From the IMG/VR virus record IMGVR_UViG_3300037010_002844, positions 186,001 through 250,000 of that record: a stretch of 64,000 bases of DNA. The stretch is one strand, 5' to 3'. Shown one piece after another: positions 1 to 64,000 of this stretch; the first letter of the stretch is position 1; every line of letters starts with the position of its first letter. Made by a program: the position numbers and the translations under genes. The notes beneath the pieces were generated by a model. It did no database searches. It saw only the letters and a program-made list of their open reading frames with translations, and was not told the origin of the DNA.

Positions 1-1
1 C

Positions 2-1777
2 ACCCTCCACGTCTTCAAAGGCGCTGCCAAACAAGATGGAGGCAGTAGACAGCATGTTGCCTAGGTGAACGTAGCTCAGTTCTTCGACCCCGTCGTCACC
101 GACCATGATGGTCCTAAGGCTCTCGCTCGCCAACAGTTCATAGGCAGGGATAAAGTTGCCATCGTCGCACGGCAGGATCAGCAAGTTCCTAGCACGGACC
201 TTGGGATCATCGTACAGAAAATCGTTGGCGGCTCGAGCCTCTGTGGTGTAGTCAATGACCGACGCCGACAGATCGTGAGCCCGAGGGAAGACGTCGCTCG
301 CAAAGTCACGCAGGTAATTTTCAATGTTGATGTAGTGACCATTGACGCCGAACGACATGGCCACGTTGAACGGTGACTGCGTGGTGCCGTCGACCTCAAA
401 GAAGGGCGTCTGCATGATGCCACCGTGAGTGCCGACGAACTGCCTGAAGGGCGATTCCTGAATGAAGAACGGAGGCAAATAGAAGGCGACCAGGTTCCAG
501 TCGAGCAACTTGGGCCCCTGAGACGCAGAAAACACGATGTCATCGTTGCTCATGTAGAAGCGCTTGAGCGCCACGTCATGAAGTTCAGCATTCAACGGGT
601 GATTGAAGGCTACCGCAGCTGAGATTGGCGCGTCGATTCCAACCGTGCCATTGAGTTGCGTCAGACCCTCACGGAGGGCCGGATCTGCCGCAAAGAACAA
701 TGATTGCTCATTGTTGCCTTTGTTGGTCCCCTCCCAATAGTTGCCAACGCACAGAACCGATGGCATGCCCTGGGCAGGGTCGCCAAACAACAAGGGCGCC
801 ACTGTGCCGCTTGGAATGACGAACAACCCCTTGTCAACGCCGTCAATGTTGAAGCTGCCAGTTCCTTGGTTGATGAGACTCGTGCCCCAGCGAACCACCA
901 CGTGGTGCCAGCGATTCCACTGCAACGAGTTATCGTCAGACAAGAACACAAGATCGTTCGGATAATTTCCTGGCAATGCCTCTGACGGCCGCGTGTCTGC
1001 GCTATGGCTCAACTGGAGCAATAGACGATAGCCAAGAGGCCGACCATTTTGGTCCTTCGCTGAGCCAGTGACCAACGACAAGGCATAGCACGATGAAACG
1101 TGCATGATGGTGCCAGCCTTGAACTGGCCATTGGGCTCCTCTGTCTGGTAACGTGGATTGATGTAGAAATCGAACGAGAATGAACCACTCAATGAGTAAT
1201 TGAGCGCCACGTAACCCTCGTGAGCCTGGTCGCTCATAGAGACATCGTAGTTCGGATACAACAGCACTGAACTCGTCGGAACAGAAGATGCGGTGAAGAA
1301 GTTCAGGGAGTTGTAGTTGGAGTAGGCCCAGTGCGCCGACGGGTACGACGTCCTGTAGTATTTCATCAAGATGTCCTTGACGATCAACTTCCTCGTGGTG
1401 TTTGAGCTGAAGTTGACGGAAGGCGTGAACCTGATGATGTCGAGAATCTTCTGCTTACGCGCTGAGATCGCCTGGCTGTCGACCTTGGACAAGTAGTCAT
1501 CCAGCATCCCAGGAAACTTCTCTGCGATGGTACTGACGTACTTAGCCAGACGCCCCAGCATCGTCAACTGACCGATGGTTGCGTTGAGGTCAGAATCGTC
1601 TTTCGTCGCATCAACGAACCCGGGTAGGGAGGTGACGTCTTTTTCGATCGACGACCGTCGAGCAAAAACGTGAACTGACCCAGTCACGCCCATCGACGAC
1701 GAGGAATATTGCCTAATCGGATTGGCGATGACGCTGAACGACTCTAGGTCGTTCTGGCTAACGGGGGTGAGTGACAT
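2..1777 (-). CDS. LamG/concanavalin-like domain virion structural protein (partial, runs off the window edge)
   Basis: Not in the ORF track. Hand translation from ATG at 1777 (AGGAG upstream): MSLTPVSQNDLESF...FSFDFYINP...WNRWHHVVVRW...FNIDGVDKG...ELHDVAL, a LamG-type pattern. Confidence 0.7.
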   Translation of the reverse strand, partial: MSLTPVSQNDLESFSVIANPIRQYSSSSMGVTGSVHVFARRSSIEKDVTSLPGFVDATKDDSDLNATIGQLTMLGRLAKYVSTIAEKFPGMLDDYLSKVDSQAISARKQKILDIIRFTPSVNFSSNTTRKLIVKDILMKYYRTSYPSAHWAYSNYNSLNFFTASSVPTSSVLLYPNYDVSMSDQAHEGYVALNYSLSGSFSFDFYINPRYQTEEPNGQFKAGTIMHVSSCYALSLVTGSAKDQNGRPLGYRLLLQLSHSADTRPSEALPGNYPNDLVFLSDDNSLQWNRWHHVVVRWGTSLINQGTGSFNIDGVDKGLFVIPSGTVAPLLFGDPAQGMPSVLCVGNYWEGTNKGNNEQSLFFAADPALREGLTQLNGTVGIDAPISAAVAFNHPLNAELHDVALKRFYMSNDDIVFSASQGPKLLDWNLVAFYLPPFFIQESPFRQFVGTHGGIMQTPFFEVDGTTQSPFNVAMSFGVNGHYINIENYLRDFASDVFPRAHDLSASVIDYTTEARAANDFLYDDPKVRARNLLILPCDDGNFIPAYELLASESLRTIMVGDDGVEELSYVHLGNMLSTASILFGSAFEDVEG

Positions 1778-1827
1778 TCCTGCTCCTCATCATAACTATA
1801 CCCCGTTGCATCGGGGGCCTCAGTCCG

Positions 1828-1965
1828 TCAGATGTTGCAGATGACACACTGGTTGGTCACCTGGCCATGTCGTGCCGTGGAACATTTGACTGAACAGAAC
1901 TTCTTGTCCTTCTTGTAAGACTCGAAGGGCTTTAAACACGTTTGGCATGTGTATTGATAACGCAT
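1828..1965 (-). pseudogene. Zn-finger remnant of a homing-endonuclease-type gene (45 aa)
   Basis: MRYQYTCQTCLKPFESYKKDKKFCSVKCSTARHGQVTNQCVICNI*; same CxxC..F..KFC..C pattern as the N-terminus of 44412..45059. Confidence 0.5.
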
Positions 1966-2014
1966 GCCAAATCGTACAACTTTCTGTTTGACTGCTTACC
2001 AGTCGAGAATCATC

Positions 2015-3283
2015 CTAGAAGTCAAGTCTGACACGGAGCGTGAGATCCCTCTCAGGCGACTTCTCCACCGGCCTCGACAGCTTAGCCACCGCCAACAGGT
2101 TATCGTTGGCATCGTAGAGACCAACTGAAGTGATGAAGGTGAACGTCTGCTGCGTGTCTTCCTGACCCGGGTCAATGACGACGATTCGATTGTCAGCGTC
2201 AGTGAACGTCGGGTTGGACGAGTAGTTGAACTCGTCGGCGCCGGCGCGGCAGAAGATCAAAGTGCTGTTGATATTCGTCACGTTTTGGAACGTGATTGCT
2301 GACTGTGAGCCAGAACCAAATCGACACGCGGCGATGTGGTCGACGATGTTATCGATCGACGCAGAGACGACAAAGTCAGGAATGAACTTCTCGGCAAAGT
2401 TGGCCTGCCGGCCCGTCTCGGTGTGCGGGTCACCCAGTGTGATCCTACCCAACGGGTGCATTGCGTCGATGACGCCCGACATGAACTGTGAGCCAGACGT
2501 GATCTTGGCCATGTCAAGGACCATGATGCCACGGTCGTAGAACATCAGGCCGACTGACCGATTGGTGTTTGCAGAATCGACAATATTACCGACCTGACCG
2601 CCAAACGCCGTCAACTTGTTGGTCGACGCACCGATGTCGGTGTAAATCGCTGACCCTGAGGTCGAGGTGACATTGAGATTAGTGACGCCCGGATTATCGC
2701 CGTAGCCATTGAGCTGCGGTGGCACGTCAATGCTGGAGCCATTAGGACCGACCGCGACGAACGAGGCCGACTGATAGAACCGCATCGCCATCGTCTCACG
2801 TTTGATCTGATCGCGTGCAAACAAACGCTTGAAGGCGATGAACAACGCCACGTCCATCGAGTCCGACACGCCAGTCGAATCAAAGGGCGCCTTGAACGTC
2901 TGTGTCGAATCACCCAACAAAGCTTGCGAGAACTGACGATAGACGTCCAACTTTTCACGCATCATCAGTGAAGATGATGGGAACAGTTCCTTACCCGCTG
3001 CGTCGGTGCCCAACTGGCTCGACCGTGCCGTGGTGCCGCCAGGCAAGATTCCCAGCGTCATGTCGAAGATCGGGTTCGCTGTCTGCAGACTGAAGTCCTG
3101 ATCATAGACGGTCTGAAACAGCGAGCTGGTCACGCCAGGACCAATGCCGCCAGTGACGAAGACCTGGTACTTGCGCCGCGAAACTGAACCGCTGATGTCC
3201 TCCTGAAGGACGTCGATGAGCTGGTTCAGAAATGAGCGTGCCGTCTTGATGTCGCTCGGAAGGATTTCCTTGAAAATTGCCAT
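2015..3283 (-). CDS. Putative baseplate/tail structural protein with tail-collar-like C-terminal motif
   Basis: 422 aa; C-terminal ITSVGLYDANDNLLAVAKLSRP...RLDF motif typical of large myophage tail/baseplate proteins; structural operon context. Confidence 0.6.
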   Translation of the reverse strand: MAIFKEILPSDIKTARSFLNQLIDVLQEDISGSVSRRKYQVFVTGGIGPGVTSSLFQTVYDQDFSLQTANPIFDMTLGILPGGTTARSSQLGTDAAGKELFPSSSLMMREKLDVYRQFSQALLGDSTQTFKAPFDSTGVSDSMDVALFIAFKRLFARDQIKRETMAMRFYQSASFVAVGPNGSSIDVPPQLNGYGDNPGVTNLNVTSTSGSAIYTDIGASTNKLTAFGGQVGNIVDSANTNRSVGLMFYDRGIMVLDMAKITSGSQFMSGVIDAMHPLGRITLGDPHTETGRQANFAEKFIPDFVVSASIDNIVDHIAACRFGSGSQSAITFQNVTNINSTLIFCRAGADEFNYSSNPTFTDADNRIVVIDPGQEDTQQTFTFITSVGLYDANDNLLAVAKLSRPVEKSPERDLTLRVRLDF

Positions 3284-3300
3284 GGGTCAGTGGGCTCCGA

Positions 3301-4017
3301 TCACAGATTCTTGTCGATGATGACGGTGATGTCCTTGACGGCACCTGACTGGACGCCTGTGATCTTGATGTAGGTCTTGATCTTCGACTTGTTGGCCGTG
3401 CTGCCGTAGACCGAGAACAAGGCGTCGGTCAGTGACTTGACCGAGAGGGTGAACTGGACGCTCGACCCGCCATATGCGTTCTCAGTCGGTGAACGGGTGA
3501 GGATGTAGGTCGCACGCTGCTGGCCGTCGACATTTTCAGGCGTGTTGCGGAGGACCTGGCAGAAGAGGTTCGGCACCTCAATGATGAACGTTTGGTCGCG
3601 GAGTTCAACGTCGATCGAAGTCTCGTTCTTGATGACCTGTTCCAACGTCATGGTCGACGTCTTCTGCTGATTACGACCCAGGGTCACCACAGCATTCAGA
3701 CCGTCAACGTTAGCATCGCCAGACAGGCTCAACGCAGGCAGCCTCAACAGGTTGGGGTTTGAGACGCTGATCAACTTGAACTTCTGCGAGTGTTGCTGAT
3801 TAGTCAACGCCTCGAAGATCGGCGTGTTCTTCTCGATCTTTTCACGGCCAACGGTACGACCATACTTCGAGATGATCCCATAGTTTACCTCATCGTCACC
3901 AAGAGCAAACTTGTGTAGTGAAAAGCTGCCGTCATTGCGGGCCAGGAACTGGCGCCCTACGTCAGTTAGCACAGCGTCGAGGATGATATTGTTAGTTGAA
4001 TGATCAAGGAACCCCAT
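3301..4017 (-). CDS. Conserved phage structural protein (MGxLD...LTxxGR..LA...FALGDDE family)
   Basis: 238 aa; N-terminal motif shared with the paralog at 12696..13736. Confidence 0.6.
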   Translation of the reverse strand: MGFLDHSTNNIILDAVLTDVGRQFLARNDGSFSLHKFALGDDEVNYGIISKYGRTVGREKIEKNTPIFEALTNQQHSQKFKLISVSNPNLLRLPALSLSGDANVDGLNAVVTLGRNQQKTSTMTLEQVIKNETSIDVELRDQTFIIEVPNLFCQVLRNTPENVDGQQRATYILTRSPTENAYGGSSVQFTLSVKSLTDALFSVYGSTANKSKIKTYIKITGVQSGAVKDITVIIDKNL

Positions 4018-4020
4018 GCG

Positions 4021-4206
4021 TCACCGTGCCTCTTTTTGTTCTTCTGCGTAACGCCAGAAATAGCCAGCGTGTGATTCTCGTATACCTCGGCAACAATCAC
4101 CAGTGCGATCCTTGTGACCGTTAACGGCTTGTGCAGCTTCTTTCATTGAAGCGTAAGTAGTTAGCGCAGTCCCGTTCAGAACATTGCGAACCTCATACAC
4201 GATCAT
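4021..4206 (-). CDS. Mini NUMOD1-domain protein (homing endonuclease remnant)
   Basis: YASMKEAAQAVNG....DCCRGIRESHAGYFWRY is NUMOD1-like; it begins with MIVYEVRNVLNG, resembling a GIY-YIG first strand. Confidence 0.6.
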   Translation of the reverse strand: MIVYEVRNVLNGTALTTYASMKEAAQAVNGHKDRTGDCCRGIRESHAGYFWRYAEEQKEAR

Positions 4207-4293
4207 GGTGATCTAGCCTTTACGTATTGCTCTATGGCGAGAAACTGCCCATCGACATCTGAATCCTACTTTTCACAGTGCGTCCGTAAACGA

Positions 4294-6201
4294 TCATCCC
4301 TTGACTTGCTTAGGCACGTTGAAGACGAACTTGGGGAACGTCAGTTTGGGCTGCGCCGCCCTAACGCGGTCATCGATGGCGACAGTCAGTTTTTGACTCT
4401 TCTGATTGTCAGCATTGATGAATTGAAAGACGTATGATCCATGTGTCTGCTTGGTCGACAAGATCCGATGTGCACGTTCCTGATCATCCTCAAGGATGTA
4501 GTACTCAGGGTTGAAGAACAAACGCAGTGTTTTAGAGTGAGGACCTGAAACACGAGCCACGTTGACAAAGCCTTCTCCTTCCAGATAGAGGTTCGGATAA
4601 GGCTTGGGAGCACCAGCGTGAGAAATCAGCGACTTCACCAACTGGTTTTTGAAGACATCGAACGACAGCTGAAACTGTGCTCCATAGCACGAGGTTAGAC
4701 CGTGAGCGTCAATGCAACAGACGGTGTAGATGTACTTCGAAGACTTAGTGAAGTCATCGTCAACATAGAACCTACACGGTGAAGTCAGGTGTTCAACGAG
4801 GTGTGGCTCAGGTCGCTCGTGATCGTCAGCCCTGACTGCAGAATCATCGAAGTCGTATTCCTTCAACAACTCAAAGGGTTGATCTGTCGTCACACGGCGG
4901 AAAACTTGAAACCTCTTGACGTCACGCTGCGAATTGGGTGGGAATGCCCAGTGCATCATCAACTTCTCGGTCTCATAGTTCCAGACGAAGTTGATGTCAG
5001 ACGGTGGCGGTGGTGCTGTGTCATCAACGATCTTGATGTCAACCTTGTTAGAAGGCTTCGACGACACCAGTACTTGAATCGTGGCAATATCACCCGTATC
5101 ATGATCAATGGCCGGAAGGTGGAACAGCGCAATCGTCCTGATCGTGTACGAGTACTGCTGATTGTACTTGACGGCCACGTCCAGCGCCCTGTGCACCTCG
5201 GGGTGCTCAACGATGATGGGTTGAAGTTGCTTGACTGACCCGTCGTCAGCAATCTCGTACTTGTCAATAATGAAGCCTACCAGTTCAGCGTTCATGCGCT
5301 GCACGTGGTGCGACGTTGGGTCGACACGAAGGTTAACGTACGGGACGATGACCTTGAACTCCTCGTCATTGATCGTCAAGTTAAGGCGCTTCTTGACAGA
5401 GTTGCCGAGCTTGCGACTGACAAAGTGCAACGATCCTGCATCCAATGGGAAAGGTGAGTGTGGGTCCTTGATGACGCGGTTGGTTACGTCATGGAACAAC
5501 TTCGAATTGATCTGCGAGTGCAGGTAGACGTGCTTCAGACGATTGAAGTACTGCCGATAGAGAACCTGAGCACCTGGAATAGTATGCATTGTGACGCCGC
5601 CAGCGGCGTCATAGTGTCGGGCTCCGAACGCACTGTGCGGCTGGATCATGGCCCGTGAGATGAAGTGAGGATTGATCCTGCTGGGCACTTGACGTTGTAG
5701 GGCCAACGAGGCCTTGTGAACGCTGAGGCCAGGGTCCTTCGGCGTCTCGAGAGTCAACTGTTCATAGCTGCCCGAGACAAAGTTGTAGACCTTGTCGTCA
5801 ATCGAACCATCGTGAAACGTGACAGCCAGATAGTTGTATGACGAGAAGTGATCCTCGTCAACGATTTTGTCAAGATTGTCAGCAATCAGCCTGGGCAGCG
5901 TCGGCGGGCGCTGACTGTGTTTTCGGACATCACTCTCGATAAGTTGTCCGCCAGGCGCCTGAAGCCTCGGCTTGTTCCAACTGAATGCCACGTATCGCGG
6001 GACCCGCGTCGTCAAGTATTGTGAATTGAATGCGTCCACGCTGTCATCTGCAATGCGCTGCAATTCAAGCTGTGGAATGCCACTACTCTCCTTGACCTGC
6101 TCGTCAGGAGTGAAGAAATTGTAGTGAAACGTTGCCTTGAAGTTTTTGACCTCAGGAACGTCAACTGTGTAGATTTCCTTTGAAGGCAACGAAACTGACA
6201 T
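4294..6201 (-). CDS. Hypothetical protein with fibronectin-III/Ig-like segments, probably structural
   Basis: 635 aa; beta-rich segments (PPSDINFVWNY..LMMHW, FQVFRR, YIYTVCCID); coupled to the upstream gene. Confidence 0.55.
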   Translation of the reverse strand: MSVSLPSKEIYTVDVPEVKNFKATFHYNFFTPDEQVKESSGIPQLELQRIADDSVDAFNSQYLTTRVPRYVAFSWNKPRLQAPGGQLIESDVRKHSQRPPTLPRLIADNLDKIVDEDHFSSYNYLAVTFHDGSIDDKVYNFVSGSYEQLTLETPKDPGLSVHKASLALQRQVPSRINPHFISRAMIQPHSAFGARHYDAAGGVTMHTIPGAQVLYRQYFNRLKHVYLHSQINSKLFHDVTNRVIKDPHSPFPLDAGSLHFVSRKLGNSVKKRLNLTINDEEFKVIVPYVNLRVDPTSHHVQRMNAELVGFIIDKYEIADDGSVKQLQPIIVEHPEVHRALDVAVKYNQQYSYTIRTIALFHLPAIDHDTGDIATIQVLVSSKPSNKVDIKIVDDTAPPPPSDINFVWNYETEKLMMHWAFPPNSQRDVKRFQVFRRVTTDQPFELLKEYDFDDSAVRADDHERPEPHLVEHLTSPCRFYVDDDFTKSSKYIYTVCCIDAHGLTSCYGAQFQLSFDVFKNQLVKSLISHAGAPKPYPNLYLEGEGFVNVARVSGPHSKTLRLFFNPEYYILEDDQERAHRILSTKQTHGSYVFQFINADNQKSQKLTVAIDDRVRAAQPKLTFPKFVFNVPKQVKG

Positions 6202-9200
6202 CAGGCCTGGTCCTCTCCAACTGTCTCGACAGAGACAATGTACTTCTCGAAGATCAAGTCGCCCTCTGCGTTATCGCGGCGCCGCTGGACATACGTCAGT
6301 TCCGGTCTGAGGCTGGCGTTTCCCAACCTGAGACTAGTCATAGAAGCCGTGGGCTCAATTTCGCCTTGCTTGATCATCAGTTCCAGCGCCTGCTTCCCAT
6401 GGGGTGTGGCCTGCGTCTTTGACACGTCAATCTCGAACGAATAAGGATCGACCAAGAGGTTGAACACTCGATCGAACTGTTTCGGATTGATGATGCGCTG
6501 CGAAATTGCCAGAGGGTCTGCAAGAGGCGTGGTCATCCGCGAAAACTCATTCAGAACACCGAAAGAGTTCACCAGCAGCGGAGCGTCAGACTCCGGCAGG
6601 CCCGCCAGCACCGTGTCTGTCGACGACAACAACGTGTTTTCAGATGACCTCACGTTGGGCGTCAAGTCAGAAAATCCTGACAATGCGACAGTAGTAGACA
6701 GCCCGGCAATTCCCGCAGAATTTGCTAGGTACCTCTGTGTGCCTCCTCCCGCAGCCCGAGACACGAACCCGCCTTTGGCAGAACCCTTCGATGCACCCTG
6801 GGTCGAGCCGAAAAAGATTCCACTGCGGTTGATTCCATCGAGTCCCTGTTGTTTGATCGCTGAAACGTGATTGACGTAGTGGTTGAGCAACAGGTTGACG
6901 AAGTCGGACTCCACCTGCGGCGGTGGATCGACCATGTCGAAGTGATAATCAGCGGTCGAAATGCCAGTCATTGTCCGCAGGTAAACCTCCAACAAATAAC
7001 TGAACACGTGATTGACGTAGAGTTGATCCTTCTCTTGGCGCGTCAAGAAGTCATAGTCTTCGCCGTCCAACGCCTCAACCTCGTTGTCAGAACTACGAAT
7101 GTACTGCACACTGCCGCCCGATGAAAATGCCTGGCTGGCGTCTCGTGTCGGGAATCTTGAGACAATGTCGAACTTGGACACTCCCGGACTGTCTTTGACA
7201 TAGACATCATTCCTGACAGGAAACCGTGACAGCTCAAACATGAACCGCTGCGGTTTATAGACAATGTCGGGATTCTGCATGTCGACCTTGTAGACGGCGA
7301 TATTCACCACGTCGTTCTGGCGGACATCAAACGAGGTCTTCTTCAACTTCTTGATGTCGACCTTCTGCTGCAGGTGTCTGGAGAAGCCTAGTGGGATTCC
7401 GACAGTCAAGATCTTTCTCGAGGCTGCTGATGCCTGCGTGAACTCATCAGTCGACAACATGTCGTCGATCGCCCGTCTGATCTTGGGAGTGATCTCAGCA
7501 TCATCGAGGGCGATCAATTCATCGTCTGAGTCAAATTCACCGTCACCGTTGATGTCGCCAGGTTCGTTGCCCGTCCTCGAGTGACCCGCCAACGCAGACC
7601 TAAGGTCAGCAACGTTACTCGACAGCAACCTGATCTGTTGCTCGCTCAGCAACATATGCAACATGCTGGGGTCACTAAGTAGCCCAGTGACCTTCTGCAA
7701 TTCCGCCAGCGACTCAGGACCGTTCAGATAGTTGATGACATTGTTAACAGAATTAATCAACTTCGTCAAGCTATTCATGACGGTGAAGCTGCACGTCTCT
7801 GACAACATGATCTCGCGACCCAAGCGTTGATCGACCTCCAGGACTGAGTTCGTGTGACTCACGTGACGTGCATCAATGATCAATTGCGTCTGGCCTTGGT
7901 CAATGTGCTGACCCACCACGTGACGATCGCCATAGAGGTCGATGAATGACGTGAAGATGTCAACGATCGACATAAAGATGACGGTATCAGGGTGACCGCC
8001 GTACCTCGTGACCGAACCATTGAAGACTGCATTGTTCCTCTTGAACGTTGCCAACAGGCGACCCATCATCGAGATCACGGCAGCCAAGAAGTGGCCACTG
8101 CCCGTCTTCAACGCAGTCCTGACGGTCTCAATGTTGACAGTACGCTGATCCTTTCCCGACGTGGGCTTGCGGGCGGCGTGGCTCTGATTCGTTGTTCCCA
8201 ACAAGGTCGTAGACGTCTGCTTGGTTGCAGAGATGAGCTGCTTCACGATCAGATCGACCAAGGCATCAGATGTGGGAGTGTTGTCCTGATCAAGCGCCGC
8301 ATCGAAGAACTCTACGTTGTGAAGGTAAGCTTTCGACATCTTGGTGACCACGTAGAGCAACAGCAGTGAACGTAGTCGAGTGTCTGACTGAGCGACTGTA
8401 AACAATGGTAGCAGTGGATCATTTGCGATTTCAGGCGTCAAGCCCACCGCATCCGACGTCATCATCTCAGCGCGAATCTCATCAAACAACGAACGAGGAT
8501 TTGCGATCAGCGACGCAAACTTGCCTGCGCTGTTGGAGTACTGATCGACGTACTCAGACTGCAGTAGATCAAGACCGTCGACGATGACATTGAAGTTCGT
8601 CAGTGCGTTCTGCAGTACATCACGAAACTCAATCAACCTAGTCACATCATAGCGATTCCCATGTGTAAGCAATACAGAATCGACATAGTAGCTGCTGCCC
8701 GGGGTCAACGTGCCGGTGTCACCTTCCACGTACCGCGACTCAAAAGGCAACACCGCCACATTTTGTGCAACTTGTTGCTGCGCAAGAGAGGCTAGCGTCT
8801 TGGACTGAAGTGCCGGAAAGTCTGTGATGTTGCTACCAAACTGTCCGACCACCCGATCGAACATCTGCAGATTGCCTTGCGGGCTGACCTGATAACCGTA
8901 GTAGCTCTGCAATGATTTCTGAACCTCGGGCTTCGACAGACCCAAAGAATACCTGTGCTCCCGCGACAGGGCATTGATCAAGCATGCCAGTTGCATCTCA
9001 CGGTGCTTGAACGACACGCCTTGATAAATTGTGTTGTAGCTCGAAATTAGAGAGTTGACGTACTGCGGGATCTGCGGCGGCTGCATCTGCGTGATTGAGT
9101 CGAGGCTTGGCAGCGTTGGGAGGACCGCGGTGTAGTCGAAGCGCTTGATTGACGGCGTCTGAGTGATAGCAACGGGTGATGAATCATTCCGCTGCGGTGC

Positions 9201-10235
9201 AGGATCGATGTCCAGCATGTTCAAGGAGTGCGTCTGCAGGACGTGCTTGTACTCCAGCATCAACTGCATCCACAGTTTGCTCGAGGTATACGTGTGCTTA
9301 GCGTTTTCCTCAGTGTAGCCGTACAATGTCAGAGCATGAGGCACATCATACTGTGGCGGGAAGTATGTTGTCAGTGCTGGGGTCAAGAAGTTCAATAGGC
9401 TCAAGGCTCGTACTGAACTAAAGGTGCTGAGATGAAGCCTCAACGTCTCGTGTGGATCGACAATGTGAACGTCATCACGGAGATCTAGTTGTTGCTTCAA
9501 CTTCTCTAGCGTCCGCATGACTGTCCAGAGGTACAGAGAAAGCGACTCGAGTTCACTCAAAGCCTGTGACATTGCCGAAGATCGATCAGCGGTCTGCGCA
9601 CGTAGGTACATGTAACGACGCTTGACCTGAGTCAACAAATGTTTGACCTGATGCACGCGGAGGCTACGAACGTCAACTTGCGTATTGAAGAACTCTCCAG
9701 CGTCTGTAGTCTGCGGACGCTGGCCGGCCAACGTGTACCGCAAGATGCTGTTGTTGGCAGTCGAGATCGTCTTTTTGTAAAGCGGCAGGAAGTTCGTCAT
9801 CATGACGACCTCGGGCCGTTCCTGTGAAATGCCTGTCTGCAGCTCGTAAGGCTCGAACTTCTTGGTCGTCACCGCCAGAGCGTCTGACGAGGATGGCAGG
9901 ACCACGGACGGGTCAATATCGATGTGAAAACTTGGGATAAGCTTTGATGCTCCGCCGCCGATGGTGGGCAGAATAAAGTTCTTAGCTGTGATCGAGCTGG
10001 CCAACGATGATAGCGTCGGGTTGACGATTGACTTGAGCGACGTGGTCTGACTCGAGGCCGCGGGCGCAGCAATGACCGCTGAGACGCCGGCAAGAGGAAC
10101 TTGATTCGGAGGCGGCTTCGTGTTGTTGGTCGACGTGCCGCTATTGCTGTTGGCACGAGCGGGCTGAGCGGGCTGAATTTGAACCAATCCCGTCTTGATC
10201 GCCGTGTCATTCGCTACCTTAAAAGTCTTGATCAT
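6201..10235 (-). CDS. Large hypothetical protein
   Basis: 1344 aa intact ORF with ATGA overlap to the upstream gene; no recognisable catalytic motif. Confidence 0.75.
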   Translation of the reverse strand: MIKTFKVANDTAIKTGLVQIQPAQPARANSNSGTSTNNTKPPPNQVPLAGVSAVIAAPAASSQTTSLKSIVNPTLSSLASSITAKNFILPTIGGGASKLIPSFHIDIDPSVVLPSSSDALAVTTKKFEPYELQTGISQERPEVVMMTNFLPLYKKTISTANNSILRYTLAGQRPQTTDAGEFFNTQVDVRSLRVHQVKHLLTQVKRRYMYLRAQTADRSSAMSQALSELESLSLYLWTVMRTLEKLKQQLDLRDDVHIVDPHETLRLHLSTFSSVRALSLLNFLTPALTTYFPPQYDVPHALTLYGYTEENAKHTYTSSKLWMQLMLEYKHVLQTHSLNMLDIDPAPQRNDSSPVAITQTPSIKRFDYTAVLPTLPSLDSITQMQPPQIPQYVNSLISSYNTIYQGVSFKHREMQLACLINALSREHRYSLGLSKPEVQKSLQSYYGYQVSPQGNLQMFDRVVGQFGSNITDFPALQSKTLASLAQQQVAQNVAVLPFESRYVEGDTGTLTPGSSYYVDSVLLTHGNRYDVTRLIEFRDVLQNALTNFNVIVDGLDLLQSEYVDQYSNSAGKFASLIANPRSLFDEIRAEMMTSDAVGLTPEIANDPLLPLFTVAQSDTRLRSLLLLYVVTKMSKAYLHNVEFFDAALDQDNTPTSDALVDLIVKQLISATKQTSTTLLGTTNQSHAARKPTSGKDQRTVNIETVRTALKTGSGHFLAAVISMMGRLLATFKRNNAVFNGSVTRYGGHPDTVIFMSIVDIFTSFIDLYGDRHVVGQHIDQGQTQLIIDARHVSHTNSVLEVDQRLGREIMLSETCSFTVMNSLTKLINSVNNVINYLNGPESLAELQKVTGLLSDPSMLHMLLSEQQIRLLSSNVADLRSALAGHSRTGNEPGDINGDGEFDSDDELIALDDAEITPKIRRAIDDMLSTDEFTQASAASRKILTVGIPLGFSRHLQQKVDIKKLKKTSFDVRQNDVVNIAVYKVDMQNPDIVYKPQRFMFELSRFPVRNDVYVKDSPGVSKFDIVSRFPTRDASQAFSSGGSVQYIRSSDNEVEALDGEDYDFLTRQEKDQLYVNHVFSYLLEVYLRTMTGISTADYHFDMVDPPPQVESDFVNLLLNHYVNHVSAIKQQGLDGINRSGIFFGSTQGASKGSAKGGFVSRAAGGGTQRYLANSAGIAGLSTTVALSGFSDLTPNVRSSENTLLSSTDTVLAGLPESDAPLLVNSFGVLNEFSRMTTPLADPLAISQRIINPKQFDRVFNLLVDPYSFEIDVSKTQATPHGKQALELMIKQGEIEPTASMTSLRLGNASLRPELTYVQRRRDNAEGDLIFEKYIVSVETVGEDQA

Positions 10236-12691
10236 GTATCCTCAACAAGTAGCGAGTTGGTAGTAATCGACGAACCGTACTTGTACGTGCTCAACATGGG
10301 CACGATCACGTAGTTGAACTCTCCACGATCGTGAGAAGACAATTTGTGCAGCCACTGGCATACGCCTCCTTGAAAGGTGGTGTGCGCCGTCCCAAGCACA
10401 GTCCGAAGACCGTGAACTTCCTTCATGATGATGAAGTGATCGATCATCTCCATGGGTCCCTCGACCCGCCAGTTGACAATTGCTAGTTCTTTGTTGAATC
10501 TGACGACAGATCCGTCGATGATCCTGGGCTCTGTCTCATCGAGAGAGACGTCGACGATAGTCGTTGACCCCAAGACGCCGTGTTCGAACGTGGTCTTCGA
10601 GTACTTTGTTTTCAAACCCGCAGGTGAAACAATGATCCCGCGCCGCAGTGTCAGTGGATGCAGAAATTTGGACGGCATGAAGCTGTATGGCTTCTTCGTC
10701 ACTGTATCAACTGCATTCTTCTCAAGCTTCTCGAGCACCGTCTCAGCGCTTCGAGCGACCGCGGTGATGACGTAGCGATACTTGTGGCCGTATTGCAACG
10801 ACTGTGTGGCAAACTTCTTACGCACCTCAGAATCATCAAAGTCAGGCTGCGTGATGACGCCTAGGTCCTCCCGTTCGCCCGTCATCAAATTGATCCTGTG
10901 GATCGAGTAGGCGAGCAGAGCCTTGAGCTCATCACGTTGCTTCGCAATGTCTCCATCAAAGTACGACTTGATGCCCTGTTGCTCCAGCAAGGCCTTGACG
11001 GCGTCAATGTTTGAATCGACGATGTCAAGAGACACGCTAAACGTCACGTTGGGTTCAGTATCGTGAGAAACGTTGATACCGCTGACCTTGATGTCGACCT
11101 TGCCTGGCGTGGCTAGAATGTACTCCAAAAGTTCTCCAGTGATTGTTTCCTGCGTGCCGCTGCGGAAGAACATTTTGGCCGCAAACTCATAGACGTTGTT
11201 GTCAAGCACATTCTGAGTGACGACTGCAACGTGGTCTGCCTGCCTGACGGCATCGTCGATCAACTGTGGGTCAGAGATGGGAGAAAATTCATCCTCAAAT
11301 GTCGTCTTGTTGCGCTGTAGGAATTGCAGCGCGATTACGTCAGGTGGAATGCGTCGAGCCTCGACTGAGACTCCATTCTCAATGATCGACGTGGTCAATG
11401 CCAATGCCCTGACAGGGCGGTACTTCTTGGGAGGAATGACGACGTTGGTGTACGTGAAGCCGACGATGCCCGAGTATGCTGGGACCACACGGTAGATTGC
11501 AGCATCATACGTTGGAGAATCAACCTGAACAATCGTCTTGTGACCTGAGCTCAGTTGCTGCACGTCGATCAAGACGTAGTCATCGTCATTGACCACTGCG
11601 GTGTTGATCGACTTCTTAAAGATGTGAACCTCGTTCGCACGAGGGTCTACCTGCACGATCTCTAGGTTAGCTCTTGACGAAATGTCTGACCTGACGCGTT
11701 GAACGTTGGGCTGTAGGAACGGGACCTTGAAGATGCGGACGTGCGTCGGAACATCGAGCGTCCGCGTGACAGTGTCGATGGCATGGTTGGTCGTGGTATC
11801 CAACAGTTCAAACTTAACGAACACGTCGGATGAGTCCCTCGAGCCCACCTTCTTAGACGGCGGCTTGAACTTGACGCGGACGGGCACCTCAACGTTGTCG
11901 ACGGGTTCAGTTGTCACGATGTTGACGAGACGATTTTCTTCGACCTGGTCAATCGTCTTGACGGGATCTAGCAGGCCCGGGTGAATCGTCAACTGGTTGC
12001 GCAACCGTGCCAATGTTCCATGCTCGGGTTCATAGCGTTGGATTGGTTCGTTGGTTCCTTGAAAGGCTCGCTGCGAGTAGATGTTGGAAGATGGCAGTTC
12101 AGAAACAGCCGATGGGTCGATCCCACGTTGCAGAATCAAGCGGTGAGCCAGGCGTTGCGTGTCTTCGCTGACCGACGAAGAGACCACACCGTGAATGTCG
12201 TTGACCTGTAGCTTAGTGACGTCAATGATGGGCTTCTTGTCGTTGGCGCTGATGAGTTCTCCTGCTGGGACCGCCTTGACGTATGCCTCGTGCAGCGCCT
12301 GAATTGCTGCCGGTCGCGTTCCCCTGAGGAACAGCGGGACCGCCTCGTTGTCGACCTTCGACGATGCGTCGCTCTTCTTGGAAACCAGAACGTGGTCCTC
12401 GCGGCTCTTGATGGCGCTCTTGGCGGCGGGCATGTCGGTGATGACGTTCTGAATCACTTCTTTGGCGTCGATCTTACCGAGACGTCCTCGGCCGACAATG
12501 GGCCGCTTCTTGACTGTCTTGGTGAAGACGCTGACGTTGACGGTCACGGTTCCCTGCTTCACCAGGTCGCTCTGCGCCGCTGTGTAGCGAAATTCAAAGT
12601 CTAGTGTGCCGTCCTGAAGAATGTCCTTCAGCGTTGCATACGCATCGGAGACCTGCAGAACGTTGTAGCGTCGGTTTACTCGATAGTACAT
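10232..12691 (-). CDS. Large hypothetical protein, probably structural
   Basis: Start moved to MYYRVN (12691), just downstream of the upstream gene's stop; beta-rich C-terminal Ig/FN3-like part. Confidence 0.7.
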   Translation of the reverse strand: MYYRVNRRYNVLQVSDAYATLKDILQDGTLDFEFRYTAAQSDLVKQGTVTVNVSVFTKTVKKRPIVGRGRLGKIDAKEVIQNVITDMPAAKSAIKSREDHVLVSKKSDASSKVDNEAVPLFLRGTRPAAIQALHEAYVKAVPAGELISANDKKPIIDVTKLQVNDIHGVVSSSVSEDTQRLAHRLILQRGIDPSAVSELPSSNIYSQRAFQGTNEPIQRYEPEHGTLARLRNQLTIHPGLLDPVKTIDQVEENRLVNIVTTEPVDNVEVPVRVKFKPPSKKVGSRDSSDVFVKFELLDTTTNHAIDTVTRTLDVPTHVRIFKVPFLQPNVQRVRSDISSRANLEIVQVDPRANEVHIFKKSINTAVVNDDDYVLIDVQQLSSGHKTIVQVDSPTYDAAIYRVVPAYSGIVGFTYTNVVIPPKKYRPVRALALTTSIIENGVSVEARRIPPDVIALQFLQRNKTTFEDEFSPISDPQLIDDAVRQADHVAVVTQNVLDNNVYEFAAKMFFRSGTQETITGELLEYILATPGKVDIKVSGINVSHDTEPNVTFSVSLDIVDSNIDAVKALLEQQGIKSYFDGDIAKQRDELKALLAYSIHRINLMTGEREDLGVITQPDFDDSEVRKKFATQSLQYGHKYRYVITAVARSAETVLEKLEKNAVDTVTKKPYSFMPSKFLHPLTLRRGIIVSPAGLKTKYSKTTFEHGVLGSTTIVDVSLDETEPRIIDGSVVRFNKELAIVNWRVEGPMEMIDHFIIMKEVHGLRTVLGTAHTTFQGGVCQWLHKLSSHDRGEFNYVIVPMLSTYKYGSSITTNSLLVEDT

Positions 12692-12695
12692 GTGA

Positions 12696-13736
12696 TCATC
12701 CGAAGAACAACGTAAACAGGTGAACAAAGGCGTGCGTTTGAGTGTCCGGCTTGGTCACCAGCTTGCCAACGAAGAAGATCTGACACACTGGTCCTGGGTC
12801 ATTCGGATCTGTCAACGCGGAATTTTTCACCATTGGCGTGTTCCAGGTACCAAAATCAATGATGTCCAGCTTGAACATCGTGTCATTGGTCACCTCAAAT
12901 GCCTGGATGAACAGGTTGTTGGCCCGAGATGTTGGATCAATGTTGATCTTTTTGGAATAGCCCATCGAGCCGAAATGCATCAGCTCACGGTGCAGGTCAA
13001 CGTGATTGAACTTGAACACATGTGACCGGCCCCAGGGGTGATAGTCGCCCAATGCAAATGCTTTGACGACGCGGTGATCAGACTTGTCAACGTTATCATG
13101 TTCAACCTTGTTGATCGGCGGCAGGAACTTGAAGTTCGGCAGATGACTCAACCGAGGATCAGCAAACACATCTTCGAGGTGATTGATGTTAGTTGAGTAA
13201 CCCGATTGCGCCGGAATGGGCCTGTCATTGTGAATGACGAACTCGATCTCATTGTTTCCGAGTGCAAAGCCCTCATCGTCAAAGATCGGATCCCTAGAAC
13301 CGATCAACATCTGTTTAGCGAAGTTGTCGATGGCACCCGTCAGGATCCCATGGGCCGCTTCGTTCATGACGTCTCCACGCAAGGTAGTTCCTTGCAGCGC
13401 CGAGCCCGTCAATGTCAACGTTGAGGGTGCAACAAATGAGTAGTCAATGATCTGACCGGACCTGACGACCTGATCACCCGAGGCATCAAATGGCAGCACT
13501 CGACCCAAATCGTCGGCCTGAAAGGTCACCTGATCCTGTGGCAGGTGACACGATTCGAGGTAAAGCCTGGCTGTCGCATCAGTTGAACCCGAGACCAGGT
13601 CGGCGGCGTAGAACGTCGCGCCGTCCGTGAAAGACACGTACTTGATGTTGATGCCACCATTGGCCAGTTGCTTGCGGCCTTCCAACGTTACGATGGTATC
13701 GAGAATGCGTGTCTTGCTGTCGAGTATTCCCGCCAT
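12696..13736 (-). CDS. Conserved phage structural protein, paralog of 3301..4017
   Basis: Start moved to MAGILDSKTRILDTIVTLEGRKQLA (13736). Confidence 0.65.
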   Translation of the reverse strand: MAGILDSKTRILDTIVTLEGRKQLANGGINIKYVSFTDGATFYAADLVSGSTDATARLYLESCHLPQDQVTFQADDLGRVLPFDASGDQVVRSGQIIDYSFVAPSTLTLTGSALQGTTLRGDVMNEAAHGILTGAIDNFAKQMLIGSRDPIFDDEGFALGNNEIEFVIHNDRPIPAQSGYSTNINHLEDVFADPRLSHLPNFKFLPPINKVEHDNVDKSDHRVVKAFALGDYHPWGRSHVFKFNHVDLHRELMHFGSMGYSKKINIDPTSRANNLFIQAFEVTNDTMFKLDIIDFGTWNTPMVKNSALTDPNDPGPVCQIFFVGKLVTKPDTQTHAFVHLFTLFFG

Positions 13737-13788
13737 GTCAACAGCAAATATACGGCAGCCGTGAATCAGCGGCCACCGGACATGCGAG

Positions 13789-13810
13789 TCGGGCCGGTTT
13801 CCCGGCCCGA
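13789..13810 (-). terminator. 9-bp GC stem with GAAA tetraloop after phoH (terminator or RNA-stabilising hairpin)
   Basis: TCGGGCCGG-GAAA-CCGGCCCGA on the minus strand; no clear U-tract. Confidence 0.4.
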
Positions 13811-13823
13811 TCATCAGAAGATC

Positions 13824-15209
13824 TCAGAGGATCTTGGAAGCGAGTGTCGCCAATTCGCTGCGCTCGCCCTTCAACATCGTCACGTGACCTGCAATCGGGT
13901 ACTCCTTGAAACGCTCGACGGCGTACGTCAGGCCATTGGAATACGCGTCAACATGAACATTGTCGATCTGTTCAATGTCGCCCGTCAGGACGATCTTGGT
14001 CCCGTCGCCAACACGAGTGATGATGGTTTTCAACTCATGCATCGACAGGTTCTGTGCCTCGTCGATGATGATGAAGGCATTCGGAATTGATCGACCACGA
14101 ATGAACGTGATCGCCTCGATCTCGATGAGGCCTCTGTCCTGCATTAGCGACAGATAGTACTCCTCCCGGTCAGACCCCTTGCGGCCCCTCGATGACTTCC
14201 GTGAACCCATCAAGAAATTGAGATTATCGCGGATTGGAGCAATCCACGGTTCCATCTTTTCTTCTAGGGTGCCCGGCAAGAAGCCGATGTCATGGCCCAA
14301 CGGTTGGACTGGACGGGTGACAATCAACTTTTCATACTTCGCCTTGCTCGGGTCGCCGACACCCTTCAACTGTTCGAGGGCAGCCGCAATTGCCAGCAAC
14401 GTCTTGCCGGTGCCCGAGGGTCCGACCAACGTCAACAACTTGATGTTCTCATCGAACAGTAGGTCCAACGAGAAGCTCTGCTCCTTGTTACGAGGCTTCA
14501 GCTTGAACGCCTGGTCGATCTTTGCAACAGGGATTAGTGGCTTATCATGAGAGATGCACTTGGTGATGGCAGACTTTGTCGTCTTGCCGTCCTGAGTGTT
14601 CTTGATGATGACGATCTGGTTCGGGTAGAGGCGATGTTCAGCCTTGACTTCAAGAGGAAGCTCGAGGTTACCTTCCATGTAGAACTTGTCGACCAAGGTC
14701 TCCGGGACCTCGATCACGTCGACGCCGCGATAGAACTGCTTGGGATCGTTCGTCACCCGCATCTTGAGGTAATCCTCGCAGCGAATGTTCAACGAATCGC
14801 ACTTCAGACGAACATTGATGTCCTTCGACACCAGGATCGCCGCGTCCTCATCGCTGTTCTTGAACTGCATCATGAAGGCGATGATCATGTTGTCGACCTT
14901 AGGATTCGGCGAGCGCAGCTCGAACGGCAGATCCTTAGCCTTGTCAGCCTGGATCGTTGCCACACGAAGCTTGCCACCCTGTGCGAGAGTCACTCCCTCA
15001 AAGAGGCTGCCTTTCACTCGCATGTCGTCAAGCGACCTACTGACGGTACGGGCATTCCTGCCGACCTCGTCCTGCCTGCTCTTGTGGTGATCGAGTTCCT
15101 CGAGAACCACCATTGGAACGACCACGTCATTTTCCTCAAACGAAAAGATCGAGTTGGGGTCGCTCAGCAAGACATTGGTGTCAAGAACGTACGTCTTCTT
15201 TTTACTCAC
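13824..15209 (-). CDS. phoH: PIN-domain PhoH-family ATPase (PhoH2-like)
   Basis: N-terminal PIN YVLDTNVLL...ELD; Walker A GPSGTGKT; GFLPG, RGRS, IIDEAQN and GDIEQID motifs. Confidence 0.93.
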   Translation of the reverse strand: MSKKKTYVLDTNVLLSDPNSIFSFEENDVVVPMVVLEELDHHKSRQDEVGRNARTVSRSLDDMRVKGSLFEGVTLAQGGKLRVATIQADKAKDLPFELRSPNPKVDNMIIAFMMQFKNSDEDAAILVSKDINVRLKCDSLNIRCEDYLKMRVTNDPKQFYRGVDVIEVPETLVDKFYMEGNLELPLEVKAEHRLYPNQIVIIKNTQDGKTTKSAITKCISHDKPLIPVAKIDQAFKLKPRNKEQSFSLDLLFDENIKLLTLVGPSGTGKTLLAIAAALEQLKGVGDPSKAKYEKLIVTRPVQPLGHDIGFLPGTLEEKMEPWIAPIRDNLNFLMGSRKSSRGRKGSDREEYYLSLMQDRGLIEIEAITFIRGRSIPNAFIIIDEAQNLSMHELKTIITRVGDGTKIVLTGDIEQIDNVHVDAYSNGLTYAVERFKEYPIAGHVTMLKGERSELATLASKIL

Positions 15210-15278
15210 AGTGTGTATCTCCGGGGCTCTCTTCCTGTCGTCACCGTTACCACTACCTCAGTAGTACGATCGGATCGG

Positions 15279-15294
15279 ATTCTTGTACAAGAAT
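15279..15294. promoter_or_regulatory. Perfect 16-bp palindrome, candidate operator
   Basis: ATTCTTGTACAAGAAT in the divergent gap between phoH and the HTH gene. Confidence 0.4.
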
Positions 15295-15337
15295 GCCTCC
15301 TCACGTTACTGTATACCACAAGAGGAGATATGTGGTG

Positions 15338-15616
15338 ATGCAGAATGGAAAGAGGCGCCTCAACGTTGTCCAAGAAGGAACCATCGTCGAAGGCGCCACG
15401 TGTTTTTCAGTACTCTCAAGACACGACATTGATTGTCAACGGAAGCGGTGTCCGCACTGGATCTCATATCCTGATGGTCACAATTGTGTCATGATCGCAG
15501 CGTCTGAAGGTCCTCATACATTGCAAGAGATCGGAAAGATCTACGGCCTGACAAGGATGAGGATTTGTCAGATTGAAAAGGGAATCTACGAGAAAATCCG
15601 CCGAGCCAGCCGTTAG
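15338..15616 (+). CDS. Cys/His-rich protein with sigma-70 region-4-like HTH
   Basis: AGAGGAG upstream; HTLQEIGKIYGLTRMRICQIEK resembles the sigma4 HTH; N-terminal Cys cluster. Confidence 0.75.
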   Translation: MQNGKRRLNVVQEGTIVEGATCFSVLSRHDIDCQRKRCPHWISYPDGHNCVMIAASEGPHTLQEIGKIYGLTRMRICQIEKGIYEKIRRASR

Positions 15617-15978
15617 GCCTTTTCCGCAGCCTTCTTGCCACCGCGCTTCTTGGCCGTCTCTTCGGTCTCGGCATGTTCCGCGACCTTCTCGACGGTCTTT
15701 TCTTCGACAACAGCCGCCTTTGTCTCTTCAACCGGCGCCTTTACCTCGACCGCCTTGGGCGGTTCAGGGGCGGGCAGTGGTGGAGGCGAAGGCGTTGCTG
15801 CTTCGACCTTCTTCGGTTCAGGCTTTGGTTCCGGCTTCTTATGTTCCTCGACCTTGACGACAGGCTGATGACCAGCGGGCTTAGCCAGACGGCCAGTCCC
15901 GTGAATGGTGGTGTGTGCGACCGTTGGATCAAGCTTAAAGTCAGTGATGTCGGCGAGTACTGCTCGAGGTGAAGGCAT
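15613..15978 (-). CDS. Pro/Lys/Glu-rich low-complexity protein
   Basis: GGAG upstream; KPEPKPEPKK and PSPPPLPAPEPP tracts. Confidence 0.65.
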   Translation of the reverse strand: MPSPRAVLADITDFKLDPTVAHTTIHGTGRLAKPAGHQPVVKVEEHKKPEPKPEPKKVEAATPSPPPLPAPEPPKAVEVKAPVEETKAAVVEEKTVEKVAEHAETEETAKKRGGKKAAEKA

Positions 15979-16019
15979 GTTTTCTCCTGTGATGCTAAAT
16001 ACAACCTCAGAAACGAGAA

Positions 16020-16041
16020 TGCCCCGGCGATGACCGGGGCA
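16020..16041 (-). terminator. Putative intrinsic terminator after the Hc1-like gene
   Basis: TGCCCCGG-6 nt-CCGGGGCA stem followed by a weak T-rich tail on the minus strand. Confidence 0.45.
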
Positions 16042-16071
16042 ACCTCTGACACACTGCTGCGCAGTTGATGA

Positions 16072-16323
16072 TCAGGACTTCTTGGGCGCCTTGCCGGGAG
16101 CCTTCGAGGCCTTTGCCGACTTCTCAGTCTTCTTGACCTTGTCGAGTTCGACCGTCAGCTTGACGAGCTCCGTCGCCTTGATCTTCAGAGTCCGCAGACC
16201 CTTCCGGGCACGCACGCCGGCCGCTGCGGTGCCGCGGGCGTTCTTCGCCACATCAAGCTCGATCGACGACATGACTTCCTTGATCTCATTCCACTTAGCA
16301 AGCACCTGATTGTCGGTATCCAT
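16072..16323 (-). CDS. Histone H1-like (Hc1-type) nucleoid protein
   Basis: GTAAAGVRARKGLRTLK motif plus Lys/Ala-rich tail; AGGAGG upstream. Confidence 0.7.
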   Translation of the reverse strand: MDTDNQVLAKWNEIKEVMSSIELDVAKNARGTAAAGVRARKGLRTLKIKATELVKLTVELDKVKKTEKSAKASKAPGKAPKKS

Positions 16324-16401
16324 TCTTAGTGTCCTCCTAGAATAGGTATACGCCTCACAGGCAACCAGTAAAGGAAAGGTGATGTGGGTGTGCGTAGAGC
16401 A

Positions 16402-18063
16402 CTATGACAACGCCTTTGAAAACTCTTCAGGGAACATACGCCCGTTCATCCTGTAGAACCTTTCCCAGTCTGCGTCGAGAATGTACGAGACAGCGTGGTC
16501 AGTCTCATTGCGAACTGATCGACCCATCGCCTGGATGATCGACTTGACCGTCTGATACGTGTACCATGCCTTGTTCTTGGCCATTCGCTTCTTGATGACT
16601 GCGTCGCCGAGGTACGGAAACGGGACCTTACACAAGATCTGGAACCTGCTCGCTTCATCAGCGAGGTCAACGCCTTCCATCATCGACGGCGACAGCAACA
16701 CCGTTGGGTCGGTACCCTCGAGGTGCTGATGCAACACTGCATCGCGGTTGGTCGAATCGTGGTTCAACAACCTGTTTGACTTAACGTGGTCCTTGACATA
16801 CTGAGCGATACGATAGTTGACGCAGTGAATGATGCCCTTCTCATTCGGGTGTTGGTCGATCAACATCTTGACAGCCTCTGCAAGAGCGGGCAGTGTCTTT
16901 TCGATGTTGTCCATCGACATTGACCCAGCTGGGATGTAGTGCACTGGCCTATTCTCGGGTGGGAAAGGCGACGGAATGCTGAGGAACGCCACGTCGACCG
17001 GATCGAGGCCAATCGACTTGCAAAAGACGTCCTTGTCAACAACTGTCGCTGACATCATCAACGTCCGCCCGCCCATCCTGAACAGCGAATCGTAACTGAA
17101 CTCTGAGACATCGATGGTTTTGAACTCGAACTTTCGCATGCCTCGAGCCCCAGCGGGCGGCCGCACCACGTTCATCACCCAGTTGTCGGGCTTGTATGCC
17201 GTTAAGAAGCGATTGACCTTGCAAATGTGCTTGTCGAGCATCTCGTACTGCTTGCTGAGGTCGTCAAAGCCTGACCCAGAAGAGTCGAACTTTGACTGCA
17301 ACTCCTTCTCAACGTTGCGGATATACTTACCCAAGGCCGTCTTATACGTCTTTGAGATCCACTCGTAGACGGCCTCCTGAGTGTTCAGGACTGGCACGCG
17401 GCACTTCAGCACCTGCTTAGCAAACTTCTCAGAGAAGGTGACCTCGATGAACTTGCCGAGCTCTTGCTCGGTATTGTGACACTCGTCGACGATCAACAAT
17501 GCCCTGGGCTTCAGTTGCTTGCCGTACGTCGTCTCAGAGAGGAAGTACGAGAAGTTGGTGATGGAGATGGGCGACTCCAGAAAGTCAGCCTTGTCTTTGG
17601 CGTACCTACAGCAGCCGCCCTTGCCACAGTGCTTCTGAAACTCGGTCCCGAAGATTCGCTTTCCGAGCTGCTTCAGCACACGTCGGGATTCAGCACACGT
17701 CTGGTCTTGATAGAACCCGCACTGGTAGTTGGTCGACGACTTGATGCTGCGCATCAGGTTACGAGCTGGGCCAACGCCTGGGCCAAAGTCATCGAGATAC
17801 TGCTGCTGCAACACCTTCTGCGTCGTCAGGATGTAAGCACCCGACAGAGGCATGTTTTCCTCATCGAGTGTCACCTCACCGTGTGCTTCAAGGTAACGAG
17901 CGATACAGACGCCGGTCGCGGACTTGCCACAACCCGTGCCCATCTCGAGGATGACATAGCGCTTGCCGGACTCGTAGGCATCGAGTGCAAACTCAATTGC
18001 CTTCCGTTGTTCATCACGGATATTAGAGAACGGAAAATACCGCACGTAGTCATGCTTAGGCAT
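16402..18063 (-). CDS. DinG/XPD-family SF2 helicase
   Basis: Q motif (RDEQ), GTGCGKS, DECH, SAT, MMEGVD, QAMGRSVR; Fe-S-type Cys cluster. Confidence 0.9.
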   Translation of the reverse strand: MPKHDYVRYFPFSNIRDEQRKAIEFALDAYESGKRYVILEMGTGCGKSATGVCIARYLEAHGEVTLDEENMPLSGAYILTTQKVLQQQYLDDFGPGVGPARNLMRSIKSSTNYQCGFYQDQTCAESRRVLKQLGKRIFGTEFQKHCGKGGCCRYAKDKADFLESPISITNFSYFLSETTYGKQLKPRALLIVDECHNTEQELGKFIEVTFSEKFAKQVLKCRVPVLNTQEAVYEWISKTYKTALGKYIRNVEKELQSKFDSSGSGFDDLSKQYEMLDKHICKVNRFLTAYKPDNWVMNVVRPPAGARGMRKFEFKTIDVSEFSYDSLFRMGGRTLMMSATVVDKDVFCKSIGLDPVDVAFLSIPSPFPPENRPVHYIPAGSMSMDNIEKTLPALAEAVKMLIDQHPNEKGIIHCVNYRIAQYVKDHVKSNRLLNHDSTNRDAVLHQHLEGTDPTVLLSPSMMEGVDLADEASRFQILCKVPFPYLGDAVIKKRMAKNKAWYTYQTVKSIIQAMGRSVRNETDHAVSYILDADWERFYRMNGRMFPEEFSKALS

Positions 18064-18106
18064 TTGGGTTTCATCGTACCCAACGCCTTGAGCGGTCTAC
18101 ACGGTC

Positions 18107-18745
18107 TCAGTCGCTGTCACCGACAATTTTGTCAACGATTCCGAGCTTGATGGCCTCGTCTGGGGTCAAATAACAGTCGTGCCCGACCTTCATGATCTCC
18201 TGCACCTTCTTCTTGGAGATCTTCGTCTCCTTGACCAAGGCGTCCATCATCAACTCCTGCAGTCGAGCGTGTTCCTTGGCCTCATTCATCACGTCAAAGA
18301 CGGTGCCGATGGCTCCACCTGAAATGGGATGAATCATGATACGCGCGGAGCGGCCAATCATGCGCTTGCCTTTGACACCGCTCGCGAGCAGGAGCACGCC
18401 TGCGGACATTACCTTGCCCAAGGCGATGGTGTGGACCGGGCACGGCAGGAACTTGATAGTATCGTAGAGGCTAAACATCTCATCGACGGAACCGCCGTAC
18501 GTGGAGATGACCAGGTGAATGGGCTTGTGATTCTGGTTCGCCAGGTCCAACAGTTGGACGATGACAGCAGAGATGGTGTGCTCTGTCACGTCACCGTGCA
18601 GCACCACGATTCTTGCTGACGATTGCTGCTGGAATGCGAGCGATTGCAACAGCATCTCTTCCGGCGACGCCGTGGGTGCAGTGCTGACTGCGGTGGGCAC
18701 GTTCTTTCTCTCACCGATCGATCGACCCATCTGGTTCCTCTCCAT
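18107..18745 (-). CDS. clpP: ClpP-like serine protease subunit
   Basis: STYGGSV, VMSAG (Ser), MIHP (His), D in HDCYL, EAIKLGIVD. Confidence 0.9.
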   Translation of the reverse strand: MERNQMGRSIGERKNVPTAVSTAPTASPEEMLLQSLAFQQQSSARIVVLHGDVTEHTISAVIVQLLDLANQNHKPIHLVISTYGGSVDEMFSLYDTIKFLPCPVHTIALGKVMSAGVLLLASGVKGKRMIGRSARIMIHPISGGAIGTVFDVMNEAKEHARLQELMMDALVKETKISKKKVQEIMKVGHDCYLTPDEAIKLGIVDKIVGDSD

Positions 18746-18962
18746 CAGAAAGGAAGACGTCCTTTCCGCAACGTTCTTTGATGATACTCGTGAAGGCCTT
18801 GAGGTTCTCCACGTTCTCTAGCTCCATAGCAAGAAGATACATGATGAGCACTCGCTGACGCTCATTGACGCCGAAGTTACCAATCTCGCTGACGATCTGA
18901 CGAGCGACTTGGTTTTCTTCCGCACGGCGGTCCGACTCAGACTTTCCGTACAGCTGATTCAC
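18711..18962 (-). CDS. Hypothetical protein
   Basis: 83 aa, coupled to its neighbours. Confidence 0.7.
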   Translation of the reverse strand: MNQLYGKSESDRRAEENQVARQIVSEIGNFGVNERQRVLIMYLLAMELENVENLKAFTSIIKERCGKDVFLSDGEEPDGSIDR

Positions 18963-19447
18963 CTTGCGTACTCCTCGCGTGAGAATGCATTGACCTTGAA
19001 AAGATTCTCTCCCAAGATCTGAACGTATTTGCCTTGGCGCGTGCCTTCTTCAACGTCGGTGGCCAACACCACAAACTCGCCCCAGCGCTTGTTCTCATAG
19101 ATAAATTGTGCTGCCTCCCAGGTTGGCAGGTCGGCGCCATTGACGTCCAGGATGTTGGCTAGGTTTGCTGGCAGTGATGCCTTGACATCATCGATCGTCA
19201 TGACAGAGCTGAAGGCCTCACGGCCAGTGACCTCTGACTTACAGACGTCAATGACCTTGTGAATGCGTCCGCAGTTATTGCACTGCGCATATTTCACGAT
19301 CAACTTGTCGTCATCGCCCATGATCGAAAAGACGACGAACTGATGCGGCGGCGGCTCCGGCAAGTTCTTGAACTGCGGCATCACGCACCGGCAACGGATG
19401 AGGTGTTTCAGACCTGATGGCATGTCACCCGACCCTAAACCTGACAT
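18959..19447 (-). CDS. Hypothetical protein with possible Zn-binding Cys motifs
   Basis: CRC and CNNC..H motifs; overlaps the downstream gene. Confidence 0.7.
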   Translation of the reverse strand: MSGLGSGDMPSGLKHLIRCRCVMPQFKNLPEPPPHQFVVFSIMGDDDKLIVKYAQCNNCGRIHKVIDVCKSEVTGREAFSSVMTIDDVKASLPANLANILDVNGADLPTWEAAQFIYENKRWGEFVVLATDVEEGTRQGKYVQILGENLFKVNAFSREEYAR

Positions 19448-19471
19448 CCTTGATGAATTTGGACCACCAGC

Positions 19472-19726
19472 TCACTTTTTTTTCGTAGTTGGGCGGTGAT
19501 CCTTTGCGGCTTCCCCCAACGCTGCATCAACTTCCTTGTCAAAGACGCTGAAACCTTTGTGATAACCAGCTTCGATTGAGGCAGAAATGAGGTTCAACAG
19601 CTGCTGAGCTGTCGCTGCCTCAACCTTGCCGTCACGGATTGCATCGGCGACGTCCTTGACCACTGAGTCCCTCATGGCCTGCATCTGATTCCAGGCCGCC
19701 TTGCCGATCTTGTCTTTGGGTTGCAT
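19472..19726 (-). CDS. Hypothetical helical protein
   Basis: 84 aa ORF co-directional with its neighbours. Confidence 0.65.
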   Translation of the reverse strand: MQPKDKIGKAAWNQMQAMRDSVVKDVADAIRDGKVEAATAQQLLNLISASIEAGYHKGFSVFDKEVDAALGEAAKDHRPTTKKK

Positions 19727-19790
19727 GAATGTGGATCCTATGATGAAGGTAACACACCTACTTACCTAGTAAAAGGTGAGGAACAATAAA

Positions 19791-20849
19791 ATGGCCATTA
19801 CGCTCAAAGAGAAGTACGAGGCTCGCAGGTTGCAGCGCCTTCAGGAAAAAGTCTCACGGATCAATGCTGAATTGCTCGAAGAGCACCGCGTAGCCCGCTT
19901 GATCGTTGAGGCGATGGACGAAGAGGAGCTCAACAAGGCATCCGCCGTCCTCGACAAGCTCGAAAATCTCGTGTCAAAGCTGCCCAACGCCAAGTCCTTG
20001 AAGGCCGCAGTCGACGCAGCAACCAACGACATCAACAAATACACGGGCGGTGGAAGCATCGGTCGAGCCTGGCAGAAGATGAAGTCGAAGCTGTCAGGCG
20101 GCGAAAATCCGATTGTCAAGGCGATGGCTCTTGCGAGCGCACTGGAACGTGGGTTTCAGCTGCTGCCAAAGATTGTCAAGAATTTGAAGATCGAAAAGGC
20201 AGAAGGCGACAGCCTCAAGGACCGCCTTGGCGGCGACAACGTTGCCGCTGGCACGCCGGGAGCAAATGACAAAATTCAAGCTGCTCAAGGCATGCTGATA
20301 AAGGCATTCACGCCTGGTGGCCTCTTTGGAGCCTTCAAGAAACTGCCTTACGCAGACGTTCAAGGTCTCGTCAACGACATCATGACGTCGCCCATCGCGG
20401 CCTTGACGCAGGCGCAGCAGACGATCGAGGCCGGTCCCAAGACCGCTGACATTGCACCAGAACTGAAAGACGATTTGAAAAAGGGTGCCAACGTCAGTGG
20501 AGAGAAAAAATCTGGCGAGAGCAAGTCAGGCGAGGCTCCCAGCGGAGCAAAGACCGCATCACCGACGACCTCAGGCGAAACTCCTGCCGCCAAGAGCAAC
20601 GAGAAGCCCGCTGAGGCACCCAAGGCCGGTGGTGAGGGCCTAAACGACGATCAAGTCAAGGACCTCGCTGGTCGATTGGCGGCCCGTTTGCCCAACAAGA
20701 TCAAAGCTGACGATGCGGCTAGGGTCATTGCTGCCATCCGCGACCTGGGCAAGAAGATGGGCTACAGTATTCGCAAAGAAGGGTTGAACCTCTACGATGT
20801 GGAGCGTGTGCTCGCTGAAATCAAAAAGTCAGACAAGCAGCGCACCTAG
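19791..20849 (+). CDS. Hypothetical protein with low-complexity linker
   Basis: Start moved to MAITLKEKY (GAGG upstream); lone plus-strand gene whose 3' end overlaps the chaperonin-like gene. Confidence 0.75.
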   Translation: MAITLKEKYEARRLQRLQEKVSRINAELLEEHRVARLIVEAMDEEELNKASAVLDKLENLVSKLPNAKSLKAAVDAATNDINKYTGGGSIGRAWQKMKSKLSGGENPIVKAMALASALERGFQLLPKIVKNLKIEKAEGDSLKDRLGGDNVAAGTPGANDKIQAAQGMLIKAFTPGGLFGAFKKLPYADVQGLVNDIMTSPIAALTQAQQTIEAGPKTADIAPELKDDLKKGANVSGEKKSGESKSGEAPSGAKTASPTTSGETPAAKSNEKPAEAPKAGGEGLNDDQVKDLAGRLAARLPNKIKADDAARVIAAIRDLGKKMGYSIRKEGLNLYDVERVLAEIKKSDKQRT

Positions 20850-22079
20850 CGAGGCCAAGGTCTCGTAGCACTTCTGCGCATGCACCGCGGCCGCCACCCT
20901 GGCGGCCGTCGGCATTTCGGCTGTCACACCATGATCGACCAATGATTTGATGGTTCTCAGCGCCACGTCAATCGACTGTGAGACTCTGACAAAGTCTTTG
21001 TTGTCTGGCAGGCGCATCACCACGTGACTCGGTGATAGAGAGCGGATTCGTTTGTCATAGAGCTTGCCAACGTCTTCGATCACGTTCGACTTGCTGCGTT
21101 TATCACGAAGAAATGCCACGTGTTCTGCAACACGAGCTCGAGTGGCTGAGTGCTGCAACACCACCTTGTTGGGATAGACGAGGGCAGCCTCGATCCGTGG
21201 TGCTGACTCGAACTTGATGGCAGAGATGAGGTCACCCTTATTGCTGGAAATGAGGTCACAGCCCGTGACGATCGCTAGATCGTTGACAGAGTTAATTCCC
21301 TCGAGGTCGAACTTGACGATGATTGGAACGACCTTCAAAGAACCTCTGTCGAAGTTGACCTTCAGAGTGTGAAGTACCTCCTGTGACAGGCCTCTGACGA
21401 ACATGATGATGGGTTCTTTGGCCTCATTGGCCGCCTCGAGGAGGTGATGAATCTCTGAGACCTGTTCGATGTAACCATCGATAACGAGAGCCCTGGGTTG
21501 CTCGAGACGAGCTGTCAGCTGCCAGGCAGCCACCGTGTCAAACGAATATCCACGCGATAGTTCGACAGACGGCATCAATGCATGCGTCTTCTCTACGATG
21601 ATACGCCCGCCGAAACCCGCAAGTTCCAACGCATCTGTCAACATGTCGCCGGCGACCTTGTCGACCTTCTTAACACGATCAATGACACACCTTCGAATAT
21701 CGTCTGCGGTCGCCGGCCTCGAGATGACATTCTGATTTATTTGAAAATCAAGTGGCGTAATACCCTTCAAGAACAGTTCGATGATTTCTAGCAGCCTCTC
21801 GAGAGTCATGTCGAAGGCACCGGGTCCCATCTTCTCAGCCGCTACCGCATGGCCGATGATGATTTCTAGTAGCCTGGCCTCGAGTGGATCAGCCAAACGC
21901 AGGTTGAACAACATCTGGAACCGGGTATGGATAAGGCTACGATCATCCCTAGAGACTAGAACATCATCCTGAACTTTCTGCGTTAGTAGCCGCAGACGTC
22001 CAACGAGGCGGTGCAATGCCGCTCTAACGTCGTCCTGGAGGTAGACTTGGGTCCCAGAGTTCACGGGACCATAGTACAC
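20829..22079 (-). CDS. Highly divergent GroEL/Cpn60-like protein
   Basis: ALELAGFGGRIIVEK, GYSFD, LHHLLE..KEPIIMF..GLSQEVLHTLKVN, DLAIVTG resemble GroEL intermediate/apical domains; no GDGTTT; start uncertain. Confidence 0.7.
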   Translation of the reverse strand: MYYGPVNSGTQVYLQDDVRAALHRLVGRLRLLTQKVQDDVLVSRDDRSLIHTRFQMLFNLRLADPLEARLLEIIIGHAVAAEKMGPGAFDMTLERLLEIIELFLKGITPLDFQINQNVISRPATADDIRRCVIDRVKKVDKVAGDMLTDALELAGFGGRIIVEKTHALMPSVELSRGYSFDTVAAWQLTARLEQPRALVIDGYIEQVSEIHHLLEAANEAKEPIIMFVRGLSQEVLHTLKVNFDRGSLKVVPIIVKFDLEGINSVNDLAIVTGCDLISSNKGDLISAIKFESAPRIEAALVYPNKVVLQHSATRARVAEHVAFLRDKRSKSNVIEDVGKLYDKRIRSLSPSHVVMRLPDNKDFVRVSQSIDVALRTIKSLVDHGVTAEMPTAARVAAAVHAQKCYETLASLGALLV

Positions 22080-22082
22080 CGC

Positions 22083-22619
22083 TCACTTCCAGTGTGTCGT
22101 CAATACATCATACAGGATCTTGAAAAGCAAAGTGACAGCGCCACCGCCGAATCCCATACCGATCCATGCACCGACCTTTGAAACTGTGGCCTTCCACTGT
22201 GTCAATTGCTCGATGACTTTCTGCTGCTCTTCGACTTTCTTGACCAGAGCTTCATCTGACGTTTTGTCTTCCTGGGCTGACTTCTCGGTCTGTGCCTTCC
22301 AGGTGTTTAGCTCGATCAACTGCTTCTCAAGTTCGCCATTTTCTTTGGACGCTGTGGCTTGCACGGTGTTGATCCTGGAGAAGAGGCCCGTGTCAGGTTC
22401 ATAGATCGCCGCGTGGATCTTGTCGACAGTCGAGACGATTTTGCCCTGCGACTCTTCGATCTTGTCAACCTTGTACAGAAGGGTGTCGAACCCGCCGTTG
22501 AGTGCCGGAGAGGAGTTCACCTTCTGTTGAATCTCTGCAAGGACTCGGGTCGTGTCTAGGTCTGTTCCAATCAAACGAGCTGCAGATCCTCGTGCACTTC
22601 CTGGCTTTTTGGTGGGCAT
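22083..22619 (-). CDS. Coiled-coil protein with C-terminal transmembrane helix (holin-like architecture possible)
   Basis: Heptad-rich body; VGAWIGMGFGGGAVTLLFKILY hydrophobic end. Confidence 0.6.
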   Translation of the reverse strand: MPTKKPGSARGSAARLIGTDLDTTRVLAEIQQKVNSSPALNGGFDTLLYKVDKIEESQGKIVSTVDKIHAAIYEPDTGLFSRINTVQATASKENGELEKQLIELNTWKAQTEKSAQEDKTSDEALVKKVEEQQKVIEQLTQWKATVSKVGAWIGMGFGGGAVTLLFKILYDVLTTHWK

Positions 22620-22660
22620 CAGTTGGTCCTTCTCGCGTCGACGAATCGCGGGTATACGCC

Positions 22661-22830
22661 CGATTAAGACTTAAGATTAAGAGCTATTAAGCAGTCTTAA
22701 GCTAGACGTTAAATTTAAGAGCAGTCCACAGTTCGATTAAGAGTTCTTAAGCAGATCTAAACTAGATGTTGAAATTTAAGAGCAGTCCACAGTTCGATTA
22801 AGAGCTAAGGAGCAGTTCCGCAATTAAGTA
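22661..22830. repeat. AT-rich ~60-bp imperfect tandem repeat (2.5 units), candidate origin/regulatory region
   Basis: 33-bp exact repeat AAATTTAAGAGCAGTCCACAGTTCGATTAAGAG at 22711-22743 and 22772-22804; more than 10 TTAA motifs. Confidence 0.85.
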
Positions 22831-22913
22831 ATACGTCGCGCGCATCATTCACGGGTTCGAAGACTTGAACACTGGGACACACCATGGGGTAGAGTCTCGC
22901 AAAGAGGCACACA

Positions 22914-24821
22914 GTGTTCGACGAACAGATCTTCAAATCCCCAGTCGCTCGCATCGCAGATGACGCAAAGGTCGTCTTTGTCTCAGACATGTTCGTCGAA
23001 GACTACGTCGGAGGTGCGGAACTCACATCGCAGGCACTCATCGATTCCAGTCCCGTCAAGGTGCAGAAGTTGCACACTCGTGACCTGACGCTGCAGACCC
23101 TTGAACAGGGAGCTGACAAGTTCTGGATCTTCGGCAACTTCGCTGACATTAATCCCCAGTTGATCCCCAGCATCGTTGCCAACCTGAAGTACACGGTCCT
23201 CGAGTACGACTACAAGTACTGTCGCTTCCGTTCTCCAGAGAAGCACTTTGACGCCACGAAGACTCCTTGTGACTGTCACAACCAGAACAACGGCAAGCTG
23301 GTCTCCGCGTTCTACTATGGTTCCTTGGGGCTCTGGTGGATGTCAGAGAAGCAGAAGGAACGCTACCACGCAGTATTCCCATTCTTGGCAGAAAAGGACA
23401 ACGTCGTCCTCTCTAGCGTCTTTTCACCTGAAACCTTGGGCCTCATCGAGAAACTGCGTGCCAACGCACCTGCGGAACGCAAGGGGTGGATTGTCCTGGG
23501 TTCGAACTCTTGGGTCAAGGGTGCCGGTGCTGCTGAGAAGTGGTGCATGGACAACGGCAAGGACTACCACGTGGTCTGGAACGTTCCCTACCACGAGCTA
23601 CTCGAGCAACTCTCGAAGGCAGAAGGCTTTGTCTACCTGCCGAATGGGGCAGACACCTGCCCTCGCATGGTCATTGAAGCCAAGCTATTGGGTTGCAAGC
23701 TACACCTCAACGACCACGTCCAACACAAGGACGAGGAATGGTTCAACACCGATGATCTCGAAAGCATCAAGGATTATCTGTTTGCAGCCCGCGCCATGTT
23801 TTGGAATGGTGTCAAGCACATGATGGACTACAAGCCCACCATCTCGGGCTACATGACCGTCTACAACTGCGTCACCCAAAAGTACCCGTGGAAGGAGGCT
23901 ATCTTGTCGATGGCAGAGTTCTGCGACGAGATTTGCGTAGTCGACGGTGGTAGCACTGACGGTACCTGGCAAGCGTTGCAGTTCTTGGCTTCGACTGATC
24001 CGATCCTCAAAGTCAAGCAGGTTCCGCGAGATTGGTCTCATCCACGTCACGCGGTCTTTGACGGCATGCAAAAGGCCGAAGCCCGAGCAATGTGCACCAG
24101 TGAGTACTGCTGGCAGATGGACTCCGACGAGATCGTTCACGAGGACGACGCAGCAAAGGTGATCGACTTGTGCCGTAAGATTCCCCGCGAGGCAGACGTG
24201 TTGTCACTGCCCGTCATCGAGTATTGGGGCGGACCCGAAAAGGTTCGCGTTGACATTCAGCCGTGGAAGTGGCGGCTGTCGCGTAACAAGCCCAACATCA
24301 CTCACGGGATTCCCCGTGAACTACGAACCACTGATGCAGACGGGCACCCGATGGCGCTGCCTGGCACTGATGGTTGCGACATGATCGACAAAGAGACTGG
24401 CGAGCGTCTGCCTCACGTGTCGTTCTACACACCTGACGTGGAACGCGTCAGACAATTTGCGATCATGGGCGACAACAACGCCCTCCTCCAGTATCAGTTG
24501 TGGTTCAACGCTGCAGTGAACCGACTGCCTTGCGTCTTCCACTACTCATGGTACGATCTTCCTCGTAAGATCCGCCTCTACCGTGACTACTGGCAGAACC
24601 ACTGGAACGGCCTGTGGGGCAGGGACACTTCCGACGTTGCAGAGAATAACATGATGTTCGATGTCCCGTGGTCACAGGTCACCGACGAGATGATCGAAGC
24701 TCGTGCAAAGGAGCTCAAGGACAAGCTCGGTGGCTGGATCTGGCACCGCAAATGGGACGGCAAGGTCAAGATTCCTCACATCTCTGTCGCCCGTACGCAA
24801 CCCAAGGTGATGTTGAAGTGA
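22914..24821 (+). CDS. Two-domain glycosyltransferase (GT-B/GT4-like + GT-A/GT2)
   Basis: GGAEL...DTCPRMVIEAKLLG (GT4-like), then ICVVDGGSTDGT and DSDE (GT2). Confidence 0.85.
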   Translation: MFDEQIFKSPVARIADDAKVVFVSDMFVEDYVGGAELTSQALIDSSPVKVQKLHTRDLTLQTLEQGADKFWIFGNFADINPQLIPSIVANLKYTVLEYDYKYCRFRSPEKHFDATKTPCDCHNQNNGKLVSAFYYGSLGLWWMSEKQKERYHAVFPFLAEKDNVVLSSVFSPETLGLIEKLRANAPAERKGWIVLGSNSWVKGAGAAEKWCMDNGKDYHVVWNVPYHELLEQLSKAEGFVYLPNGADTCPRMVIEAKLLGCKLHLNDHVQHKDEEWFNTDDLESIKDYLFAARAMFWNGVKHMMDYKPTISGYMTVYNCVTQKYPWKEAILSMAEFCDEICVVDGGSTDGTWQALQFLASTDPILKVKQVPRDWSHPRHAVFDGMQKAEARAMCTSEYCWQMDSDEIVHEDDAAKVIDLCRKIPREADVLSLPVIEYWGGPEKVRVDIQPWKWRLSRNKPNITHGIPRELRTTDADGHPMALPGTDGCDMIDKETGERLPHVSFYTPDVERVRQFAIMGDNNALLQYQLWFNAAVNRLPCVFHYSWYDLPRKIRLYRDYWQNHWNGLWGRDTSDVAENNMMFDVPWSQVTDEMIEARAKELKDKLGGWIWHRKWDGKVKIPHISVARTQPKVMLK

Positions 24822-25180
24822 GAAAGCCTTTTCCCAAGATGATCCGCGTCATCATCGAGTCGCCCTATGCTGGCGACATTGACAAGAACATGCGGTACGT
24901 CAGGGCCTGCATGCGTGACTGTCTAGCGAGAGGTGAGAGTCCATACGCGAGCCACGCACTGTACACTCAGGAAGGCGTCCTCCGCGATGACGTCACTGAC
25001 GAGCGAATGCACGGCATCGCCGCTGGCTTTGCATGGCGTGAGGCCTCAGATAAGACTGTCGTGTACACTGACCTCGGCATGAGTAAGGGCATGGAGTACG
25101 GCATCGCTCATGCCCAGGAGCTCGGTCACCCGATCGAGTATCGCAAGTTGGAAGGCGAGTGGTCGAATGGCAGCGCCTAA
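24818..25180 (+). CDS. DUF4406/nucleoside-2-deoxyribosyltransferase-like small protein
   Basis: VIIESPYAGD..N..Y.RAC...G..PYASH...GI..G..W...D..VVY.D.G.S.GM..GI motif; GTGA coupling. Confidence 0.65.
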   Translation: MRKPFPKMIRVIIESPYAGDIDKNMRYVRACMRDCLARGESPYASHALYTQEGVLRDDVTDERMHGIAAGFAWREASDKTVVYTDLGMSKGMEYGIAHAQELGHPIEYRKLEGEWSNGSA

Positions 25181-25262
25181 AGACAGTCGTGGCAGTTGCT
25201 GCTATGATGTTGATGACTGCCAGTGTTGACCCACCAAGATTGAGATTCCGAGGAAACCAAAG

Positions 25263-25988
25263 ATGAAGAAGATCACGATCCAGCAAAAGCTCGAATCACT
25301 CGGAGTCGATCCGGGGTCAGTGGTGATGGGCGACTTCGACTACATCGGTCGATTCACTGCTGAACGTCAGCGTGGTCTGGATGACCCCAACTACAAGAAG
25401 TACGGCGCGTTCTACCGTTCAAACTATGAGCGTGGCATCCTGATCTATCATCTCATCCGATCATTGGGCATCACGTCAATGCTCGAGATCGGATTTGGCC
25501 GCGGCTACGGAACCTTCTGTGCGGCTCGGGCCTTCTCAGATGCAGGCGTCGAAGGCAAGATCATCACCATCGATCCTGCCCTCAATGAGGACTACATCAA
25601 GATGCTAAGCCAGGTCTTTCCTCATGATTGGTTCAAGCACGTGCAGTTCATGAAGGGAACCTCGGGAGACCTCATTCCGAAGCTCGAGGGTTCCTTCGAC
25701 TTCGTCTACATCGATGGCGACCACTCGTATGCCGGCACGCGGCTGGACTGGGAGCTGACCAAGGATCGCTGGAACAAATGCCTTCTCTTTGACGACTATC
25801 ATCTGCCGTCGAAGAACGACCCAGGCATCCAGTGCCGCGACCTGATCGACGAGGTTGATGACCCGTCGAAGGAACTGATCATCATGGATCGCAGGATGTT
25901 TTTCGACGATCGTCGGTTCACTGACGATCAGGTCGACTACGGTCAGGTCCTCCTGACAAAGGGCGGTGTTTCCCGTGACGACTGGTGA
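25263..25988 (+). CDS. Class I SAM-dependent methyltransferase (Methyltransf_24-like)
   Basis: MLEIGFGRGY, FDFVYIDGDHSY, LFDDY. Confidence 0.88.
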   Translation: MKKITIQQKLESLGVDPGSVVMGDFDYIGRFTAERQRGLDDPNYKKYGAFYRSNYERGILIYHLIRSLGITSMLEIGFGRGYGTFCAARAFSDAGVEGKIITIDPALNEDYIKMLSQVFPHDWFKHVQFMKGTSGDLIPKLEGSFDFVYIDGDHSYAGTRLDWELTKDRWNKCLLFDDYHLPSKNDPGIQCRDLIDEVDDPSKELIIMDRRMFFDDRRFTDDQVDYGQVLLTKGGVSRDDW

Positions 25989-26122
25989 CAATAAGCCTTT
26001 CTTCGATCAAAGAGGCTGCCATGAAAATGGGCGTCAGCAGATCAATGATCTTGCAAGTTTTGAATGGTCATCGTGAATCTGCAAAAGGGTACGTGTACCA
26101 TCATGCCAGAACACCAAAATAG
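25985..26122 (+). CDS. Hidden mini-ORF with NUMOD1-like domain (45 aa)
   Basis: GTG overlaps the methyltransferase TGA; VTISLSSIKEAAMKMGVSRSMILQVLNGHRESAKGYVYHHARTPK*. Confidence 0.5.
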   Translation: MTISLSSIKEAAMKMGVSRSMILQVLNGHRESAKGYVYHHARTPK

Positions 26123-26891
26123 GTTTTGTTTTGTGGCACCGATGTTCAATGCATCGGAAACATTGCCCAGGATGCTTTACAGCATCTATGGGCAGTCATA
26201 TGACAACTGGAAGATCGTCCTGATCGATGATGTGTCCGATTCTGTGCATGTAGCCAACGCAAAAGACTGGCTGCAACGCTTCGATCACCTCAATTCTGGC
26301 CGTGTCACTACAATCTGGAACGCTGAGAAGAAGTGGGAGGTTGCCAACGTCCTCAGAGGTCTGCAGGAGTGTGAGGACAGCGACATCGTCTGTCGCATTG
26401 ACGCGGACGATTGGTTGACAGAGCTCGATGCTCTGACGTACCTAAACGTTCTCTACAACCAGAGCGGCGCAGACGCCCTGTGGACGGCACATCGTTGGGG
26501 TTTTACTGACAAGAACATCTCAGCTCCGATGCCCGGAGATGCTGACCCGTACAAATACCCGTGGGTCTCCAGCCACCTAAAGACCTTTCGTAAGAGCCTT
26601 CTGAATGGCGTACCTTACGAAAACTTTACCAATATGAATGGTGATCTTGTTCGTAGGGCCGGCGACCAAAGCCTTTATCTCCCGGTGTTGCATAATGCAA
26701 AGAGGCGTGGATTTGTTCCACGCGTCATGTATCACTATACCATTGATGAGCGCGGCGGTGCTGTTTATCAGACTGATGACGCAAAGTTTCAAAAAGCAGA
26801 AGCTGACTTCTTGCGCGGAAGAGGTTACGTTGCCCAAGGAAAACCGTGGGAAGAAGGTCTACAGACGTCATCACACAAAGCATCCACCTGA
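26103..26891 (+). CDS. GT2 glycosyltransferase
   Basis: Start moved to MPEHQN; VAPMFNA, IVLIDDVSD, RIDADD, AGDQ. Confidence 0.88.
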   Translation: MPEHQNRFCFVAPMFNASETLPRMLYSIYGQSYDNWKIVLIDDVSDSVHVANAKDWLQRFDHLNSGRVTTIWNAEKKWEVANVLRGLQECEDSDIVCRIDADDWLTELDALTYLNVLYNQSGADALWTAHRWGFTDKNISAPMPGDADPYKYPWVSSHLKTFRKSLLNGVPYENFTNMNGDLVRRAGDQSLYLPVLHNAKRRGFVPRVMYHYTIDERGGAVYQTDDAKFQKAEADFLRGRGYVAQGKPWEEGLQTSSHKAST

Positions 26892-27587
26892 AGTGTGTCA
26901 GTCAATTGTTGACATGTACGTCAATGAAAAGCTGTCGTCAGTTGGCATCCTGGAACGCCTTTAGGGCGCGGGTGTTGACATCAGTTACTCTGGCGTTATC
27001 AATCTGATTCATGCAGCAGGTGTGATGCGGTCACGAAGTGAAACAACGAAACACATCACGTTCACAGACACTAAAAAGTGTAAACACGGTACGTCAGATG
27101 ACGTGTGGCGGCGGGAGGTGTTGGCACGGGTCGAAACGTTCGAAGAAGCAAAACGACTCGAAGTTAAGTTCATTGCTGAATATAACACCTGTGCACTTGT
27201 TGGCGGCTTTGGGTATAACATGACCCTGGGCGGTGATGGTGGCACTTTGTCGGGCGTAGCAAACCCGTTCTATGGTCACAACCACACTCCAGAATCTGTC
27301 GAGAAAATTCGACGTACCATCGGTGACCGCCTCTCCGGATAGAACAACCCACAATGGGGTCGAAAAGGTGTGTTGAGTCCGGCATGGGGGTTAAACATTC
27401 GGAAGAGTCTCGACGTAAACGTAGTGAAAAATTACGTGGTCGTACGATCAGCGAACAAGCAAAGAACAACATGAGACAAACGTCTCAGAATCCTGAAACC
27501 AAGCGTCGTCGTAGCGAAGCACAAAAGCTTCGTCGACAGAAAGAGCGAGAAGCACGTGCGAGTCTACATCAATCGTCGACCGATTAG
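26881..27587 (+). pseudogene. Decayed homing endonuclease (HTH + partial GIY-YIG + NUMOD3)
   Basis: One frame with TAG at 26962 and 27340, then a frameshift at the G-run 27386-27390; E.KFI.EYNT..GYNMT.GGDG, NPFYGHNHTPES, KHSEESRRK; boundaries approximate. Confidence 0.8.
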
Positions 27588-28491
27588 GGGACCTTGGGGA
27601 GGTGGCGCACACTTCATTAATGCTGCCTACGAACACATTCCTGAATTGGGCCATGAAGTGGTTCCCGCTGATGAGCGTCAGGTGGCACCCGATATCATCC
27701 TGCTCGCGGGCCTTGACAGCGAGGCTGGTGGCATCTCAGCTGAGCAGGCGGTCATGTACAAGCTACACATGACGGGTCACCGCGACATTCGCATCGTCCT
27801 CCGCGTCAACGAAAATGATGCCCGGAAGGGGACTACGGGGGTCGACGAATACCTTTTGAAGCTCTCGGAGTACGTCGACGGCACGGTGTTTGTCTCGAGA
27901 TGGCTGCAGAAATATTTCGAGAAAAAAGGATGGAATTGCTCCAACAACACCGTCATCAAAAATGGGGTCGATTCAACCATCTTTGCCCCTGCGAACAAGT
28001 TCAACGACGGCAAGGTGCACATCGCGGCCCATCACTGGTCAGACAACCCGTTGAAGGGTGCCGACATCTACGAAGAAATTGATCGCTTCGTCGGAGCTCA
28101 ACCCAAGAAGTTCGCCTTCACGTACATCGGTCGACACAAGTGCGACTTTAAGCACACCACGGTTGTGAGGCCGCTGTACGGCAAGAAACTCGGTGAAGAA
28201 CTGGGTCGCCATGATGTCTATGTGTCAGCATCCAGGTTCGATCCTGGTCCCAACCACATCTTGGAATCGATTGCCTGTGGCTTGCCAACCTACGTGCACA
28301 AGGACGGCGGCGGCGCGGTCGAGTTCGCTTGTGGAGATGAGTACGTCTACCAGGACTGGAATGAGCTGCGCTTCATCCTCGAAAAAGGCGTTTTCCGACC
28401 GAATCCTGCTGCAACGGGCGATTGGAAGACATGCATCGAGGAGTATGTTAGATTCATGCAGGCCACTAGCCTACGCACGGAGAACCCATGA
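27556..28491 (+). CDS. GT4-family glycosyltransferase
   Basis: GGGAHF, NGVDS..F.P, ASRFDPGPNHILESIACGLP. Confidence 0.88.
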   Translation: MRVYINRRPIRGPWGGGAHFINAAYEHIPELGHEVVPADERQVAPDIILLAGLDSEAGGISAEQAVMYKLHMTGHRDIRIVLRVNENDARKGTTGVDEYLLKLSEYVDGTVFVSRWLQKYFEKKGWNCSNNTVIKNGVDSTIFAPANKFNDGKVHIAAHHWSDNPLKGADIYEEIDRFVGAQPKKFAFTYIGRHKCDFKHTTVVRPLYGKKLGEELGRHDVYVSASRFDPGPNHILESIACGLPTYVHKDGGGAVEFACGDEYVYQDWNELRFILEKGVFRPNPAATGDWKTCIEEYVRFMQATSLRTENP

Positions 28492-28871
28492 GTGACAAGA
28501 AGGTCGGAATCCACGAGGCCGTGTCCCAGCTGTTGGGTGAGAAGTTGAAGAAGTACATCAAACCTGAGGGTTCAGAGGAGGGCCTCAATCCCTACGTCTG
28601 CACTCAGATCTATGGTGACATCTTTGACGCGCTCGTCGAGGTCTTCACCGCCGCGCAGGTCGAGATCACCAATGAGTCGATGAACTACGTGGCGCAGCAG
28701 TACTACGATAGCATCCTCATCAACAATCGCTATGAGCTCGATCCCAACATCTTCTCGCAGCGTGCCAGGCTGGAGAACATCGAGACCAAGGAGCTGGCAT
28801 TGTTGCGCATGATGCTCCATGGGACCGACTTTTCGTTGCCGATCATTCAGGAGATCAAGCGTCGATCATGA
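28488..28871 (+). CDS. Hypothetical protein
   Basis: 127 aa, ATGA-coupled on both sides. Confidence 0.75.
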   Translation: MSDKKVGIHEAVSQLLGEKLKKYIKPEGSEEGLNPYVCTQIYGDIFDALVEVFTAAQVEITNESMNYVAQQYYDSILINNRYELDPNIFSQRARLENIETKELALLRMMLHGTDFSLPIIQEIKRRS

Positions 28872-29800
28872 AGGTGCACTTCGACGGTGTCAATTTCAAC
28901 TCTTTGTCCGGCCCCAACACCTTCGCAGGCCGCCTAGCCCGTGGGTTGTTCGAGAGCGGACACGAGGTGACGCTCTCGGTAGCCGAGGCCGACGTTTCAC
29001 TGGTCTTCATCGAACGCAGTGGGGCACCCCTTGCCAAGAAAGTCGTCCAGCGCCTAGACGGCGTCTGGTTCAAACCCGAAGAGTTTCACACCAAGAACTC
29101 GAACATCAAGGCGTTGTACGGCGCCGCCGACGCCGTCGTCTTTCAGTCGGAATTTGATCGCAACTTCGTTGAGAAGTGGTGGGGAGGCGTCACCCGGCAC
29201 ACCGTCATCCGCAACGGGATCGACACGGTGCCTCTCAAGGAGTTGACCATTCCGGCGCTGAGCAAATTGGTGCATGATTATGAGCGCATCTACGTCTGCA
29301 GCTCGAATTGGCACCCACAGAAGCGCCTCAAGTCAAACGTTGAACTCTACATGCACCTCCGCGAGAAGCGGCCCAACAGCGCCCTGATCATTATGGGTAA
29401 GGACCCTGACGTGCGTGTGGCAGACCCACACGTCTTCTACACTGGTCCTGTTGGTCCCGATGTCTACATGCAGGTGTATGCTGCAGCCTCATGGATGCTG
29501 CATCTAGCGTGGGCTGACCATTGCCCCAACGTTGTCGTAGAAGCTCTGTCACAAGGAACTCCCGTGGCATGCGCATCCGTGGGTGGAACCAAGGAACTCA
29601 TCGGCTCTTATGGCCACGTCCTACAGGAGCAGCCGTACGACTACACGCTTGAGGACTACGATAATCCACCCATGATCGATGTGAGGCAGGTCGAAGACCT
29701 GCCAGACCGTCGCGATCTCGACTATACCAGCATCGCCGACATCGACATCAAGAATGTCACGCGGCGCTACATTGAACTGTTCGAATCGGTACTCGCATGA
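28868..29800 (+). CDS. GT4-family glycosyltransferase
   Basis: IRNGID, DHCPNVVVEALSQGTPV..VGG..E. Confidence 0.88.
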   Translation: MKVHFDGVNFNSLSGPNTFAGRLARGLFESGHEVTLSVAEADVSLVFIERSGAPLAKKVVQRLDGVWFKPEEFHTKNSNIKALYGAADAVVFQSEFDRNFVEKWWGGVTRHTVIRNGIDTVPLKELTIPALSKLVHDYERIYVCSSNWHPQKRLKSNVELYMHLREKRPNSALIIMGKDPDVRVADPHVFYTGPVGPDVYMQVYAAASWMLHLAWADHCPNVVVEALSQGTPVACASVGGTKELIGSYGHVLQEQPYDYTLEDYDNPPMIDVRQVEDLPDRRDLDYTSIADIDIKNVTRRYIELFESVLA

Positions 29801-30714
29801 ACAAGGTTTACGTGCTGCCTCCCAAAGAAGACTGGATCGTCGACCGCTTCGTCAAGGAATGGAACGAAGACAATGCCGACATCAGCGTCTATCATCCCAA
29901 GGACGCTCACGTTGTTTGGTTGTTGGCCGACTGGTGTTGGGAAGGTCTATCGAACGCGGGATTGTTGCGTTACAAAAAGGTGATCACCACAGTTCATCAC
30001 ATCACACCAGAGAAATTTGGGTTCAAGGAACTCGATGATTTCAGGCAACGCGACCTGGTGACCACAGCCTATCACGTTTACAACGAACGGACGCACTCGT
30101 TCATTAGACCCTTGACTGAAAAGCCTATCCATCTCATCAAGTACTGGGCCAACCAGAAGATCTGGCTGCCGACGTTGGACAAGGGATTGCTGCGGCAGAA
30201 GTACGGGATTCCGACAGATGCCTACGTCATCGGTTCATTCCAACGTGACACAGAAGGTAAGGACCTGAAGAGCCCAAAGCTCGAAAAGGGCCCTGATCTA
30301 CTCGCAGATTTCATCATCCGGAAGCATCGCCAACGAGGCATCATCGGCGACGATAAGGTACACGTGGTCCTGGCAGGTTGGCGACGTCAGTACCTGATTG
30401 GACGTCTAGAAGAGGCGGGCGTCCCGTACACTTACCTGGAACGGCCCCCGCACGAGACGGTCAATGAACTCTACCAGACGCTTGACCTTTACCCGGTCAC
30501 CGCACGTCACGAGGGAGGCCCGCAGTCATTGATCGAGTGTGGCCTGCTCAATGTGCCAGTAGTCTCCAGGCCAGTCGGCATCGCAGAACAGGTGTTGCCT
30601 TCCTCTGCAATTGCTGATGATGTCTTCAACGCTACGCCGGCAATTCCCAACGTAGAGGCATGGAAACTTCCCGCGGGTTATGAGCCCTATAGAAAATTGA
30701 TCGAGTCGCTATGA
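29797..30714 (+). CDS. GT4-family glycosyltransferase
   Basis: EKGPDLL, RHEGGPQSLIEC..LNVPVVSR.VG. Confidence 0.88.
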   Translation: MNKVYVLPPKEDWIVDRFVKEWNEDNADISVYHPKDAHVVWLLADWCWEGLSNAGLLRYKKVITTVHHITPEKFGFKELDDFRQRDLVTTAYHVYNERTHSFIRPLTEKPIHLIKYWANQKIWLPTLDKGLLRQKYGIPTDAYVIGSFQRDTEGKDLKSPKLEKGPDLLADFIIRKHRQRGIIGDDKVHVVLAGWRRQYLIGRLEEAGVPYTYLERPPHETVNELYQTLDLYPVTARHEGGPQSLIECGLLNVPVVSRPVGIAEQVLPSSAIADDVFNATPAIPNVEAWKLPAGYEPYRKLIESL

Positions 30715-30965
30715 ACTACGAAGAACTGGCTGAGAAAGTCCGTCACACCCTCGAAACATGGGAGAAAGGCCACATATCGAACGGTGAGTTCCACAGTCGG
30801 ATCTACGATCTAGTCTGGGACCCACGAGAGTTTGAGGCACTCGAGGCCGGTGAGACTGTCATGGCATTTGGCTCGTGTTGCTGCAGCGAACATCCACCTG
30901 ACAGGACATTCAAGTGCGAGATCACGATTCAACCTCACGGATACACCATCAAGAGGTGCGAGTGA
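30711..30965 (+). CDS. Hypothetical protein
   Basis: 84 aa, coupled on both sides. Confidence 0.6.
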   Translation: MNYEELAEKVRHTLETWEKGHISNGEFHSRIYDLVWDPREFEALEAGETVMAFGSCCCSEHPPDRTFKCEITIQPHGYTIKRCE

Positions 30966-31774
30966 GTGTCAAATTCTTGATGGTGACGTGTTGCCTGGAG
31001 CCGACCCGCGTCGAGATCCTGAAGTCTGTCATCAAGAACATTCAGGAACAGGCGCCAGAGCTTGTCACTGATCTCACGGTCTTCGACAATGCCTCAAACC
31101 AACCAGACGTTCACGAGTTGCTTTACGGAGCCTTCAAGAACGTCTATGTGGCAGACTCCAACGTGGGTTATTGGACCGCCATCGACTGGTGGCTGCGTTC
31201 GTTAGAGTCAGATCCTCCGAAGTACACGTACATCATCGAATCAGACATGATGCACTATGACTTCAACAAGATCTGGACCGCAGCCTCCTACCTCGACACC
31301 CACCCAGAGATCGGTGCAGTTCGACTCCATGAATACGACTACGATAACAGGCACCTTTACGACAAAGACCGGCCACTACCAGAATCACGGCGTAACATCT
31401 GGCAGTCGCACACCAACAAGGTCAACGGCAAGCGCGTTTCATTTGAAGAGTCAGAACAACCCGGCATCCTGAAGACAACGTTCCTGACACAGCTGCCTGC
31501 CCTCAATCGTTATTCAGCCATGGTCGAGTCATTCAGAAGGCTGCGCGGGATGCCCAAGTTTTCTGAGCTAGATTTCCAGCGGGCGTATTACGTGCAGTAT
31601 CCCATCAATGCCATCCTCGATGGTGGCATCTTCAATGCTGACGCGGCGAGCTGGGGAACCAAGACTGTGACGGGCTCGTGGTCAACGCCTGAAGAACTTG
31701 CCAAGATTGGTTACAAGAGCACCCGCTATGCCAACATCGTGGGTCCCGAAGGGTACAAAGTCACCAGGCTGTGA
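30962..31774 (+). CDS. GT2-like glycosyltransferase
   Basis: GTG start coupled to the upstream stop; TVFDNAS, SNVGY..A, YIIESD. Confidence 0.75.
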   Translation: MSVKFLMVTCCLEPTRVEILKSVIKNIQEQAPELVTDLTVFDNASNQPDVHELLYGAFKNVYVADSNVGYWTAIDWWLRSLESDPPKYTYIIESDMMHYDFNKIWTAASYLDTHPEIGAVRLHEYDYDNRHLYDKDRPLPESRRNIWQSHTNKVNGKRVSFEESEQPGILKTTFLTQLPALNRYSAMVESFRRLRGMPKFSELDFQRAYYVQYPINAILDGGIFNADAASWGTKTVTGSWSTPEELAKIGYKSTRYANIVGPEGYKVTRL

Positions 31775-32802
31775 TAGAATGGCCACAGATGTCGCGGTAC
31801 CTCATTTTCGGTGGAACGGGCTCCCTGGGCAAAAAGCTGATCGAACGGTTGTCGCCGCCCGATCAAGTTGCTGTCTATTCACGGGACGAGGCTAAACACT
31901 GGACGATTCGCAATGAGCTTGCGGCCCGTCCTCGTGCCTCTGATCTCAAGTTTTACGTTGGCGACATCCGTGATCCTTCCCGTGTCAAGGACGTCATTCG
32001 CCAGACTCAACCCACCCACATTATCATCGCCGCTGCGTTGAAGCAGGTCGATACCTGCGAACTGTCGCCCACTGAGGCGATTGCCACAAACCTGCAAGGC
32101 ACTGTCAACGTTGTCAATGCCTTGAATGAGTTGCGTCCAACGTGGCTCGAGGCTTGCCTCTTCGTCTCTACCGACAAGGCGTGTGCACCCGTCAACGTCT
32201 ACGGCATGTGCAAGGCCGCCTCAGAACGTGTCGTGACCAGTCAGTCAATGACGGGTCACCAGTGGATACGCTATCTGGCAGTTCGCTATGGAAACGTCCT
32301 GGAATCACGCGGCAGTATCATTCCGCTGTTCAAGTACCAAGCCGAGACTCAGCCTTACCTGACTGTCACCGATCCGAATATGACGAGGTACGTCATGACA
32401 CTCGACGATTCTGTCGATCTGATTTTGACTGCTTTCAAAAAGGGTGAGTCGGGTGAAACCTGGATCCCGCGGCTGCCTGCCATGAAGATCGGCGACCTCG
32501 CGGAAATCTTTGCCGAGCGCCACGGGAAACAAGTGAAGATCATCGGCCTGCGTCCAGGTGAAAAGATGCACGAAGACCTGATCAATGCATCTGAATCAGT
32601 GCGCACCACATTGAGCAACGACAAGCAGAACTACATCATCGGACCAGCGCACCTCGCAGGCAAAAATGATGCGTTCACATACTCCAGCAATCACCAGGTC
32701 TTCACCAAGAACCAGCTGAAAGAACATTTGACACGCTTGGGCATCATCGACAAGTCGTCGGATGAGTTTGAGGGTCGTTCAATCGAGGAGATTCGCAAGT
32801 GA
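31771..32802 (+). CDS. UDP-GlcNAc 4,6-dehydratase (PseB/CapD-like, Polysacc_synt_2)
   Basis: GGTGSLG, YSRDE.K, AAALKQV, STDKA..PVNVYG..K, VRYGNV..SRGS, GLRPGEKMHE. Confidence 0.92.
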   Translation: MIEWPQMSRYLIFGGTGSLGKKLIERLSPPDQVAVYSRDEAKHWTIRNELAARPRASDLKFYVGDIRDPSRVKDVIRQTQPTHIIIAAALKQVDTCELSPTEAIATNLQGTVNVVNALNELRPTWLEACLFVSTDKACAPVNVYGMCKAASERVVTSQSMTGHQWIRYLAVRYGNVLESRGSIIPLFKYQAETQPYLTVTDPNMTRYVMTLDDSVDLILTAFKKGESGETWIPRLPAMKIGDLAEIFAERHGKQVKIIGLRPGEKMHEDLINASESVRTTLSNDKQNYIIGPAHLAGKNDAFTYSSNHQVFTKNQLKEHLTRLGIIDKSSDEFEGRSIEEIRK

Positions 32803-33944
32803 GCAAGACGTACCCACTGTTCAAGGTTCACGTGGACAAGCCCCGGGCTCTTAACGAGATCGAAAAGGTCTTTGCTTCGGGTTTCATCAACGAAGGCCTC
32901 GAGGTCACCAAGTTGACCGCGGCCATGAAGCACGAGCTGCAGGCCGAGAATCTGATTCTCGTCAACAGCTGCACTTCAGCACTGACGCTGGCACTGCACC
33001 TCTCTGGCGTCGATCATCGCTGTAACGTCGTCTCAACGCCAATGACGTGTGTGGCGACTAACACGCCGATCGTAGCCGCGGGCGCGCGGATCAACTGGGC
33101 CGACGTGGACCCTGAAACAGGCATGCTCACTCCTGAGACAGTCGAGGCCGCCATCGATGACGACACTCGAGCTGTAATGGTTGTGGCCTGGGCAGGCACG
33201 CCGCCCGACTTGAGAGGCATCCGTGAGGTGTGCAATGCTCACAGCGTTCCAATGATCCTGGACGCAGCGCACGCATTTGACGCCGGCTTCGGCGGCATGC
33301 CTGTTCACACCTGGGCCGACTATGCCTGTTACTCATTCCAGGCCATCAAACACTTCACCACCGGCGACGGCGGCGCCCTAATCTGTCGGGCGCCCAATGC
33401 TTACCGCAGAGCCAAGGCACTGAAGTGGTTTGGCATCGACCGTGACCGTGCCAAGGATGAGAACGGCAACTGGAAGGGCCAACAGTGGGACGTCGACATC
33501 CTCGAGAGCGGCTTCAAGTTCAACATGAACAACGTGGCGGCAGCCATTGGCCTGTCGCAACTGCCTCACATCGATGAGATTTTGGGCGCTCACCGCGCAA
33601 ATGCGTCAGTCTATGACCAGGTCTTCCGCGATTCAAAGACAGTGCGGCCGGTCAAGCGTCACCCCGAAGCGTTCTCTAGTCACTGGGTTTACACCATGCG
33701 TGTCAATCACGAGTATTCGAGGTTGACGCGCGATGAGTTGTTGAAGGCCCTCAATGAAGAAGGAATCAAGGCTGGCGTGGTTCATGTGCCCAATGATGAC
33801 TACTCGGCATTCGCGCACTTCTACAAGAGCCTGCCTGGCGTCCGTGGATTTGCTGCTGAGCAATTTTCGCTGCCATGTGGCTGGTGGATCACGGAAGACG
33901 ACGTTCACCACATCGCCAAGCGCGTCCTCGAGTTGACTCGATGA
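32799..33944 (+). CDS. DegT/DnrJ/EryC1/StrS sugar aminotransferase
   Basis: VNSCTSAL, DAAHA, YSFQAIKH (PLP Lys), GDGG, GFKFNM. Confidence 0.93.
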   Translation: MSKTYPLFKVHVDKPRALNEIEKVFASGFINEGLEVTKLTAAMKHELQAENLILVNSCTSALTLALHLSGVDHRCNVVSTPMTCVATNTPIVAAGARINWADVDPETGMLTPETVEAAIDDDTRAVMVVAWAGTPPDLRGIREVCNAHSVPMILDAAHAFDAGFGGMPVHTWADYACYSFQAIKHFTTGDGGALICRAPNAYRRAKALKWFGIDRDRAKDENGNWKGQQWDVDILESGFKFNMNNVAAAIGLSQLPHIDEILGAHRANASVYDQVFRDSKTVRPVKRHPEAFSSHWVYTMRVNHEYSRLTRDELLKALNEEGIKAGVVHVPNDDYSAFAHFYKSLPGVRGFAAEQFSLPCGWWITEDDVHHIAKRVLELTR

Positions 33945-34660
33945 GCACTCCGCGCGTCTTTGTTGGGACCCTCTATTGCAAAGAGGGCGATTTTCAGGAA
34001 CACTGCAAGATGATTAGTTTGCAGCGAGATGTCAACATTTCACACCATGTGATTGCTGACCTGCCTGAAAAGGACGCGCACAATTCCCTGTGGGACGCCT
34101 GGAACAGATCGAAGACGGAATATGACCTCTTCGTCAAGATCGATGCTGACACCGTCCTCCGTGACGAAGAGACCATAAAGCGAATTTGGGCCTTGTTCGA
34201 AGGCAATCCACGGCTCACTGGCATCCAGGCTCCACTGCACGACTACATGACTGATGGCCTAATCAATGGCCTCAACTGCTTTTCGCCGAAGGTGATTTTC
34301 AACCCGACGAATGATGGTCTGTATTGTGACCGCGGCGTCGACACGGGCCACGATCAAGTCCTGCGTCAAGGACAACTGCCTCCCGAGCTCGAGCCCGCGG
34401 GCTATCACTGTCATCACGCAACAGACAAGCAAGCATTTCACTATGGCCTTCACCGGGCCCTGAAGGGTCAGGCTGACATCATGTTGCGTGTGCAAAAGGC
34501 GTGGCTGACACATCGTGATCGAATCCGTGGCCTCGCCTTGGCGGGCACCGCAGCGGCGCCCTACCTGTGGAATCACAACTACAACGATCCTGAATTTGAG
34601 TCCGAATACCAGCGACTAGTGAAGGAGTTCGATGCGTCCCACGATCATCCAGCTCGTTGA
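33941..34660 (+). CDS. Putative GT-A fold glycosyltransferase
   Basis: Start moved to MSTPRV (ATGA coupling); DLFVKIDADTV DxD motif. Confidence 0.65.
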   Translation: MSTPRVFVGTLYCKEGDFQEHCKMISLQRDVNISHHVIADLPEKDAHNSLWDAWNRSKTEYDLFVKIDADTVLRDEETIKRIWALFEGNPRLTGIQAPLHDYMTDGLINGLNCFSPKVIFNPTNDGLYCDRGVDTGHDQVLRQGQLPPELEPAGYHCHHATDKQAFHYGLHRALKGQADIMLRVQKAWLTHRDRIRGLALAGTAAAPYLWNHNYNDPEFESEYQRLVKEFDASHDHPAR

Positions 34661-35549
34661 CTCAGTTCAATACGTTGAGACCAACTGCTTTCAACACCAA
34701 CTGCTGTCGGCACTGCGTCGCAAGGCTGAAGTGGTTCAGGTGCCCGCTGATCAACTGCCCAGATTTCGCGTTCCAGAAGGAACGCATCACGTGCTCAGCT
34801 GCCTCAAGATGAGGACGCTACACAGGCTTAAGGACCAGCTTAGGGCCGCCCTGGGCAATTGTCAACTCGTACATTATGAGCAAGATCCTTGGCATGGCTA
34901 CATGGACGACAGCCCGTGGCAAGGAATTTTTGCAGATATAAAACAAAGACTTAATCTGTCGTTCGTTGCAGTCACCACGCGATGGTGGGCTGACTACATG
35001 GAGGCCGACGGGATCCCGGCACGCTTCGTCAAGATGTGGATGATGCCAGAGTACTGCGACCGCGGGCCAGCGTACCTCGAGAGACCCATTGACCTGGGAT
35101 TCGTCGGCAGTCTACATCCTTACCGCAGAAAACTGTTCGACCTGATTGAAGACAGCGGCTATTCCATCAACACTTCAGGAGGTTACGACTACTCGGGTTA
35201 CCTCAAAGCGTTGCATGGAATCAAGGTCTATCTTCACTCTGAAGACTGTCCGATCAAAGTCAATGGTGTGTTCCACAATCTCAATGACGGACTGTGGGCC
35301 CGTGAGATCGAGGTCGCCGCACGAGGTTGCATCTCGATTCGCAACTGGGGGTCTGAGTCTGACTCGTACCTGGGAAGCGATATTCGCACTGCGTTCCTCT
35401 ACCGTGACCCTCAAGATGTCCCTGGAATAATCCGGTCAATTGAGCAGATGGATCCAACAGAACGCCAGAAAAGAATTGACGACACTTTGGAGTACATTCG
35501 TTCAGCAGATGAGTGGGGTCGGACTGCAGAAGTTCTGATCAGAGGTTGA
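34632..35549 (+). CDS. Putative glycosyltransferase (CgeB/Glyco_trans_1_2-like)
   Basis: IDLGFVGS...R, REIEVAARG; cluster context. Confidence 0.65.
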   Translation: MRPTIIQLVDSVQYVETNCFQHQLLSALRRKAEVVQVPADQLPRFRVPEGTHHVLSCLKMRTLHRLKDQLRAALGNCQLVHYEQDPWHGYMDDSPWQGIFADIKQRLNLSFVAVTTRWWADYMEADGIPARFVKMWMMPEYCDRGPAYLERPIDLGFVGSLHPYRRKLFDLIEDSGYSINTSGGYDYSGYLKALHGIKVYLHSEDCPIKVNGVFHNLNDGLWAREIEVAARGCISIRNWGSESDSYLGSDIRTAFLYRDPQDVPGIIRSIEQMDPTERQKRIDDTLEYIRSADEWGRTAEVLIRG

Positions 35550-36343
35550 TGATGACTTATAAAGCAGGTCACTACACGCACGTTTCACAGAAGGCAGAGA
35601 TCGGACTCGGCGTCGAACTGGAACTCGGTGATTGCAGCTACATCGGCCCGGGCGTTCGGTTCACCGGCCGCGGGCGAGTCAAGTTTGGTGACTACTGTAA
35701 GGTCCACGCGGGTTGCTTCATCAACGCTGGTGACGGTGGTTACGTAGAGTTCGGCCACAACTGCTGGTTCGGCGAGCGCACCGTCCTGGACGGCACCGGT
35801 GGCCTGTTGGGTGGCAACAACATCGGCGTCGGTATTGCCTCACACCTCTACACTCACATTGCCCACGGCGACGTCATCGAAGGCTGCCGATTCATGAGCA
35901 CCAAGCAGATGTTGTTGGAAGACGACGTTTGGTTCGTCGGCCAGTGCCTCGTCTCGCCGATCCACGCCAAGGCCAAATCGATGGCCATGTTGGGTTCTGT
36001 GGTGACGAAGGATATGGAGGTGAACCACGTCTATGCAGGCACCCCAGCCAAAGACATCACTGACAAAGTTGGCCCTCCTTGGATTCCTCGGACTGACGAG
36101 GACAAGCTGCGGTTGCTGCAAGAGACCAAGGCACGTTACCTGTCGCTGCACGAGCCCGATTACACGGGTTCCGCACAGCACACCATCGTGCCTTGCGTTG
36201 GCCTGCCGGACAAGGCCTTGCGGGCCCAAGGTGTGACCTACATCGACGTGGTCTCAAGGAAGTACACGAAGAATTTGTCTGAGGATGAACGTCGATTCAT
36301 GTCATGGCTCATCTCATATAAAGGTCGCTACGTCCCAGAATGA
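35549..36343 (+). CDS. Left-handed beta-helix (hexapeptide) sugar O/N-acyltransferase
   Basis: Hexapeptide repeats (IGPGVR, FGDYCKV, FGHNCWF), GSVVTKD....YAGTPAK. Confidence 0.85.
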   Translation: MMTYKAGHYTHVSQKAEIGLGVELELGDCSYIGPGVRFTGRGRVKFGDYCKVHAGCFINAGDGGYVEFGHNCWFGERTVLDGTGGLLGGNNIGVGIASHLYTHIAHGDVIEGCRFMSTKQMLLEDDVWFVGQCLVSPIHAKAKSMAMLGSVVTKDMEVNHVYAGTPAKDITDKVGPPWIPRTDEDKLRLLQETKARYLSLHEPDYTGSAQHTIVPCVGLPDKALRAQGVTYIDVVSRKYTKNLSEDERRFMSWLISYKGRYVPE

Positions 36344-36382
36344 ATTGAACAAGGACCCCGGTGAGGGGTAAAGTAAGGTAAC

Positions 36383-37342
36383 ATGAAGAGCGTTGCAGTT
36401 ATTGGGCAAGGGTTTGTCGGTGGATCGCTGACCACTGTGTTCGCTGAACGAGGGTTCGACGTCTATGTCTACGATAAGGCTGGTAAGACTGCCACAGGAG
36501 CGCAGTACTCGAAGTTCGTCCGCGGCGTGGCACAACCGTGCGAGTCGGTGGCAGACCTGGTCTCCTCCTGTGAGGAAAAGAAGAATTTTTCAGGCGTCTA
36601 TTTTGTCGCCCTGCCGACGCCGATGTACGAGGACGGCACTGCCGACCTTTCGATTGTAGAGGGCGTGCTCGATGAGCTGGCGGCCTGTACTGGCAATCGC
36701 ATCGCTGTCGTCAAATCAACGGTGCCACCGGGCTCGACAGAACGTTGGAACAAGAAGTACGAAGGCACTGGACTCCGCGTGATCTTCAATCCCGAGTTCC
36801 TGACTGAAGCCAATGCCCTCGATGACATGCGTAATCAGGATCGTATCATCCTTGGTGGACCTCGTCCGTGGATCAACACCGTCAAGTTGATCTTCCAGAC
36901 GGCCTTTCCGAAGGTGACGCTCATCAAGACGTCTTCCACCACGGCTGAGATGGTGAAGTACACCATCAACTGCTTCCTGGCCACCAAGGTGTCCTTCGCC
37001 AACGAGATGGCACAGGTGTGTGAGGCGCTCGATAAGCGTGGACTGAACATCGACTACGATAAGGTCGTGGAATATGCTAGGCTCGACAAGCGCCTTGGCA
37101 ACTCTCACTGGGCCGTCCCGGGTCCGGTGCCCACCCACGATGGCCGCTACGTTCGTGGCTTTGGAGGACACTGCTTCCCAAAGGACATGAACGCATTGAT
37201 CGCTGTGGCCAAGGACTTGGGCGTTGACCCGAAGGTGATGGCCGCGTCTTGGGCCAAGAACCTCGAGGTTCGTGGTCCTGAGGATCGTGACTGGGAACAC
37301 ATGCAGGGCCGCGCTGTTAGCAAGAAAGGAGGCAAGAAGTGA
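36383..37342 (+). CDS. ugd: UDP-glucose/GDP-mannose dehydrogenase family (lacks C-terminal UDP-binding domain)
   Basis: IGQGFVG, ALPTP, KSTVPPG, FNPEFL, GFGGHCFPKD. Confidence 0.88.
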   Translation: MKSVAVIGQGFVGGSLTTVFAERGFDVYVYDKAGKTATGAQYSKFVRGVAQPCESVADLVSSCEEKKNFSGVYFVALPTPMYEDGTADLSIVEGVLDELAACTGNRIAVVKSTVPPGSTERWNKKYEGTGLRVIFNPEFLTEANALDDMRNQDRIILGGPRPWINTVKLIFQTAFPKVTLIKTSSTTAEMVKYTINCFLATKVSFANEMAQVCEALDKRGLNIDYDKVVEYARLDKRLGNSHWAVPGPVPTHDGRYVRGFGGHCFPKDMNALIAVAKDLGVDPKVMAASWAKNLEVRGPEDRDWEHMQGRAVSKKGGKK

Positions 37343-37734
37343 TCAAGTTCTATTGGAGCCGATTGCCCGGCAAGTTCGTCAACAAGACCATTTGCGAGAC
37401 TTTTATGCTCGCGGAAGGTCTGAACGCTGAATCTAAGTTCACCGGCACCGTCCGCGAGTGGTACGAGACGTTGGTGGAGACCTGTATTGACGCGCACAAC
37501 ACGGCAATCCATAAAGGCCTTGCCTCGTCTGAGTGGAAGCCAAACTCCATTGAGTTGCTGGTGGGCCCTGACGTGCACACTATGCTAGAGGCATCGGTGC
37601 TGTACAGGTCCGACGGTCGCCTTGGAGCGCATTTCACCGTGAAGAAAGACAAGGGTCTGACGAACCGTGTCATAATGCGACATCGCGGCGAGGTGATCGG
37701 TGACGTGACCGTCCTCGACCTGCCTTGCCGCTGA
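37339..37734 (+). CDS. Small protein resembling an isolated segment of a gp23-type major capsid protein
   Basis: YWSRLPGKFVN...FTGTVREWYETLVET...VGPDV..MLE matches, from memory, a segment of major capsid proteins of large myophages; not searched. Confidence 0.55.
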   Translation: MIKFYWSRLPGKFVNKTICETFMLAEGLNAESKFTGTVREWYETLVETCIDAHNTAIHKGLASSEWKPNSIELLVGPDVHTMLEASVLYRSDGRLGAHFTVKKDKGLTNRVIMRHRGEVIGDVTVLDLPCR

Positions 37735-37753
37735 ATAAATTCAGCAGTGAATC

Positions 37754-37853
37754 ATCACGCCCGGTGCGATAAACAAATCCGACCGGGCGTGATACCTAAC
37801 CGCATGTGGCAATGCCGCCACCCCTGGCGAGAAACCCAGTGAGGGTTTGCCGG
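37754..37853 (+). promoter_or_regulatory. Structured leader upstream of the NAD salvage genes
   Basis: 12-bp perfect inverted repeat 37754-65/37782-93; bulged hairpin 37826-37851 with AGTGA loop. Confidence 0.5.
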
Positions 37854-37872
37854 AACCAACACGGAGAGTGTC

Positions 37873-38883
37873 ATGCGCGAGTTTGGCGTCTACATTGGGC
37901 GATTTCAGCCCTTTCACAATGCGCACCTAGAGATGGTGCGTTTCGCTCTTAAGCAGGCCAAGCGCCTCATCATCGTCGTCGGTAGCGACAACCAGGCAAG
38001 GAACGTCAAAAACCCCTGGACGACTGCGGAACGAATCAACATGATTCGTGGACCGCTCACTGACGAAGAGCGAGCGCGGGTTGATTTCATCCCCGCCAAG
38101 GACTACCTCTACAACGACAACCTCTGGATCACTGCGGTACAGCGCTCAATCGATGAGGTCACTGACGGGTCAAAGGATGTCATCTTGGTCGGTCACAAGA
38201 AGGACGCCTCGAGCTTCTACTTGAAGCTGTTCCCACAGTGGGACTTCGTGGAGACCGGAATCACAATGGATGTCGATGCAACTCATATCCGTGAGTTGAT
38301 GTTCACGCAGGACAAGATCGGCATTAAGAACCTGGTGCCCGAGGCTGTTTACGGCCAACTTCTGGCGTTCATGGCAACGTCCGAGTTCCAGCGACTCCAC
38401 GAGGAGTACCACCACATCGCGGCGTACAAGGCCTCGTGGGACGGTGCACCCTTCCCTCCGACGTTCAATACCGTCGATGCCATCGTGGTCTGCAGTGGTC
38501 ACGTCCTCGTCGTCCGCCGCCGTGGTGCTCCGGGCAAGGGTTTGATCGCCCTGCCAGGAGGATTCCTGAACGTCAACGAAAAGATCGTCGATGGGATGGT
38601 CCGTGAGCTCAAGGAAGAGACAGGCATCAAGGTTCCGCCCCTCGAGTTGAAGAAGGTCATCGTCGATCAGCGGGTCTTCGATCATCCTGGTCGCTCGCTC
38701 CGCGGACGCACCATCACGCATGCCTTCTGTATCAAGCTTCCCGACGGGGAGCTACCGCAGGTCAAAGGCATGGACGATGCCGACAAGGCCTGGTGGATGC
38801 CTCTGCGAGACGTCTTCTCTCGGGAAGATCAGTTCTTCGAGGATCACTTCCACGTCATCAATTACTTCGTCAACCGCTTCTAA
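37873..38883 (+). CDS. nadM: Bifunctional NMN adenylyltransferase / ADP-ribose pyrophosphatase (NadM-Nudix, NatV-like)
   Basis: GRFQPFHNAH (HxxH), GHKKD.SS.YL, Nudix box GGF...E....MVRELKEETG. Confidence 0.93.
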   Translation: MREFGVYIGRFQPFHNAHLEMVRFALKQAKRLIIVVGSDNQARNVKNPWTTAERINMIRGPLTDEERARVDFIPAKDYLYNDNLWITAVQRSIDEVTDGSKDVILVGHKKDASSFYLKLFPQWDFVETGITMDVDATHIRELMFTQDKIGIKNLVPEAVYGQLLAFMATSEFQRLHEEYHHIAAYKASWDGAPFPPTFNTVDAIVVCSGHVLVVRRRGAPGKGLIALPGGFLNVNEKIVDGMVRELKEETGIKVPPLELKKVIVDQRVFDHPGRSLRGRTITHAFCIKLPDGELPQVKGMDDADKAWWMPLRDVFSREDQFFEDHFHVINYFVNRF

Positions 38884-38935
38884 ACCGCCACGATCGGACC
38901 AGAGAGGTCAGCGTGGCACTCACGGAGAGTGAATC

Positions 38936-40324
38936 ATGTGCAACACCGACTACAACATCATACTAGATTGTGACAGTTACAAGGCTTCGCACTGGCTGCA
39001 ATACCCGCCCAAGACGACCAGCGTCTTCTCGTACATCGAGAGCCGTGGCGGCCGCGACAGCGAGACAGTCGTCTTCGGCCTGCAGTACTTCCTGAAGCGC
39101 TACCTCTCGAGGCCCGTTACCCAGGACAACGTCGATGAGGCCGCCGCGTTCTACGCAGCTCATGGTGAGCCCTTCAACAAGGAAGGTTGGGATCACATCG
39201 TTAAGGACCACGGGGGCAAGTTGCCTCTGCGAATCCGAGCAGTGCCAGAAGGGACCGTCGTCCCGACGTTGAACGCACTGGTCACGGTCGAAAATACCTG
39301 CCCACAATGCTTCTGGACCACCTCGTGGATCGAGACGATGTTGCTCCGCGTCTGGTACCCGATCACGGTGGCGACCGAGAGCCGACACATCAAAAAGCTC
39401 ATCATGAGCTTCCTGGAGAAGACCTCGGATGACCCCAGGGGTGAGATCAACTTCAAGTTGCACGATTTCGGGGCTCGTGGAGTCTCGAGCCAAGAATCGG
39501 CAGCAATCGGTGGCGCCGCGCACCTGGTCAACTTCATGGGCAGCGACACTGTCGTTGGCGTGATGACCGCGAATCGTTACTACAAGACGCCAATGGCCGC
39601 GTTCTCAATTCCAGCTGCTGAGCACTCGACCATTACCTCGTGGGGCAAGGAGAACGAGGCGGAGGCCTACCGCAACATGCTACGGAACTTCGCTAAGCCT
39701 GGAGCACTGGTCGCGGTGGTCAGCGACTCGTACGACATCTACAATGCCTGTGAGCACATCTGGGGCGAGACCCTGCGTCAGGAGGTCAAGGATTCGGGCG
39801 CCATCGTGGTGGTACGTCCGGATTCGGGTCACCCGCCAACCGTGGTGCTCAACTGTCTGCGACTCTTGGAGTCCAAGTTCGGTTCAACTGTCAACTCGAA
39901 GGGCTACAAGGTCCTGAACAACGTTCGCGTCATCCAAGGTGACGGAATCAACCGTGACAGCATCTATGCGATCCTGGACGCGGCGGTGAAGGCCGGCTTC
40001 TCGGCGACCAACATCGCCTTCGGCATGGGAGGCGCGTTGTTGCAGCAACACAACCGCGATACGCAGAAGTTCGCCATGAAGTGTAGTCATATTGTGGCAG
40101 ACGGCCTTGAGATCGACGTCTTCAAGGAACCAGTGACCGACTCGGGCAAGCGCTCGAAGAAGGGGCGTCTGGACCTCGAGGTCTTTGAGGGGCGATTCAC
40201 CACGGGCCGAGTCCCAGTTGGCAAAGAGAAGCTGCCGTACTCAATCATGGAGACGGTGTTCCTGGACGGTGAGGTCCTGAAAGAATACACCCTCGATGAG
40301 GTGCGAGCCCGCGCAGCCCTGTGA
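38936..40324 (+). CDS. nadV: Nicotinamide phosphoribosyltransferase (NAMPT)
   Basis: DSYKASH..QYP, LHDFGARG, SIPAAEHS, VVSDSYD, VRPDSG, IQGDG, FGMGGALLQ. Confidence 0.95.
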   Translation: MCNTDYNIILDCDSYKASHWLQYPPKTTSVFSYIESRGGRDSETVVFGLQYFLKRYLSRPVTQDNVDEAAAFYAAHGEPFNKEGWDHIVKDHGGKLPLRIRAVPEGTVVPTLNALVTVENTCPQCFWTTSWIETMLLRVWYPITVATESRHIKKLIMSFLEKTSDDPRGEINFKLHDFGARGVSSQESAAIGGAAHLVNFMGSDTVVGVMTANRYYKTPMAAFSIPAAEHSTITSWGKENEAEAYRNMLRNFAKPGALVAVVSDSYDIYNACEHIWGETLRQEVKDSGAIVVVRPDSGHPPTVVLNCLRLLESKFGSTVNSKGYKVLNNVRVIQGDGINRDSIYAILDAAVKAGFSATNIAFGMGGALLQQHNRDTQKFAMKCSHIVADGLEIDVFKEPVTDSGKRSKKGRLDLEVFEGRFTTGRVPVGKEKLPYSIMETVFLDGEVLKEYTLDEVRARAAL

Positions 40325-40800
40325 GGGTTGACATGGACGACGATCCGGATTACGATGACATCATGAACGTATTGGACATCAACAACATCCACGGTACCCT
40401 TTGGCAGGGTGCCATTCCGCCGGCAGGCAGCCTGCTGCGTGATAAGGGTTTTGATGTCGTGGTGCTCGCAGCAAGTGATCACCAGGACGCCTCATGGTAC
40501 CCGGGTCTTCATGTCATCCTCGCACCGGGCGATGACGATGAACGTCCACATCGACTTATGAACTTCTTGCCGACATGGCAGGCGGCCGCCCGAGAGGTAG
40601 CCAGCCACGTCAGGTCAGGCAAGAAGGTCCTAGTCACATGCATGTCAGGGTACAATCGCAGCGGGATTGTGACCGCGATGGCCCTTCATGAGTTGACAGG
40701 TTGGAATGGCCACGTCTGCGTCGAGACGATCAAACGGCGCCGTCAGTATGCCTTGTCGAACAAGACATTTGTGGCTTGGGTCCACGACAACCTCAAGTAG
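40321..40800 (+). CDS. Dual-specificity/protein-tyrosine phosphatase-like protein
   Basis: CX5R motif VTCMSGYNRSG; acidic loop GDDD. Confidence 0.8.
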   Translation: MRVDMDDDPDYDDIMNVLDINNIHGTLWQGAIPPAGSLLRDKGFDVVVLAASDHQDASWYPGLHVILAPGDDDERPHRLMNFLPTWQAAAREVASHVRSGKKVLVTCMSGYNRSGIVTAMALHELTGWNGHVCVETIKRRRQYALSNKTFVAWVHDNLK

Positions 40801-40942
40801 GTTTAAGCCCTCTGTGTCAATCTTTGTACATAAAAGACGAATTTGACATCAACATGTGTCCTTTATGTGCAAAGATTACAGAAGTTTTAGGGACCTGTAC
40901 AAGACGCCACCTGTGTTGTATTTACAATACAAAGGCATCGCC

Positions 40943-40996
40943 ATGTACGTCATGTATACGCAGAACTATCCACAGATGATTCTCCGCGAGCATTAG
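40943..40996 (+). CDS. Putative leader peptide (17 aa, ends TAG)
   Basis: MYVMYTQNYPQMILREH*; AAGG upstream; continues in frame as LPRGPP into the next gene. Confidence 0.55.
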   Translation: MYVMYTQNYPQMILREH

Positions 40997-41006
40997 CTGC
41001 CGCGAG

Positions 41007-41071
41007 GTCCTCCTTTTCGCGCTCTTACCTCACCCGTGATTGAGTGCACTTTCAGAAAGAAAAGAGAGGAC
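41007..41071 (+). promoter_or_regulatory. Anti-SD/SD attenuator hairpin
   Basis: GTCCTCCTTTTC (41007-18) pairs GAAAAGAGAGGAC (41059-71) as 12 bp with one bulge; nested GCGCTC/GAGTGC helix. Confidence 0.65.
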
Positions 41072-41074
41072 ATC

Positions 41075-41422
41075 ATGAAGAACATCTATTTGCGCGTACT
41101 TCGCGCCAAGATCCGCGGTCTGCAGGCCACCGGCGTTTCGATCCACAATCGTATCCGCAAGACGAGCGGCAAGCGACGTGATTCGCTGTGGCAGGAAAAG
41201 CGAAGGATTGGAACCTTCAACAGGGAGCACCTGATTGCTTACGGTTTGCTTCGCGGCATCCCGTATGAGAGGATTGAACATTGCTCAAACGTAAATCGAC
41301 CCAGTCCCGCAAGGATTCACGAGCTGATGCTCGCCCACATGCCTCCTTGGGAGGCAAAAAAGCTCACGGTGGAGGCGGTGCAGGCCCTTCTCGAGCCCAC
41401 GGAAAAAAGGCTCGAAAAATGA
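41075..41422 (+). CDS. Basic hypothetical protein
   Basis: GAGAGGA SD; R..HLIAYGLLRG.PYE.IE motif; coupled to the PTH2-like gene. Confidence 0.75.
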   Translation: MKNIYLRVLRAKIRGLQATGVSIHNRIRKTSGKRRDSLWQEKRRIGTFNREHLIAYGLLRGIPYERIEHCSNVNRPSPARIHELMLAHMPPWEAKKLTVEAVQALLEPTEKRLEK

Positions 41423-41778
41423 GTGGTGGAAACCACAAGGTTAAGACGGGGGATAAATTGTACCTCGTCACGCGGCGAGACATTGCGCCTGGTTACCAGG
41501 CCGTGCAGTCTTGCCATGCCATTCGACAGTTCACGGCTGATCATCCTGATCGCGATGGTGAGTGGTTTACCAACTCTAACTACCTCGCGTTGCTGTCAGT
41601 GGCCGATGAGGTAGAGCTGATGCGTCTTATCACCGCTGCCAAGGACCATGGCCTGCGTTGGAGTGCTTTCCGTGAACCTAACGTGGGAGGCGCCATCACG
41701 GCGATCGCCATCGAGCCACATCCCAAGACGGCAGAGCTCTGTAAGAACCTGCCACTGGCGCTCAAGGAACTGTCATGA
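41419..41778 (+). CDS. Peptidyl-tRNA hydrolase II (PTH2)-fold protein
   Basis: Start moved to MSGGNH; KLYLVTRRDI..G..AVQSCHA, L.LSV.DE.EL, FREP...GAITAIAIEP. Confidence 0.7.
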   Translation: MSGGNHKVKTGDKLYLVTRRDIAPGYQAVQSCHAIRQFTADHPDRDGEWFTNSNYLALLSVADEVELMRLITAAKDHGLRWSAFREPNVGGAITAIAIEPHPKTAELCKNLPLALKELS

Positions 41779-42131
41779 GCGACGAACACAAGGCGCCCGA
41801 CACAATCACCTTCGATGACTTCTTGAAGGTCGATATTCGTGTGGGCGAAATCACTAAGTCAGAGGCAGTGCCCAAGAGCGACAAACTTGTCAAGCTCGAG
41901 GTCTACTTTGGATCCGAGATCGGCTATCGCACCATTATGGCCGGCATCGCTAAGAGCTACCACGTGGAGATGTTGGTCGGCACTCGGGTGTTGGCCGTGG
42001 TCAACCTTGCGCCTCGCAAGATGATGGGCGTTGAATCACACGGAATGCTTCTAGCAGGACATGACCCGGTGACGGGCACAGTTACACTTGCCACGTGTAT
42101 GGGAGTTCCCTGGGGAGAACGAATCGGTTGA
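41775..42131 (+). CDS. tRNA-binding OB-fold protein (Trbp111/CsaA/MetRS C-terminal-like)
   Basis: ITFDDF.KVDIRVG.I..E.VP.SDKL, VVNL.PRKMMGVESHGMLLA. Confidence 0.9.
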   Translation: MSDEHKAPDTITFDDFLKVDIRVGEITKSEAVPKSDKLVKLEVYFGSEIGYRTIMAGIAKSYHVEMLVGTRVLAVVNLAPRKMMGVESHGMLLAGHDPVTGTVTLATCMGVPWGERIG

Positions 42132-42138
42132 GCAAGGG

Positions 42139-42165
42139 CGGGCGGTGAAATTCACCGCCCGTTTT
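42139..42165 (+). terminator. Intrinsic terminator
   Basis: CGGGCGGTG-AAATT-CACCGCCCG followed by TTTT. Confidence 0.75.
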
Positions 42166-42172
42166 GCTTGCC

Positions 42173-42781
42173 ATGAATCATGGCAACGGAAATCGCGAAA
42201 GTTTCTTCAGGCATTTGGATTCGTTCCTAGCCCCGAGCGTCATCCTCAACGTGCAGCATGCCTACACGATGGCAAAGTATGGCAACCGCGCGTAGGTTCG
42301 AAAGGAATTGGACGACCACGGTGATCCCGTCAGGTACTTCGAGCACGTGCGCCAAGTGGCCATCGTCCTGATCGACAAGGCCAAGATCGTCAAGTCAGAG
42401 ATGATAATCTCTGCGTTGCTCCATGACGTGGCGGAAGACGCTCCCAACCTGCCGCCCGTGTTGATCGAGCGCTGCTTCGGCACCGATGTCATCGAGATCA
42501 TCAAGACTTTGAACAAGGTGCCCGAGGAAGGTTATTTTGAGTGCTTCAACATGTCGACCGACTGGCGTCCGTTCATCAAGGCACGTGATCGGCTCGACAA
42601 TCTCAGGACGTTGGGGGCAGCCTCTAAGGAGTTCCGTGTCAAGCAGGTCGCAGAGACCCGCGAGAAGTACTTTCCGTTGTTCGACGTCATGATGACTCTG
42701 ACGCCCGCACCTATCTCAATCACCCCCAGACGCTGCGTGACCTGGTCCGAGCCGAGACGGAGAAACAAGTGCTGCTACTGA
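42173..42781 (+). pseudogene. HD-domain (RelA/SpoT hydrolase, Mesh1-like) gene interrupted by in-frame TAG
   Basis: ATG 42173, TAG 42293-95 in A*VRK; ALLHDVAED and DRLDNLR motifs; C-terminus looks degenerate. Confidence 0.8.
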
Positions 42782-42800
42782 CCGTACAATTTTGAGGTTT

Positions 42801-42873
42801 GCCTCGGTAGCTTAGCGGGCTAAAGCTGCGGTCTCTAAAACCGCGATCGTGGGTTCGACTCCCACTCGGGGCA
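42801..42873 (+). tRNA. tRNA-Sup, anticodon CUA (amber suppressor)
   Basis: Acceptor GCCTCGG/TCGGGGC, D arm GCTT/AAGC, anticodon stem GCGGT/ACCGC with loop CT-CTA-AA, T arm GTGGG-TTCGACT-CCCAC; CCA not encoded. Confidence 0.9.
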
Positions 42874-42875
42874 CT

Positions 42876-42947
42876 GCTCCTGTAACTCAATGGCAGAGTG
42901 ACGGATTCTAACACCATGCGTTGAGGGTTCAAGTCCCTTCGGGAGCG
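42876..42947 (+). tRNA. Second tRNA with CUA anticodon, anticodon stem degenerate (possibly pseudo)
   Basis: Acceptor GCTCCTG/CGGGAGC, D arm ACTC/GAGT, loop TT-CTA-AC, stem ACGGA/ACCAT with 2 mismatches, T arm GAGGG-TTCAAGT-CCCTT. Confidence 0.75.
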
Positions 42948-43016
42948 TCATGGAAACTGCCTTTATCTGTGATCACTGCGGCAAGCGTTGTAGCCTCGAG
43001 CAAATGCTTGAGCTCC

Positions 43017-43250
43017 GTGAGTGATCCAGCCTTCTACAACAACTCTGGTCTAGAGAGGCTCGCTGAATAGTTTCGACTCCGGCGCGATGAGCCAGAAGAA
43101 CCGCTTCAACGTTATCATCTGTGTCATGAGTATCATCGCTATGGCGGTACATGGCGCATGGTGCCCTGTGGACCGATGTATCACGAGACAGAGCAGGAGT
43201 ACTTCATTCACTGGGTTGGTGGCTCGATGAACTTCGCGCAGAAACGTTGA
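43017..43250 (+). pseudogene. Small ORF interrupted by in-frame TAG
   Basis: GTG..17 codons..TAG(43068)..TGA; 77 aa if read through; fills the gap before 43263. Confidence 0.4.
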
Positions 43251-43262
43251 TACATTGTTGGA

Positions 43263-44093
43263 ATGAGCGACAGCGGCCTGGATGAGGCGAAGCCCATTTT
43301 CGAGAACCTTCCCACCGGGAAGCCTCACATTTCGTTTTCTGAACTGCGCGACTGGCAGGATTGCTCATATCGTCACAAGCTGAAGTACATCGACAAGATC
43401 GGCGTCTTCGAGCCTGTTCCCATCATCGACTTTGGGACCGCGGTCCACTCGGCCTGTGAGAAGTTCCTAGAGACGCGTGTGATGGAACCCGAGATTGCCC
43501 ATATTTCTCTGAGGAAGTTCTTCGAGACGCACAAGGCCCGTCCTGCATACACGCCTGAGCTCCTGCAACAGATGTTGGCTGAGGCCACCTCGATTTGTGC
43601 AGACGTGCCGGCATTCATGGACGAGAACTTCCCGGATTGGGAATACGTTGACGCCGAACACGAGCTCTACGAGTCGATGGAAAAGCATCCACATGCCTTC
43701 AAGGGCTTCATCGACGGCATCATCAAGGCCAAAGGCAAGCGTGGTGAACCCGTCTATTGGCTGATCGACTGGAAGACAACCGCATGGGGATGGACAGCCG
43801 ACAAGAAGTCTGACCCACGCGTGCTGCAGCAACTGGTCTTCTACAAGAACTTCTGGTCATCCAAGACAGGCACCGATCCCAAGCACGTCCGCTGTGGCTT
43901 CGTCCTGTTGAAACGCAGTGCCAAGGTAGGCAGTCACTGCGAACTCGTCAAGGTGTCAGTGGGTGACGTCACCACTGGTAGGTCGCTGAAGGTCCTCAAC
44001 AATGCGGTGGTTTCCATCCGCCGTAAGATCTTCATCAAGAACAGGGACTCTTGCACCTATTGCGACTACAAGAATACCGAGCACTGCACTTGA
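43263..44093 (+). CDS. PD-(D/E)XK nuclease, Cas4/RecB/AddB-like with Fe-S Cys motif
   Basis: DCSY, FGTAVH, GFIDGII, LIDWKT, QLVFY, CTYCDY....C. Confidence 0.88.
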   Translation: MSDSGLDEAKPIFENLPTGKPHISFSELRDWQDCSYRHKLKYIDKIGVFEPVPIIDFGTAVHSACEKFLETRVMEPEIAHISLRKFFETHKARPAYTPELLQQMLAEATSICADVPAFMDENFPDWEYVDAEHELYESMEKHPHAFKGFIDGIIKAKGKRGEPVYWLIDWKTTAWGWTADKKSDPRVLQQLVFYKNFWSSKTGTDPKHVRCGFVLLKRSAKVGSHCELVKVSVGDVTTGRSLKVLNNAVVSIRRKIFIKNRDSCTYCDYKNTEHCT

Positions 44094-44431
44094 TAACACC
44101 GATCAAGCCCGGCTCAACTATAAATTTCATTGTCAGCCACCTAGACGGATCTTTGCCTCCGACAGTTGCTTACCGCACATTTGAAGGCTTGAAGCGCAAA
44201 GACGAAGATGACGTAGCGTATCTGGATTTCGAAACGATCGGTCTTGTCGTTGCGTGCCTTCAACTTGATGATGACAAATTTGCTGTGAAGGTTCTGTTAA
44301 GTGAACCGCCTCGACGGGTGTGTGACGCAATGTGTGTAGCTTCATTCACTCCCTGGGGTGCCTGTATTGCTACGCTTTACAGATTCAATGGACCAGATAC
44401 ATCTGGTCTGGATGTTCATCCGAACATGTGA
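44090..44431 (+). CDS. Hypothetical protein
   Basis: TTG start overlapping the nuclease stop; C-terminus overlaps the next ORF. Confidence 0.45.
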   Translation: MITPIKPGSTINFIVSHLDGSLPPTVAYRTFEGLKRKDEDDVAYLDFETIGLVVACLQLDDDKFAVKVLLSEPPRRVCDAMCVASFTPWGACIATLYRFNGPDTSGLDVHPNM

Positions 44432-45059
44432 GCGTTGTCAACGACCCTTTGAGGCCGCAGTCGCCAGCAAGCGGTTTTGCGGCCCGATGTGTTTCTCTGA
44501 GCACCGCAAGGAGTACGGCGCCAAGAACATCGAGTCTCATAAGGTCGAGCGGACGTGTCGACAGTGTGGTAGAACGTATTTTGGACGCAAGTTCATGGGT
44601 TCTGGCAATCCTATGTTCGGTCGCAAAAACAGTGAAGAAGTCCTCGACAAGTCTAGACGAACATTGTTGCAGAACCACGGCGTAACCAACGCATTCTTTC
44701 TGAGCAAGCACCGTACGGTTTCAAAAGCCCAGCAGGAAATCATCGATCACCTATCCAGCAGCATACCTGCAGCACAGTTTGAAGGTGAGAAACTGTTCCA
44801 TGGAGGCACACACAAGTACTGCATCGACATCTTCAGCGACAAAGCCAAGATGGTCGTTGAGTACAACGGCGACTACTGGCACTGCAATCCTATCAAGTAC
44901 AGCGGTTCCTTCTACCATCCACTGAAGAAGAAGTACGCAGAACAGATTTGGGCTGAAGACGCAGAACGAATGAGCGTGATGCAACAAAAGGTTGCTACAC
45001 GATCACAGTGTGAGAGAGTGAGTACTATTCTGACAAGCAGAACGTGTTTCAAAGGTTAA
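44412..45059 (+). pseudogene. Zn-finger/NUMOD3/Vsr-DUF559-like homing endonuclease with damaged C-terminus
   Basis: CERC..F..KRFC, GNPMFGRK, IDIF...VVEYNGDYWH; the expected ...YTITVWESEY tail is in another frame with W changed to TGA (45011). Confidence 0.7.
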
Positions 45060-45089
45060 CTGAGACAGCACTTTCGTGCAGCAAAAGAG

Positions 45090-46343
45090 ATGCAAGTGGT
45101 TGAAAAGAAAAAGATTTTGATGCTAAGTGACCATCCTCTTAGCACAAGTGGCGTCGGCACGCAAGCCCGCTGGTTGATCAATGGACTGATCGGAACCGGC
45201 AAGTACAGCTTTCGCGTCTTCGGCGGCGCCATTCGTCACGAGAACTACGACGAGATCGCTGTCAGTGAGGACTTCATCATCAAGCCGACTAACGGCTTTG
45301 GTGACAAGAATCTCCTTCGCAAGGCCCTGGTTCAGGTGAAGCCAGACGCCTTGTTGCTTTTCACCGACCCACGGTTCTTCATCTGGGTCTGGGAGATGGA
45401 AGACGAGGTTCACCAGATCTGTCCGATCACCTACAATCACCTGTGGGACAATCCGCCTTGGCCTGAGTTCAACAGAACGCTGTACGACAGCACCGACTTG
45501 ATTAACTGCATCAACTACCCAACGTACGAGATGGTCAGCAAGCGATTTCCGGAGAAGACCAACTACATTCCACATGGAGTGCCCAAGGATCTATTCCGCC
45601 CGCTGCCGCCCGCGGATGTTGCGCGGTTCAAGAAGTCGTTGTTGGGCCCGGCCCGCGAGGACCACTTCATTGTGTTGTTTGTCTCCAGAAACGCCCGCCG
45701 CAAGATGCCGGGTGACATCCTGGTCTCCTGGCGCATGTTCATTGAACAGCTCCGCGCTAAGTATGGTCACACCAAGGCCACGCTGGTCATGCATGCCGAT
45801 CCGCTCGATCCAGAAGGTGCCAACCTGCACCATGTGCTCGACGTCCTACAGTTGAAGGAACATGTGGTCTTCTCGAAGGACAGAGTCGGGTTCCCGGAGA
45901 TGGTGGGTCTCTATAACATGAGCGATGTCATCATCAATCGTTCGTGCAACGAGGGCTTCGGTCTCGGCACCCTTGAGGCCATGATGTGCGGCAAGCCGAT
46001 CATTGCCTTGAAGACGGGAGGTTTGACTCGGCAGGTCGAGGACCATGAGACTGGTGAACAGTACGGCATCGCCCTTGAGCCCGAGGTCAAGTCGCTGGTC
46101 GGCAACCAACTGGTACCCTACATTTTCGAGGATTTTGTCTCTCATGAGACAGTTGCCAATGCATTCATGAAGATGTATGAATTGGGCCCTGAGGCTCGTG
46201 CCGAGTTGGGCCAGAAGGCATTGGCGCATGCTCACAGGGACTATGACCTGCAGACGATCATCAATCGTTGGGACGAAACGCTGACCGACACCATTGATAA
46301 TTGGCGCACACGACATAAGCGCTGGGAACACGTGGAGCTTTGA
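45090..46343 (+). CDS. GT4-family glycosyltransferase
   Basis: SDHP..TSGVG, YIPHGV, SRNARRK, NEGFGLGTLEAMMCGKPII..TGGL. Confidence 0.92.
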   Translation: MQVVEKKKILMLSDHPLSTSGVGTQARWLINGLIGTGKYSFRVFGGAIRHENYDEIAVSEDFIIKPTNGFGDKNLLRKALVQVKPDALLLFTDPRFFIWVWEMEDEVHQICPITYNHLWDNPPWPEFNRTLYDSTDLINCINYPTYEMVSKRFPEKTNYIPHGVPKDLFRPLPPADVARFKKSLLGPAREDHFIVLFVSRNARRKMPGDILVSWRMFIEQLRAKYGHTKATLVMHADPLDPEGANLHHVLDVLQLKEHVVFSKDRVGFPEMVGLYNMSDVIINRSCNEGFGLGTLEAMMCGKPIIALKTGGLTRQVEDHETGEQYGIALEPEVKSLVGNQLVPYIFEDFVSHETVANAFMKMYELGPEARAELGQKALAHAHRDYDLQTIINRWDETLTDTIDNWRTRHKRWEHVEL

Positions 46344-46347
46344 TCAG

Positions 46348-47508
46348 ATGAAGACTGTGATTCTTCGGGGTCCAACGTTGACCCAATCAGGATACGGCGT
46401 TCACGCTCGCCAGGTTGCACGTTGGTTGCTCGACAAGCCCGGTATCGATGTCAAATTTCACTTGCTGCCTTGGGGTGACACGCCTTGGTTGCTCGACAGC
46501 AACGCACATGAAGGTCTGGTGGGCGAAGTGATGAAGCGCTCGGTCGGCCCTGACGCCCATAGTGACGTGTCATTTCAGCTGCAGTTGCCCAATGAGTGGG
46601 ACCCAAAGGTTGCTGCTTGGAACGTAGGCATGACAGCCGGTGTCGAGACAGATCGCTGCAACCCATCGTGGATTGAATACTGCAACAGGATGTCACAGAT
46701 CATCGTTCCAAGTCAGCACGTGTTGGCCAACCTGACAAGCACGGGCAAGGTGTCGACGCCCATCGCAGTGGTTCCTGAGTCGTTCGTTGATTCGGTGCTG
46801 TTGGACGACGACAAGCTGCCTAAGTTGCCCGAGTTCTCAACCAAGTTCAACTTCTTGGTTTTTGGTCAGTTGACGGGTAACAACCCGTTCAACGATCGCA
46901 AGAACACCTTCTTCACCCTGAAATGGCTGTGTGAAGCATTCAAGGATGACAAGGACGTGGGCATCGTCATCAAGACCAACGCCGGGCGTAATACAAAGAT
47001 CGACAGGAACATCATCAAGAATGTCCTGTCGGGCGTCCTGGCTGAGGCTCGCAAGGGTCCGTATCCCAAGGTTCACCTGCTTCACGGTGACATGGATGAC
47101 CTTGAGGTAGCAGCGTTGTACCGTCACCCACAGATCAAGGGCCTGGTCACCTTGACGCGGGGCGAAGGCTATGGATTGCCGATCCTCGAGGCAGCTGCCA
47201 GTGGCCTACCAGTCATCGCAACCGGATGGTCAGGGCACCTCGATTTTATGAAGCTGGGCAAGTACGTTAGCATCTACTATCAACTCGGTGAGGTACACCC
47301 GTCCAGGATCGATGGCCAGATCTTCGTGAAGGGCTCCAAGTGGGCCAATCCTTCCGAGGAGGACTTCAAGAAGCGAATCGTCAAGTTTCGCAACTCTCAT
47401 ACCATCCCGAAGGAGTGGGCCGACGAGCTAGCCACTCGCCTGCGAGGACACTTCAGTTTCCCGGAGATCGCCAAACAATATGACGAACTCCTGAAAGACG
47501 TGCTCTGA
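46348..47508 (+). CDS. GT4-family glycosyltransferase
   Basis: Start moved to MKTVILRG; QSGYG, DRKN, TRGEGYGLPILEAAASGLPVIATGWSGHLDF. Confidence 0.92.
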   Translation: MKTVILRGPTLTQSGYGVHARQVARWLLDKPGIDVKFHLLPWGDTPWLLDSNAHEGLVGEVMKRSVGPDAHSDVSFQLQLPNEWDPKVAAWNVGMTAGVETDRCNPSWIEYCNRMSQIIVPSQHVLANLTSTGKVSTPIAVVPESFVDSVLLDDDKLPKLPEFSTKFNFLVFGQLTGNNPFNDRKNTFFTLKWLCEAFKDDKDVGIVIKTNAGRNTKIDRNIIKNVLSGVLAEARKGPYPKVHLLHGDMDDLEVAALYRHPQIKGLVTLTRGEGYGLPILEAAASGLPVIATGWSGHLDFMKLGKYVSIYYQLGEVHPSRIDGQIFVKGSKWANPSEEDFKKRIVKFRNSHTIPKEWADELATRLRGHFSFPEIAKQYDELLKDVL

Positions 47509-47816
47509 TGATTACGACGATTGTCATACTGTCGCTGCTCTGTCTGACACTTGCGTTCTTCATCTACGTTAGCGTAAAGAGGAACCTCGAGTACCAAGAC
47601 AAGATGCAGGAAATCGTCGATCAGACAGAGGTAGCGCTTGACGTGTTGAACACGTGCTATCAACGAGCGGCCGCACGGGCAGAGCTCGAGGTCATGAGCG
47701 ACGAACCCGTCGTCCGTGAGCTCGTGCAGGACATCAAAATGTCCCGTGACGCCATACTGCTTGTTGCAAACTTGATTGTCGAGCCGATTCAGGACGACGA
47801 GGAAGGCAACAAATAG
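47508..47816 (+). CDS. Small membrane-anchored protein
   Basis: N-terminal TM helix ITTIVILSLLCLTLAFFIYV; ends TAG immediately before the next ATG. Confidence 0.75.
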   Translation: MITTIVILSLLCLTLAFFIYVSVKRNLEYQDKMQEIVDQTEVALDVLNTCYQRAAARAELEVMSDEPVVRELVQDIKMSRDAILLVANLIVEPIQDDEEGNK

Positions 47817-48629
47817 ATGGCCGCCCGCAAAAAGACGACCCAGAAATCACCCGCAAAGAAGGCAGCACTCGCCGCAATCGTCCCATCTTCTCCCCCTGAG
47901 AAGGAAGAGCCCAAGACGGAGGAACAGAAGAAGGCTGCGAAGCAGTCGAGGATGTACTTCAATCAAAATACGCAGGCCGCGATCTGCGCCTACCAGAAGG
48001 AAACTGACAGGAAGGAACGCGAGAGGCTCTACGTCAATGAAATCATGCCAGCGTTTGAGAAGTTGACAGAGAACCTGATCAACATTCACAAGTTCACCAG
48101 CCTGCACGACACCTACGATGATTTGAAGAACGACTGCGTCAACTTCCTCTTTGAGACGATTCACAAGTTCGACGGCACGCGAGGGACCAACGCTTTTTCG
48201 TACTTCAACGTGGTCGCCAAGAACTGGTTGATCATCAGGACAAAGCAGAAGGCACAGCGCGTCAAGCGTTCGGTGTCGCTGGACGATCCCAACTCGCTGA
48301 ATGCTCATGAGTTCAACATCGTCGAAGAGCACAACATGGTCCCGTCTGCTGAGATGATCATGGAGAATGAGACCAGCGCAGCTGGCGTCCTGAAGATGTT
48401 GTACGAAATCAGGACCCGCGTCAAGACAGAGAATGAGCTGGCGTGCATCAACTCCATCATCACCATCTTCGAAAACGTTGATGATGTTGACTTGTTGAGC
48501 AAGAGTGCCATCCTGCTCTACATGCGTGAACTGTCGGGCCTGAGTCCTAAGCAGTTGACAACGACGATGCAGATGGTCAAGAAGCACTATCGCAAGTTGA
48601 AGGGCGACGCTAAGTTTCGCCTGTTCTGA
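47817..48629 (+). CDS. Putative phage late sigma factor (T4 gp55-like)
   Basis: YFNQ..Q.AI..Y, DL.NDCV.FL.ETIHKFDGTRGTNAFSYF resembles sigma region 2 and gp55. Confidence 0.65.
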   Translation: MAARKKTTQKSPAKKAALAAIVPSSPPEKEEPKTEEQKKAAKQSRMYFNQNTQAAICAYQKETDRKERERLYVNEIMPAFEKLTENLINIHKFTSLHDTYDDLKNDCVNFLFETIHKFDGTRGTNAFSYFNVVAKNWLIIRTKQKAQRVKRSVSLDDPNSLNAHEFNIVEEHNMVPSAEMIMENETSAAGVLKMLYEIRTRVKTENELACINSIITIFENVDDVDLLSKSAILLYMRELSGLSPKQLTTTMQMVKKHYRKLKGDAKFRLF

Positions 48630-48637
48630 GGAAGATC

Positions 48638-49015
48638 ATGGCGGTCGAAGAAAAGAATGATCTGGTTGAAGTCGAGGATCGCACCGTCGAGGAGCGCATT
48701 AAGGACTTTTCTGGCCTACTCAACCAGATCGAAAGCCTAAACGACAAGAAGCGCAAGCTGTGGTTGGAGATCTACGAGAATGCAATCTCAGATCGCCAGA
48801 ACTCCTACGCCATGTTCGCTCGCCTGGTCAAAATCGTGTCGGACAAGAGTTCCGAACACGCCGTTCACGGTAAGACAATCGCCACCTATATCGAACGCAT
48901 GAGCAAGGCTAACGATCAACTCATCAAGCTGGCGGAGTTGATTGCCAAGGCTGAACGTGCTGATGAAGAGATCGATCCTGAAGATATGTTCGAGCGCATC
49001 AAGAAGGGTGGCTGA
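48638..49015 (+). CDS. Conserved hypothetical helical protein
   Basis: GAGGA SD; 125 aa. Confidence 0.75.
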   Translation: MAVEEKNDLVEVEDRTVEERIKDFSGLLNQIESLNDKKRKLWLEIYENAISDRQNSYAMFARLVKIVSDKSSEHAVHGKTIATYIERMSKANDQLIKLAELIAKAERADEEIDPEDMFERIKKGG

Positions 49016-49044
49016 ACGCACTGGGTCGATTAGGTACGTAGGAC

Positions 49045-50499
49045 ATGACAGACTATGCCAAGCTAACGAAGCACATCGTCGAGGGCGAAGCCGGCCGCAT
49101 CATGCGGGACCGGTCGGCCCTGGAACACGGCACACACGCTCAGTTTCCAGCGTTCTATCGCTATGTTGTCCTGGACGTGGTCTTCGACCCAACGATCATT
49201 GACAAGGCTAAGCTCGACTTCTGGGAGCACGGCATCGGCGTCGCCAACATGGAGTACGCTGCCGTGCTACCGCGCAATGCCATCATCGCTCAACGGATAC
49301 TGGACGGAGCCACCGAGGCACCCGTCTTTCTGTTTCCATTCTTCTCGAGTCACTTGGCAATGCCATGTAAACCAGGTGAACACGTTTGGGTGATGTACGA
49401 GGCTCCGGGAACCGTTGAGACCTCATTGGGTTACTGGTTTTGCAAGATCACCGAGTTGGGTCACGTTGACGATGTCAACCACACTCATGGGCCGCGGGCC
49501 TGGGACCCATCATTTACGCCCAAGATCAAAGACGTCTTTGACGGAACTGCCGAGGCCAAGTACGAGTTCCGCAACGGCCGCGTCGATATCCAAGAAGGCG
49601 AGCGTTACACCGTGGCCAGCAGCCACGTGGTGCCCAGTGATGACGAGGCGATCTACGAAAAATTGTTGACAAACTCAGATGGTAGCCAGGTGATGAAATA
49701 CGAGGCAATTCCCAGGTACCGTAAGAGGCCCGGGGACCTTGCTTTTGAGGGTAGCAACAATACGTTGATCGTCCTGGGCACTGACCGCGTGGGACCCGCT
49801 GCCGACCTGACGAGGCCCGCTGATCCAAAGAAGGGGACGGTGCCCGCTAAGCTTGACTCTGACATGGACGGCGATGCAGGCATGATCGACCTGGTCGCTG
49901 GCCGTGGACAGACAGACGACACGCGAGGCAAGGAGGTCACCAACAAGAAACTCGACAAGTCAGACTTCAATAAGGAGTTGGGCAAATCAGGCGCGGAGCT
50001 CTCTGAAAAGGAGGGCGACCCGGACCTCAAGAACGACCGCTCTCGGGTCCTCATTGTCCAGCGCACCATGATCGACAAGAACATTGGACTCGATGGCTAC
50101 AATGCCAGCAACTTTCCAGACGTCAAGGATCCGAGCAAGGGTGCCGGCGCCGTGTTGATTCGCACCGACAAGGTCAGGATCGTGGCTCGAATGGACGTCG
50201 AAATTCTCGTCTCGGGCTACGAGACCGACGCAAGAGGCAATGCCAAGGCGCTGAACGACCCTGACAACTATGCCGCCATCGTGATCAGAAGCAACGGAGA
50301 CATCATCCACAGGCCTTCGAAGAAGGGCTACGTCAAGTTGGGCGGCGATGATGCGAATCTTGCGGTCCTGTGTCAGGACAGTCCGACGCCCATCGACGGC
50401 CAAGTGTCCGCGATTCCAATCACGGACTCCATGGGTGGGCAGCAGGGAACAGGCGCGCCAGGTCAAGGCCAATACGCCAAGAAAGTTTTGATGAAATGA
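49045..50499 (+). CDS. Putative baseplate hub/central spike protein (gp5/gpV-like)
   Basis: OB-like PCKPGEHVWVMYE, RPGDLAFEGSNNTLIVLG; upstream of the gp25-like gene. Confidence 0.6.
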   Translation: MTDYAKLTKHIVEGEAGRIMRDRSALEHGTHAQFPAFYRYVVLDVVFDPTIIDKAKLDFWEHGIGVANMEYAAVLPRNAIIAQRILDGATEAPVFLFPFFSSHLAMPCKPGEHVWVMYEAPGTVETSLGYWFCKITELGHVDDVNHTHGPRAWDPSFTPKIKDVFDGTAEAKYEFRNGRVDIQEGERYTVASSHVVPSDDEAIYEKLLTNSDGSQVMKYEAIPRYRKRPGDLAFEGSNNTLIVLGTDRVGPAADLTRPADPKKGTVPAKLDSDMDGDAGMIDLVAGRGQTDDTRGKEVTNKKLDKSDFNKELGKSGAELSEKEGDPDLKNDRSRVLIVQRTMIDKNIGLDGYNASNFPDVKDPSKGAGAVLIRTDKVRIVARMDVEILVSGYETDARGNAKALNDPDNYAAIVIRSNGDIIHRPSKKGYVKLGGDDANLAVLCQDSPTPIDGQVSAIPITDSMGGQQGTGAPGQGQYAKKVLMK

Positions 50500-51335
50500 A
50501 GTCACAGGAAGCGGCAGGCATCCTCGACGCAAAGGAAAAACTGACGCAATCTGCAAAGGACTCCTTCATCAAGGAGGTCAAGAGCATTCTCGTCAATGGC
50601 GTCACTGGCATCGATGATGGCAAGTTGCTGTGTTTTGAAGTGCCACCCACGCCTGGATCTGACTCGATTCCTCTCGAAGATGCCTCGAAGTTCCCAGAGT
50701 TCCACCGATACGTCTTCAACCTCTACGAGTCGATCGCAAGAGGCCTGAACCTTGATAGCGACTTCAAGTTTCTACCCGTCGTTGATCCGATCGCGCTCGG
50801 CCTCAAGCTGGGAATCGACTTTGACATTGACGTGTCACTGCCTCCCGATATTCCAGCATGGTCGCCCAAGATCGCTGCTAAACTAGCCCTTCCAGAAATC
50901 GTGGCAAAGTTGCCCTCGCTGGACATCCAGTTCCCGCCTCCGGTGTCGCCTGCTATCCCGATGCCAAAGTTCGAGCTGCCTCAGATTGATGATTCCAGGC
51001 TATCGTTTACCCTGACGGCGGTGTTCGACCTTGTCCCGAAGCTGCCCGAAGTCTTCCTGAATTTCACGCTTAGTATTCCGACGGCCATCCTACAATTTCC
51101 CAAGATGGGACTCTGCAAGGCATTTACCGACGCATTGGGCCCGCTCGTCCTGGGTAATCCGGCCTTCAAGCTGACGCCCATGCCGACAATGATGGCAACT
51201 GTTGCGTTGGTTCTACTGCGTAAGACTGCAAATTGCATCGTCTATGCCGCCATCGGATCAACATTGGGTGCTGCGCCCGGTGGGATGGTGGGTGCCGTGG
51301 CTCGGTCAAACGGAGAGACGCCTCCGGCGGCTTGA
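50496..51335 (+). CDS. Pro-rich hypothetical protein in baseplate operon
   Basis: Start moved to MKSQEA (ATGA coupling). Confidence 0.65.
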   Translation: MKSQEAAGILDAKEKLTQSAKDSFIKEVKSILVNGVTGIDDGKLLCFEVPPTPGSDSIPLEDASKFPEFHRYVFNLYESIARGLNLDSDFKFLPVVDPIALGLKLGIDFDIDVSLPPDIPAWSPKIAAKLALPEIVAKLPSLDIQFPPPVSPAIPMPKFELPQIDDSRLSFTLTAVFDLVPKLPEVFLNFTLSIPTAILQFPKMGLCKAFTDALGPLVLGNPAFKLTPMPTMMATVALVLLRKTANCIVYAAIGSTLGAAPGGMVGAVARSNGETPPAA

Positions 51336-51351
51336 GGATGGTAGATAGATC

Positions 51352-51825
51352 ATGGCCGTGTATTCATTCAAGAGCTCTGGCAAGACGCAAGAGCAAAAGC
51401 TCGTCGAGACACTCGAGAGCAGCAAGACGCCCATTGGCATCCGAACGCCTCTACAATTGAACGAAGGCGACGGGACCGAGATCGTGGCCACCTACGACAA
51501 TCTGGCTGACACTGTACACGATAACCTGCGCAACCTGTTGTTGACCAACTGGGGCGAGCGCTTGGGCCTCTACGATTTTGGTGGGAACTTGCGACCTCTG
51601 ATGGCAGAGTTCGTCTCACTCGATGATTTCGACGGCAAGGCGATTGACAGAATCTCCAACGCGGTCTCGCGGTGGATGCCCTACGTCTCCCTCGAGAACT
51701 ACCTGTCCAACACGGATCGCACTGACAACAAGAACACTGCTCACGTTAACATCAAGATCACCTACAGCGTCCCAACGTTGAACATCGTCAATAAACTGCT
51801 TGAGATCAATCTCTACGCGATGTGA
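51352..51825 (+). CDS. Baseplate wedge protein gp25/GPW-like
   Basis: V.DNLRNLLLTNWGERLG..DFG..LR, I..AV.RWMPYV. Confidence 0.9.
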   Translation: MAVYSFKSSGKTQEQKLVETLESSKTPIGIRTPLQLNEGDGTEIVATYDNLADTVHDNLRNLLLTNWGERLGLYDFGGNLRPLMAEFVSLDDFDGKAIDRISNAVSRWMPYVSLENYLSNTDRTDNKNTAHVNIKITYSVPTLNIVNKLLEINLYAM

Positions 51826-51874
51826 GCGGTAGCCCACGCGTTAGGATACGATACTTACGGTTGACGGTGAACCA

Positions 51875-53716
51875 ATGGCGCTAAAGCGTGACGACATCGT
51901 GCCTGTCAGGCAACGGAAGTATTTGGGCAAAGACTTTGACAGTCTGCGCGCGCAGCTGTTGGAGTACGCTCGGTTGTACTACCCTGACAGGTTGCGTGAC
52001 TTTTCAGAGGCGTCACTGGGTGGCTTGTTCCTTGACATGGCGGCCTACGTGGGCGACAACATGTCGTTCTACCTCGATCACCAGTACTCGGAACTGAATC
52101 CCGAGACTGCAGTCGAGACAAACAACATTCAGCGTCACCTCAGAACAGCAGGCGTCCCGATCACTGGAGCAGCACCCGCGTTGGTTCCTGTCACAGTCTA
52201 TATCCAGGTTCCGGCTGCCGCCATCGGCAACTCAATCGGCCCGCGGCCCGACTGCATCCCGGTGATGCAGATGAACACGATCTTCACCGCTGATAACGGA
52301 ACTGAGTTCATCCTCCTCGAGGACATCGACTTCGGCGCGCGACGCGCCGATGGATCACTCAAGGCCACCGTCAAAGTGGGAAACAAGTCTCCGGCCGGCG
52401 TGCCTCGAACTTTCATCATGGCCCAAACAGGCCTCTGCGTTTCAGGCAAGGTTGGACAGGACGCCTTTCCGATCAGTCAAGCGTTTGTCCCGTTTAGGCA
52501 GTTGACGTTGAGCAACGCTAACGTCACTGACATTATCAACGTCACAGACACGCTGGGCAACATCTACTACCAGGTCTCGGCCCTGAGCCACGATGTCGTT
52601 TACCGCAACGTCCTGAACACCGCCAGTGACAATGACATCGTACCAGAATCGATCAAGGTCATTCCGGCGCCTTACAGGTACACCTCTGACGTCGATTTGG
52701 CAACACGGCGCACAGTGCTAACGTTCGGCGGCGGCAGCGCTGACAGTCTAGAAGACGACGTCATTCCCGATCCCTCAGAGTTTGCGATCTCGTTTCCGTA
52801 CTCTCGCACCTTCTCGCGGATTTCAGTCAATCCGCAGCAGTTGCTGCAGACCAAAACTCTGGGCGTGGCTGCTGTCAACACGACAGTGACCGTCGACTAT
52901 CGCTACGGCGGCGGCCTGAATCACAACGTCTCTGCAGGTAGCATCAAGACGATCAAGATCGCCAACCTCTTTTTTCCCGGCAATCCGCCTGCTGCCATCG
53001 CGGCGCAGGTCCGCAACACGATGGAGTGTGCCAACCTGATCCAAGCATCTGGCGGTGAGGACGCGCCCTCGGCGGACGACCTGAAGGCCTTGATCCCGTC
53101 GGTCAGGAACAGCCAAGAGCGCATCGTTTCCCGTGAGGATCTGGTCGCTCGAGTCTACACGATTCCATCCAACTTCGGTCGCGTCTTTCGCGCATCTGTC
53201 AAGTCGAATTCGAACAACCCACTGGCCACGCAGCTGTTCATCGTCTCGCGGTCACCAGAACAGAAGCTAATCACGTCGCCTGACACTCTGAAGACCAACC
53301 TGCAGAAGTATTTGAATCCCTACAGGATGATCTCAGACGCCATCGACATCCTGGATGCTCGGATCATCAACTTGACGTTGGACTTTGAGGTCGTCGTTGA
53401 TCCTGCCTTGAACAAGAGCACGGTGCTGCAAAACGTCCTGACCAAGTTGCAGTCGACGTTCAACATCAAGAACTACCACATCGATCAGCCTTTGATCGTC
53501 TCTGACATCGTCAACACGATCTTCTCGGTTTCTGGCATCGTTGCGGTCGACCGCGTGCAGTTCAACAGCATCACGGGCACCGTCAACAACCGAACTTACA
53601 GCAACGACACCTTTGACGTGGCCAGCAACACGGTTAGGGGAATCATTTTGCCGCCTCCTGGCGGAATCTTCGAGGTACGTTACCCCGAAGTCGACATTCT
53701 GGGTAAGGTGGTCTGA
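51875..53716 (+). CDS. Baseplate wedge protein gp6/baseplate-J-like
   Basis: KDFDSLR..L..YA..YYP...DFSE.S.G..F.DM.AYVGD..SFYLD; YRYGGG; Q.RIV..ED. Confidence 0.88.
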   Translation: MALKRDDIVPVRQRKYLGKDFDSLRAQLLEYARLYYPDRLRDFSEASLGGLFLDMAAYVGDNMSFYLDHQYSELNPETAVETNNIQRHLRTAGVPITGAAPALVPVTVYIQVPAAAIGNSIGPRPDCIPVMQMNTIFTADNGTEFILLEDIDFGARRADGSLKATVKVGNKSPAGVPRTFIMAQTGLCVSGKVGQDAFPISQAFVPFRQLTLSNANVTDIINVTDTLGNIYYQVSALSHDVVYRNVLNTASDNDIVPESIKVIPAPYRYTSDVDLATRRTVLTFGGGSADSLEDDVIPDPSEFAISFPYSRTFSRISVNPQQLLQTKTLGVAAVNTTVTVDYRYGGGLNHNVSAGSIKTIKIANLFFPGNPPAAIAAQVRNTMECANLIQASGGEDAPSADDLKALIPSVRNSQERIVSREDLVARVYTIPSNFGRVFRASVKSNSNNPLATQLFIVSRSPEQKLITSPDTLKTNLQKYLNPYRMISDAIDILDARIINLTLDFEVVVDPALNKSTVLQNVLTKLQSTFNIKNYHIDQPLIVSDIVNTIFSVSGIVAVDRVQFNSITGTVNNRTYSNDTFDVASNTVRGIILPPPGGIFEVRYPEVDILGKVV

Positions 53717-55215
53717 TGTTCAAGTCACTGCGCGCTGACAAAGATGCCTACATCAATGATCGCGTGGTCAAGGGTGTTCGGGCCTACGGGTCAAACACTG
53801 GCATCGCTGGCACCCTCGATGTCTTCAAGCTGTATGGCGCGACCTCGTCAGGCAGCGTTCCCAATACAGAGTTGTCGAGGTTGCTGGTTCACTTCGACCT
53901 GACGGCCCTCAAACAGGCCGTCACCGCAGGTTCAATTGATCCAACTGACAGCAGCTTTTGGGCCAAACTTCACCTGTTCGACGTTTACGGTGGCCAACCG
54001 ACGCCCGACAACTTCACCTTGTCGGTAACACCGTTGTCGCAGTCGTTTGATGAAGGTCGTGGCAAAGACGTGGTCTACTACAGTGACTACGACGAATGTA
54101 ACTTCTTGACAGCCTCACGCGGTAACCCATGGTTGGGAGCTGGTTGCACAGCCTCTGGTACGCTGCCCGGACCCTGTGACTACTTCACAGATCTCGAGGC
54201 CACACAGTCATTCGTCACGGGCGAAGAGGACCTGCTGGTCGACGTCACTCCTATCATCAAAGGTATCCTGTCGGGAACAGTTCCAGATGCTGGATTCCGC
54301 ATCGCATTCACTGCAGCCGAAGAAAATGATGAATACACCCGCTTCGTCAAGAGGTTTGCTTCACGGCACGCCTACGACGACTCGAAGCGGCCGCGGCTAC
54401 TTGTAGGATTCGATGACTCAATCCGCGATGATTCCGAGGGATTGACGTTGGATTCTAACAGCAACCTGTTCATGTGGAACTATGACAAGGGAAGGCCTGC
54501 CAACCTGATGTCAGGCAGCTCACCGGTCACTGGCTCCAATTGTCTGATCGTGAAGCTGCAACTGCCCGTCTCGGGCGGCGTCTATGAGCTGGTGTTCACG
54601 GGCAGCCAACACAGTGCTGGCGTAAATCCTGTTGTCGGTGAGTATGATGTCAACGTCTTCATCCCATCATCAGATCCTGTAATCGCAGCGGCGATGGTTG
54701 CCTCTGGCTCGAGCATCAACTTGACACCGATCTGGGGTTCACTCGATGGCACGCTGGCGTTCTTGACTGCATCATCTGCCATCACAGTCTATCCACCTAC
54801 GCGTGGTTCGAGAAACCTGGCACCCAAACACTTTGTCGTCACTGTCAACGGTTTGAACTCTGAGCACGATGCAGACGAGATCGTGGCCTGCCGCGTCAAC
54901 CTGTTCGACTACACCTCTCCTCGCATCACAGCGGTCAAGATTCCAGTCGAATCGCCTGGTGGTCTGCAGGGCGTGGCCTCCGATGCCTTCTATTCAGTTC
55001 GCGATGTTGCAACTGACAGGGTCGTCATCCCGTACGATACTTCAAAGGGATCGACGCGGTTGTCGTCCGACGGTTCTGGCATGTACTTCGCACTGGACAT
55101 GAGCAATCTGGACCCTGGGCGCAGCTACGTCGTCGACGTCATGGTCATCGTGGGAGGCACGCAGCAGCGGCACCCAGCAGCGTCCGGAGTTTTCAAAGTC
55201 AACCCAGTACAGTAA
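53716..55215 (+). CDS. Baseplate-associated structural protein (DNRLRE-like N-terminus)
   Basis: ADKDAYI..SNTG..SRLLVHFDL..L pattern; operon context. Confidence 0.6.
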   Translation: MFKSLRADKDAYINDRVVKGVRAYGSNTGIAGTLDVFKLYGATSSGSVPNTELSRLLVHFDLTALKQAVTAGSIDPTDSSFWAKLHLFDVYGGQPTPDNFTLSVTPLSQSFDEGRGKDVVYYSDYDECNFLTASRGNPWLGAGCTASGTLPGPCDYFTDLEATQSFVTGEEDLLVDVTPIIKGILSGTVPDAGFRIAFTAAEENDEYTRFVKRFASRHAYDDSKRPRLLVGFDDSIRDDSEGLTLDSNSNLFMWNYDKGRPANLMSGSSPVTGSNCLIVKLQLPVSGGVYELVFTGSQHSAGVNPVVGEYDVNVFIPSSDPVIAAAMVASGSSINLTPIWGSLDGTLAFLTASSAITVYPPTRGSRNLAPKHFVVTVNGLNSEHDADEIVACRVNLFDYTSPRITAVKIPVESPGGLQGVASDAFYSVRDVATDRVVIPYDTSKGSTRLSSDGSGMYFALDMSNLDPGRSYVVDVMVIVGGTQQRHPAASGVFKVNPVQ

Positions 55216-55230
55216 GTTCGAGTCGCCAGC

Positions 55231-58200
55231 ATGCCGAACACAGCTTCACCCTACATTCCCTCTTTCCTGAGGTCAGCGCTCGAGGACAACAAACCCGTTC
55301 AGTTGACGTTCAGCGAGGTGAAGCATACCAACATACAGAGTACCTCGTCATTTCTCTATGATCCGACGAATGCGCCGCTGAAGAACACGCAGCAGCTCAA
55401 CATCGACTGGTCGAAGTTCGAGAATCACACCTTTTTCTCGTCGGCCGAGGCAAAGGTCAATCTAGCGTTTGACCAGGTCATCAACGGTTACCCGTTCGAC
55501 GGTTCTCGGGCCGAGATCGAAGCCTTCTTTGAGCGTCTGACGGGCTTTGATAGGTGGGTCTTCGATCAGTTTCCGAAGTTCAAGGGCCAGTTGATGTTCT
55601 CAGGTACGCAGTACGGAGAGGACGTCGACGGAACGTTGGGCAGCTGGATCAAGCTCAACGATTTCGCTGGCGCGTTGTACCCAGAAATCTCCAAGAAAAA
55701 GTCGGGTGAAGGCGTCATCAATCCCAAGGATGGCGTCTCGTTCACCCTAGAGCTCAACGTTTTCCTGCCGCCTAAGACAAATAGCGTCTCGACAATTTTT
55801 CAGAAGTTGTCGGGTTCGCAGCAAGGCCTGTCGCTGTACCTTGAGAAGTCAATCTCGACGGGTTCATGTGTGGCACGATTTGCTGTCGTCTCTGGCAGCA
55901 GCTATGTCACAGCAGCTGCAACCCTCCGCAAGGGTTGCTTCAATCACGTCTGCGTGACGTTGAACCGCGAGTCGACCACCGACTTCGTCGACTTCTACGT
56001 CGATGAGGTGTTGCAGGAACGCTCACGTATGAGCAGTAACATCGGAGAGCTCGACATCGACGCCTCTGACGTGCTGATCGGAACGGGCACCATGATCTCG
56101 TTGGGTGCCACTGACGTCATTCCCAAGACGACGTTCAGCGGTTCTCTTGATGAGCTGCGTGTCTTTCACTCGGCTCGGACAGTCAATCAACAGGAGCTCT
56201 ATGCCAAGAAGGCGATCTACGCAACGCCTGACCTGAAGCTCTACTACCGTTTCAATGAGCCACCTCCTCCGCTGACGCCTGATCCCAACGACCCGGTCAA
56301 TGCCATTGTTCTAGATTCGAGCGGCAACTCGTTGCATGCTTTGATCACAAATTTCGAGCCCACGTTGAGGCATGACGCTAGTCAGGATCCTGCGAGCTTG
56401 ATGATCTATGAGAAGCCAGAGACGTACCCCGTCTTGTTCCCGGCCTATCCAACGACAGTCAACCTAAACACCCAACTTCTGGCGTCTGCGTCTGAATACG
56501 ACAAGCACAATCCAAATTTGATCACCAGGCTGGTTCCACAGCATTACCTCCTCGAGGGCGATGCACAGGATGGAACTGTCGACTGGACAGAACCACTGGC
56601 GCCCTACGGGGGCACGGGCATGCCGGGCCAAAGCAAGGCCTCGTCGCAGCAGATCGTCCTGTCGTTCCTTTACATCTGGGCACGCTTCTTCGATGAGATG
56701 AAGCTGTACCTCGATTCGTTCAGCGCCCTGCGCTACCTTGACTACACGGGTCACGATAACTCTCCCAACAACTTCTTGTATGACTTTGTCCGTGCATACG
56801 GGTTCCACCTGCCTCCCCTCTTCGGCGGTGCGACGATTGACCAATACGTCAACGCCGAGAACGTAGGCTACGAGATCGCGACTTCCGCATTTCCGTTGAA
56901 GGTTGTTCAGAACGAGCTACTGCGCCGCGTGTTGATCAACATGCCCCAAGTCGTCAGGTCAAAGGGCACGCAGCACGCGATCAAGTCATTCCTCCGCGCC
57001 ATGGGCATCGACCCCGAGAACTCGCTGCGGATCCGCGAGTACGGCGGGCCCACTGAACGCCCACTGTCATTCTCCCGTGAACGCAAGTTCGATTCTGGCG
57101 CCATGGTGCAGTTCGTCACCTCATCATTGGCAACGTCTCCCTTTCTTTCAGCATCACGTGTTGAGGTCGGATTTCCCAAACCCGCGGGCTCGATGGTTCA
57201 GCAGGACCTCTACCCGCCGCATGGCATTTCGCAGAATCAGAACGATGGGCTGCTGACGAGCGGCTCGTGGACCGTTGAGGGCATTTTCAAGTTCACACCT
57301 CAGAACATTGCACTGATGACGTCTGCGACACAGTCGTTGGCTCGCCTCGCGGTCGGTGACGCTCCGGGCACGTCAGGTAGCTTTGTGGCCAACCTGCTGG
57401 CAATCTCGTCGTCATTTGATCCCAAGGTCCTGCTCTACGTACGTCCTGGCAATGCATCGACGTCACCGCTGCTGCGCATGGAGATCGATCTGCCACCAGG
57501 CGGCATCTTCAATTACGATCGTTGGAACATCTCGTTCGGTCGCTACCGCAACGACGAGGTGAAGTCTAACGTTTCCTCGAGCTACTTCCTCCGCGTTGCC
57601 ACACAGAACGATGGTGATGTCACTTGGTTCGCCAGCACCAGCAGCTTCTTCCTCGAGAATCCTGCTGGAGAAGCAAATGTCTGGCAAGCCATCACGCTCG
57701 AGGCACCGTCTGGCAGCTACCTAGCAATTGGCGAAAACCAGGCTTCAGTATCCAGCAGTCTGTTTTTGGCAGATATTCTAGCAGTCCCTGAGGAGGCCCG
57801 GACGACGGCATTTACTGGTCGTGCGTCTAACCTTCGATTCTGGTCAAAGGCCGTGTCCGACGCAGAGTTCCGTGAGCACACTCGAAACTACAAGTCACTG
57901 GGCGTTGAGAACCCGCTGGTCAACTACAACTTTAACCAGACGAGCACGGGCTCCTGGAACCGCGTCCGCATTGATGCACTGCAGAAACAGGTGGATCGCG
58001 CGGCGGTGACGAGCTCAATGGGAATCTCGGGCAGCATCACCTTCATCGACTTCTCGCTCAATGGCCTTCACTTGACAGGATCTGGTTTTCCACCGGGCGT
58101 CAATTCGGTGGTGGGCGAGATCTTTGATCACTCCTACCTGTCGCCTTACTTTGACGAGGCAGCAACAGACGAGAAGATCCGCGTTCGAGGCTACCAGAAT

Positions 58201-58704
58201 CAAGACCTGGTTGACGCAACTCCTTGGGCATCGGTGGCACCCGTTCACGAGATCGTCAGGAGCGAGCGCCCGACCGACGACACGCGGCTGAGCATTGAGT
58301 TTTCACTGGTCGACGCCTTGAACCGCGACATCGTCACTCTGTTTTCCACCTTCGATGCACTGGACAACGCTTTGGGCGCACCGGAGCTGGTGTATTCACC
58401 TGATTACCCGAACCTCGATCACCTGCGTAACGTATACTTCAACAGGATCACCCGTAGGCTGAACTTTCAGGACTTCTTCGAGTTCTTCAGGTGGTTCGAC
58501 AAGACGCTGGGAACCTTCATCGAGCAATTGATTCCCCGCAAGACGCGGTTCAAGGGGACCAACTTCACCATCGAGTCGCACATGTTGGAGCGTGCAAAGT
58601 TGGAACACCTCTCCTCCGAGATTTATCTCGGCGAAGAAGACCGCAGCCGCATCCGCGACGTGTTGCTGGTGCAGCAAGTGACCGGCATCATAAGGAAATA
58701 CTAA
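55231..58704 (+). CDS. Baseplate gp7/tail-I-like protein with LamG domains
   Basis: FNHVCVT..FYVDE..FSGSLDELRVFHSART..LKLYYRFNE (LamG); RSKGT..AIK.FLRAMGI motif. Confidence 0.75.
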   Translation: MPNTASPYIPSFLRSALEDNKPVQLTFSEVKHTNIQSTSSFLYDPTNAPLKNTQQLNIDWSKFENHTFFSSAEAKVNLAFDQVINGYPFDGSRAEIEAFFERLTGFDRWVFDQFPKFKGQLMFSGTQYGEDVDGTLGSWIKLNDFAGALYPEISKKKSGEGVINPKDGVSFTLELNVFLPPKTNSVSTIFQKLSGSQQGLSLYLEKSISTGSCVARFAVVSGSSYVTAAATLRKGCFNHVCVTLNRESTTDFVDFYVDEVLQERSRMSSNIGELDIDASDVLIGTGTMISLGATDVIPKTTFSGSLDELRVFHSARTVNQQELYAKKAIYATPDLKLYYRFNEPPPPLTPDPNDPVNAIVLDSSGNSLHALITNFEPTLRHDASQDPASLMIYEKPETYPVLFPAYPTTVNLNTQLLASASEYDKHNPNLITRLVPQHYLLEGDAQDGTVDWTEPLAPYGGTGMPGQSKASSQQIVLSFLYIWARFFDEMKLYLDSFSALRYLDYTGHDNSPNNFLYDFVRAYGFHLPPLFGGATIDQYVNAENVGYEIATSAFPLKVVQNELLRRVLINMPQVVRSKGTQHAIKSFLRAMGIDPENSLRIREYGGPTERPLSFSRERKFDSGAMVQFVTSSLATSPFLSASRVEVGFPKPAGSMVQQDLYPPHGISQNQNDGLLTSGSWTVEGIFKFTPQNIALMTSATQSLARLAVGDAPGTSGSFVANLLAISSSFDPKVLLYVRPGNASTSPLLRMEIDLPPGGIFNYDRWNISFGRYRNDEVKSNVSSSYFLRVATQNDGDVTWFASTSSFFLENPAGEANVWQAITLEAPSGSYLAIGENQASVSSSLFLADILAVPEEARTTAFTGRASNLRFWSKAVSDAEFREHTRNYKSLGVENPLVNYNFNQTSTGSWNRVRIDALQKQVDRAAVTSSMGISGSITFIDFSLNGLHLTGSGFPPGVNSVVGEIFDHSYLSPYFDEAATDEKIRVRGYQNQDLVDATPWASVAPVHEIVRSERPTDDTRLSIEFSLVDALNRDIVTLFSTFDALDNALGAPELVYSPDYPNLDHLRNVYFNRITRRLNFQDFFEFFRWFDKTLGTFIEQLIPRKTRFKGTNFTIESHMLERAKLEHLSSEIYLGEEDRSRIRDVLLVQQVTGIIRKY

Positions 58705-58705
58705 A

Positions 58706-59638
58706 ATGGGCGTCAACCTGAACTTCTTCCGAAATCCAGGCTTTCAGGAGCCCGATTGGTTCGATGAGGGACCTCTCGTCACTGCTAAGTCCAACGTCAA
58801 GTACGAGTACACATACTTCAGCGCATCAGTTTTGATTAACGGCATGATTGTCAATAAGATTGACACGATCGCCACTGCTGTGCAGCAGGGCCACGATACG
58901 TCGCAAATCGACGGTTACCGTCAGGGCGTTGAGCTGACACAGATGAAACACTTTGACGCTGGTCTCGTCAAGATTCACGCTGGTGAGCCCGGGCACGTGC
59001 TTCGCAAGAACAACTTTGGTGAAGACAAGAACTTCTTCCCGGACCCACGTTACGGGGACCTCGACCTGTTCAACCCAGTGCGCTTCCTGGAGGCACAAGA
59101 ACACATTTCGTACCTTGACAAGGAAATTCTGACGTTCCCGATCGTTACTGGCGACTCTGACCAACTCGAGTCGTTCAACACCAACGGTGTCATTGAACCA
59201 TTGGCGATCCGCGCACCTGCTGCTTTCTACTCGATGGACATTCCCTTCGAGAGTCACAGCATCAAGGGTTCTTTCATGGGTGGCAGCGAGGATCAATCGC
59301 GGGCCTCATGTCAGATCGTCGGCATTGATGACTTTGATCCCGAATCACGCATCGTCGAGTACCTGGATGACGTCGACATGCTTGGGACCATGGGCGTCTC
59401 GACGGGCTTCTTCCGCTACGACAAGGTCTACCTCAAACCCTTCAAGGATGAGCGTTATCCGAGAAATGTAGCCTCTTCTTCACGCGGCAGCGACATGGAT
59501 GCCGCGTTGTCACTGATGTCAGGCTCGACCGACAACTACGTGTCGAGCAAACAGAGGTCACAGGCGACGGGTTGGGATTATGATACTGCGGCGGCGGTCG
59601 GCACCGACTCGATCGCTTTCGGAGGCATGACATACTGA
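58706..59638 (+). CDS. Hypothetical structural protein
   Basis: 310 aa; coupled within the baseplate operon. Confidence 0.7.
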   Translation: MGVNLNFFRNPGFQEPDWFDEGPLVTAKSNVKYEYTYFSASVLINGMIVNKIDTIATAVQQGHDTSQIDGYRQGVELTQMKHFDAGLVKIHAGEPGHVLRKNNFGEDKNFFPDPRYGDLDLFNPVRFLEAQEHISYLDKEILTFPIVTGDSDQLESFNTNGVIEPLAIRAPAAFYSMDIPFESHSIKGSFMGGSEDQSRASCQIVGIDDFDPESRIVEYLDDVDMLGTMGVSTGFFRYDKVYLKPFKDERYPRNVASSSRGSDMDAALSLMSGSTDNYVSSKQRSQATGWDYDTAAAVGTDSIAFGGMTY

Positions 59639-62600
59639 TGCCGGCTTCATCGACCCAACTTCGTAAAGCACCTCAGCGCAGATTTGAGGACTACACCCTC
59701 AATCGAATCGTCAGTCCTGAGGTGGGCCTGTATCCGATCGCAACTTCTGCGATGACGGAAGTTCCGGGCTGGACAACCTCGGGACCGACGGGCGGGGCTC
59801 CTGGCGCTGATGACGGTCCGTCGATCAATCTCGACCTGGGATTTGTCTTTCACTTCGACGGCATCGACTACACTCAAATTGAGGTGACCCCCAACGGCGT
59901 CGCCGTGTTGATCGATCCGGCCACGAGCCCGATATCAGGTACAGTCATCGGTGACTGTACGTTTGTCACCTACGACAACTCTTCGATCAGGTCGCCTTTC
60001 AACGCCACTGCCAATCACGTGTTGCTGTGTGTCTGGTTTGACGACCTTCGCAACCTGTACAAGACAGGAAAAGATTTCCGCGATGATTTTCCGTCTCAGA
60101 TCACGGATCAGCAACTGCTATATCAGCAGCGTGGCCTTGATCTGCCGAACGAGCGTTACAATGCCGTCGAGTACGGCATCAAGTATGCCTATGTCACGAC
60201 GAAGGAAGGCATCCGGGCGACGGTATTTCGTTGGAACTCATTGAGCAACTTTTCGTTCGCAGGTTCAAAGCTGCGCTTTGATCTTGTCATCTACGAAAAC
60301 GGCGTCATCGAGTATCGCTACCACACGCGCATCGGCATCTACAAGACCGACCCAGTGCACCTAGAGTCTGCGACCATCGGCGTCTTCCTGAACAACGATC
60401 CCAATTCGCCGAGTTACTGGCGATTCCGCGACTTCACGGTCGGGATGGGTTACCGTGACCAGGATCGCACGCCGTACAGGTTGGGCGGTTACGTGTACGA
60501 TTCAACGTATGTCGATGGCCTATCGTCAGTGCCGTACACCGTCAACCTGACGCCGGAACTTCACTGGCCCGGTCTCAACAGTGAAGGCTGCGTAATGCGG
60601 TTCACACCGCCGCAGAACCGTCGCAAGATTCTGCCCCGTAGAGAGCTCGCTCAGCGTGACGCAAGAACCTCGTATCCTCTGGCGGCCAGGACTGGCGACG
60701 GGGACAGGTTGGGCACGCGTTTGAGTGCGTTCGATGATCGTCGAACGTTGACCTACGTTCCCGGCGTGGTCGTCGACTATCCGACGACAATTCCTCGTCG
60801 TTATGCTGACTCTGAACCAGGAGCACCTGACAGGATCAACCTGTTCGGTAGCATGGAGGTCACTGGCAGCATCATCAAAGGAAATGCTGACACGTTCATT
60901 GGCAATGAACCCAAGCAATTCATCACGCCATTTTCTGACCATGAACGACCCGAGCAGTCCAGGTCGAGCCAGGTATACTATGCCACGGGCTCAAACGTCG
61001 ACATCTTCGGCGATAACCTGAAGGAACCGCTGTCAGCCAAGACTCAGATTAAACTCGAGCTACCGATTGAATATGCGACCTGGATGTTTGAGACAACGTC
61101 CAGCATCTATTACTACAATGTGCAGTCACGCGGGTGGTACGTTCCTCGAAACGTTGTCACGAATCTTGGACACGGAAATTACGACCTGAGTGATCCGCTG
61201 GCGGCGCTCGATTACCTCGTCAATCCTGAAGATGCTCGAGGTTTCGGTGCGCTCGGCAACTCCATCTCATCTGGATCACACAACCAAAATCTGGGACAGC
61301 AGACAGACGCCGTGTTGGGATTCAGTAGCCCACCACCGTTCAATCTCAACCTCGACAAGCTAAGCAGCATTCTGTCAAGGCAGTACCCGAATAGTGTCCA
61401 GACGAATCCGAAATACCTTGCGACCTCAGACGAGCAGTTTGAACTGCCCATCAACCACCCATTCTTGATCGAGAAGGTCATCTTCGAGATTCCGATGACA
61501 ATGGGTCCTGGCTGGTTCAACGATAGAACGACCACAAGCGTTCCGATTACTTCAGCCTATAACGGTGGCATCAACTTCTATACGTACGACTTCGCTGGCC
61601 CTGCAATCACGGTCTCGCTCTTCAACCAACAGCAAGCCGGGCCCAACACGTACCGCGACCTGATCACGTCAGGAACCGTCATCCCGTTGGGTGATAACTA
61701 CGCAAACGTCAAGGCGACCAAGGTCTACTACTATACCGGCATAGGCATTCTGCCAGCCTGGATCTTCTCTCCTGAAGGCTTCGTCTCATACAACGCCACG
61801 CCCTCGAGCGTTGTGCGACCTGATGGTGACAACTACTTCACGGGTAGCATCGAGATTCCGACCATCGCGGGCGTTTCAAATGGAATTATTGCAGAGTACA
61901 CGTCTATCTTTGCAGACCCTGACATCGAAAGCAACCGCGTCAATGTGTTGAAGTGGTTGACGAGCCCAACCGTCGACGTCAATTCGACGACCGAGATCTT
62001 CGAAGGCGGTAGCGGCATCACTGTCGTCAAGGACGTTGATCCATTTGGTCGAGCCGCGACCGGGTTCAACCCCTCGGGACGCTCAGTATTCGGAAAAGAG
62101 TTCGTTACCACTCAGACGTCTATCAACTCACGAGGACAGTTCAAGAATCCCCTCTTCATCTCTGCCTCGACCACCTCATCGACGAGCTCACTGCCGCAGA
62201 ACTACCAAAACGCGATCAATGATCCCAACTTCGTTGCCGCAGTCATCTCTGCCATCAACGTCGGCAGCACCTACCCGTCACCCTATCTGGTCCTGCCTGG
62301 CGATAAGTTGACGTTGGCGCTTTCCAAGATGCGACCGTCGATCTTCACAAACGGTCAGGACAATTTGACGTCGTCGTTGCCGGTGGATTACTTCACCGCA
62401 TCACTACGTCACGATGTGACACTGCCGACGGGGACCATCAAGATCACGTTGTACGGCACGTTGCTGCGGGAATCAAGGGAACGACACAGCACATTGAACC
62501 AGCCACTGAGTTCTGACACAATTCACGAGACGATCGGCGATGATCCTGTACTCGATCAGTACAACGTAGAGTACCCTGGTTCGTACTGGGGGACGTACAC

Positions 62601-63906
62601 GGACGACTACATCACCGGAAGCATGTTGTCGATCGTCTCGTCAGGAGGCAGCCGCTACTTTGTGACCGGCTCGCGGGGCAAGGTCTTTCAGAGGTTGGAT
62701 GCTCGTTCGCAGCCCGCGCCCGCCTCTTCTCCAATCACCTCGTACGAGGTTCAGCAGAACAACTCGAAGTCATTCAGATTGCAGCCGTGGTACGAGCGAG
62801 CAAACCGGCCCATTGTCACTCAGCTCCTGTCTGATTCTGAGACATACTATGATTCTATGGTTCCAGACCTCGCGCAGTGCCTCAAGGCAAGTGGCAATGG
62901 AATCTGGATCTTGAAGAATGGCGACGTTCCACCCGCGCCGTTTGACTCGACGAAAGTCAAGGTAGGTCCAACAGTGGGCTACCTCTATTTCAACAATCAA
63001 GTGGACTCGGCTAGCGAGACAATCGAATCCCTCGCTAACGGCGTTTGGACGTGGTCTTATCCATTTGAGCCGCGCTACAGCGACATTCCTCGCTCAATAG
63101 GCATGTCAAAGTCGCTGGTGGCTGAGCGCGAATACTCGAGTGGGTCAAACATGATCTCTCCGATCACCCCGCACGAAATCGACACGTTCTATCCAATCTT
63201 TGTTGGCACTACGCCTCACGTTGGATTCTTTGAAGATTATCTACACTTGGCATTGAATCAGTTCGCCATCTCCTGGCAGATCGCTGCTGACGTTGACCTT
63301 CGAAGATCGTCGCCCTATTACCTCACCAGCTCACTGTCGCCAGATGATATGATCAGGGTCATGTATGGCTATGGTGACATCAACACCATGGTGCCCCAAA
63401 AGGTCACCGGAAGTTGGCCTAACGTCACGCCAGATTATACGTCATCGTCAGTGGCGGGTTGCAACAATCAACCTGCTTGGCGTGACCAAGAAATTGCAAA
63501 GGGCCTATACGCAACGTACCTGGTCGGTCCGATCATCAGAGGTTGGAAATACGGGCTCTATAACGGACTGCCGGTCAAGAGCCACGCTACGTTCCGTCGT
63601 GATCGTTACGGTCAAAACCGTGATATGCTCGAGCAGCGCCCGTTCACCAAGTACTACCAGGCGACCGACACCGCCGACAATAAGGCTGGAGTTCTACGCA
63701 GTGCGGTGCAAGTTACCTTCGTCGACTCACAAGGCAGGATCACACCGCCAGAAAACACCTGGTCGCAGAACTTGAGCACTGAGGCTACATCGTCGATGCC
63801 GTACTTTGACGGTCAAGCCGTGAATCGCCCAGACCCCAACCCGGCGGCGCTAAACCAGTCGATCATCACGTTCACGTCCAATGTCTTTGGCAACTTGACG
63901 GTCTAA
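59638..63906 (+). CDS. Large virion protein with N-terminal NIDO-like domain
   Basis: LGFVFHFDG.DY..IEVTPNG...VWFDDL; C-terminal GWKYGL...FR.DRYGQ.RDMLEQR; Ser/Thr-rich. Confidence 0.65.
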   Translation: MPASSTQLRKAPQRRFEDYTLNRIVSPEVGLYPIATSAMTEVPGWTTSGPTGGAPGADDGPSINLDLGFVFHFDGIDYTQIEVTPNGVAVLIDPATSPISGTVIGDCTFVTYDNSSIRSPFNATANHVLLCVWFDDLRNLYKTGKDFRDDFPSQITDQQLLYQQRGLDLPNERYNAVEYGIKYAYVTTKEGIRATVFRWNSLSNFSFAGSKLRFDLVIYENGVIEYRYHTRIGIYKTDPVHLESATIGVFLNNDPNSPSYWRFRDFTVGMGYRDQDRTPYRLGGYVYDSTYVDGLSSVPYTVNLTPELHWPGLNSEGCVMRFTPPQNRRKILPRRELAQRDARTSYPLAARTGDGDRLGTRLSAFDDRRTLTYVPGVVVDYPTTIPRRYADSEPGAPDRINLFGSMEVTGSIIKGNADTFIGNEPKQFITPFSDHERPEQSRSSQVYYATGSNVDIFGDNLKEPLSAKTQIKLELPIEYATWMFETTSSIYYYNVQSRGWYVPRNVVTNLGHGNYDLSDPLAALDYLVNPEDARGFGALGNSISSGSHNQNLGQQTDAVLGFSSPPPFNLNLDKLSSILSRQYPNSVQTNPKYLATSDEQFELPINHPFLIEKVIFEIPMTMGPGWFNDRTTTSVPITSAYNGGINFYTYDFAGPAITVSLFNQQQAGPNTYRDLITSGTVIPLGDNYANVKATKVYYYTGIGILPAWIFSPEGFVSYNATPSSVVRPDGDNYFTGSIEIPTIAGVSNGIIAEYTSIFADPDIESNRVNVLKWLTSPTVDVNSTTEIFEGGSGITVVKDVDPFGRAATGFNPSGRSVFGKEFVTTQTSINSRGQFKNPLFISASTTSSTSSLPQNYQNAINDPNFVAAVISAINVGSTYPSPYLVLPGDKLTLALSKMRPSIFTNGQDNLTSSLPVDYFTASLRHDVTLPTGTIKITLYGTLLRESRERHSTLNQPLSSDTIHETIGDDPVLDQYNVEYPGSYWGTYTDDYITGSMLSIVSSGGSRYFVTGSRGKVFQRLDARSQPAPASSPITSYEVQQNNSKSFRLQPWYERANRPIVTQLLSDSETYYDSMVPDLAQCLKASGNGIWILKNGDVPPAPFDSTKVKVGPTVGYLYFNNQVDSASETIESLANGVWTWSYPFEPRYSDIPRSIGMSKSLVAEREYSSGSNMISPITPHEIDTFYPIFVGTTPHVGFFEDYLHLALNQFAISWQIAADVDLRRSSPYYLTSSLSPDDMIRVMYGYGDINTMVPQKVTGSWPNVTPDYTSSSVAGCNNQPAWRDQEIAKGLYATYLVGPIIRGWKYGLYNGLPVKSHATFRRDRYGQNRDMLEQRPFTKYYQATDTADNKAGVLRSAVQVTFVDSQGRITPPENTWSQNLSTEATSSMPYFDGQAVNRPDPNPAALNQSIITFTSNVFGNLTV

Positions 63907-63909
63907 ACG

Positions 63910-64000
63910 ATGCCGACGAAGGACGACGCAGCGCACTCATTCTTTGTGTTCGTCAAGGACGTCAACACGGGCAAGATCTCGCGTGTTGCCTTTCCGGGCG
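63910..64000 (+). CDS. Hypothetical protein (partial, runs off the window edge)
   Basis: ATG 4 nt after the previous TAA; MPTKDDAAHSFFVFVKD... Confidence 0.55.
   Translation, partial: MPTKDDAAHSFFVFVKDVNTGKISRVAFPG

Follow-up and report, generated by a model that had tools for sequence, protein, structure and literature searches.

A candidate autoregulated stop-suppressor cassette of jumbo phages and its amber version in a metagenomic viral genome

Several described systems resemble, each in part, the locus analyzed here. In the autoregulation of prfB (RF2), which operates through a UGA codon and a +1 frameshift, an early in-frame stop is the sensor, and termination versus alternative decoding sets the output of the gene acting on that same codon; both features appear to recur in the cassette described below. 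The two differ in the competitor of termination (an operon-encoded tRNA in the cassette, P-site slippage in prfB), in the output gate (a downstream SD/AUG that would be unmasked versus continuation into the main ORF) and in the regulated product (a PTH2-type hydrolase with an unknown helical protein versus a release factor). Leader-peptide attenuation of ermC, cat, secM-secA and tnaC likewise combines a short uORF with a helix hiding the next SD/start, and the ribosome position on the leader decides whether the helix opens, as is proposed for the cassette; Pro-Pro codons and a leader peptide conserved in some cassette lineages suggest pausing as a further likeness. In these systems, however, the sensed variable is an antibiotic, an amino acid or secretion, whereas in the cassette it would be the decoding of a stop by the cognate suppressor tRNA, and the anti-SD of the cassette, unlike theirs, would itself be translated as Pro-Pro after readthrough.

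Phages recoded to code 15 or code 4 also carry suppressor tRNAs clustered with translation factors, as in the Jade phages, whose "code change operon" combines TrpRS and RF1 with a suppressor tRNA, and reading of TAG as Gln is plausible both there and in the cassette. The phage studied here differs from them in its standard code, in a PTH2-like partner gene and in the lack of aminoacyl-tRNA synthetase and release factor genes from the annotated parts of the window; the cassette, unlike recoding machinery, possesses a cognate-stop leader and targets the commonest stop in relatives. Closer to our case is Xanthomonas phage XacN1, which has amber-suppressor-like CUA tRNAs and no recoded genes, and for whose CUA tRNAs the authors found no target genes (PMC5852040); in the window, by contrast, a candidate target (the cassette's own leader) and a conserved partner gene were identified. 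Finally, engineered quadruplet tRNAs with 8-nt loops (e.g., UCUA reading UAGA) resemble the 8-nt-loop tRNAs of the relatives, which are, however, natural genes, and differ from the window tRNAs with their ordinary 7-nt loops and frame-0 leader. No description of a control logic with a cognate-stop leader was found in the literature searched.

Layout of the block and its protein genes

The window analyzed here is a stretch of 64,000 nucleotides (positions 186,001 to 250,000 of IMG/VR record IMGVR_UViG_3300037010_002844) of a 309-kb jumbo-phage genome. The block at 40.9-43.3 kb comprises a leader ORF, genes of protein A, PTH2-like, tRNA_bind and HD proteins, two CUA tRNAs and a broken ORF (Table 1), and gave no match in a megablast search against 50,697 phage records. 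Comparison of the loci (designated L with a number) shows that the cassette is conserved across relatives: the order NAMPT-DSP-A-PTH2-tRNA_bind-HD-tRNAs-PDDEXK is syntenic in eight of them, and the leader, protein A, the PTH2-like hydrolase and the stop-anticodon tRNA(s) form a core retained in many jumbo-phage contigs. A stop-anticodon tRNA comes after the PTH2-like gene in approximately 66 of 78 loci, some of which are duplicate contigs, as well as in the cultured Mycobacterium phages Myrna and Cane17. Hence the view of the initial annotation, that these genes make up one integrated module and should co-occur with suppressor tRNAs across phage genomes, is upheld.

Table 1. Features of the block, in window coordinates
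Feature	Position	Strand	Remarks
Promoter-like element CCTGTACA	40894-40901	+	Recurs in related cassettes
A/T-rich -10-like box	40919-40928	+	Within the promoter-like zone 40894..40928
Leader mini-ORF, 17 codons, TAG at 40994-96	40943..40996	+	Putative sensor codon
Helix 5' arm	41001..41020	+	Contains CGAGGTCCTCC at 41003-41013
Helix 3' arm	41059..41078	+	SD GAGAGGAC at 41064-71, protein A AUG at 41075-77
Protein A, basic, 115 aa	41075..41422	+	Long helical hairpin, no known family
PTH2-family protein, divergent clade	41419..41778	+	Pfam, AlphaFold, Foldseek
tRNA-binding domain protein, Trbp111 / CsaA / MetRS C-terminal type	41775..42131	+	Pfam, NCBIfam
Terminator-like stem-loop, then UUUU	42136..42167	+	Folding
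Rel/SpoT-type HD hydrolase gene (SAH/Mesh1-like)	42173..42795	+	Pfam HD_4
tRNA 1, anticodon CUA, 7-nt loop CUCUAAA	42801..42873	+	ARAGORN, Rfam
tRNA 2, anticodon CUA, loop UUCUAAC	42876..42947	+	ARAGORN, Rfam
Small Cys-rich (zinc-ribbon-like) cassette gene, broken	42950..43250	+	Intact orthologues in relatives

Protein A, the first gene product in every cassette, is modeled by AlphaFold with a pLDDT of 94.4 and matched nothing in Pfam, PHROG or NCBIfam; in the PDB it had neither a sequence match nor a significant fold match. Its family consists of 69 clusters, all unnamed or "hypothetical" and without a Pfam domain. The conserved C-terminal "...EKRA" tail was considered as a degron, but its conservation is accounted for by the SD and start codon of the PTH2 gene, which overlap it. 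For the next protein, the PTH2 fold proposed initially is confirmed by an alpha/beta model (pLDDT 92.6), by a Pfam match of 33.2 bits (cut-off 23), by Foldseek hits with TM of 0.70-0.74 at probability 1.0 (about 0.74 to archaeal and human Pth2) and by a profile match to 2zv3 in the PDB (E 6e-9). With the NCBIfam equivalog it scored 23.9 bits, below the cut-off of 82. In the alignment with archaeal Pth2, the Lys of GK is replaced by Tyr in the phage family and the Asp-Ala of DAG by Glu-Pro, while the invariant residues of the phage family include R19, Q30, H33 and E86. The third protein possesses a tRNA_bind OB-fold domain (Pfam, 79.3 bits; NCBIfam metG_C_term, 109 bits, just below the cut-off of 116.65), in agreement with its first assignment as a tRNA-binding protein, and its gene is present in 20 related loci.

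The initial annotation placed a terminator between the protein genes and the tRNA part of the block (42139-65). Folding confirmed a strong U-run hairpin there (42136-42167, -28.8 kcal/mol, z -5.4), which was left unflagged by a consensus terminator scan; since it stands between them, co-transcription of the protein genes and the tRNAs is only presumed. The HD gene downstream of it retains the Pfam HD_4 domain and the HD motif, and its intact orthologue from L004 matched the Rel/SpoT hydrolase domain and Mesh1/SAH in the PDB. The description of this gene as amber-broken stands in so far as its TAG (42293-95) aligns to a Gln invariant in 23 of 23 homologues; the TAG alone does not account for the damage, as a 1-nt deletion near 42705, the other decay suspected at the outset, puts the last ~30 codons out of frame. 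An HD_4 domain in an intact frame, as expected of a small alarmone hydrolase, is found in relatives and not in the window copy. The second amber-broken ORF corresponds to two pieces of the Cys-rich gene (42950-43022 and 43017-43250) with a frame change between 42990 and 43020; its TAG (43068-70) is real, whereas restoring the gene would take a +1 frame change besides readthrough. Intact Cys-rich orthologues lie directly 3' of the tRNAs in L036, L028, L034, L019 and L006. Since both also carry frameshifts, the HD gene is probably decaying and the second ORF looks decayed.

Leader stop codon co-varies with tRNA anticodon

The two tRNAs of the block, the sole ones in 64 kb, carry the anticodon CUA according to ARAGORN and score 60.4 bits (tRNA 1) and 48.8 bits (tRNA 2) with the Rfam tRNA model, and thus the initial reading of both as CUA tRNAs is correct. 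They display the structural features of amber suppressor tRNAs, i.e., a cloverleaf, CUA, a 7-nt loop, U33 and a purine at position 37, the loops being CU-CUA-AA and UU-CUA-AC by position. tRNA 1 is a perfect cloverleaf with a perfect 5-bp anticodon stem; the anticodon stem of tRNA 2 has two non-Watson-Crick pairs (C:A and A:A), and tRNAs of its type with a better stem occur in L036 and L086. Similarity to other phage tRNAs gave no isoacceptor or amino-acid identity, the nearest types being scattered. Cognate in-frame stops in otherwise conserved cassette genes were counted as evidence for functional tRNAs: the PTH2 genes of L047/L048 have TAG at an invariant Gln, those of L077 and L067 have TAG, and that of L075 has TGA; the TAG of the window HD gene belongs to this list as well, whereas the flanking genes that were compared showed nothing of the kind. 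The window tRNAs are presumably charged, as the TAGs at invariant Gln positions and the reading-frame rule of the leaders (below) indirectly indicate, and these TAGs suggest Gln as the amino acid.

The leader of the window is preceded by CCTGTACA, which most related cassettes carry 70-100 nt 5' of their leader stop and which, with the -10-like box, may act as a promoter. The leader peptide is kept, with synonymous changes, in L006, L007, L038 and L086; in the window, the leader and protein A reading frames happen to join. Among the 31 typed loci of the first set, the leader stop exactly matches the anticodon of the cassette tRNA in 30, and in the remaining one (L056) it is wobble-compatible. 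TGA leaders accompany UCA tRNAs in 17 loci and in L075, TAG leaders accompany CUA tRNAs in the window and in L086, L030, L034, L036, L043, L047, L054, L059 and L083, and TAA leaders accompany UUA tRNAs in L062 and L063. The fit was reproduced in all nine new metagenome loci with a typed tRNA. A misfit outside the 31 is L039, with a leader of the TGA-A type and the tRNA loop GGUUAUGU; searches of Myrna, of Cane17 and of many other distant loci with CUA tRNAs (the L040-L073 group) found no such leader. On the PTH2 tree, which with 112 columns is poorly resolved and too weakly supported to count independent switches, independent co-switches of leader stop and anticodon number approximately 3 to 7; counting only well-supported branches gives one pair, and the best tree gives six. 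The compared loci thus show that the leader stop co-varies with the tRNA anticodon, so that the "amber leader" of the initial annotation appears to be a real regulatory leader and the operon appears to gauge its own stop-suppressing activity before protein synthesis.

The 8-nt-loop tRNAs of the window's relatives extend this picture. Their loops have the form N-U/C-UUCA-A-N, and their leaders invariably stop at UGA-A, beyond which the +1 frame is open. Because the frame is +1 after UGA-A where the relatives carry 8-nt-loop UUCA tRNAs, the combination implies quadruplet decoding in these sister cassettes, as judged from sequence comparison. Assignment of these tRNAs to tRNA-Glu (UUC) was rejected, as U33 would then be missing from the ACUUCAAG loops and the leader ORFs terminate at UGA-A; a prfB-like slip at UGA-A was considered unlikely, as the preceding codons vary (CUC, UUC, UUG, GCC, GGC).

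Reading-frame rule and the anti-SD helix

Past the leader stop, every locus with such a leader encodes an invariant Arg-Gly/Ala/Ser-Pro-Pro motif; the same nucleotides form the anti-SD arm, whose partners in the helix are the ribosome-binding site and the AUG of the first gene. The element CGAGGTCCTCC, invariant across loci, serves in the window both as the anti-SD and as the frame-0 Arg-Gly-Pro-Pro codons after the TAG; in the motif variants of L044 and L086 the coding of Gly-Pro-Pro is retained. The distance from the stop to Pro-Pro is 0 mod 3 in 14 of 14 loci with 7-nt-loop tRNAs (eight different distances) and 1 mod 3, with the stop TGA-A, in 17 of 17 loci with 8-nt-loop tRNAs (five different distances). 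A further 18 of 18 new loci obeyed this rule, which is thereby shown to hold across the loci compared.

In minimum free energy (MFE) folds, CCUCC pairs with the SD zone at no fewer than three of its five positions, mostly at all five, in each of the 25 loci folded; in the window, where the leader/helix fold has a z of -2.9, the pairing is present in both the MFE and the centroid folds. Compensatory changes, tabulated from structure-fitted per-sequence MFE pairings, were observed at helix position 4 (A:U in 17, U:A in 5) and position 1 (U:A in 11, A:U in 7), and by this comparison the helix is shown to be supported. Applied to a MAFFT alignment of the leader region, RNAalifold missed the SD/anti-SD helix, the 3' arm being misaligned, and per-sequence folds were used instead for this reason. 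A strict grammar (CCTCC paired to the full GGAGG plus ATG) proved too narrow, with 10 matches in 0.74 Mb on both strands, 8 of them cassette leaders. The arrangement found, a uORF beside a conserved SD/AUG-hiding helix with compensatory changes, is structurally that of a leader-peptide translational attenuator.

Proposed mechanism, competing readings and implications

Considering these data, the block is probably the amber form (TAG/CUA) of an operon conserved among jumbo phages, an autoregulated suppressor cassette that would gauge the activity of its own tRNAs. Transcription would begin 5' of the short leader ORF, whose stop is the codon presumably read by the operon's own tRNAs. If the release factor wins, the ribosome would leave, CCUCC would stay paired with the SD and AUG of the first gene, and the operon would be off. 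If the suppressor tRNA wins, the ribosome would continue in frame through Arg-Gly-Pro-Pro, the Pro-Pro codons being the anti-SD; its passage, perhaps interrupted by a pause on Pro-Pro, would melt the helix and expose the start site, so that the output of protein A, of the PTH2-type hydrolase and of the accessory proteins (tRNA-binding and HD) would be proportional to suppressor activity. That ribosome position on the leader alters downstream expression is suggested by the geometry and by the conserved frame over the anti-SD; readthrough as the "on" signal and pausing at Pro-Pro are likewise predicted. The direction is uncertain, because the window TAG is only 3-5 nt from the helix base and a ribosome merely terminating there may partly open it. 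The PTH2-like enzyme may feed back on the suppressor or act on peptidyl-tRNA arising from it. A fuller version, to which we give nearly even weight, is a self-contained decoding module of jumbo phages that measures its own tRNA via the cognate-stop leader, whose readthrough over Arg-Gly-Pro-Pro gates a PTH2-type enzyme tuning or cleaning suppression, and which has been switched among UAG, UAA, UGA and, in sister phages, the quadruplet UGAA, whose readers would be natural 8-nt-loop tRNAs.

The initial annotation saw in the block a conditional switch of the genetic code or a snapshot of incipient TAG reassignment with its own quality control. On such a view, the tRNAs would translate genes with in-frame TAG (the HD and Cys-rich genes, ORFs fused in frame and, perhaps, late genes in other parts of the 309-kb genome), and the other proteins would serve as quality control. 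TAG at the invariant Gln codon of the HD gene and in the small gene 3' of the tRNAs would fit it, as would L077, which looks TAG-recoded (coding density 0.50 with the standard code versus 0.71 with TAG as sense), and the presence of the PTH2 family in Lak-type Prevotella phages; a preprint (Borges et al.) proposes that phages gain a suppressor tRNA first and are recoded afterwards. In the window (64 kb of the genome), however, the standard code leaves all large ORFs intact, and in-frame TAG is limited to the two genes named, both of which are frameshifted, so that suppression alone cannot restore either; recoding to code 15 is thus not seen there, and the phage is otherwise on the standard code. 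TAG does end few genes, as stated at first (in a rough call of 54 genes, TGA ends 42, TAA 6 and TAG 5-6, taken as 6), yet these still end in it. The two in-frame fusions announced have their downstream ORFs (47508-47816 into 47817-48629; 16402-18063(-) into 16072-16323(-)) and are not conserved: in relatives, the homologues of the first pair terminate at TGA and overlap the following gene out of frame. A tblastn survey of in-frame stops, limited to the coding strand and well-supported events since antisense and overlapping shadow ORFs had swamped a first pass, found no TAG at homology-aligned positions outside cassette genes in comparable flanks. The annotated parts of the window yielded neither a release factor gene nor an aminoacyl-tRNA synthetase gene. 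Moreover, the closest relative, L086, has the tRNAs and lacks the HD gene, and the cassette is old, its sister versions targeting TGA, the commonest stop there (~85% of gene ends), which is opposite to the predicted path. The idea of a snapshot peculiar to this phage is therefore abandoned and reassignment in general is unlikely; a conditional switch of the code is possible, and quality control by PTH2 may be conjectured.

To a sensor of release factor (RF1 at UAG, RF2 at UGA in relatives) or a termination back-up we likewise assign a low probability. Slow termination would then turn on a ribosome-rescue kit, in which the tRNA frees stuck ribosomes and PTH2 releases peptidyl-tRNAs. The same match of stop and anticodon is predicted, the relatives' cassette targets their dominant stop, TGA, and several distant loci (L043, L046, L049, L057, L060, L075, L083) have tmRNA genes next to the cassette; PTH2 of jumbo phages has indeed been interpreted as a ribosome-rescue function (PMC7824862). 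Stop readthrough, however, gives extended rather than released proteins, the window's annotated parts lack the release-factor gene, and the in-frame Arg-Gly-Pro-Pro rule argues for selection for passage of the stop and not for stalling only. Very improbable, in our opinion, is a decaying remnant with relic or non-decoding tRNAs (decoys or spares against a host tRNA-targeting defence), TAGs as pseudogene lesions, and PTH2, SAH-like HD and tRNA-binding proteins as tRNA-repair or counter-defence enzymes. SAH-type HD proteins and Pth enzymes are each known to reverse toxin damage at tRNA 3' ends, two adjacent genes each bear a nonsense codon and a frameshift, and the anticodon stem of tRNA 2 is mismatched; yet relic tRNAs would not keep stop anticodons co-varying with the leader stop and frame in more than 40 loci, the genes of protein A, PTH2 and the tRNA-binding protein are intact and conserved, and tRNA 1 is a perfect cloverleaf.

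Suppressor tRNAs of standard-code phages had no known target or control, and the cassette leader is a candidate target; together with the conserved enzymatic partner, it makes what was a curiosity of annotation into a circuit that can be tested. Comparison of the sister cassettes speaks for natural decoding of a quadruplet (UGAA), a process that to our knowledge has otherwise been described mainly for laboratory suppressors and for engineered systems. If the fuller version given above holds, programmable codon reassignment would have a natural and regulated example, four-base decoding included. The sensor leader, the tRNAs for three stops and one four-base codon, and the PTH2-like protein could be useful parts for genetic-code expansion. 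For the phages themselves, a cassette working in the proposed way would represent a natural feedback device dosing stop-codon suppression, would show how a virus can safely carry a hazardous decoding activity, and would be a plausible intermediate on the way to complete recoding of a stop codon.

Composition and conservation of the cassette

All elements that the initial annotation had listed in its amber-suppression module, from the amber leader to the second amber-broken ORF, are present in the window (see the table below). Synteny of the genes for NAMPT, phosphatase, the basic protein A, PTH2-like protein, tRNA_bind and HD proteins, tRNAs, PD-(D/E)XK nuclease and glycosyltransferase was observed in eight related contigs, the tRNA_bind and HD genes being accessory ones that only the close clade has. 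The model of the PTH2-family protein resembles archaeal and human Pth2 (TM about 0.74, Foldseek). Profile search revealed 71 viral loci with a PTH2-like protein, and in about 66 of the 78 loci of the PTH2 set, which includes some duplicate contigs, one or two stop-anticodon tRNAs are found 0.01-2.4 kb 3' of the PTH2 gene. The cultured Mycobacterium phages Myrna and Cane17 likewise carry a CUA tRNA within 130-250 nt after an annotated ‘peptidyl tRNA hydrolase’, so that the co-occurrence of PTH2-like genes with suppressor tRNAs, proposed as a check of the module, is borne out. About 30 of the anticodons next to PTH2 are CUA and a few are UUA or UCA, while the close relatives of the window possess a UUCA-type tRNA with an 8-nt loop beside PTH2. 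The TAG leader is shared by the nearest relative found, the related phage locus L086 (78% identity of protein A), whose two CUA tRNAs are well formed. PTH2 has been noted in jumbo phages (PMC7824862) and in cluster C tRNA arrays, and CUA tRNAs without identifiable targets were described in XacN1 (PMC5852040); no published link between phage PTH2 and CUA tRNAs was found in the literature searched.

Several peculiarities of the related loci were observed in passing. In the distant jumbo-phage loci L043, L046, L049, L057, L060, L075 and L083, the PTH2/suppressor pair is flanked by tmRNA genes, as well as by tRNA-Thr gene sets and tRNA-Arg(CCU). The suppressor tRNA genes of L056 and L047 are 91-95 nt long, with hairpin inserts resembling introns beside the anticodon. 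In an ENA contig related to L086, the gene call merges PD-(D/E)XK nuclease and glycosyltransferase into a single product of 1107 aa, in which faint to weak matches to Hint/intein and LAGLIDADG were seen; this suggests an intein insertion.

Coordinates of features in the window and, where a locus is named, in related loci
Feature	Position	Remarks
Helicase gene, then ORF of an 83-aa basic protein in frame	16072-18063(-)	Helicase gene ends in TAG; amber suppression would fuse both
Sugar genes	22914-37734, 45090-47508	Glycosyltransferases, methyltransferase, Polysacc_synt_2 dehydratase, DegT aminotransferase, UDP-glucose dehydrogenase-like
Homing-endonuclease-like ORF fragment	27022-27474	TAG end, then 44 more open codons; in a 660-bp stretch without other called gene
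NMNAT-Nudix fusion	37873-38883	NAD salvage pair with NAMPT
NAMPT	38936-40324
End of dual-specificity phosphatase gene	40798-40806	3' of NAMPT; TAG stop, TAA backup one codon on
CCTGTACA	40894-40901
Leader ORF	40943-40996	Ends in TAG
CGNGGNCCTCC	41003-41013	Upstream of protein A
Protein A, basic	41075-41422	115 aa; no family match
PTH2-family protein	41419-41778	Pfam 33 bits; model pLDDT 92.6
tRNA_bind protein	41775-42131
Strong hairpin, then UUUU	42136-42167
HD_4 gene		3' of the hairpin; kin to Rel/SpoT hydrolase domains and small alarmone hydrolases; in-frame TAG aligned to Gln
CUA tRNAs	42801-42873, 42876-42947
Small broken gene	42950-43250	3' of tRNAs
102-aa protein gene, then late-sigma-like ORF in frame	47508-48629	First gene ends in TAG; amber suppression would fuse both
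PTH2 in-frame TAG, L047/L048	4088	Aligned to invariant Gln
PTH2 in-frame TGA, L075	4181
PTH2 in-frame TAG, L077	4115
PTH2 in-frame TAG, L067/L082	4004	Probable
Leader and hairpin, L039	3400-3585
tRNA, L039	5315-5388
Suppressor tRNA gene, L047	4351-4441
Suppressor tRNA gene, L056	5731-5825
Genes of ENA contig related to L086	4080-7150

Leader stop, tRNA anticodon and reading frame

The CGNGGNCCTCC motif upstream of protein A is invariant in all close-clade cassettes and present in several distant ones, and follows a mini-ORF of 2-25 codons. In the cassettes with a leader, the stop codon of this mini-ORF corresponds to the anticodon of the cassette tRNA: TGA is accompanied by a UCA-type tRNA in 17 close relatives and L075, TAG by a CUA tRNA in the window, L086, L030, L034, L036, L043, L047, L054, L059 and L083, and TAA by a UUA tRNA in L062 and L063. 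In L056, with a TAG leader, the tRNA call (UUA or CUA) is doubtful, and UUA would read UAG too. An exception is L039, whose leader and hairpin belong to the TGA-A type but whose tRNA has an 8-nt loop, GGUUAUGU, to which no anticodon was assigned. The leader stop was not hand-picked, since it is the nearest, and usually the sole, candidate in the 7-nt-loop loci, and the match was reproduced in 9/9 metagenome loci with a typed tRNA outside the derivation set. It was counted per locus, the number of independent switches being uncertain; in the tree, and there alone, gaps took the place of the in-frame stops of L047 and L075, and protein searches took the pieces separately. The leader peptide of the window is homologous to those of the TGA-type relatives, with mostly synonymous differences, hence the stop codon and both anticodons were switched together in the window lineage. 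Thus, the amber leader noticed initially is a conserved element, whose stop co-varies with the tRNA anticodon. No leader was found in many of the distant CUA loci searched for it, nor in the mycobacteriophages.

The motif always codes Arg-(Gly/Ala/Ser)-Pro-Pro in the frame that a ribosome enters once past the leader stop. Where the tRNAs have a 7-nt loop, the stop-to-Pro-Pro distance (9, 12, 15, 18, 21, 24, 27 or 30) is 0 mod 3 in 14/14 loci. The 8-nt-loop tRNAs, one or two per locus and located downstream of the PTH2/HD genes (L004-L008, L011, L012, L014, L017, L019, L023, L025, L028, L032, L038, L044, L050), have the loop form N-(U/C)-UUCA-A-N; in these sister phages every leader stop is a UGA with A as the next base, exactly complementary to UUCA; the zero frame shuts again after 3-8 codons, and the distance (22, 25, 28, 31 or 37) is 1 mod 3 in 17/17 loci, L044 counted. 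The rule held in 18/18 metagenome loci outside the derivation set, with new distances of 34, 36 and 43, and in the variant motifs of L044 and L086 CCUCC is lost but Gly-Pro-Pro coding is kept. As this frame rule is hard to explain otherwise, ribosomes apparently pass the leader stop, presumably reading a triplet in the window type and four bases in its sisters. The comparison speaks for UGAA being decoded naturally, as a four-base codon, in phages that have TGA as their commonest stop. The frame reached by readthrough happens to run on into protein A in L034, L086 and the window, which is not general across loci.

The minimum free energy folds pair CCUCC with the Shine-Dalgarno (SD) zone of protein A at at least 3 of 5 positions (mostly 5/5) in 25/25 folded loci, the AUG of protein A being usually paired as well. 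Several helix positions show compensatory changes, with 17 A:U and 5 U:A pairs at the variable N of GGNCC, where the window has U:A. The window segment is more stable than its shuffles (z -2.9), the helix appearing in the MFE structure as well as in the centroid; no matching Rfam family was found. The leader motif is specific: CGNGGNCCTCC occurs twice in the window, and of the 10 sites that a strict grammar search gave in 0.74 Mb, 8 are cassette leaders. In most cassettes CCTGTACA recurs 70-100 nt 5' of the leader stop with an A/T-rich box behind it, and is probably a phage-specific promoter.

In-frame stops and code use

In the loci surveyed, well-supported in-frame stops at aligned positions were found in cassette genes only, and each fits the neighbouring tRNA. 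This indirectly suggests that the cassette tRNAs may be functional in stop decoding, and insertion of Gln at UAG by them would fit what was reported for recoded phages. The in-frame stops of PTH2 genes also suggest that several lineages need suppression to make PTH2, and their repeated occurrence would suit an effector whose synthesis is limited to times of high suppression. The window HD gene and the small gene 3' of the tRNAs, initially described as amber-broken, do contain TAG, but it is not their sole lesion. The HD gene has TAG at a Gln invariant in 23/23 homologues, and a 1-nt deletion near 42705 puts its conserved C-terminus out of frame; the small gene, intact in L036, L028, L034, L019 and L006, needs a +1 frame change plus TAG readthrough. 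As each has a frame lesion besides TAG, both look decayed rather than programmed.

The window belongs to a 309-kb jumbo-phage contig (IMGVR_UViG_3300037010_002844) and has a GC content of 54%. By a rough codon-usage gene call, 42 of its 54 genes end in TGA, 6 in TAA and 6 in TAG (one of the latter calls being doubtful), and the standard code leaves all large ORFs within the 64 kb intact. Family searches with most window proteins recognized PhoH, helicase, ClpP, baseplate, late-sigma, NAMPT, NMNAT-Nudix and many sugar-modifying enzymes, and found no release factor or aminoacyl-tRNA synthetase; besides the two CUA tRNAs, the 64 kb contain no tRNA. The long sugar-gene cluster looks like a phage-encoded sugar-modification pathway. 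Of the in-frame TAG pairs, homologues were checkable for 47508-47816/47817-48629 only; since the relatives have a TGA stop and an overlap in another frame, this arrangement is probably coincidental.

Proposed sensing of suppressor activity and alternative explanations

The best-supported explanation is that the cassette is a sensor of its own suppressor activity. We infer that a ribosome terminating at the leader stop would leave the protein A start site sequestered; if the charged cassette tRNA reads through, the ribosome would cross the anti-SD, translating it as Pro-Pro, where it may pause, and its passage would open the start site. The cassette proteins would then be made in proportion to suppressor activity, and feedback could come from the PTH2-like enzyme, if it deacylates the suppressor or clears peptidyl-tRNA.

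The incipient, or partial, TAG reassignment considered in the initial annotation is weakened by the frameshifts in both TAG genes, by the absence of the HD gene from L086, and by the sister cassettes, which aim at TGA, the end of about 85% of their genes. A relic or decoy nature of the cassette tRNAs would leave the covariation of stop and anticodon unexplained. A sensor of release factor with a rescue function predicts the same stop/anticodon match, and is supported by the tmRNA genes near the distant loci; it is a serious alternative to the sensing of suppressor activity.

Three components are already known singly: suppressor tRNAs of phages, PTH2 in jumbo phages, and unmasking of an SD under leader control. 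Their combination in an operon whose leader ends in a stop read by its own tRNA, with the anti-SD being translated, appears to be undescribed, as does the natural UGAA decoding that would be implied in the sister phages.

Follow-up and report, generated by a model that had tools for sequence, protein, structure and literature searches.

Introduction

The closest described relatives of the gene studied here are the small alarmone hydrolases (SAHs) and the hydrolase domains of long RelA/SpoT proteins, represented by Mesh1 (PDB: 3nqw, 5vxa), the P. aeruginosa SAH (6yvc, 6z3n), C. glutamicum RelH (7qoc), T. thermophilus Rel (6s2t) and RelSeq (1vj7). SAHs counteract toxic alarmone synthetases whose products are (pp)pApp or tRNAs pyrophosphorylated at their 3′ (CCA) ends, and these synthetases take part in defence against phages (PMC7229694; 10.1101/2021.04.30.441581; PMC9712102; PMC11782079). 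With respect to stop codons, the nearest precedent is the standard-code phage with suppressor tRNAs, a category already known (10.1101/2021.08.26.457843; PMC12636597) and proposed to be a stage towards recoding (10.1101/2021.08.26.457843; PMC9523058; PMC12636597).

Here we analyse a 64,000-nt stretch of a huge-phage genome (the window) in which a decayed new member of this known hydrolase family adjoins two CUA tRNAs. The family shares with SAHs, Mesh1 and Rel the H...HD...ED...D-x-x-x-N and R-K motifs and the fold, in a single domain of ~205 aa with no synthetase domain. Unlike those proteins, it is phage-borne among tRNA-related genes, with stop-anticodon tRNAs directly downstream, and the window copy is broken by a TAG, a frameshift and nine departures from near-invariant residues. 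As with the toxSAS-antitoxin SAHs (PMC7229694; 10.1101/2021.04.30.441581; PMC11782079), we find a stand-alone SAH-type hydrolase in what may be a conflict setting; in contrast to them, the phage has no toxSAS partner and the window copy is probably a pseudogene. The phage resembles the suppressor-tRNA phages in encoding CUA tRNAs (10.1101/2021.08.26.457843; PMC9523058; PMC12636597), but differs from recoded phages in that no gene set is recoded, and TAG works as a terminator whose one homology-supported in-frame occurrence is in a gene under decay; moreover, the tRNAs of its closest relatives would read UGA although TGA is the main stop of those phages.

Results

A predicted stand-alone alarmone hydrolase family in huge phages

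The window comprises bases 186001-250000 of one 309,433-bp virus record with an estimated completeness of 91% (CheckV), from a huge (jumbo) phage of sediment and microbial-mat metagenomes. The genome, at 54% G+C, encodes 49 tRNAs and one tmRNA and reads well in the standard code, with ORFs of up to 1,681 aa. No near or distant DNA match was found in an annotated phage collection; the top tblastn match was the 485-kb uncultured phage LR745208.1, in which the hydrolase gene is intact (46% identity). Gene counts below refer to a home-made model that scores ORFs by codon usage and comprises 325 of them, none overlapping. The features of the locus are collected in Table 1.

Table 1. Features of the hydrolase locus; positions are those of the window unless a related locus is named.
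Feature	Position	Strand	Basis
PTH2-type peptidyl-tRNA hydrolase gene, syntenic neighbour	41281..41778	+	Pfam PTH2 1.6e-07; same neighbour in relatives
tRNA-binding-domain protein gene, syntenic neighbour	41775..42131	+	Pfam tRNA_bind 2.3e-22; same neighbour in relatives
Strong hairpin, then UUUUGCUU up to the ATG	42137..42172	+	MFE -31.8 kcal/mol, z = -4.66
Probable pseudogene of a stand-alone RelA/SpoT-type HD hydrolase (SAH-like)	42173..42781	+	Frame 0, ATG to TGA 42779-42781, reached past the frameshift
AAC (Asn) replacing the invariant His of H-R-A-Q	42284..42286	+	Alignment, codons of relatives
In-frame TAG replacing the invariant Gln codon	42293..42295	+	Translation; CAG in nearest relatives
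1-nt deletion (frameshift) relative to all relatives	42705..42710	+	Single-base gap, DNA alignment
Out-of-frame remnant of the ancestral C-terminal helix	42711..42795	+	Other-frame translation, ends at TGA 42793-42795
tRNA 1, anticodon CUA	42801..42873	+	ARAGORN; Rfam tRNA RF00005 60.4 bits
tRNA 2, anticodon CUA	42876..42947	+	ARAGORN; Rfam tRNA RF00005 48.8 bits
UCA tRNAs of relatives, 8-nt anticodon loop	L004:4622-4785, L006:4621-4781, L007:4622-4780, L013:3618-3770; L010, L011, L014, L016, L017, L020, L041		

Solely for the search and alignment of the broken gene, the TAG was taken as Gln by reference. The resulting window protein matches Pfam HD_4 over residues 48-119 (36.7 bits, cut-off 27.2) and TIGR00691 spoT_relA partially, at its N-terminus (E 6.5e-11), and it also matches a Rel chain (E 2.4e-7) and a Mesh1 chain (E 1e-6). 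A word search yielded 634 homologues, the best intact ones being ~205 aa long and 76% identical to the window protein, and the homologue alignments end at 85% of the window query; relatives were collected via motif patterns that favour intact genes. A profile of the family matches solved chains with E values from 8e-15 (Mesh1, 3nqw) to 2e-5, among them Thermus Rel, RelSeq and bacterial SAHs. The AlphaFold2 model of an intact relative (P0002, mean pLDDT 89.2) is assigned by Foldseek to the same Rel, Mesh1 and SAH proteins with probability 1.00 and TM scores of 0.55-0.69. Assignment to the RelA/SpoT HD hydrolases, first made from the letters of the window, thus stands on both the HD_4 match and the predicted fold of the family. 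Profile scans of the genome found neither a second HD_4 gene nor a RelA_SpoT synthetase domain; with a single HD_4 gene and no alarmone-synthetase domain, the family therefore appears to be that of a stand-alone small alarmone hydrolase. The same scans speak against redundancy as the cause of gene loss.

The window translation keeps the His of Y-F-E-H, H-D, E-D, D-R-L-D-N (D-x-x-x-N) and R-K, all of which align to T. thermophilus Rel. The first four we take to have the metal-binding and catalytic roles known from RelSeq and Mesh1. Elsewhere in the family, in a 268-kb huge-phage contig (L047:3001-3345), the open frame covers no more of the hydrolase than its C-terminal half (family residues 101-202), which may be a second, independent decay of the gene.

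An in-frame TAG at the invariant glutamine codon

The frame from ATG 42173 has one internal stop only, the TAG at 42293-42295. Where the best intact homologues read A-K-Y-G-H-R-A-Q-V-R-K, the window reads A-K-Y-G-N-R-A-TAG-V-R-K, so that the H-R-x-Q-x-R-K motif is broken twice. The His and Gln of this motif are invariant in 14/14 aligned sequences, and at the codon level 44/44 related loci have His (CAC/CAT) and Gln (CAG 28, CAA 16), with CAC...CAG in the nearest relatives against AAC...TAG in the window. Among solved structures, the TAG aligns to the Q of H-R-G-Q-L-R-R in Thermus Rel (6s2t) and of H-R-Q-Q-R-R-K in Mesh1 (3nqw). The sequence-only reading had placed the TAG exactly at the conserved Gln, within N-R-A-TAG-V-R-K about 500 nt upstream of amber tRNAs, and had proposed comparing CAG and TAG among relatives; these alignments bear out the placement, the distance is 506 nt from the TAG to the start of tRNA 1, and the comparison returns a Gln codon at all 44 loci and TAG at none. 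When JGI metagenome contigs and IMG/VR were searched with a pattern for this motif carrying TAG, no other hydrolase gene came up and the one match (L049) was due to chance and unrelated, which is weak negative evidence as the pattern demanded exact codons and perhaps excluded the window's own records.

The coincidence of a TAG at a Gln codon with two downstream CUA tRNAs raises the possibility of programmed amber read-through, in which these tRNAs would decode the TAG at 42293 as Gln or another residue, the hydrolase would be made only when the tRNAs are expressed, and an altered C-terminus would be tolerated. A Gln-inserting suppressor would be silent at this site and the stop is of the type readable by both tRNAs, the catalytic motifs are retained, no other in-frame TAG in the genome has homology support, and a purine follows the TAG, a context that favours suppression in E. 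coli. Yet none of the relatives has a stop at this site. Nor does the identity of the stop codon weigh much: 31-39 of the 64-80 one-step nonsense routes available to intact relatives yield TAG (39/80 in L009), and since this is about half of the routes, a stop type that matches the neighbouring anticodon is unsurprising. With the further objections given below, we regard programmed read-through as unlikely.

Alternatively, the 157-aa ORF that starts at TTG 42308 could be a real, shortened and functional product, as it is called as a gene by public pipelines and gene finders and contains the H-D, E-D and D-R-L-D-N motifs. However, it is without the first two helices and the family-invariant R-K motif, which is presumably substrate-binding, and it keeps the frameshifted tail described below. 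The stretch before the TAG, 40 codons long, still shows clear homology to the N-terminus of the family, which marks the ORF as a fragment and not a shorter design, and we find a functional 157-aa product very hard to credit.

A frameshift removes the C-terminal helix

The C-terminus of the window protein had been remarked on as odd, and a real 1-nt deletion lies behind it. When its DNA is aligned with six relatives, the window lacks one base after 42705. The motif that the family has at its C-terminus, ...Y-x-x-x-x-Q-x-L-R-D-x-[IV]-R-x-[EQ]-T-E..., can still be read here once the frame is changed, as ...Y-L-N-H-P-Q-T-L-R-D-L-V-R-A-E-T-E-K-Q.... The deletion shifts the last ~30 codons and leaves a Pro/Arg/Cys-rich tail instead of a helix. 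In the AlphaFold2 model of P0002 the part replaced by the frameshift, residues 177-203 (27 residues), is a single helix with a pLDDT of 96-98, and a nearly invariant Arg lies within the lost stretch. The expectation from the sequence-only reading that suppression would restore a hydrolase of roughly 200 aa consequently fails, as the product with TAG read as Gln would still be without its last helix. Loss of this conserved, confidently predicted helix also counts directly against programmed read-through.

Rescue of the frame itself was considered and rejected in two forms. For programmed -1 frameshifting, inspection by eye of 42698-42712 found no slippery heptamer, and the relatives as well as a sister strain have the extra base. 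For rescue by a quadruplet-reading tRNA, the deletion needs a -1 shift and not +1, and the anticodon loop is 7 nt in tRNA 1 of the window and 7 nt, flanked by a mismatch, in tRNA 2, while that of the relatives' tRNAs is 8 nt.

Signs of decay extend beyond the two lesions

Across 43 homologues, 55 alignment columns are near-invariant (>=95% conserved), and the window departs at nine of them (by alignment column number, E13G, R21H, H45N, Q48stop, R69Q, S122N, R138C, C153R and S161T). The other 43 homologues depart at 0.8 on average and close relatives at 0-1; only one, at 39% identity, exceeds the window. A maximum-likelihood tree places the window within a well-supported 13-member clade (100/99), in which its end branch is the longest (0.48 vs 0.055-0.39). 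For an enzyme maintained through read-through, nine such departures would be difficult to accommodate.

The start region is altered as well. In relatives, the start codon of the hydrolase overlaps the stop of the upstream gene, and the window has lost this coupled start. None of 200 shuffles is as stable as the hairpin at 42137-42172, which is followed by a U-run, and the two elements before the ATG look like a terminator. A Shine-Dalgarno sequence was not seen before ATG 42173. A terminator-like element with no coupled start speaks, again, against programmed read-through.

The lesions recur across samples and the sister strain is diverging

A sequencing or assembly error at the TAG or the frameshift would be the simplest alternative, and the record is a metagenome assembly. 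However, a second JGI sample provides 4,792 bp that are 100% identical to the window DNA. Four runs have the stretch in Logan contigs, and zero differences are seen in the long contigs from three of them and in a 672-nt contig of the fourth (covering 42109-42780). Identical DNA in four runs, with depth up to 16.8, and two JGI assemblies therefore argues that neither lesion is an assembly error, and the concern that the TAG might be a sequencing error, voiced with the first reading, is not borne out. The lesion-bearing strain is dominant in four samples (depth 5.7-16.8 vs 2.8 for the variant), and hence either the gene was lost without obvious cost or it is not really lost.

The variant, a sister strain ~93% identical to the window, is represented by one 237-nt contig (run X2, record 4; depth 2.8 vs 11.9 in X2) that covers window positions 42543-42771 and stops short of the TAG site. 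An extra T behind 42709 restores the family frame in this strain. It differs from the window by 10 substitutions, of which 8 change the amino acid; one returns the window's Arg to the family's invariant Cys, and another turns the invariant Asp of C-D-R-L-D-N, which we take from RelSeq to be a metal-binding residue, into Asn. Eight non-synonymous changes in ten look close to the expectation of unconstrained (neutral) evolution, which this one short and shallow contig supports without deciding. That the sister strain differs mostly non-synonymously, and in the frame itself, sits poorly with programmed read-through. The suspicion of decay that the sequence-only reading drew from the His-to-Asn change and the C-terminus is thus reinforced by the frameshift, the nine near-invariant departures and this neutral-looking divergence.

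TAG is an ordinary stop codon in this genome

The presence of two amber tRNAs would also be compatible with TAG being read as Gln throughout the genome (code 15). In our model, however, TAG ends 29 of the 325 genes (TGA 256, TAA 40). Pairs of coding-like ORFs that keep one frame on both sides of a stop were found 4 times for TAG, 6 for TAA and 33 for TGA. In each case they make up 13-15% of the genes with that stop, and split genes are not in excess at TAG; all four TAG junctions have an ATG in the first codons or a clear downstream start, which makes them boundaries between separate genes. A scan of every gene for upstream in-frame stops gave, besides the hydrolase, one junction between neighbouring genes and one weak 60-codon acidic stretch, and the hydrolase holds the only homology-supported in-frame TAG in the 309 kb. 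The median distance to the next stop is 20 codons behind TAG-ending genes and 18 behind TGA-ending genes (Mann-Whitney p = 0.98), that is, with no excess of back-up stops behind TAG.

We therefore reject genome-wide TAG recoding, for which read-through ORF statistics, same-frame junctions, upstream stops and back-up stops all gave no signal. Of the marks of a TAG-to-Gln recoded phage (genetic code 15), this phage has a CUA suppressor tRNA and lacks a conserved set of in-frame TAG codons. With the lesions recurring identically across runs and TAG terminating genes as a rule, an explanation by error or by code 15 is highly improbable.

The acidic stretch (M-T-I-D-L-L-S-L-D-L-S-D-L-T-E..., genome 31165-31370, minus strand) is joined in frame via TAG to a 461-aa gene (29779-31164) and would be, besides the hydrolase, the genome's one further candidate for TAG read-through, a weak one. 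The phage also encodes a release-factor-like ORF (genome 260577-260894, minus strand; locus L050:1453-2271) with an RF-1 domain (107 bits) and GGQ, with P-P-T where RF1 has P-x-T and apparently without the N-terminal domain. An RF1-type phage factor would compete with amber suppressor tRNAs at UAG.

Stop-anticodon tRNAs belong to the ancestral locus

tRNA 1 has a canonical 7-nt anticodon loop (C-U-CUA-A-A) and discriminator A73, whereas tRNA 2 has discriminator G73 and two anticodon-stem mismatches (two non-standard pairs are marked); neither encodes CCA, as is the case for 21 of the phage's 49 tRNAs, these two included. The closest tRNA to tRNA 2 is the CUA tRNA of relative L015 (79%). Among the phage's 47 other tRNAs no clear parent of the CUA tRNAs was found, the best being Val and Lys at 0.70-0.75. 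By discriminator bases and one-step anticodon routes, charging with Trp, Gln, Lys or Glu is in each case possible. At window 42874-42876, two bases separate the CUA tRNAs and both CCA ends are gone (C-A-C-T and T-C-A), while the spacers between the relatives' tRNAs are 4-13 nt long, after an encoded CCA.

Further observations on the tRNA complement lie outside the window. The CCA-adding enzyme gene (Pfam PolyA_pol; genome 60570-61449, minus strand) is split into open frames of 155 and 292 codons in different frames, and the translation of the ~200-300 nt between the parts includes ...K-I-R-Y-V-G-I-T..., loosely like GIY-YIG homing endonucleases. This may be what is left of an intron or a homing endonuclease, or else another gene that has been broken. 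All on the minus strand, the genome also encodes the tmRNA (162403-162774, tag ANDNGVAPLALAA), a tRNA with an ARAGORN anticodon call of UUA (ochre-like; 288775-288850) and a tRNA-like gene of 96 nt whose called anticodon has four bases, 'gttc' (265523-265618).

The surroundings of the hydrolase are conserved among relatives, in the order NMNAT-NUDIX, NAMPT, dual-specificity phosphatase, PTH2, tRNA-binding-domain protein (in variable position), hydrolase, tRNA(s), small ORF, PD-(D/E)XK nuclease and glycosyltransferases. At the five loci fetched by protein identity and at 15 of 40 IMG/VR loci, the hydrolase is intact and has one or two tRNAs behind it, often 4-15 nt past the hydrolase stop or overlapping it. 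All carry stop anticodons except at the odd locus L032. CUA is found at L015, L038 (two tRNAs), L044/L045 and the window, while UCA is the commonest anticodon and occurs in every readable member of the window's clade (L004, L006, L007, L010, L011 and L013). These UCA tRNAs have an 8-nt anticodon loop with a conserved core, U-UCA-A, and one extra 5′ base, where Infernal places a 1-nt insertion. Sampled genes of the phages with UCA tRNAs end in TGA in 76 of 97 cases, and weak UGA suppression, UGA-A quadruplet reading or another role are all possible for these tRNAs. In the acceptor, D and T stems of 25 locus tRNAs from 15 phages, pairing holds in 97.5% of cells, and 15 of the 16 stem pairs change on both sides, a result reached by 0/500 shuffles; these compensatory changes indicate that the genes are maintained as tRNAs.

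Because tRNAs occupy the same place beside intact hydrolases, the adjacency is ancestral and gives no evidence of a link to the TAG. Their synteny with intact hydrolase genes is likewise at odds with programmed read-through of the window copy. We found nothing specific in the literature on natural UCA tRNAs with an 8-nt anticodon loop in phages, nor a description of such tRNAs in phages that end their genes mostly with TGA, nor one of a tight, conserved pairing of this hydrolase with stop-anticodon tRNAs.

Further upstream, at window 37873-40324 (plus strand), an NMNAT-like cytidylyltransferase-NUDIX fusion (37873-38883) adjoins NAMPT (38936-40324), and this pair is conserved upstream of the hydrolase locus in relatives. 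We take it to be a two-gene NAD+ salvage set, of the kind that phages use against NAD-depleting defences.

Discussion

Taken together, the sequence evidence points to a pseudogene at 42173-42781: most likely, a phage gene for a small alarmone hydrolase was inactivated here not long ago. We infer that its protein is inactive and that the CUA tRNAs do not serve the hydrolase gene. In intact relatives, the product would be an all-helical, Mn-dependent HD enzyme of ~205 aa of the Rel/SpoT/Mesh1 kind, as predicted. Translation of its gene would be coupled to that of the tRNA-related genes upstream, and one or two stop-reading tRNAs lie a few bases past its end. In the phage studied here the gene has at least two disabling lesions: codon 41 has gone from CAG to TAG, and near codon 178 a 1-nt deletion removes the last helix. 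Many positions that are invariant elsewhere have changed too, and the start is no longer coupled. The amber tRNAs beside the gene reflect ancestral gene order.

Transcripts, if made, would give a 40-residue fragment. Some ribosomes may pass the TAG by way of the amber tRNAs, and such occasional suppression would yield a full-length chain without the last helix, scrambled at its C-terminus. Since the core catalytic residues are retained and the HD_4 match remains above the cut-off, the decay is likely to be recent and some activity of a read-through product may remain.

A broader alternative holds that the hydrolase and the adjoining stop-reading tRNAs form one conserved functional module in a clade of standard-code huge phages, possibly acting on host translation or against a tRNA- or alarmone-based defence, and that the phage studied here, after a switch to CUA, tolerates or uses TAG at a Gln codon as a first step of codon capture; we consider this improbable. 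For the family itself, the genomic context, with tRNA-directed neighbours (PTH2, tRNA-binding domain, tRNAs) and a pair of NAD-salvage genes, would suit an island for counter-defence or for maintaining translation, and a role in undoing tRNA damage or removing alarmones fits the same context.

In sum, the locus is a cautionary case: a stop codon that interrupts the frame at a conserved residue, close to suppressor tRNAs able to read it, can be plain gene decay, and claims of read-through or altered code need a frame check, a conserved-site check and a look at relatives. Of more interest is the by-product of the analysis, a huge-phage clade in which the gene for a small alarmone hydrolase stays closely linked to one or two stop-reading tRNAs, although the clade's own genes end with the same stop codons, mainly TGA. 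For work on phage recoding, the locus provides a defined and comparable set of examples on the role of stop tRNAs in standard-code phages.

Follow-up and report, generated by a model that had tools for sequence, protein, structure and literature searches.

Two adjacent tRNA genes with the amber anticodon CUA in a conserved tRNA cassette of an uncultured jumbo phage

Bacterial amber suppressors, such as supE, or su7, which comes from tRNA-Trp and inserts Gln, are tRNAs in which one change makes the anticodon CUA. The U35 of this anticodon draws the Gln and Lys synthetases, and the residues usually inserted are Gln or Lys. Suppressor tRNAs of phages are well documented, mostly from low-GC gut phages that are already TAG-recoded; their purpose in standard-code phages is unexplained. 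In the TAG-recoded (genetic code 15) gut phages, among them crAss-like and Lak phages, phage-encoded CUA tRNAs are charged by the host and TAG is translated as Gln (Borges et al. 10.1101/2021.08.26.457843; PMC9523058). The route proposed for this recoding is that the suppressor was acquired first and the in-frame TAGs appeared later (10.1101/2021.08.26.457843). CUA tRNAs have also been described in jumbo phages that use the standard code: XacN1 has two of them in each terminal repeat, for which no target was found (PMC5852040), and RsoM2USA has one (PMC8504454). A natural 8-nt anticodon loop is known from the yeast mitochondrial tRNA-Thr, which reads the sense codons CUN and is a case of changed codon meaning (PMC3113583).

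The DNA analysed here (the window, 64,000 nucleotides) represents positions 186001-250000 of the 309,433 bp contig IMGVR_UViG_3300037010_002844, which belongs to an uncultured jumbo phage of 54% GC from sediment and microbial-mat metagenomes. No cultured or close relative of this phage was found among deposited phages, and every available copy of it, in JGI assemblies and in public DNA runs, is the same strain, with no RNA run among those listed. ORFs of at least 150 aa cover 91% of the window under code 11, and the 51 tiled genes stop with TGA (40), TAA (6) or TAG (5). Genes for the baseplate, head maturation protease, helicase, PhoH, NAD-salvage enzymes and sugar-modifying enzymes are uninterrupted. 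TAG recoding of the whole window (genetic code 15) was rejected, gene tiling and ORF statistics being those of the standard code. The description of this DNA as a standard-code genome in the initial annotation thus holds for the window, with the exception of one in-frame TAG at a conserved Gln codon just upstream of the tRNAs (see below). A 2-kb stretch that could be taken for non-coding (1-2014) belongs for the most part to a minus-strand gene of 835 aa, which extends beyond the window and whose 3' part occupies 1-1777.

In the whole 64-kb window ARAGORN called two tRNAs and no more. Both lie on the + strand, at 42801-42874 and 42875-42949, and have the anticodon cta. Rfam model RF00005, whose gathering score is 29 bits, matched the same genes over model positions 1-71 of 71, with boundaries at 42801-42873 for tRNA1 (60.4 bits, E 1.4e-10) and 42876-42947 for tRNA2 (48.8 bits, E 2.1e-07). 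By the Rfam boundaries the spacer is 2 nt (CT), and the observation of two adjacent CUA tRNA genes is confirmed. Because the same sequence was present without differences in the main contigs of 3 JGI assemblies and in 4 public DNA runs, an assembly artefact is excluded. No ribozyme or other RNA family was found adjoining the tRNAs.

The anticodons are at 42835-42837 and 42908-42910, in canonical 7-nt loops with U33 and A37, exactly as had been read from the sequence initially. The loop of tRNA1 is CUCUAAA, on a 5-bp anticodon stem (GCGGU/ACCGC) with 5/5 pairs; the Rfam alignment of this tRNA contains zero non-standard pairs, its centroid fold is the cloverleaf, and the discriminator is A73. 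The loop of tRNA2 is UUCUAAC and its discriminator is G73. Its anticodon stem is weak (3/5 pairs in the Rfam alignment, with the mismatches C28.A42 and A31.A39) and its minimum-free-energy fold is no clean cloverleaf, so that the earlier statement of a fully folding first tRNA and a second one with two anticodon-stem mismatches was borne out. CUA-bearing orthologs of tRNA2 were found in two related loci: in L072 (4624-4695) A31.A39 is kept and the stem has 4/5 pairs, and in L002 (250-321) the stem is perfect (5/5). Between tRNA2 and the L072 ortholog, compensatory changes in the T and acceptor stems could be read from the alignment. The anticodon arm of tRNA1 occurs also in 49 other IMG/VR stretches, nearly all of them called CUA tRNAs there. 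Both window tRNAs have the D-loop GG and the T-loop GTTC, with G17, G18, G53, T54, T55 and C56 invariant in the alignments, and CCA is encoded in neither.

A global alignment of tRNA1 with tRNA2 has 51 identical positions in 77 columns, and acceptor stems, D arms and discriminators all differ. Since the bodies differ and A73 stands against G73, a recent tandem duplication of the pair is excluded, as the initial annotation had maintained. ARAGORN labels the genes 'Pyl', as it does any CUA tRNA. In tRNA-Pyl the anticodon stem has 6 bp, the variable loop 3 nt, and the short D loop is without GG. This identity was rejected because both window tRNAs have 5-bp anticodon stems, variable loops of 4-5 nt, the D-loop GG and a standard T loop, the architecture of ordinary class I tRNAs.

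A heterologous CUA pair in a standard-code genome had been considered unusual at first. Precedents weaken this claim: there are the two CUA tRNAs in each terminal repeat of XacN1, and tandem pairs were found in the IMG/VR contigs L012, L040, L045 and L051, each consisting of a 75-nt and a 91-nt tRNA, so that tandem heterologous CUA pairs, too, are on record. XacN1 and RsoM2USA resemble the window phage: they too are large environmental phages of the myovirus type that use the standard code and encode many tRNAs, including one or two amber suppressors. Their suppressors lie in the main tRNA array, whereas the pair described here is about 27 kb away from such an array, in a conserved module beside a gene with an in-frame TAG; no sequence relationship of the window phage to either phage was detected. 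The main array of this phage, 26 ordinary tRNAs, starts about 5.5 kb past the right end of the window, on the opposite strand to the CUA pair, which resembles none of its members. The four IMG/VR contigs likewise have two different CUA tRNAs side by side, but there the pair stands beside a tRNA-Leu on contigs of lower GC, and the four may be copies of one phage. L012 and L045 look recoded, since their ORF coverage clearly rises when TAG is counted as sense.

With the code 15 gut phages the window phage shares phage-encoded CUA tRNAs and, possibly, the company of a release-factor gene, which sometimes accompanies suppressors in those phages. It differs from them in its GC content of 54% and its sediment and mat habitat, in using TAG to end 5 of 51 genes and in having a release factor that is RF1-like, not RF2. 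Further differences are that in-frame TAG is absent from the late structural genes of the window, and that at most one conserved gene contains it, a gene that is otherwise damaged.

The pair is preceded on the + strand by a series of translation-related genes. A Pth2-type peptidyl-tRNA hydrolase (41419-41778; JGI gene call and Pfam PTH2, E 1.6e-07; syntenic in relatives) is followed by a stand-alone tRNA-binding protein of the Trbp111/CsaA/MetG C-terminal type (41775-42131; Pfam tRNA_bind, E 2.3e-22; NCBIfam metG_C_term, E 1.6e-31), whose gene also keeps its position in relatives. Between the latter and the ATG of the next gene, a terminator-like GC-rich hairpin followed by a T-run can be read from the sequence (42140-42169). 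A consensus scan for + strand promoters in 40700-43400 found none, and there is no promoter-like site before the tRNAs. On the other side, a PD-(D/E)XK exonuclease gene (43263-44093, + strand; Pfam PDDEXK_1, E 2.2e-17) forms the downstream edge of the conserved locus.

The gene directly upstream of the tRNAs codes for a Rel/SpoT-type (HD_4) hydrolase and ends 20 nt before tRNA1. From its ATG at 42173 the + strand frame runs for 202 codons to a TGA at 42779, with one in-frame TAG; homologs have 203-216 aa. JGI annotation splits it into a 40-aa gene and a 157-aa gene. The N-terminal 40 codons (42173-42292) match the homologs at 25 of 37 residues, and the remainder (42296-42781) matches Pfam HD_4 (E 3.6e-09) and homologs down to E 3e-65. 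The TAG between them (42293-42295) replaces Gln41 in the motif H-R-x-Q-x-R-K, an alignment column that is Q in 58 of 59 homologs. In a PDB profile search the family profile matched solved Rel/SpoT and Mesh1 hydrolases, in which the TAG corresponds to the Gln of HRGQLRR (H-R-G-Q-x-R-R). At this site relatives have CAG (51) or CAA (23). The nearest ones have CAG, and the TAG is therefore one transition away from it. The predicted read-through product is 56-73% similar to the proteins of relatives, the same as the neighbouring genes. An unfiltered scan for in-frame stops was too noisy, since off-frame ORFs align too. Apart from the hydrolase codon, a clean in-frame TAG turned up neither in about 60 genes of the window nor in about 18 kb of further flanking DNA; TAG-split ORF candidates in the extra flanks were rejected as not gene-like.

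A TAG at a conserved Gln fits a UAG that is read as Gln, which is suggestive, not decisive. The same gene has a second lesion. Near 42705 a single nucleotide has been deleted, a gap that no other sequence of the DNA alignment has, and the family-conserved C-terminal tail lies in the -1 frame (42706-42795, + strand), where the peptide is 61% identical to residues 179-201 of the protein P0002 (E 2e-06). In the frame in use, the last 25 codons or so are out of the family frame and give unrelated residues. Two related loci with a CUA tRNA, L072 and L094, have kept CAG or CAA at the hydrolase codon. In L002 no hydrolase gene is present in the 250 nt upstream of the tRNA, where that contig begins.

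The other flank of the pair is damaged as well. A small CxxC gene starts immediately after the tRNAs (42950-43250, + strand), and comparison of translations with the intact genes in L002 (536-862) and L061 (8785-9063) showed that it is broken: its N-terminal part (42950-43024) ends in TGA, and the conserved C-terminal part follows in the +1 frame, interrupted by a TAG at 43068-43070. It matches the intact orthologs only with a +1 shift at the TGA plus read-through of TAG 43068. Lesions of the same two kinds, a frameshift and a TAG, are thus present on both sides of the tRNAs. Because of the 1-nt deletion, the broken gene downstream and the lack of a hydrolase gene in the 250 nt of L002, the hydrolase TAG may reflect decay rather than use; it may also be a nonsense allele that the phage tolerates or rescues, or else a programmed codon. 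A remnant of a homing endonuclease elsewhere in the window (26965-27474) contains TAG codons too, but its degradation is so advanced that nothing can be learned from them.

TAG stops are not avoided in the window, and most are without a nearby second stop. For the five TAG-ending genes the in-frame extension to the next non-TAG stop is 1, 31, 64, 109 and 270 codons, which means that there is no systematic backup stop behind TAG. The shortest extension belongs to a dual-specificity phosphatase (40333-40800, + strand), which ends in TGA in 11/11 relatives with UCA-type tRNAs. A small membrane-anchored protein (47508-47816, + strand) also ends in TAG, and its gene abuts, in frame, the ATG of a gp55-like late sigma factor (47817-48629). 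Since the orthologs of these two genes end in TGA in relatives, their TAG stops are derived. A read-through fusion of the membrane protein with the sigma factor was considered and is unsupported: the window, L002 and L061 have the two genes in one frame, L063 and L065 do not, and the stop codon does not correspond to the tRNA type. In the L059 assembly, which comes from the same phage, a 105-nt deletion has removed the start codon of the sigma factor and 35 codons and has kept the frame with the upstream gene. The TAG of a DNA helicase (16402-18063, minus strand) is a true stop, because the protein matches its PHROG profile from one end to the other. The gene that follows, Hc1-like (16072-16323), is in the same frame with no stop between, but with a complete helicase profile and an ATG of its own for Hc1 this arrangement was treated as a coincidence. 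No neighbouring gene was found whose stop codon changes with the tRNA type.

For comparison with related phages, 117 loci were fetched by means of the hydrolase protein, 3 more with wide flanks, and loci L001-L008 by means of the exonuclease. The order Pth2, tRNA-binding protein, hydrolase, tRNA(s), exonuclease is kept in relatives (L061, L063, L065 and others), and those whose hydrolase is about 60% or more identical to P0002 have one or two tRNAs directly after the hydrolase gene. Most of these cassette tRNAs do not carry CUA and have an 8-nt anticodon loop, N-Y-U-U-C-A-A-N. In an alignment of 24 distinct tRNAs of this type the cloverleaf was 95% paired, 19 of 21 pairs had compensatory, both-sided changes, and the pair closing the 8-nt loop was formed in 24/24 (16 G-C, 8 A-U). 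This degree of pairing and compensatory change indicates that the cassette RNAs of the relatives are under selection as tRNAs. The 8-nt loop would best be read as the anticodon UCA with one extra 5' nucleotide, the sole reading that gives a pyrimidine at 32, U33 and A37 throughout; the alternative would be a four-base anticodon UUCA.

The 7-nt CUA loop was found in the window (two tRNAs), in the closest relative, L002 (one; exonuclease 78% identical), and in L072 and L094 (one each). A further locus, L089, may carry UUA. In the hydrolase tree the window falls inside a clade that otherwise has only the 8-nt U-UCA-A loop, with modest support (SH-aLRT 87-90), and from this nested position CUA is the derived state. 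Both cassette tRNAs were switched to CUA in the window lineage. CUA is present in at least three separate lineages of the tree (window, L072, L094), each time in place of another stop-type anticodon. Outside the anticodon arm, the nearest sequences to the window tRNAs are tRNAs from the same locus of this phage family (67-77% identity). By this similarity the pair are diverged paralogs of one phage-family cassette, and their initial description as unrelated can no longer be upheld. Unlike bacterial suppressors, the window genes have no identifiable sense-codon parent; the parent state seen in relatives is a stop-type anticodon in an 8-nt loop. These relatives share the 8-nt loop with the yeast mitochondrial tRNA-Thr but have a stop-type core, and the window tRNAs themselves have loops of 7 nt.

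In phages with the UCA-type cassette, TGA accounts for 77-90% of gene stops, and no in-frame stop, TGA included, was found in the relatives' orthologs of window genes. Such stop usage together with the absence of in-frame TGA makes the reading of recoded genes an unlikely ancestral role of the cassette. Efficient suppression of UGA would be hard to tolerate in these phages.

As to the amino acid that would be inserted, comparison with 286 phage tRNAs and with the array of the phage itself gave weakly Lys- or Asn-like bodies for both tRNAs, and a BLAST search of E. coli genomes with the two found nothing. Glutaminyl- and lysyl-tRNA synthetases both recognise the anticodon mainly through U35, A73 is a determinant for lysine and G73 for glutamine. 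It would be a reasonable guess that tRNA1 is charged with Lys and tRNA2 with Gln, and the TAG of the hydrolase would favour Gln for at least one of them.

A gene bearing on UAG was also found outside the window. About 10.5 kb past its right end, inside the tRNA array, there is a release-factor homolog (L185 6654-7323), whose C-terminal 185 residues score 192 bits with RF1, 121 with RF2 and 84 with PrfH. It has the GGQ motif and an RF1-type P-x-T loop (PPT) and is without domain 1. The first part of the gene, 37 codons, ends in AGG GGT CTT TGA, a site like the one at which bacterial prfB shifts to +1, and the remainder continues in the +1 frame. Relatives of the gene were found in 80 IMG/VR loci, with PPT in 77 and with the junction CTT TGA in 36, CTT TAG in 15 and CTT TAA in 1. 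A CUA tRNA lies within 2.5 kb of the gene in 11/43 loci in which the junction is TAG or was undetected, and in 0/36 with CTT TGA. One of the 80 shares a contig with L070, a phage with the 8-nt-loop cassette. A phage that has amber suppressors as well as an RF1-type factor could push UAG either way.

The reading that we prefer, to which we would give about an even chance, is that the pair are real, working amber suppressors of UAG, the local version of the conserved cassette. We infer that both would be part of a single precursor transcript, which probably also covers the hydrolase gene, and that this precursor would be cut by RNase P and RNase Z, with CCA added afterwards. Charged by host synthetases, the tRNAs would compete with release factor 1 at UAG, and partial read-through would result during infection. 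The TAG-ending genes, roughly 10% of the phage genes, would gain C-terminal extensions, and TAG nonsense alleles such as the hydrolase Gln41 codon would be tolerated or rescued, this codon pointing to Gln as the inserted residue. Scores well above threshold for both tRNAs, the canonical loop of tRNA1, the conserved locus, the acceptor and T stems of tRNA2, which compensatory changes relative to L072 have kept intact, and the location of TAG 42293 on a Gln that homologs and solved Rel/SpoT structures have in common all speak for working suppressors, as does the published model of a suppressor tRNA that precedes the in-frame stops, with TAG as Gln (10.1101/2021.08.26.457843). They have to be weighed against the 1-nt deletion in the hydrolase gene, the broken CxxC gene and the L002 locus without a hydrolase in 250 nt, against the lack of a second clean in-frame TAG and the TAG stops that are neither avoided nor, for the most part, backed up, and against the weak anticodon stem of tRNA2 and an RF1-like factor that would oppose UAG read-through. 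Because the relatives leave room for a termination-related or non-decoding role, confidence in simple suppression was held at this even level. A rather unlikely rival is programmed dependence, an incipient TAG-to-Gln recoding in which the Gln41 TAG would be a maintained sense codon and the enzyme would be made only when the co-transcribed tRNAs have accumulated; the genome would follow the standard code except in this one small, self-contained unit. That the TAG falls on a conserved catalytic-motif Gln, one transition from CAG, that the sole clean in-frame TAG of about 60 window genes adjoins the tRNAs, with the end of its gene 20 nt away, and that the N- and C-terminal parts of the hydrolase are still well conserved would fit such a dependence and the published recoding route, but the frameshift removes the conserved tail, and the codon is CAG or CAA in the CUA-bearing loci L072 and L094 and the hydrolase is missing from the 250 nt of L002.

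If the hydrolase TAG is a bystander, the pair could have a non-decoding role, either in general termination control of host or phage messages, perhaps together with the RF1-like factor, or as decoys against host toxins that target tRNAs. We consider this improbable. Relatives with a UGA-type core, with their 77-90% TGA stops and no in-frame TGA in neighbouring genes, agree with it, and so do the neighbours of the pair (Pth2, the tRNA-binding protein and an alarmone-type hydrolase), which are of kinds proposed as counter-defence, the T4-type RNA ligase 1 and second Pth2 that the contig encodes outside the window, and the distance of about 27 kb from the array. Nevertheless, tRNA1 has every feature of efficient decoding, more than a mere decoy would require, the tRNA type is not reflected in the stop codons of neighbouring genes, and we know of no target toxin or interaction for decoy tRNAs. 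Regional decay, by which one or both tRNAs, especially tRNA2, would be functionless relics among pseudogenes, also appears to have a low probability. Lesions do cluster on both sides of the pair, tRNA2 folds poorly and, compared with L072, has acquired one more mismatch in the anticodon stem, and one of the two tRNAs has been lost from L002. However, tRNA1 is flawless, all other stems of tRNA2 have been kept with compensatory changes, and retention of a canonical U33-CUA-A37 loop would be unexpected in a tRNA that is decaying; the acquisition of the same new anticodon by both tRNAs indicates selection on the anticodon and thus argues against decay. A small probability is likewise assigned to termination reprogramming run by the phage, in which two paralogous stop-codon tRNAs, whose anticodon switches between stops (UGA or UGA-N with an 8-nt loop in relatives, UAG in the window), would act with a domain-1-less RF1-like factor made by a prfB-style +1 frameshift. 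In that case the phage could choose during infection, for each stop codon separately, between reading it and terminating.

What is new at this locus is the conserved position of the cassette beside tRNA-related genes, the change of both tRNAs together from 8-nt loops of UGA type to canonical loops with CUA, the TAG at a conserved Gln codon next door and the environmental setting at 54% GC. The 8-nt-loop relatives and the RF1-like gene outside the window are more novel leads than the pair itself. The locus offers a tractable case, in which two members of a cassette change their stop specificity together, beside a gene with TAG in place of a Gln codon. If the TAG of the hydrolase is read, it would be an early step of recoding in an environmental phage of 54% GC, which would speak against low GC as a precondition. 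Otherwise, the purpose of the cassette has to lie in termination control or counter-defence, and the 8-nt-loop tRNAs of the relatives, together with the frameshifted RF1-like gene, would be the things to study.

Both genes flanking the pair of CUA-anticodon tRNA genes in the window carry lesions. On the 5' side, the Rel/SpoT-type hydrolase gene has a 1-nt deletion that shifts its conserved C-terminal tail (42704-42795, + strand) to the -1 frame, which extends to a TGA located 5 nt 5' of the first tRNA. The small CxxC gene 3' of the tRNAs (42950-43250, + strand) is broken, and its orthologs are unbroken in the closest relative (L002) and in the related phage L061. In this gene a TGA at 43022 closes the first 24 codons, and the conserved remainder lies in the +1 frame with a TAG (43068) inside. 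Upstream of the hydrolase start, a GC-rich hairpin with a T-run behind it (42140-42169, + strand) separates this start from the tRNA-binding protein gene; in relatives these two genes abut or overlap.

Elsewhere in the window, the helicase gene ends in TAG and the Hc1-like (histone H1-like) gene follows 78 nt downstream in the same frame (16072-18063, - strand), with no stop in frame between them. In another assembly of the same phage, obtained from a different sample (L059), a 105-nt in-frame deletion (window 47818-47922; L059 8207-8212) lies right behind the TAG of a membrane-protein gene and leaves the following gp55-like late sigma factor gene without its start codon and its first 35 codons. 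TAG codons (26962 and 27340) also flank and break a GIY-YIG/NUMOD3-type homing endonuclease remnant (26965-27474, + strand; phrog_314, E 9e-11), which is probably a decaying mobile gene. In L002 the exonuclease ORF (872-4195, + strand) continues for 1107 aa, reaching the glycosyltransferase region, and an inserted segment there looks like an intein or a homing-endonuclease element.

Beyond the window, the same contig encodes the main tRNA array, a T4-type RNA ligase 1, a second Pth2 and a NADAR protein (stretches L185, 1818-12399, and L183, 15834-17105 and 21711-22214). The array consists of 26 ordinary tRNAs, among which the isotypes Gln, Lys, Trp, Asn, Asp, Ile, Met, Tyr and Ala are missing. 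One 96-nt tRNA call at L185 2234-2329 has a four-base '(gttc)' anticodon. An RF1-like release-factor gene lies about 10.5 kb past the right end of the window (L185 6654-7323, + strand); it has the GGQ motif and the PPT loop, lacks domain 1, and is divided by a prfB-type +1 frameshift site (AGG GGT CTT TGA). Relatives of this factor are encoded at 80 IMG/VR loci, where the junction is CTT TGA, CTT TAG or CTT TAA, and CUA tRNAs occur close to some of the loci that lack a TGA junction.

In related jumbo phages, the locus of the window pair holds tRNAs whose anticodon loop is 8 nt long, N-Y-U-U-C-A-A-N (L061, 8622-8695 and 8710-8782; L063, 8622-8695 and 8706-8779; L065, 8606-8679 and 9163-9235). 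The loop has strong covariation support in an alignment of 24 distinct tRNAs of this type (A4). It can be read as anticodon UCA with one extra 5' nucleotide, or else as a four-base UUCA anticodon. Despite the UCA-type loop core, TGA is the stop of 77-90% of the genes in the phages that carry these tRNAs.
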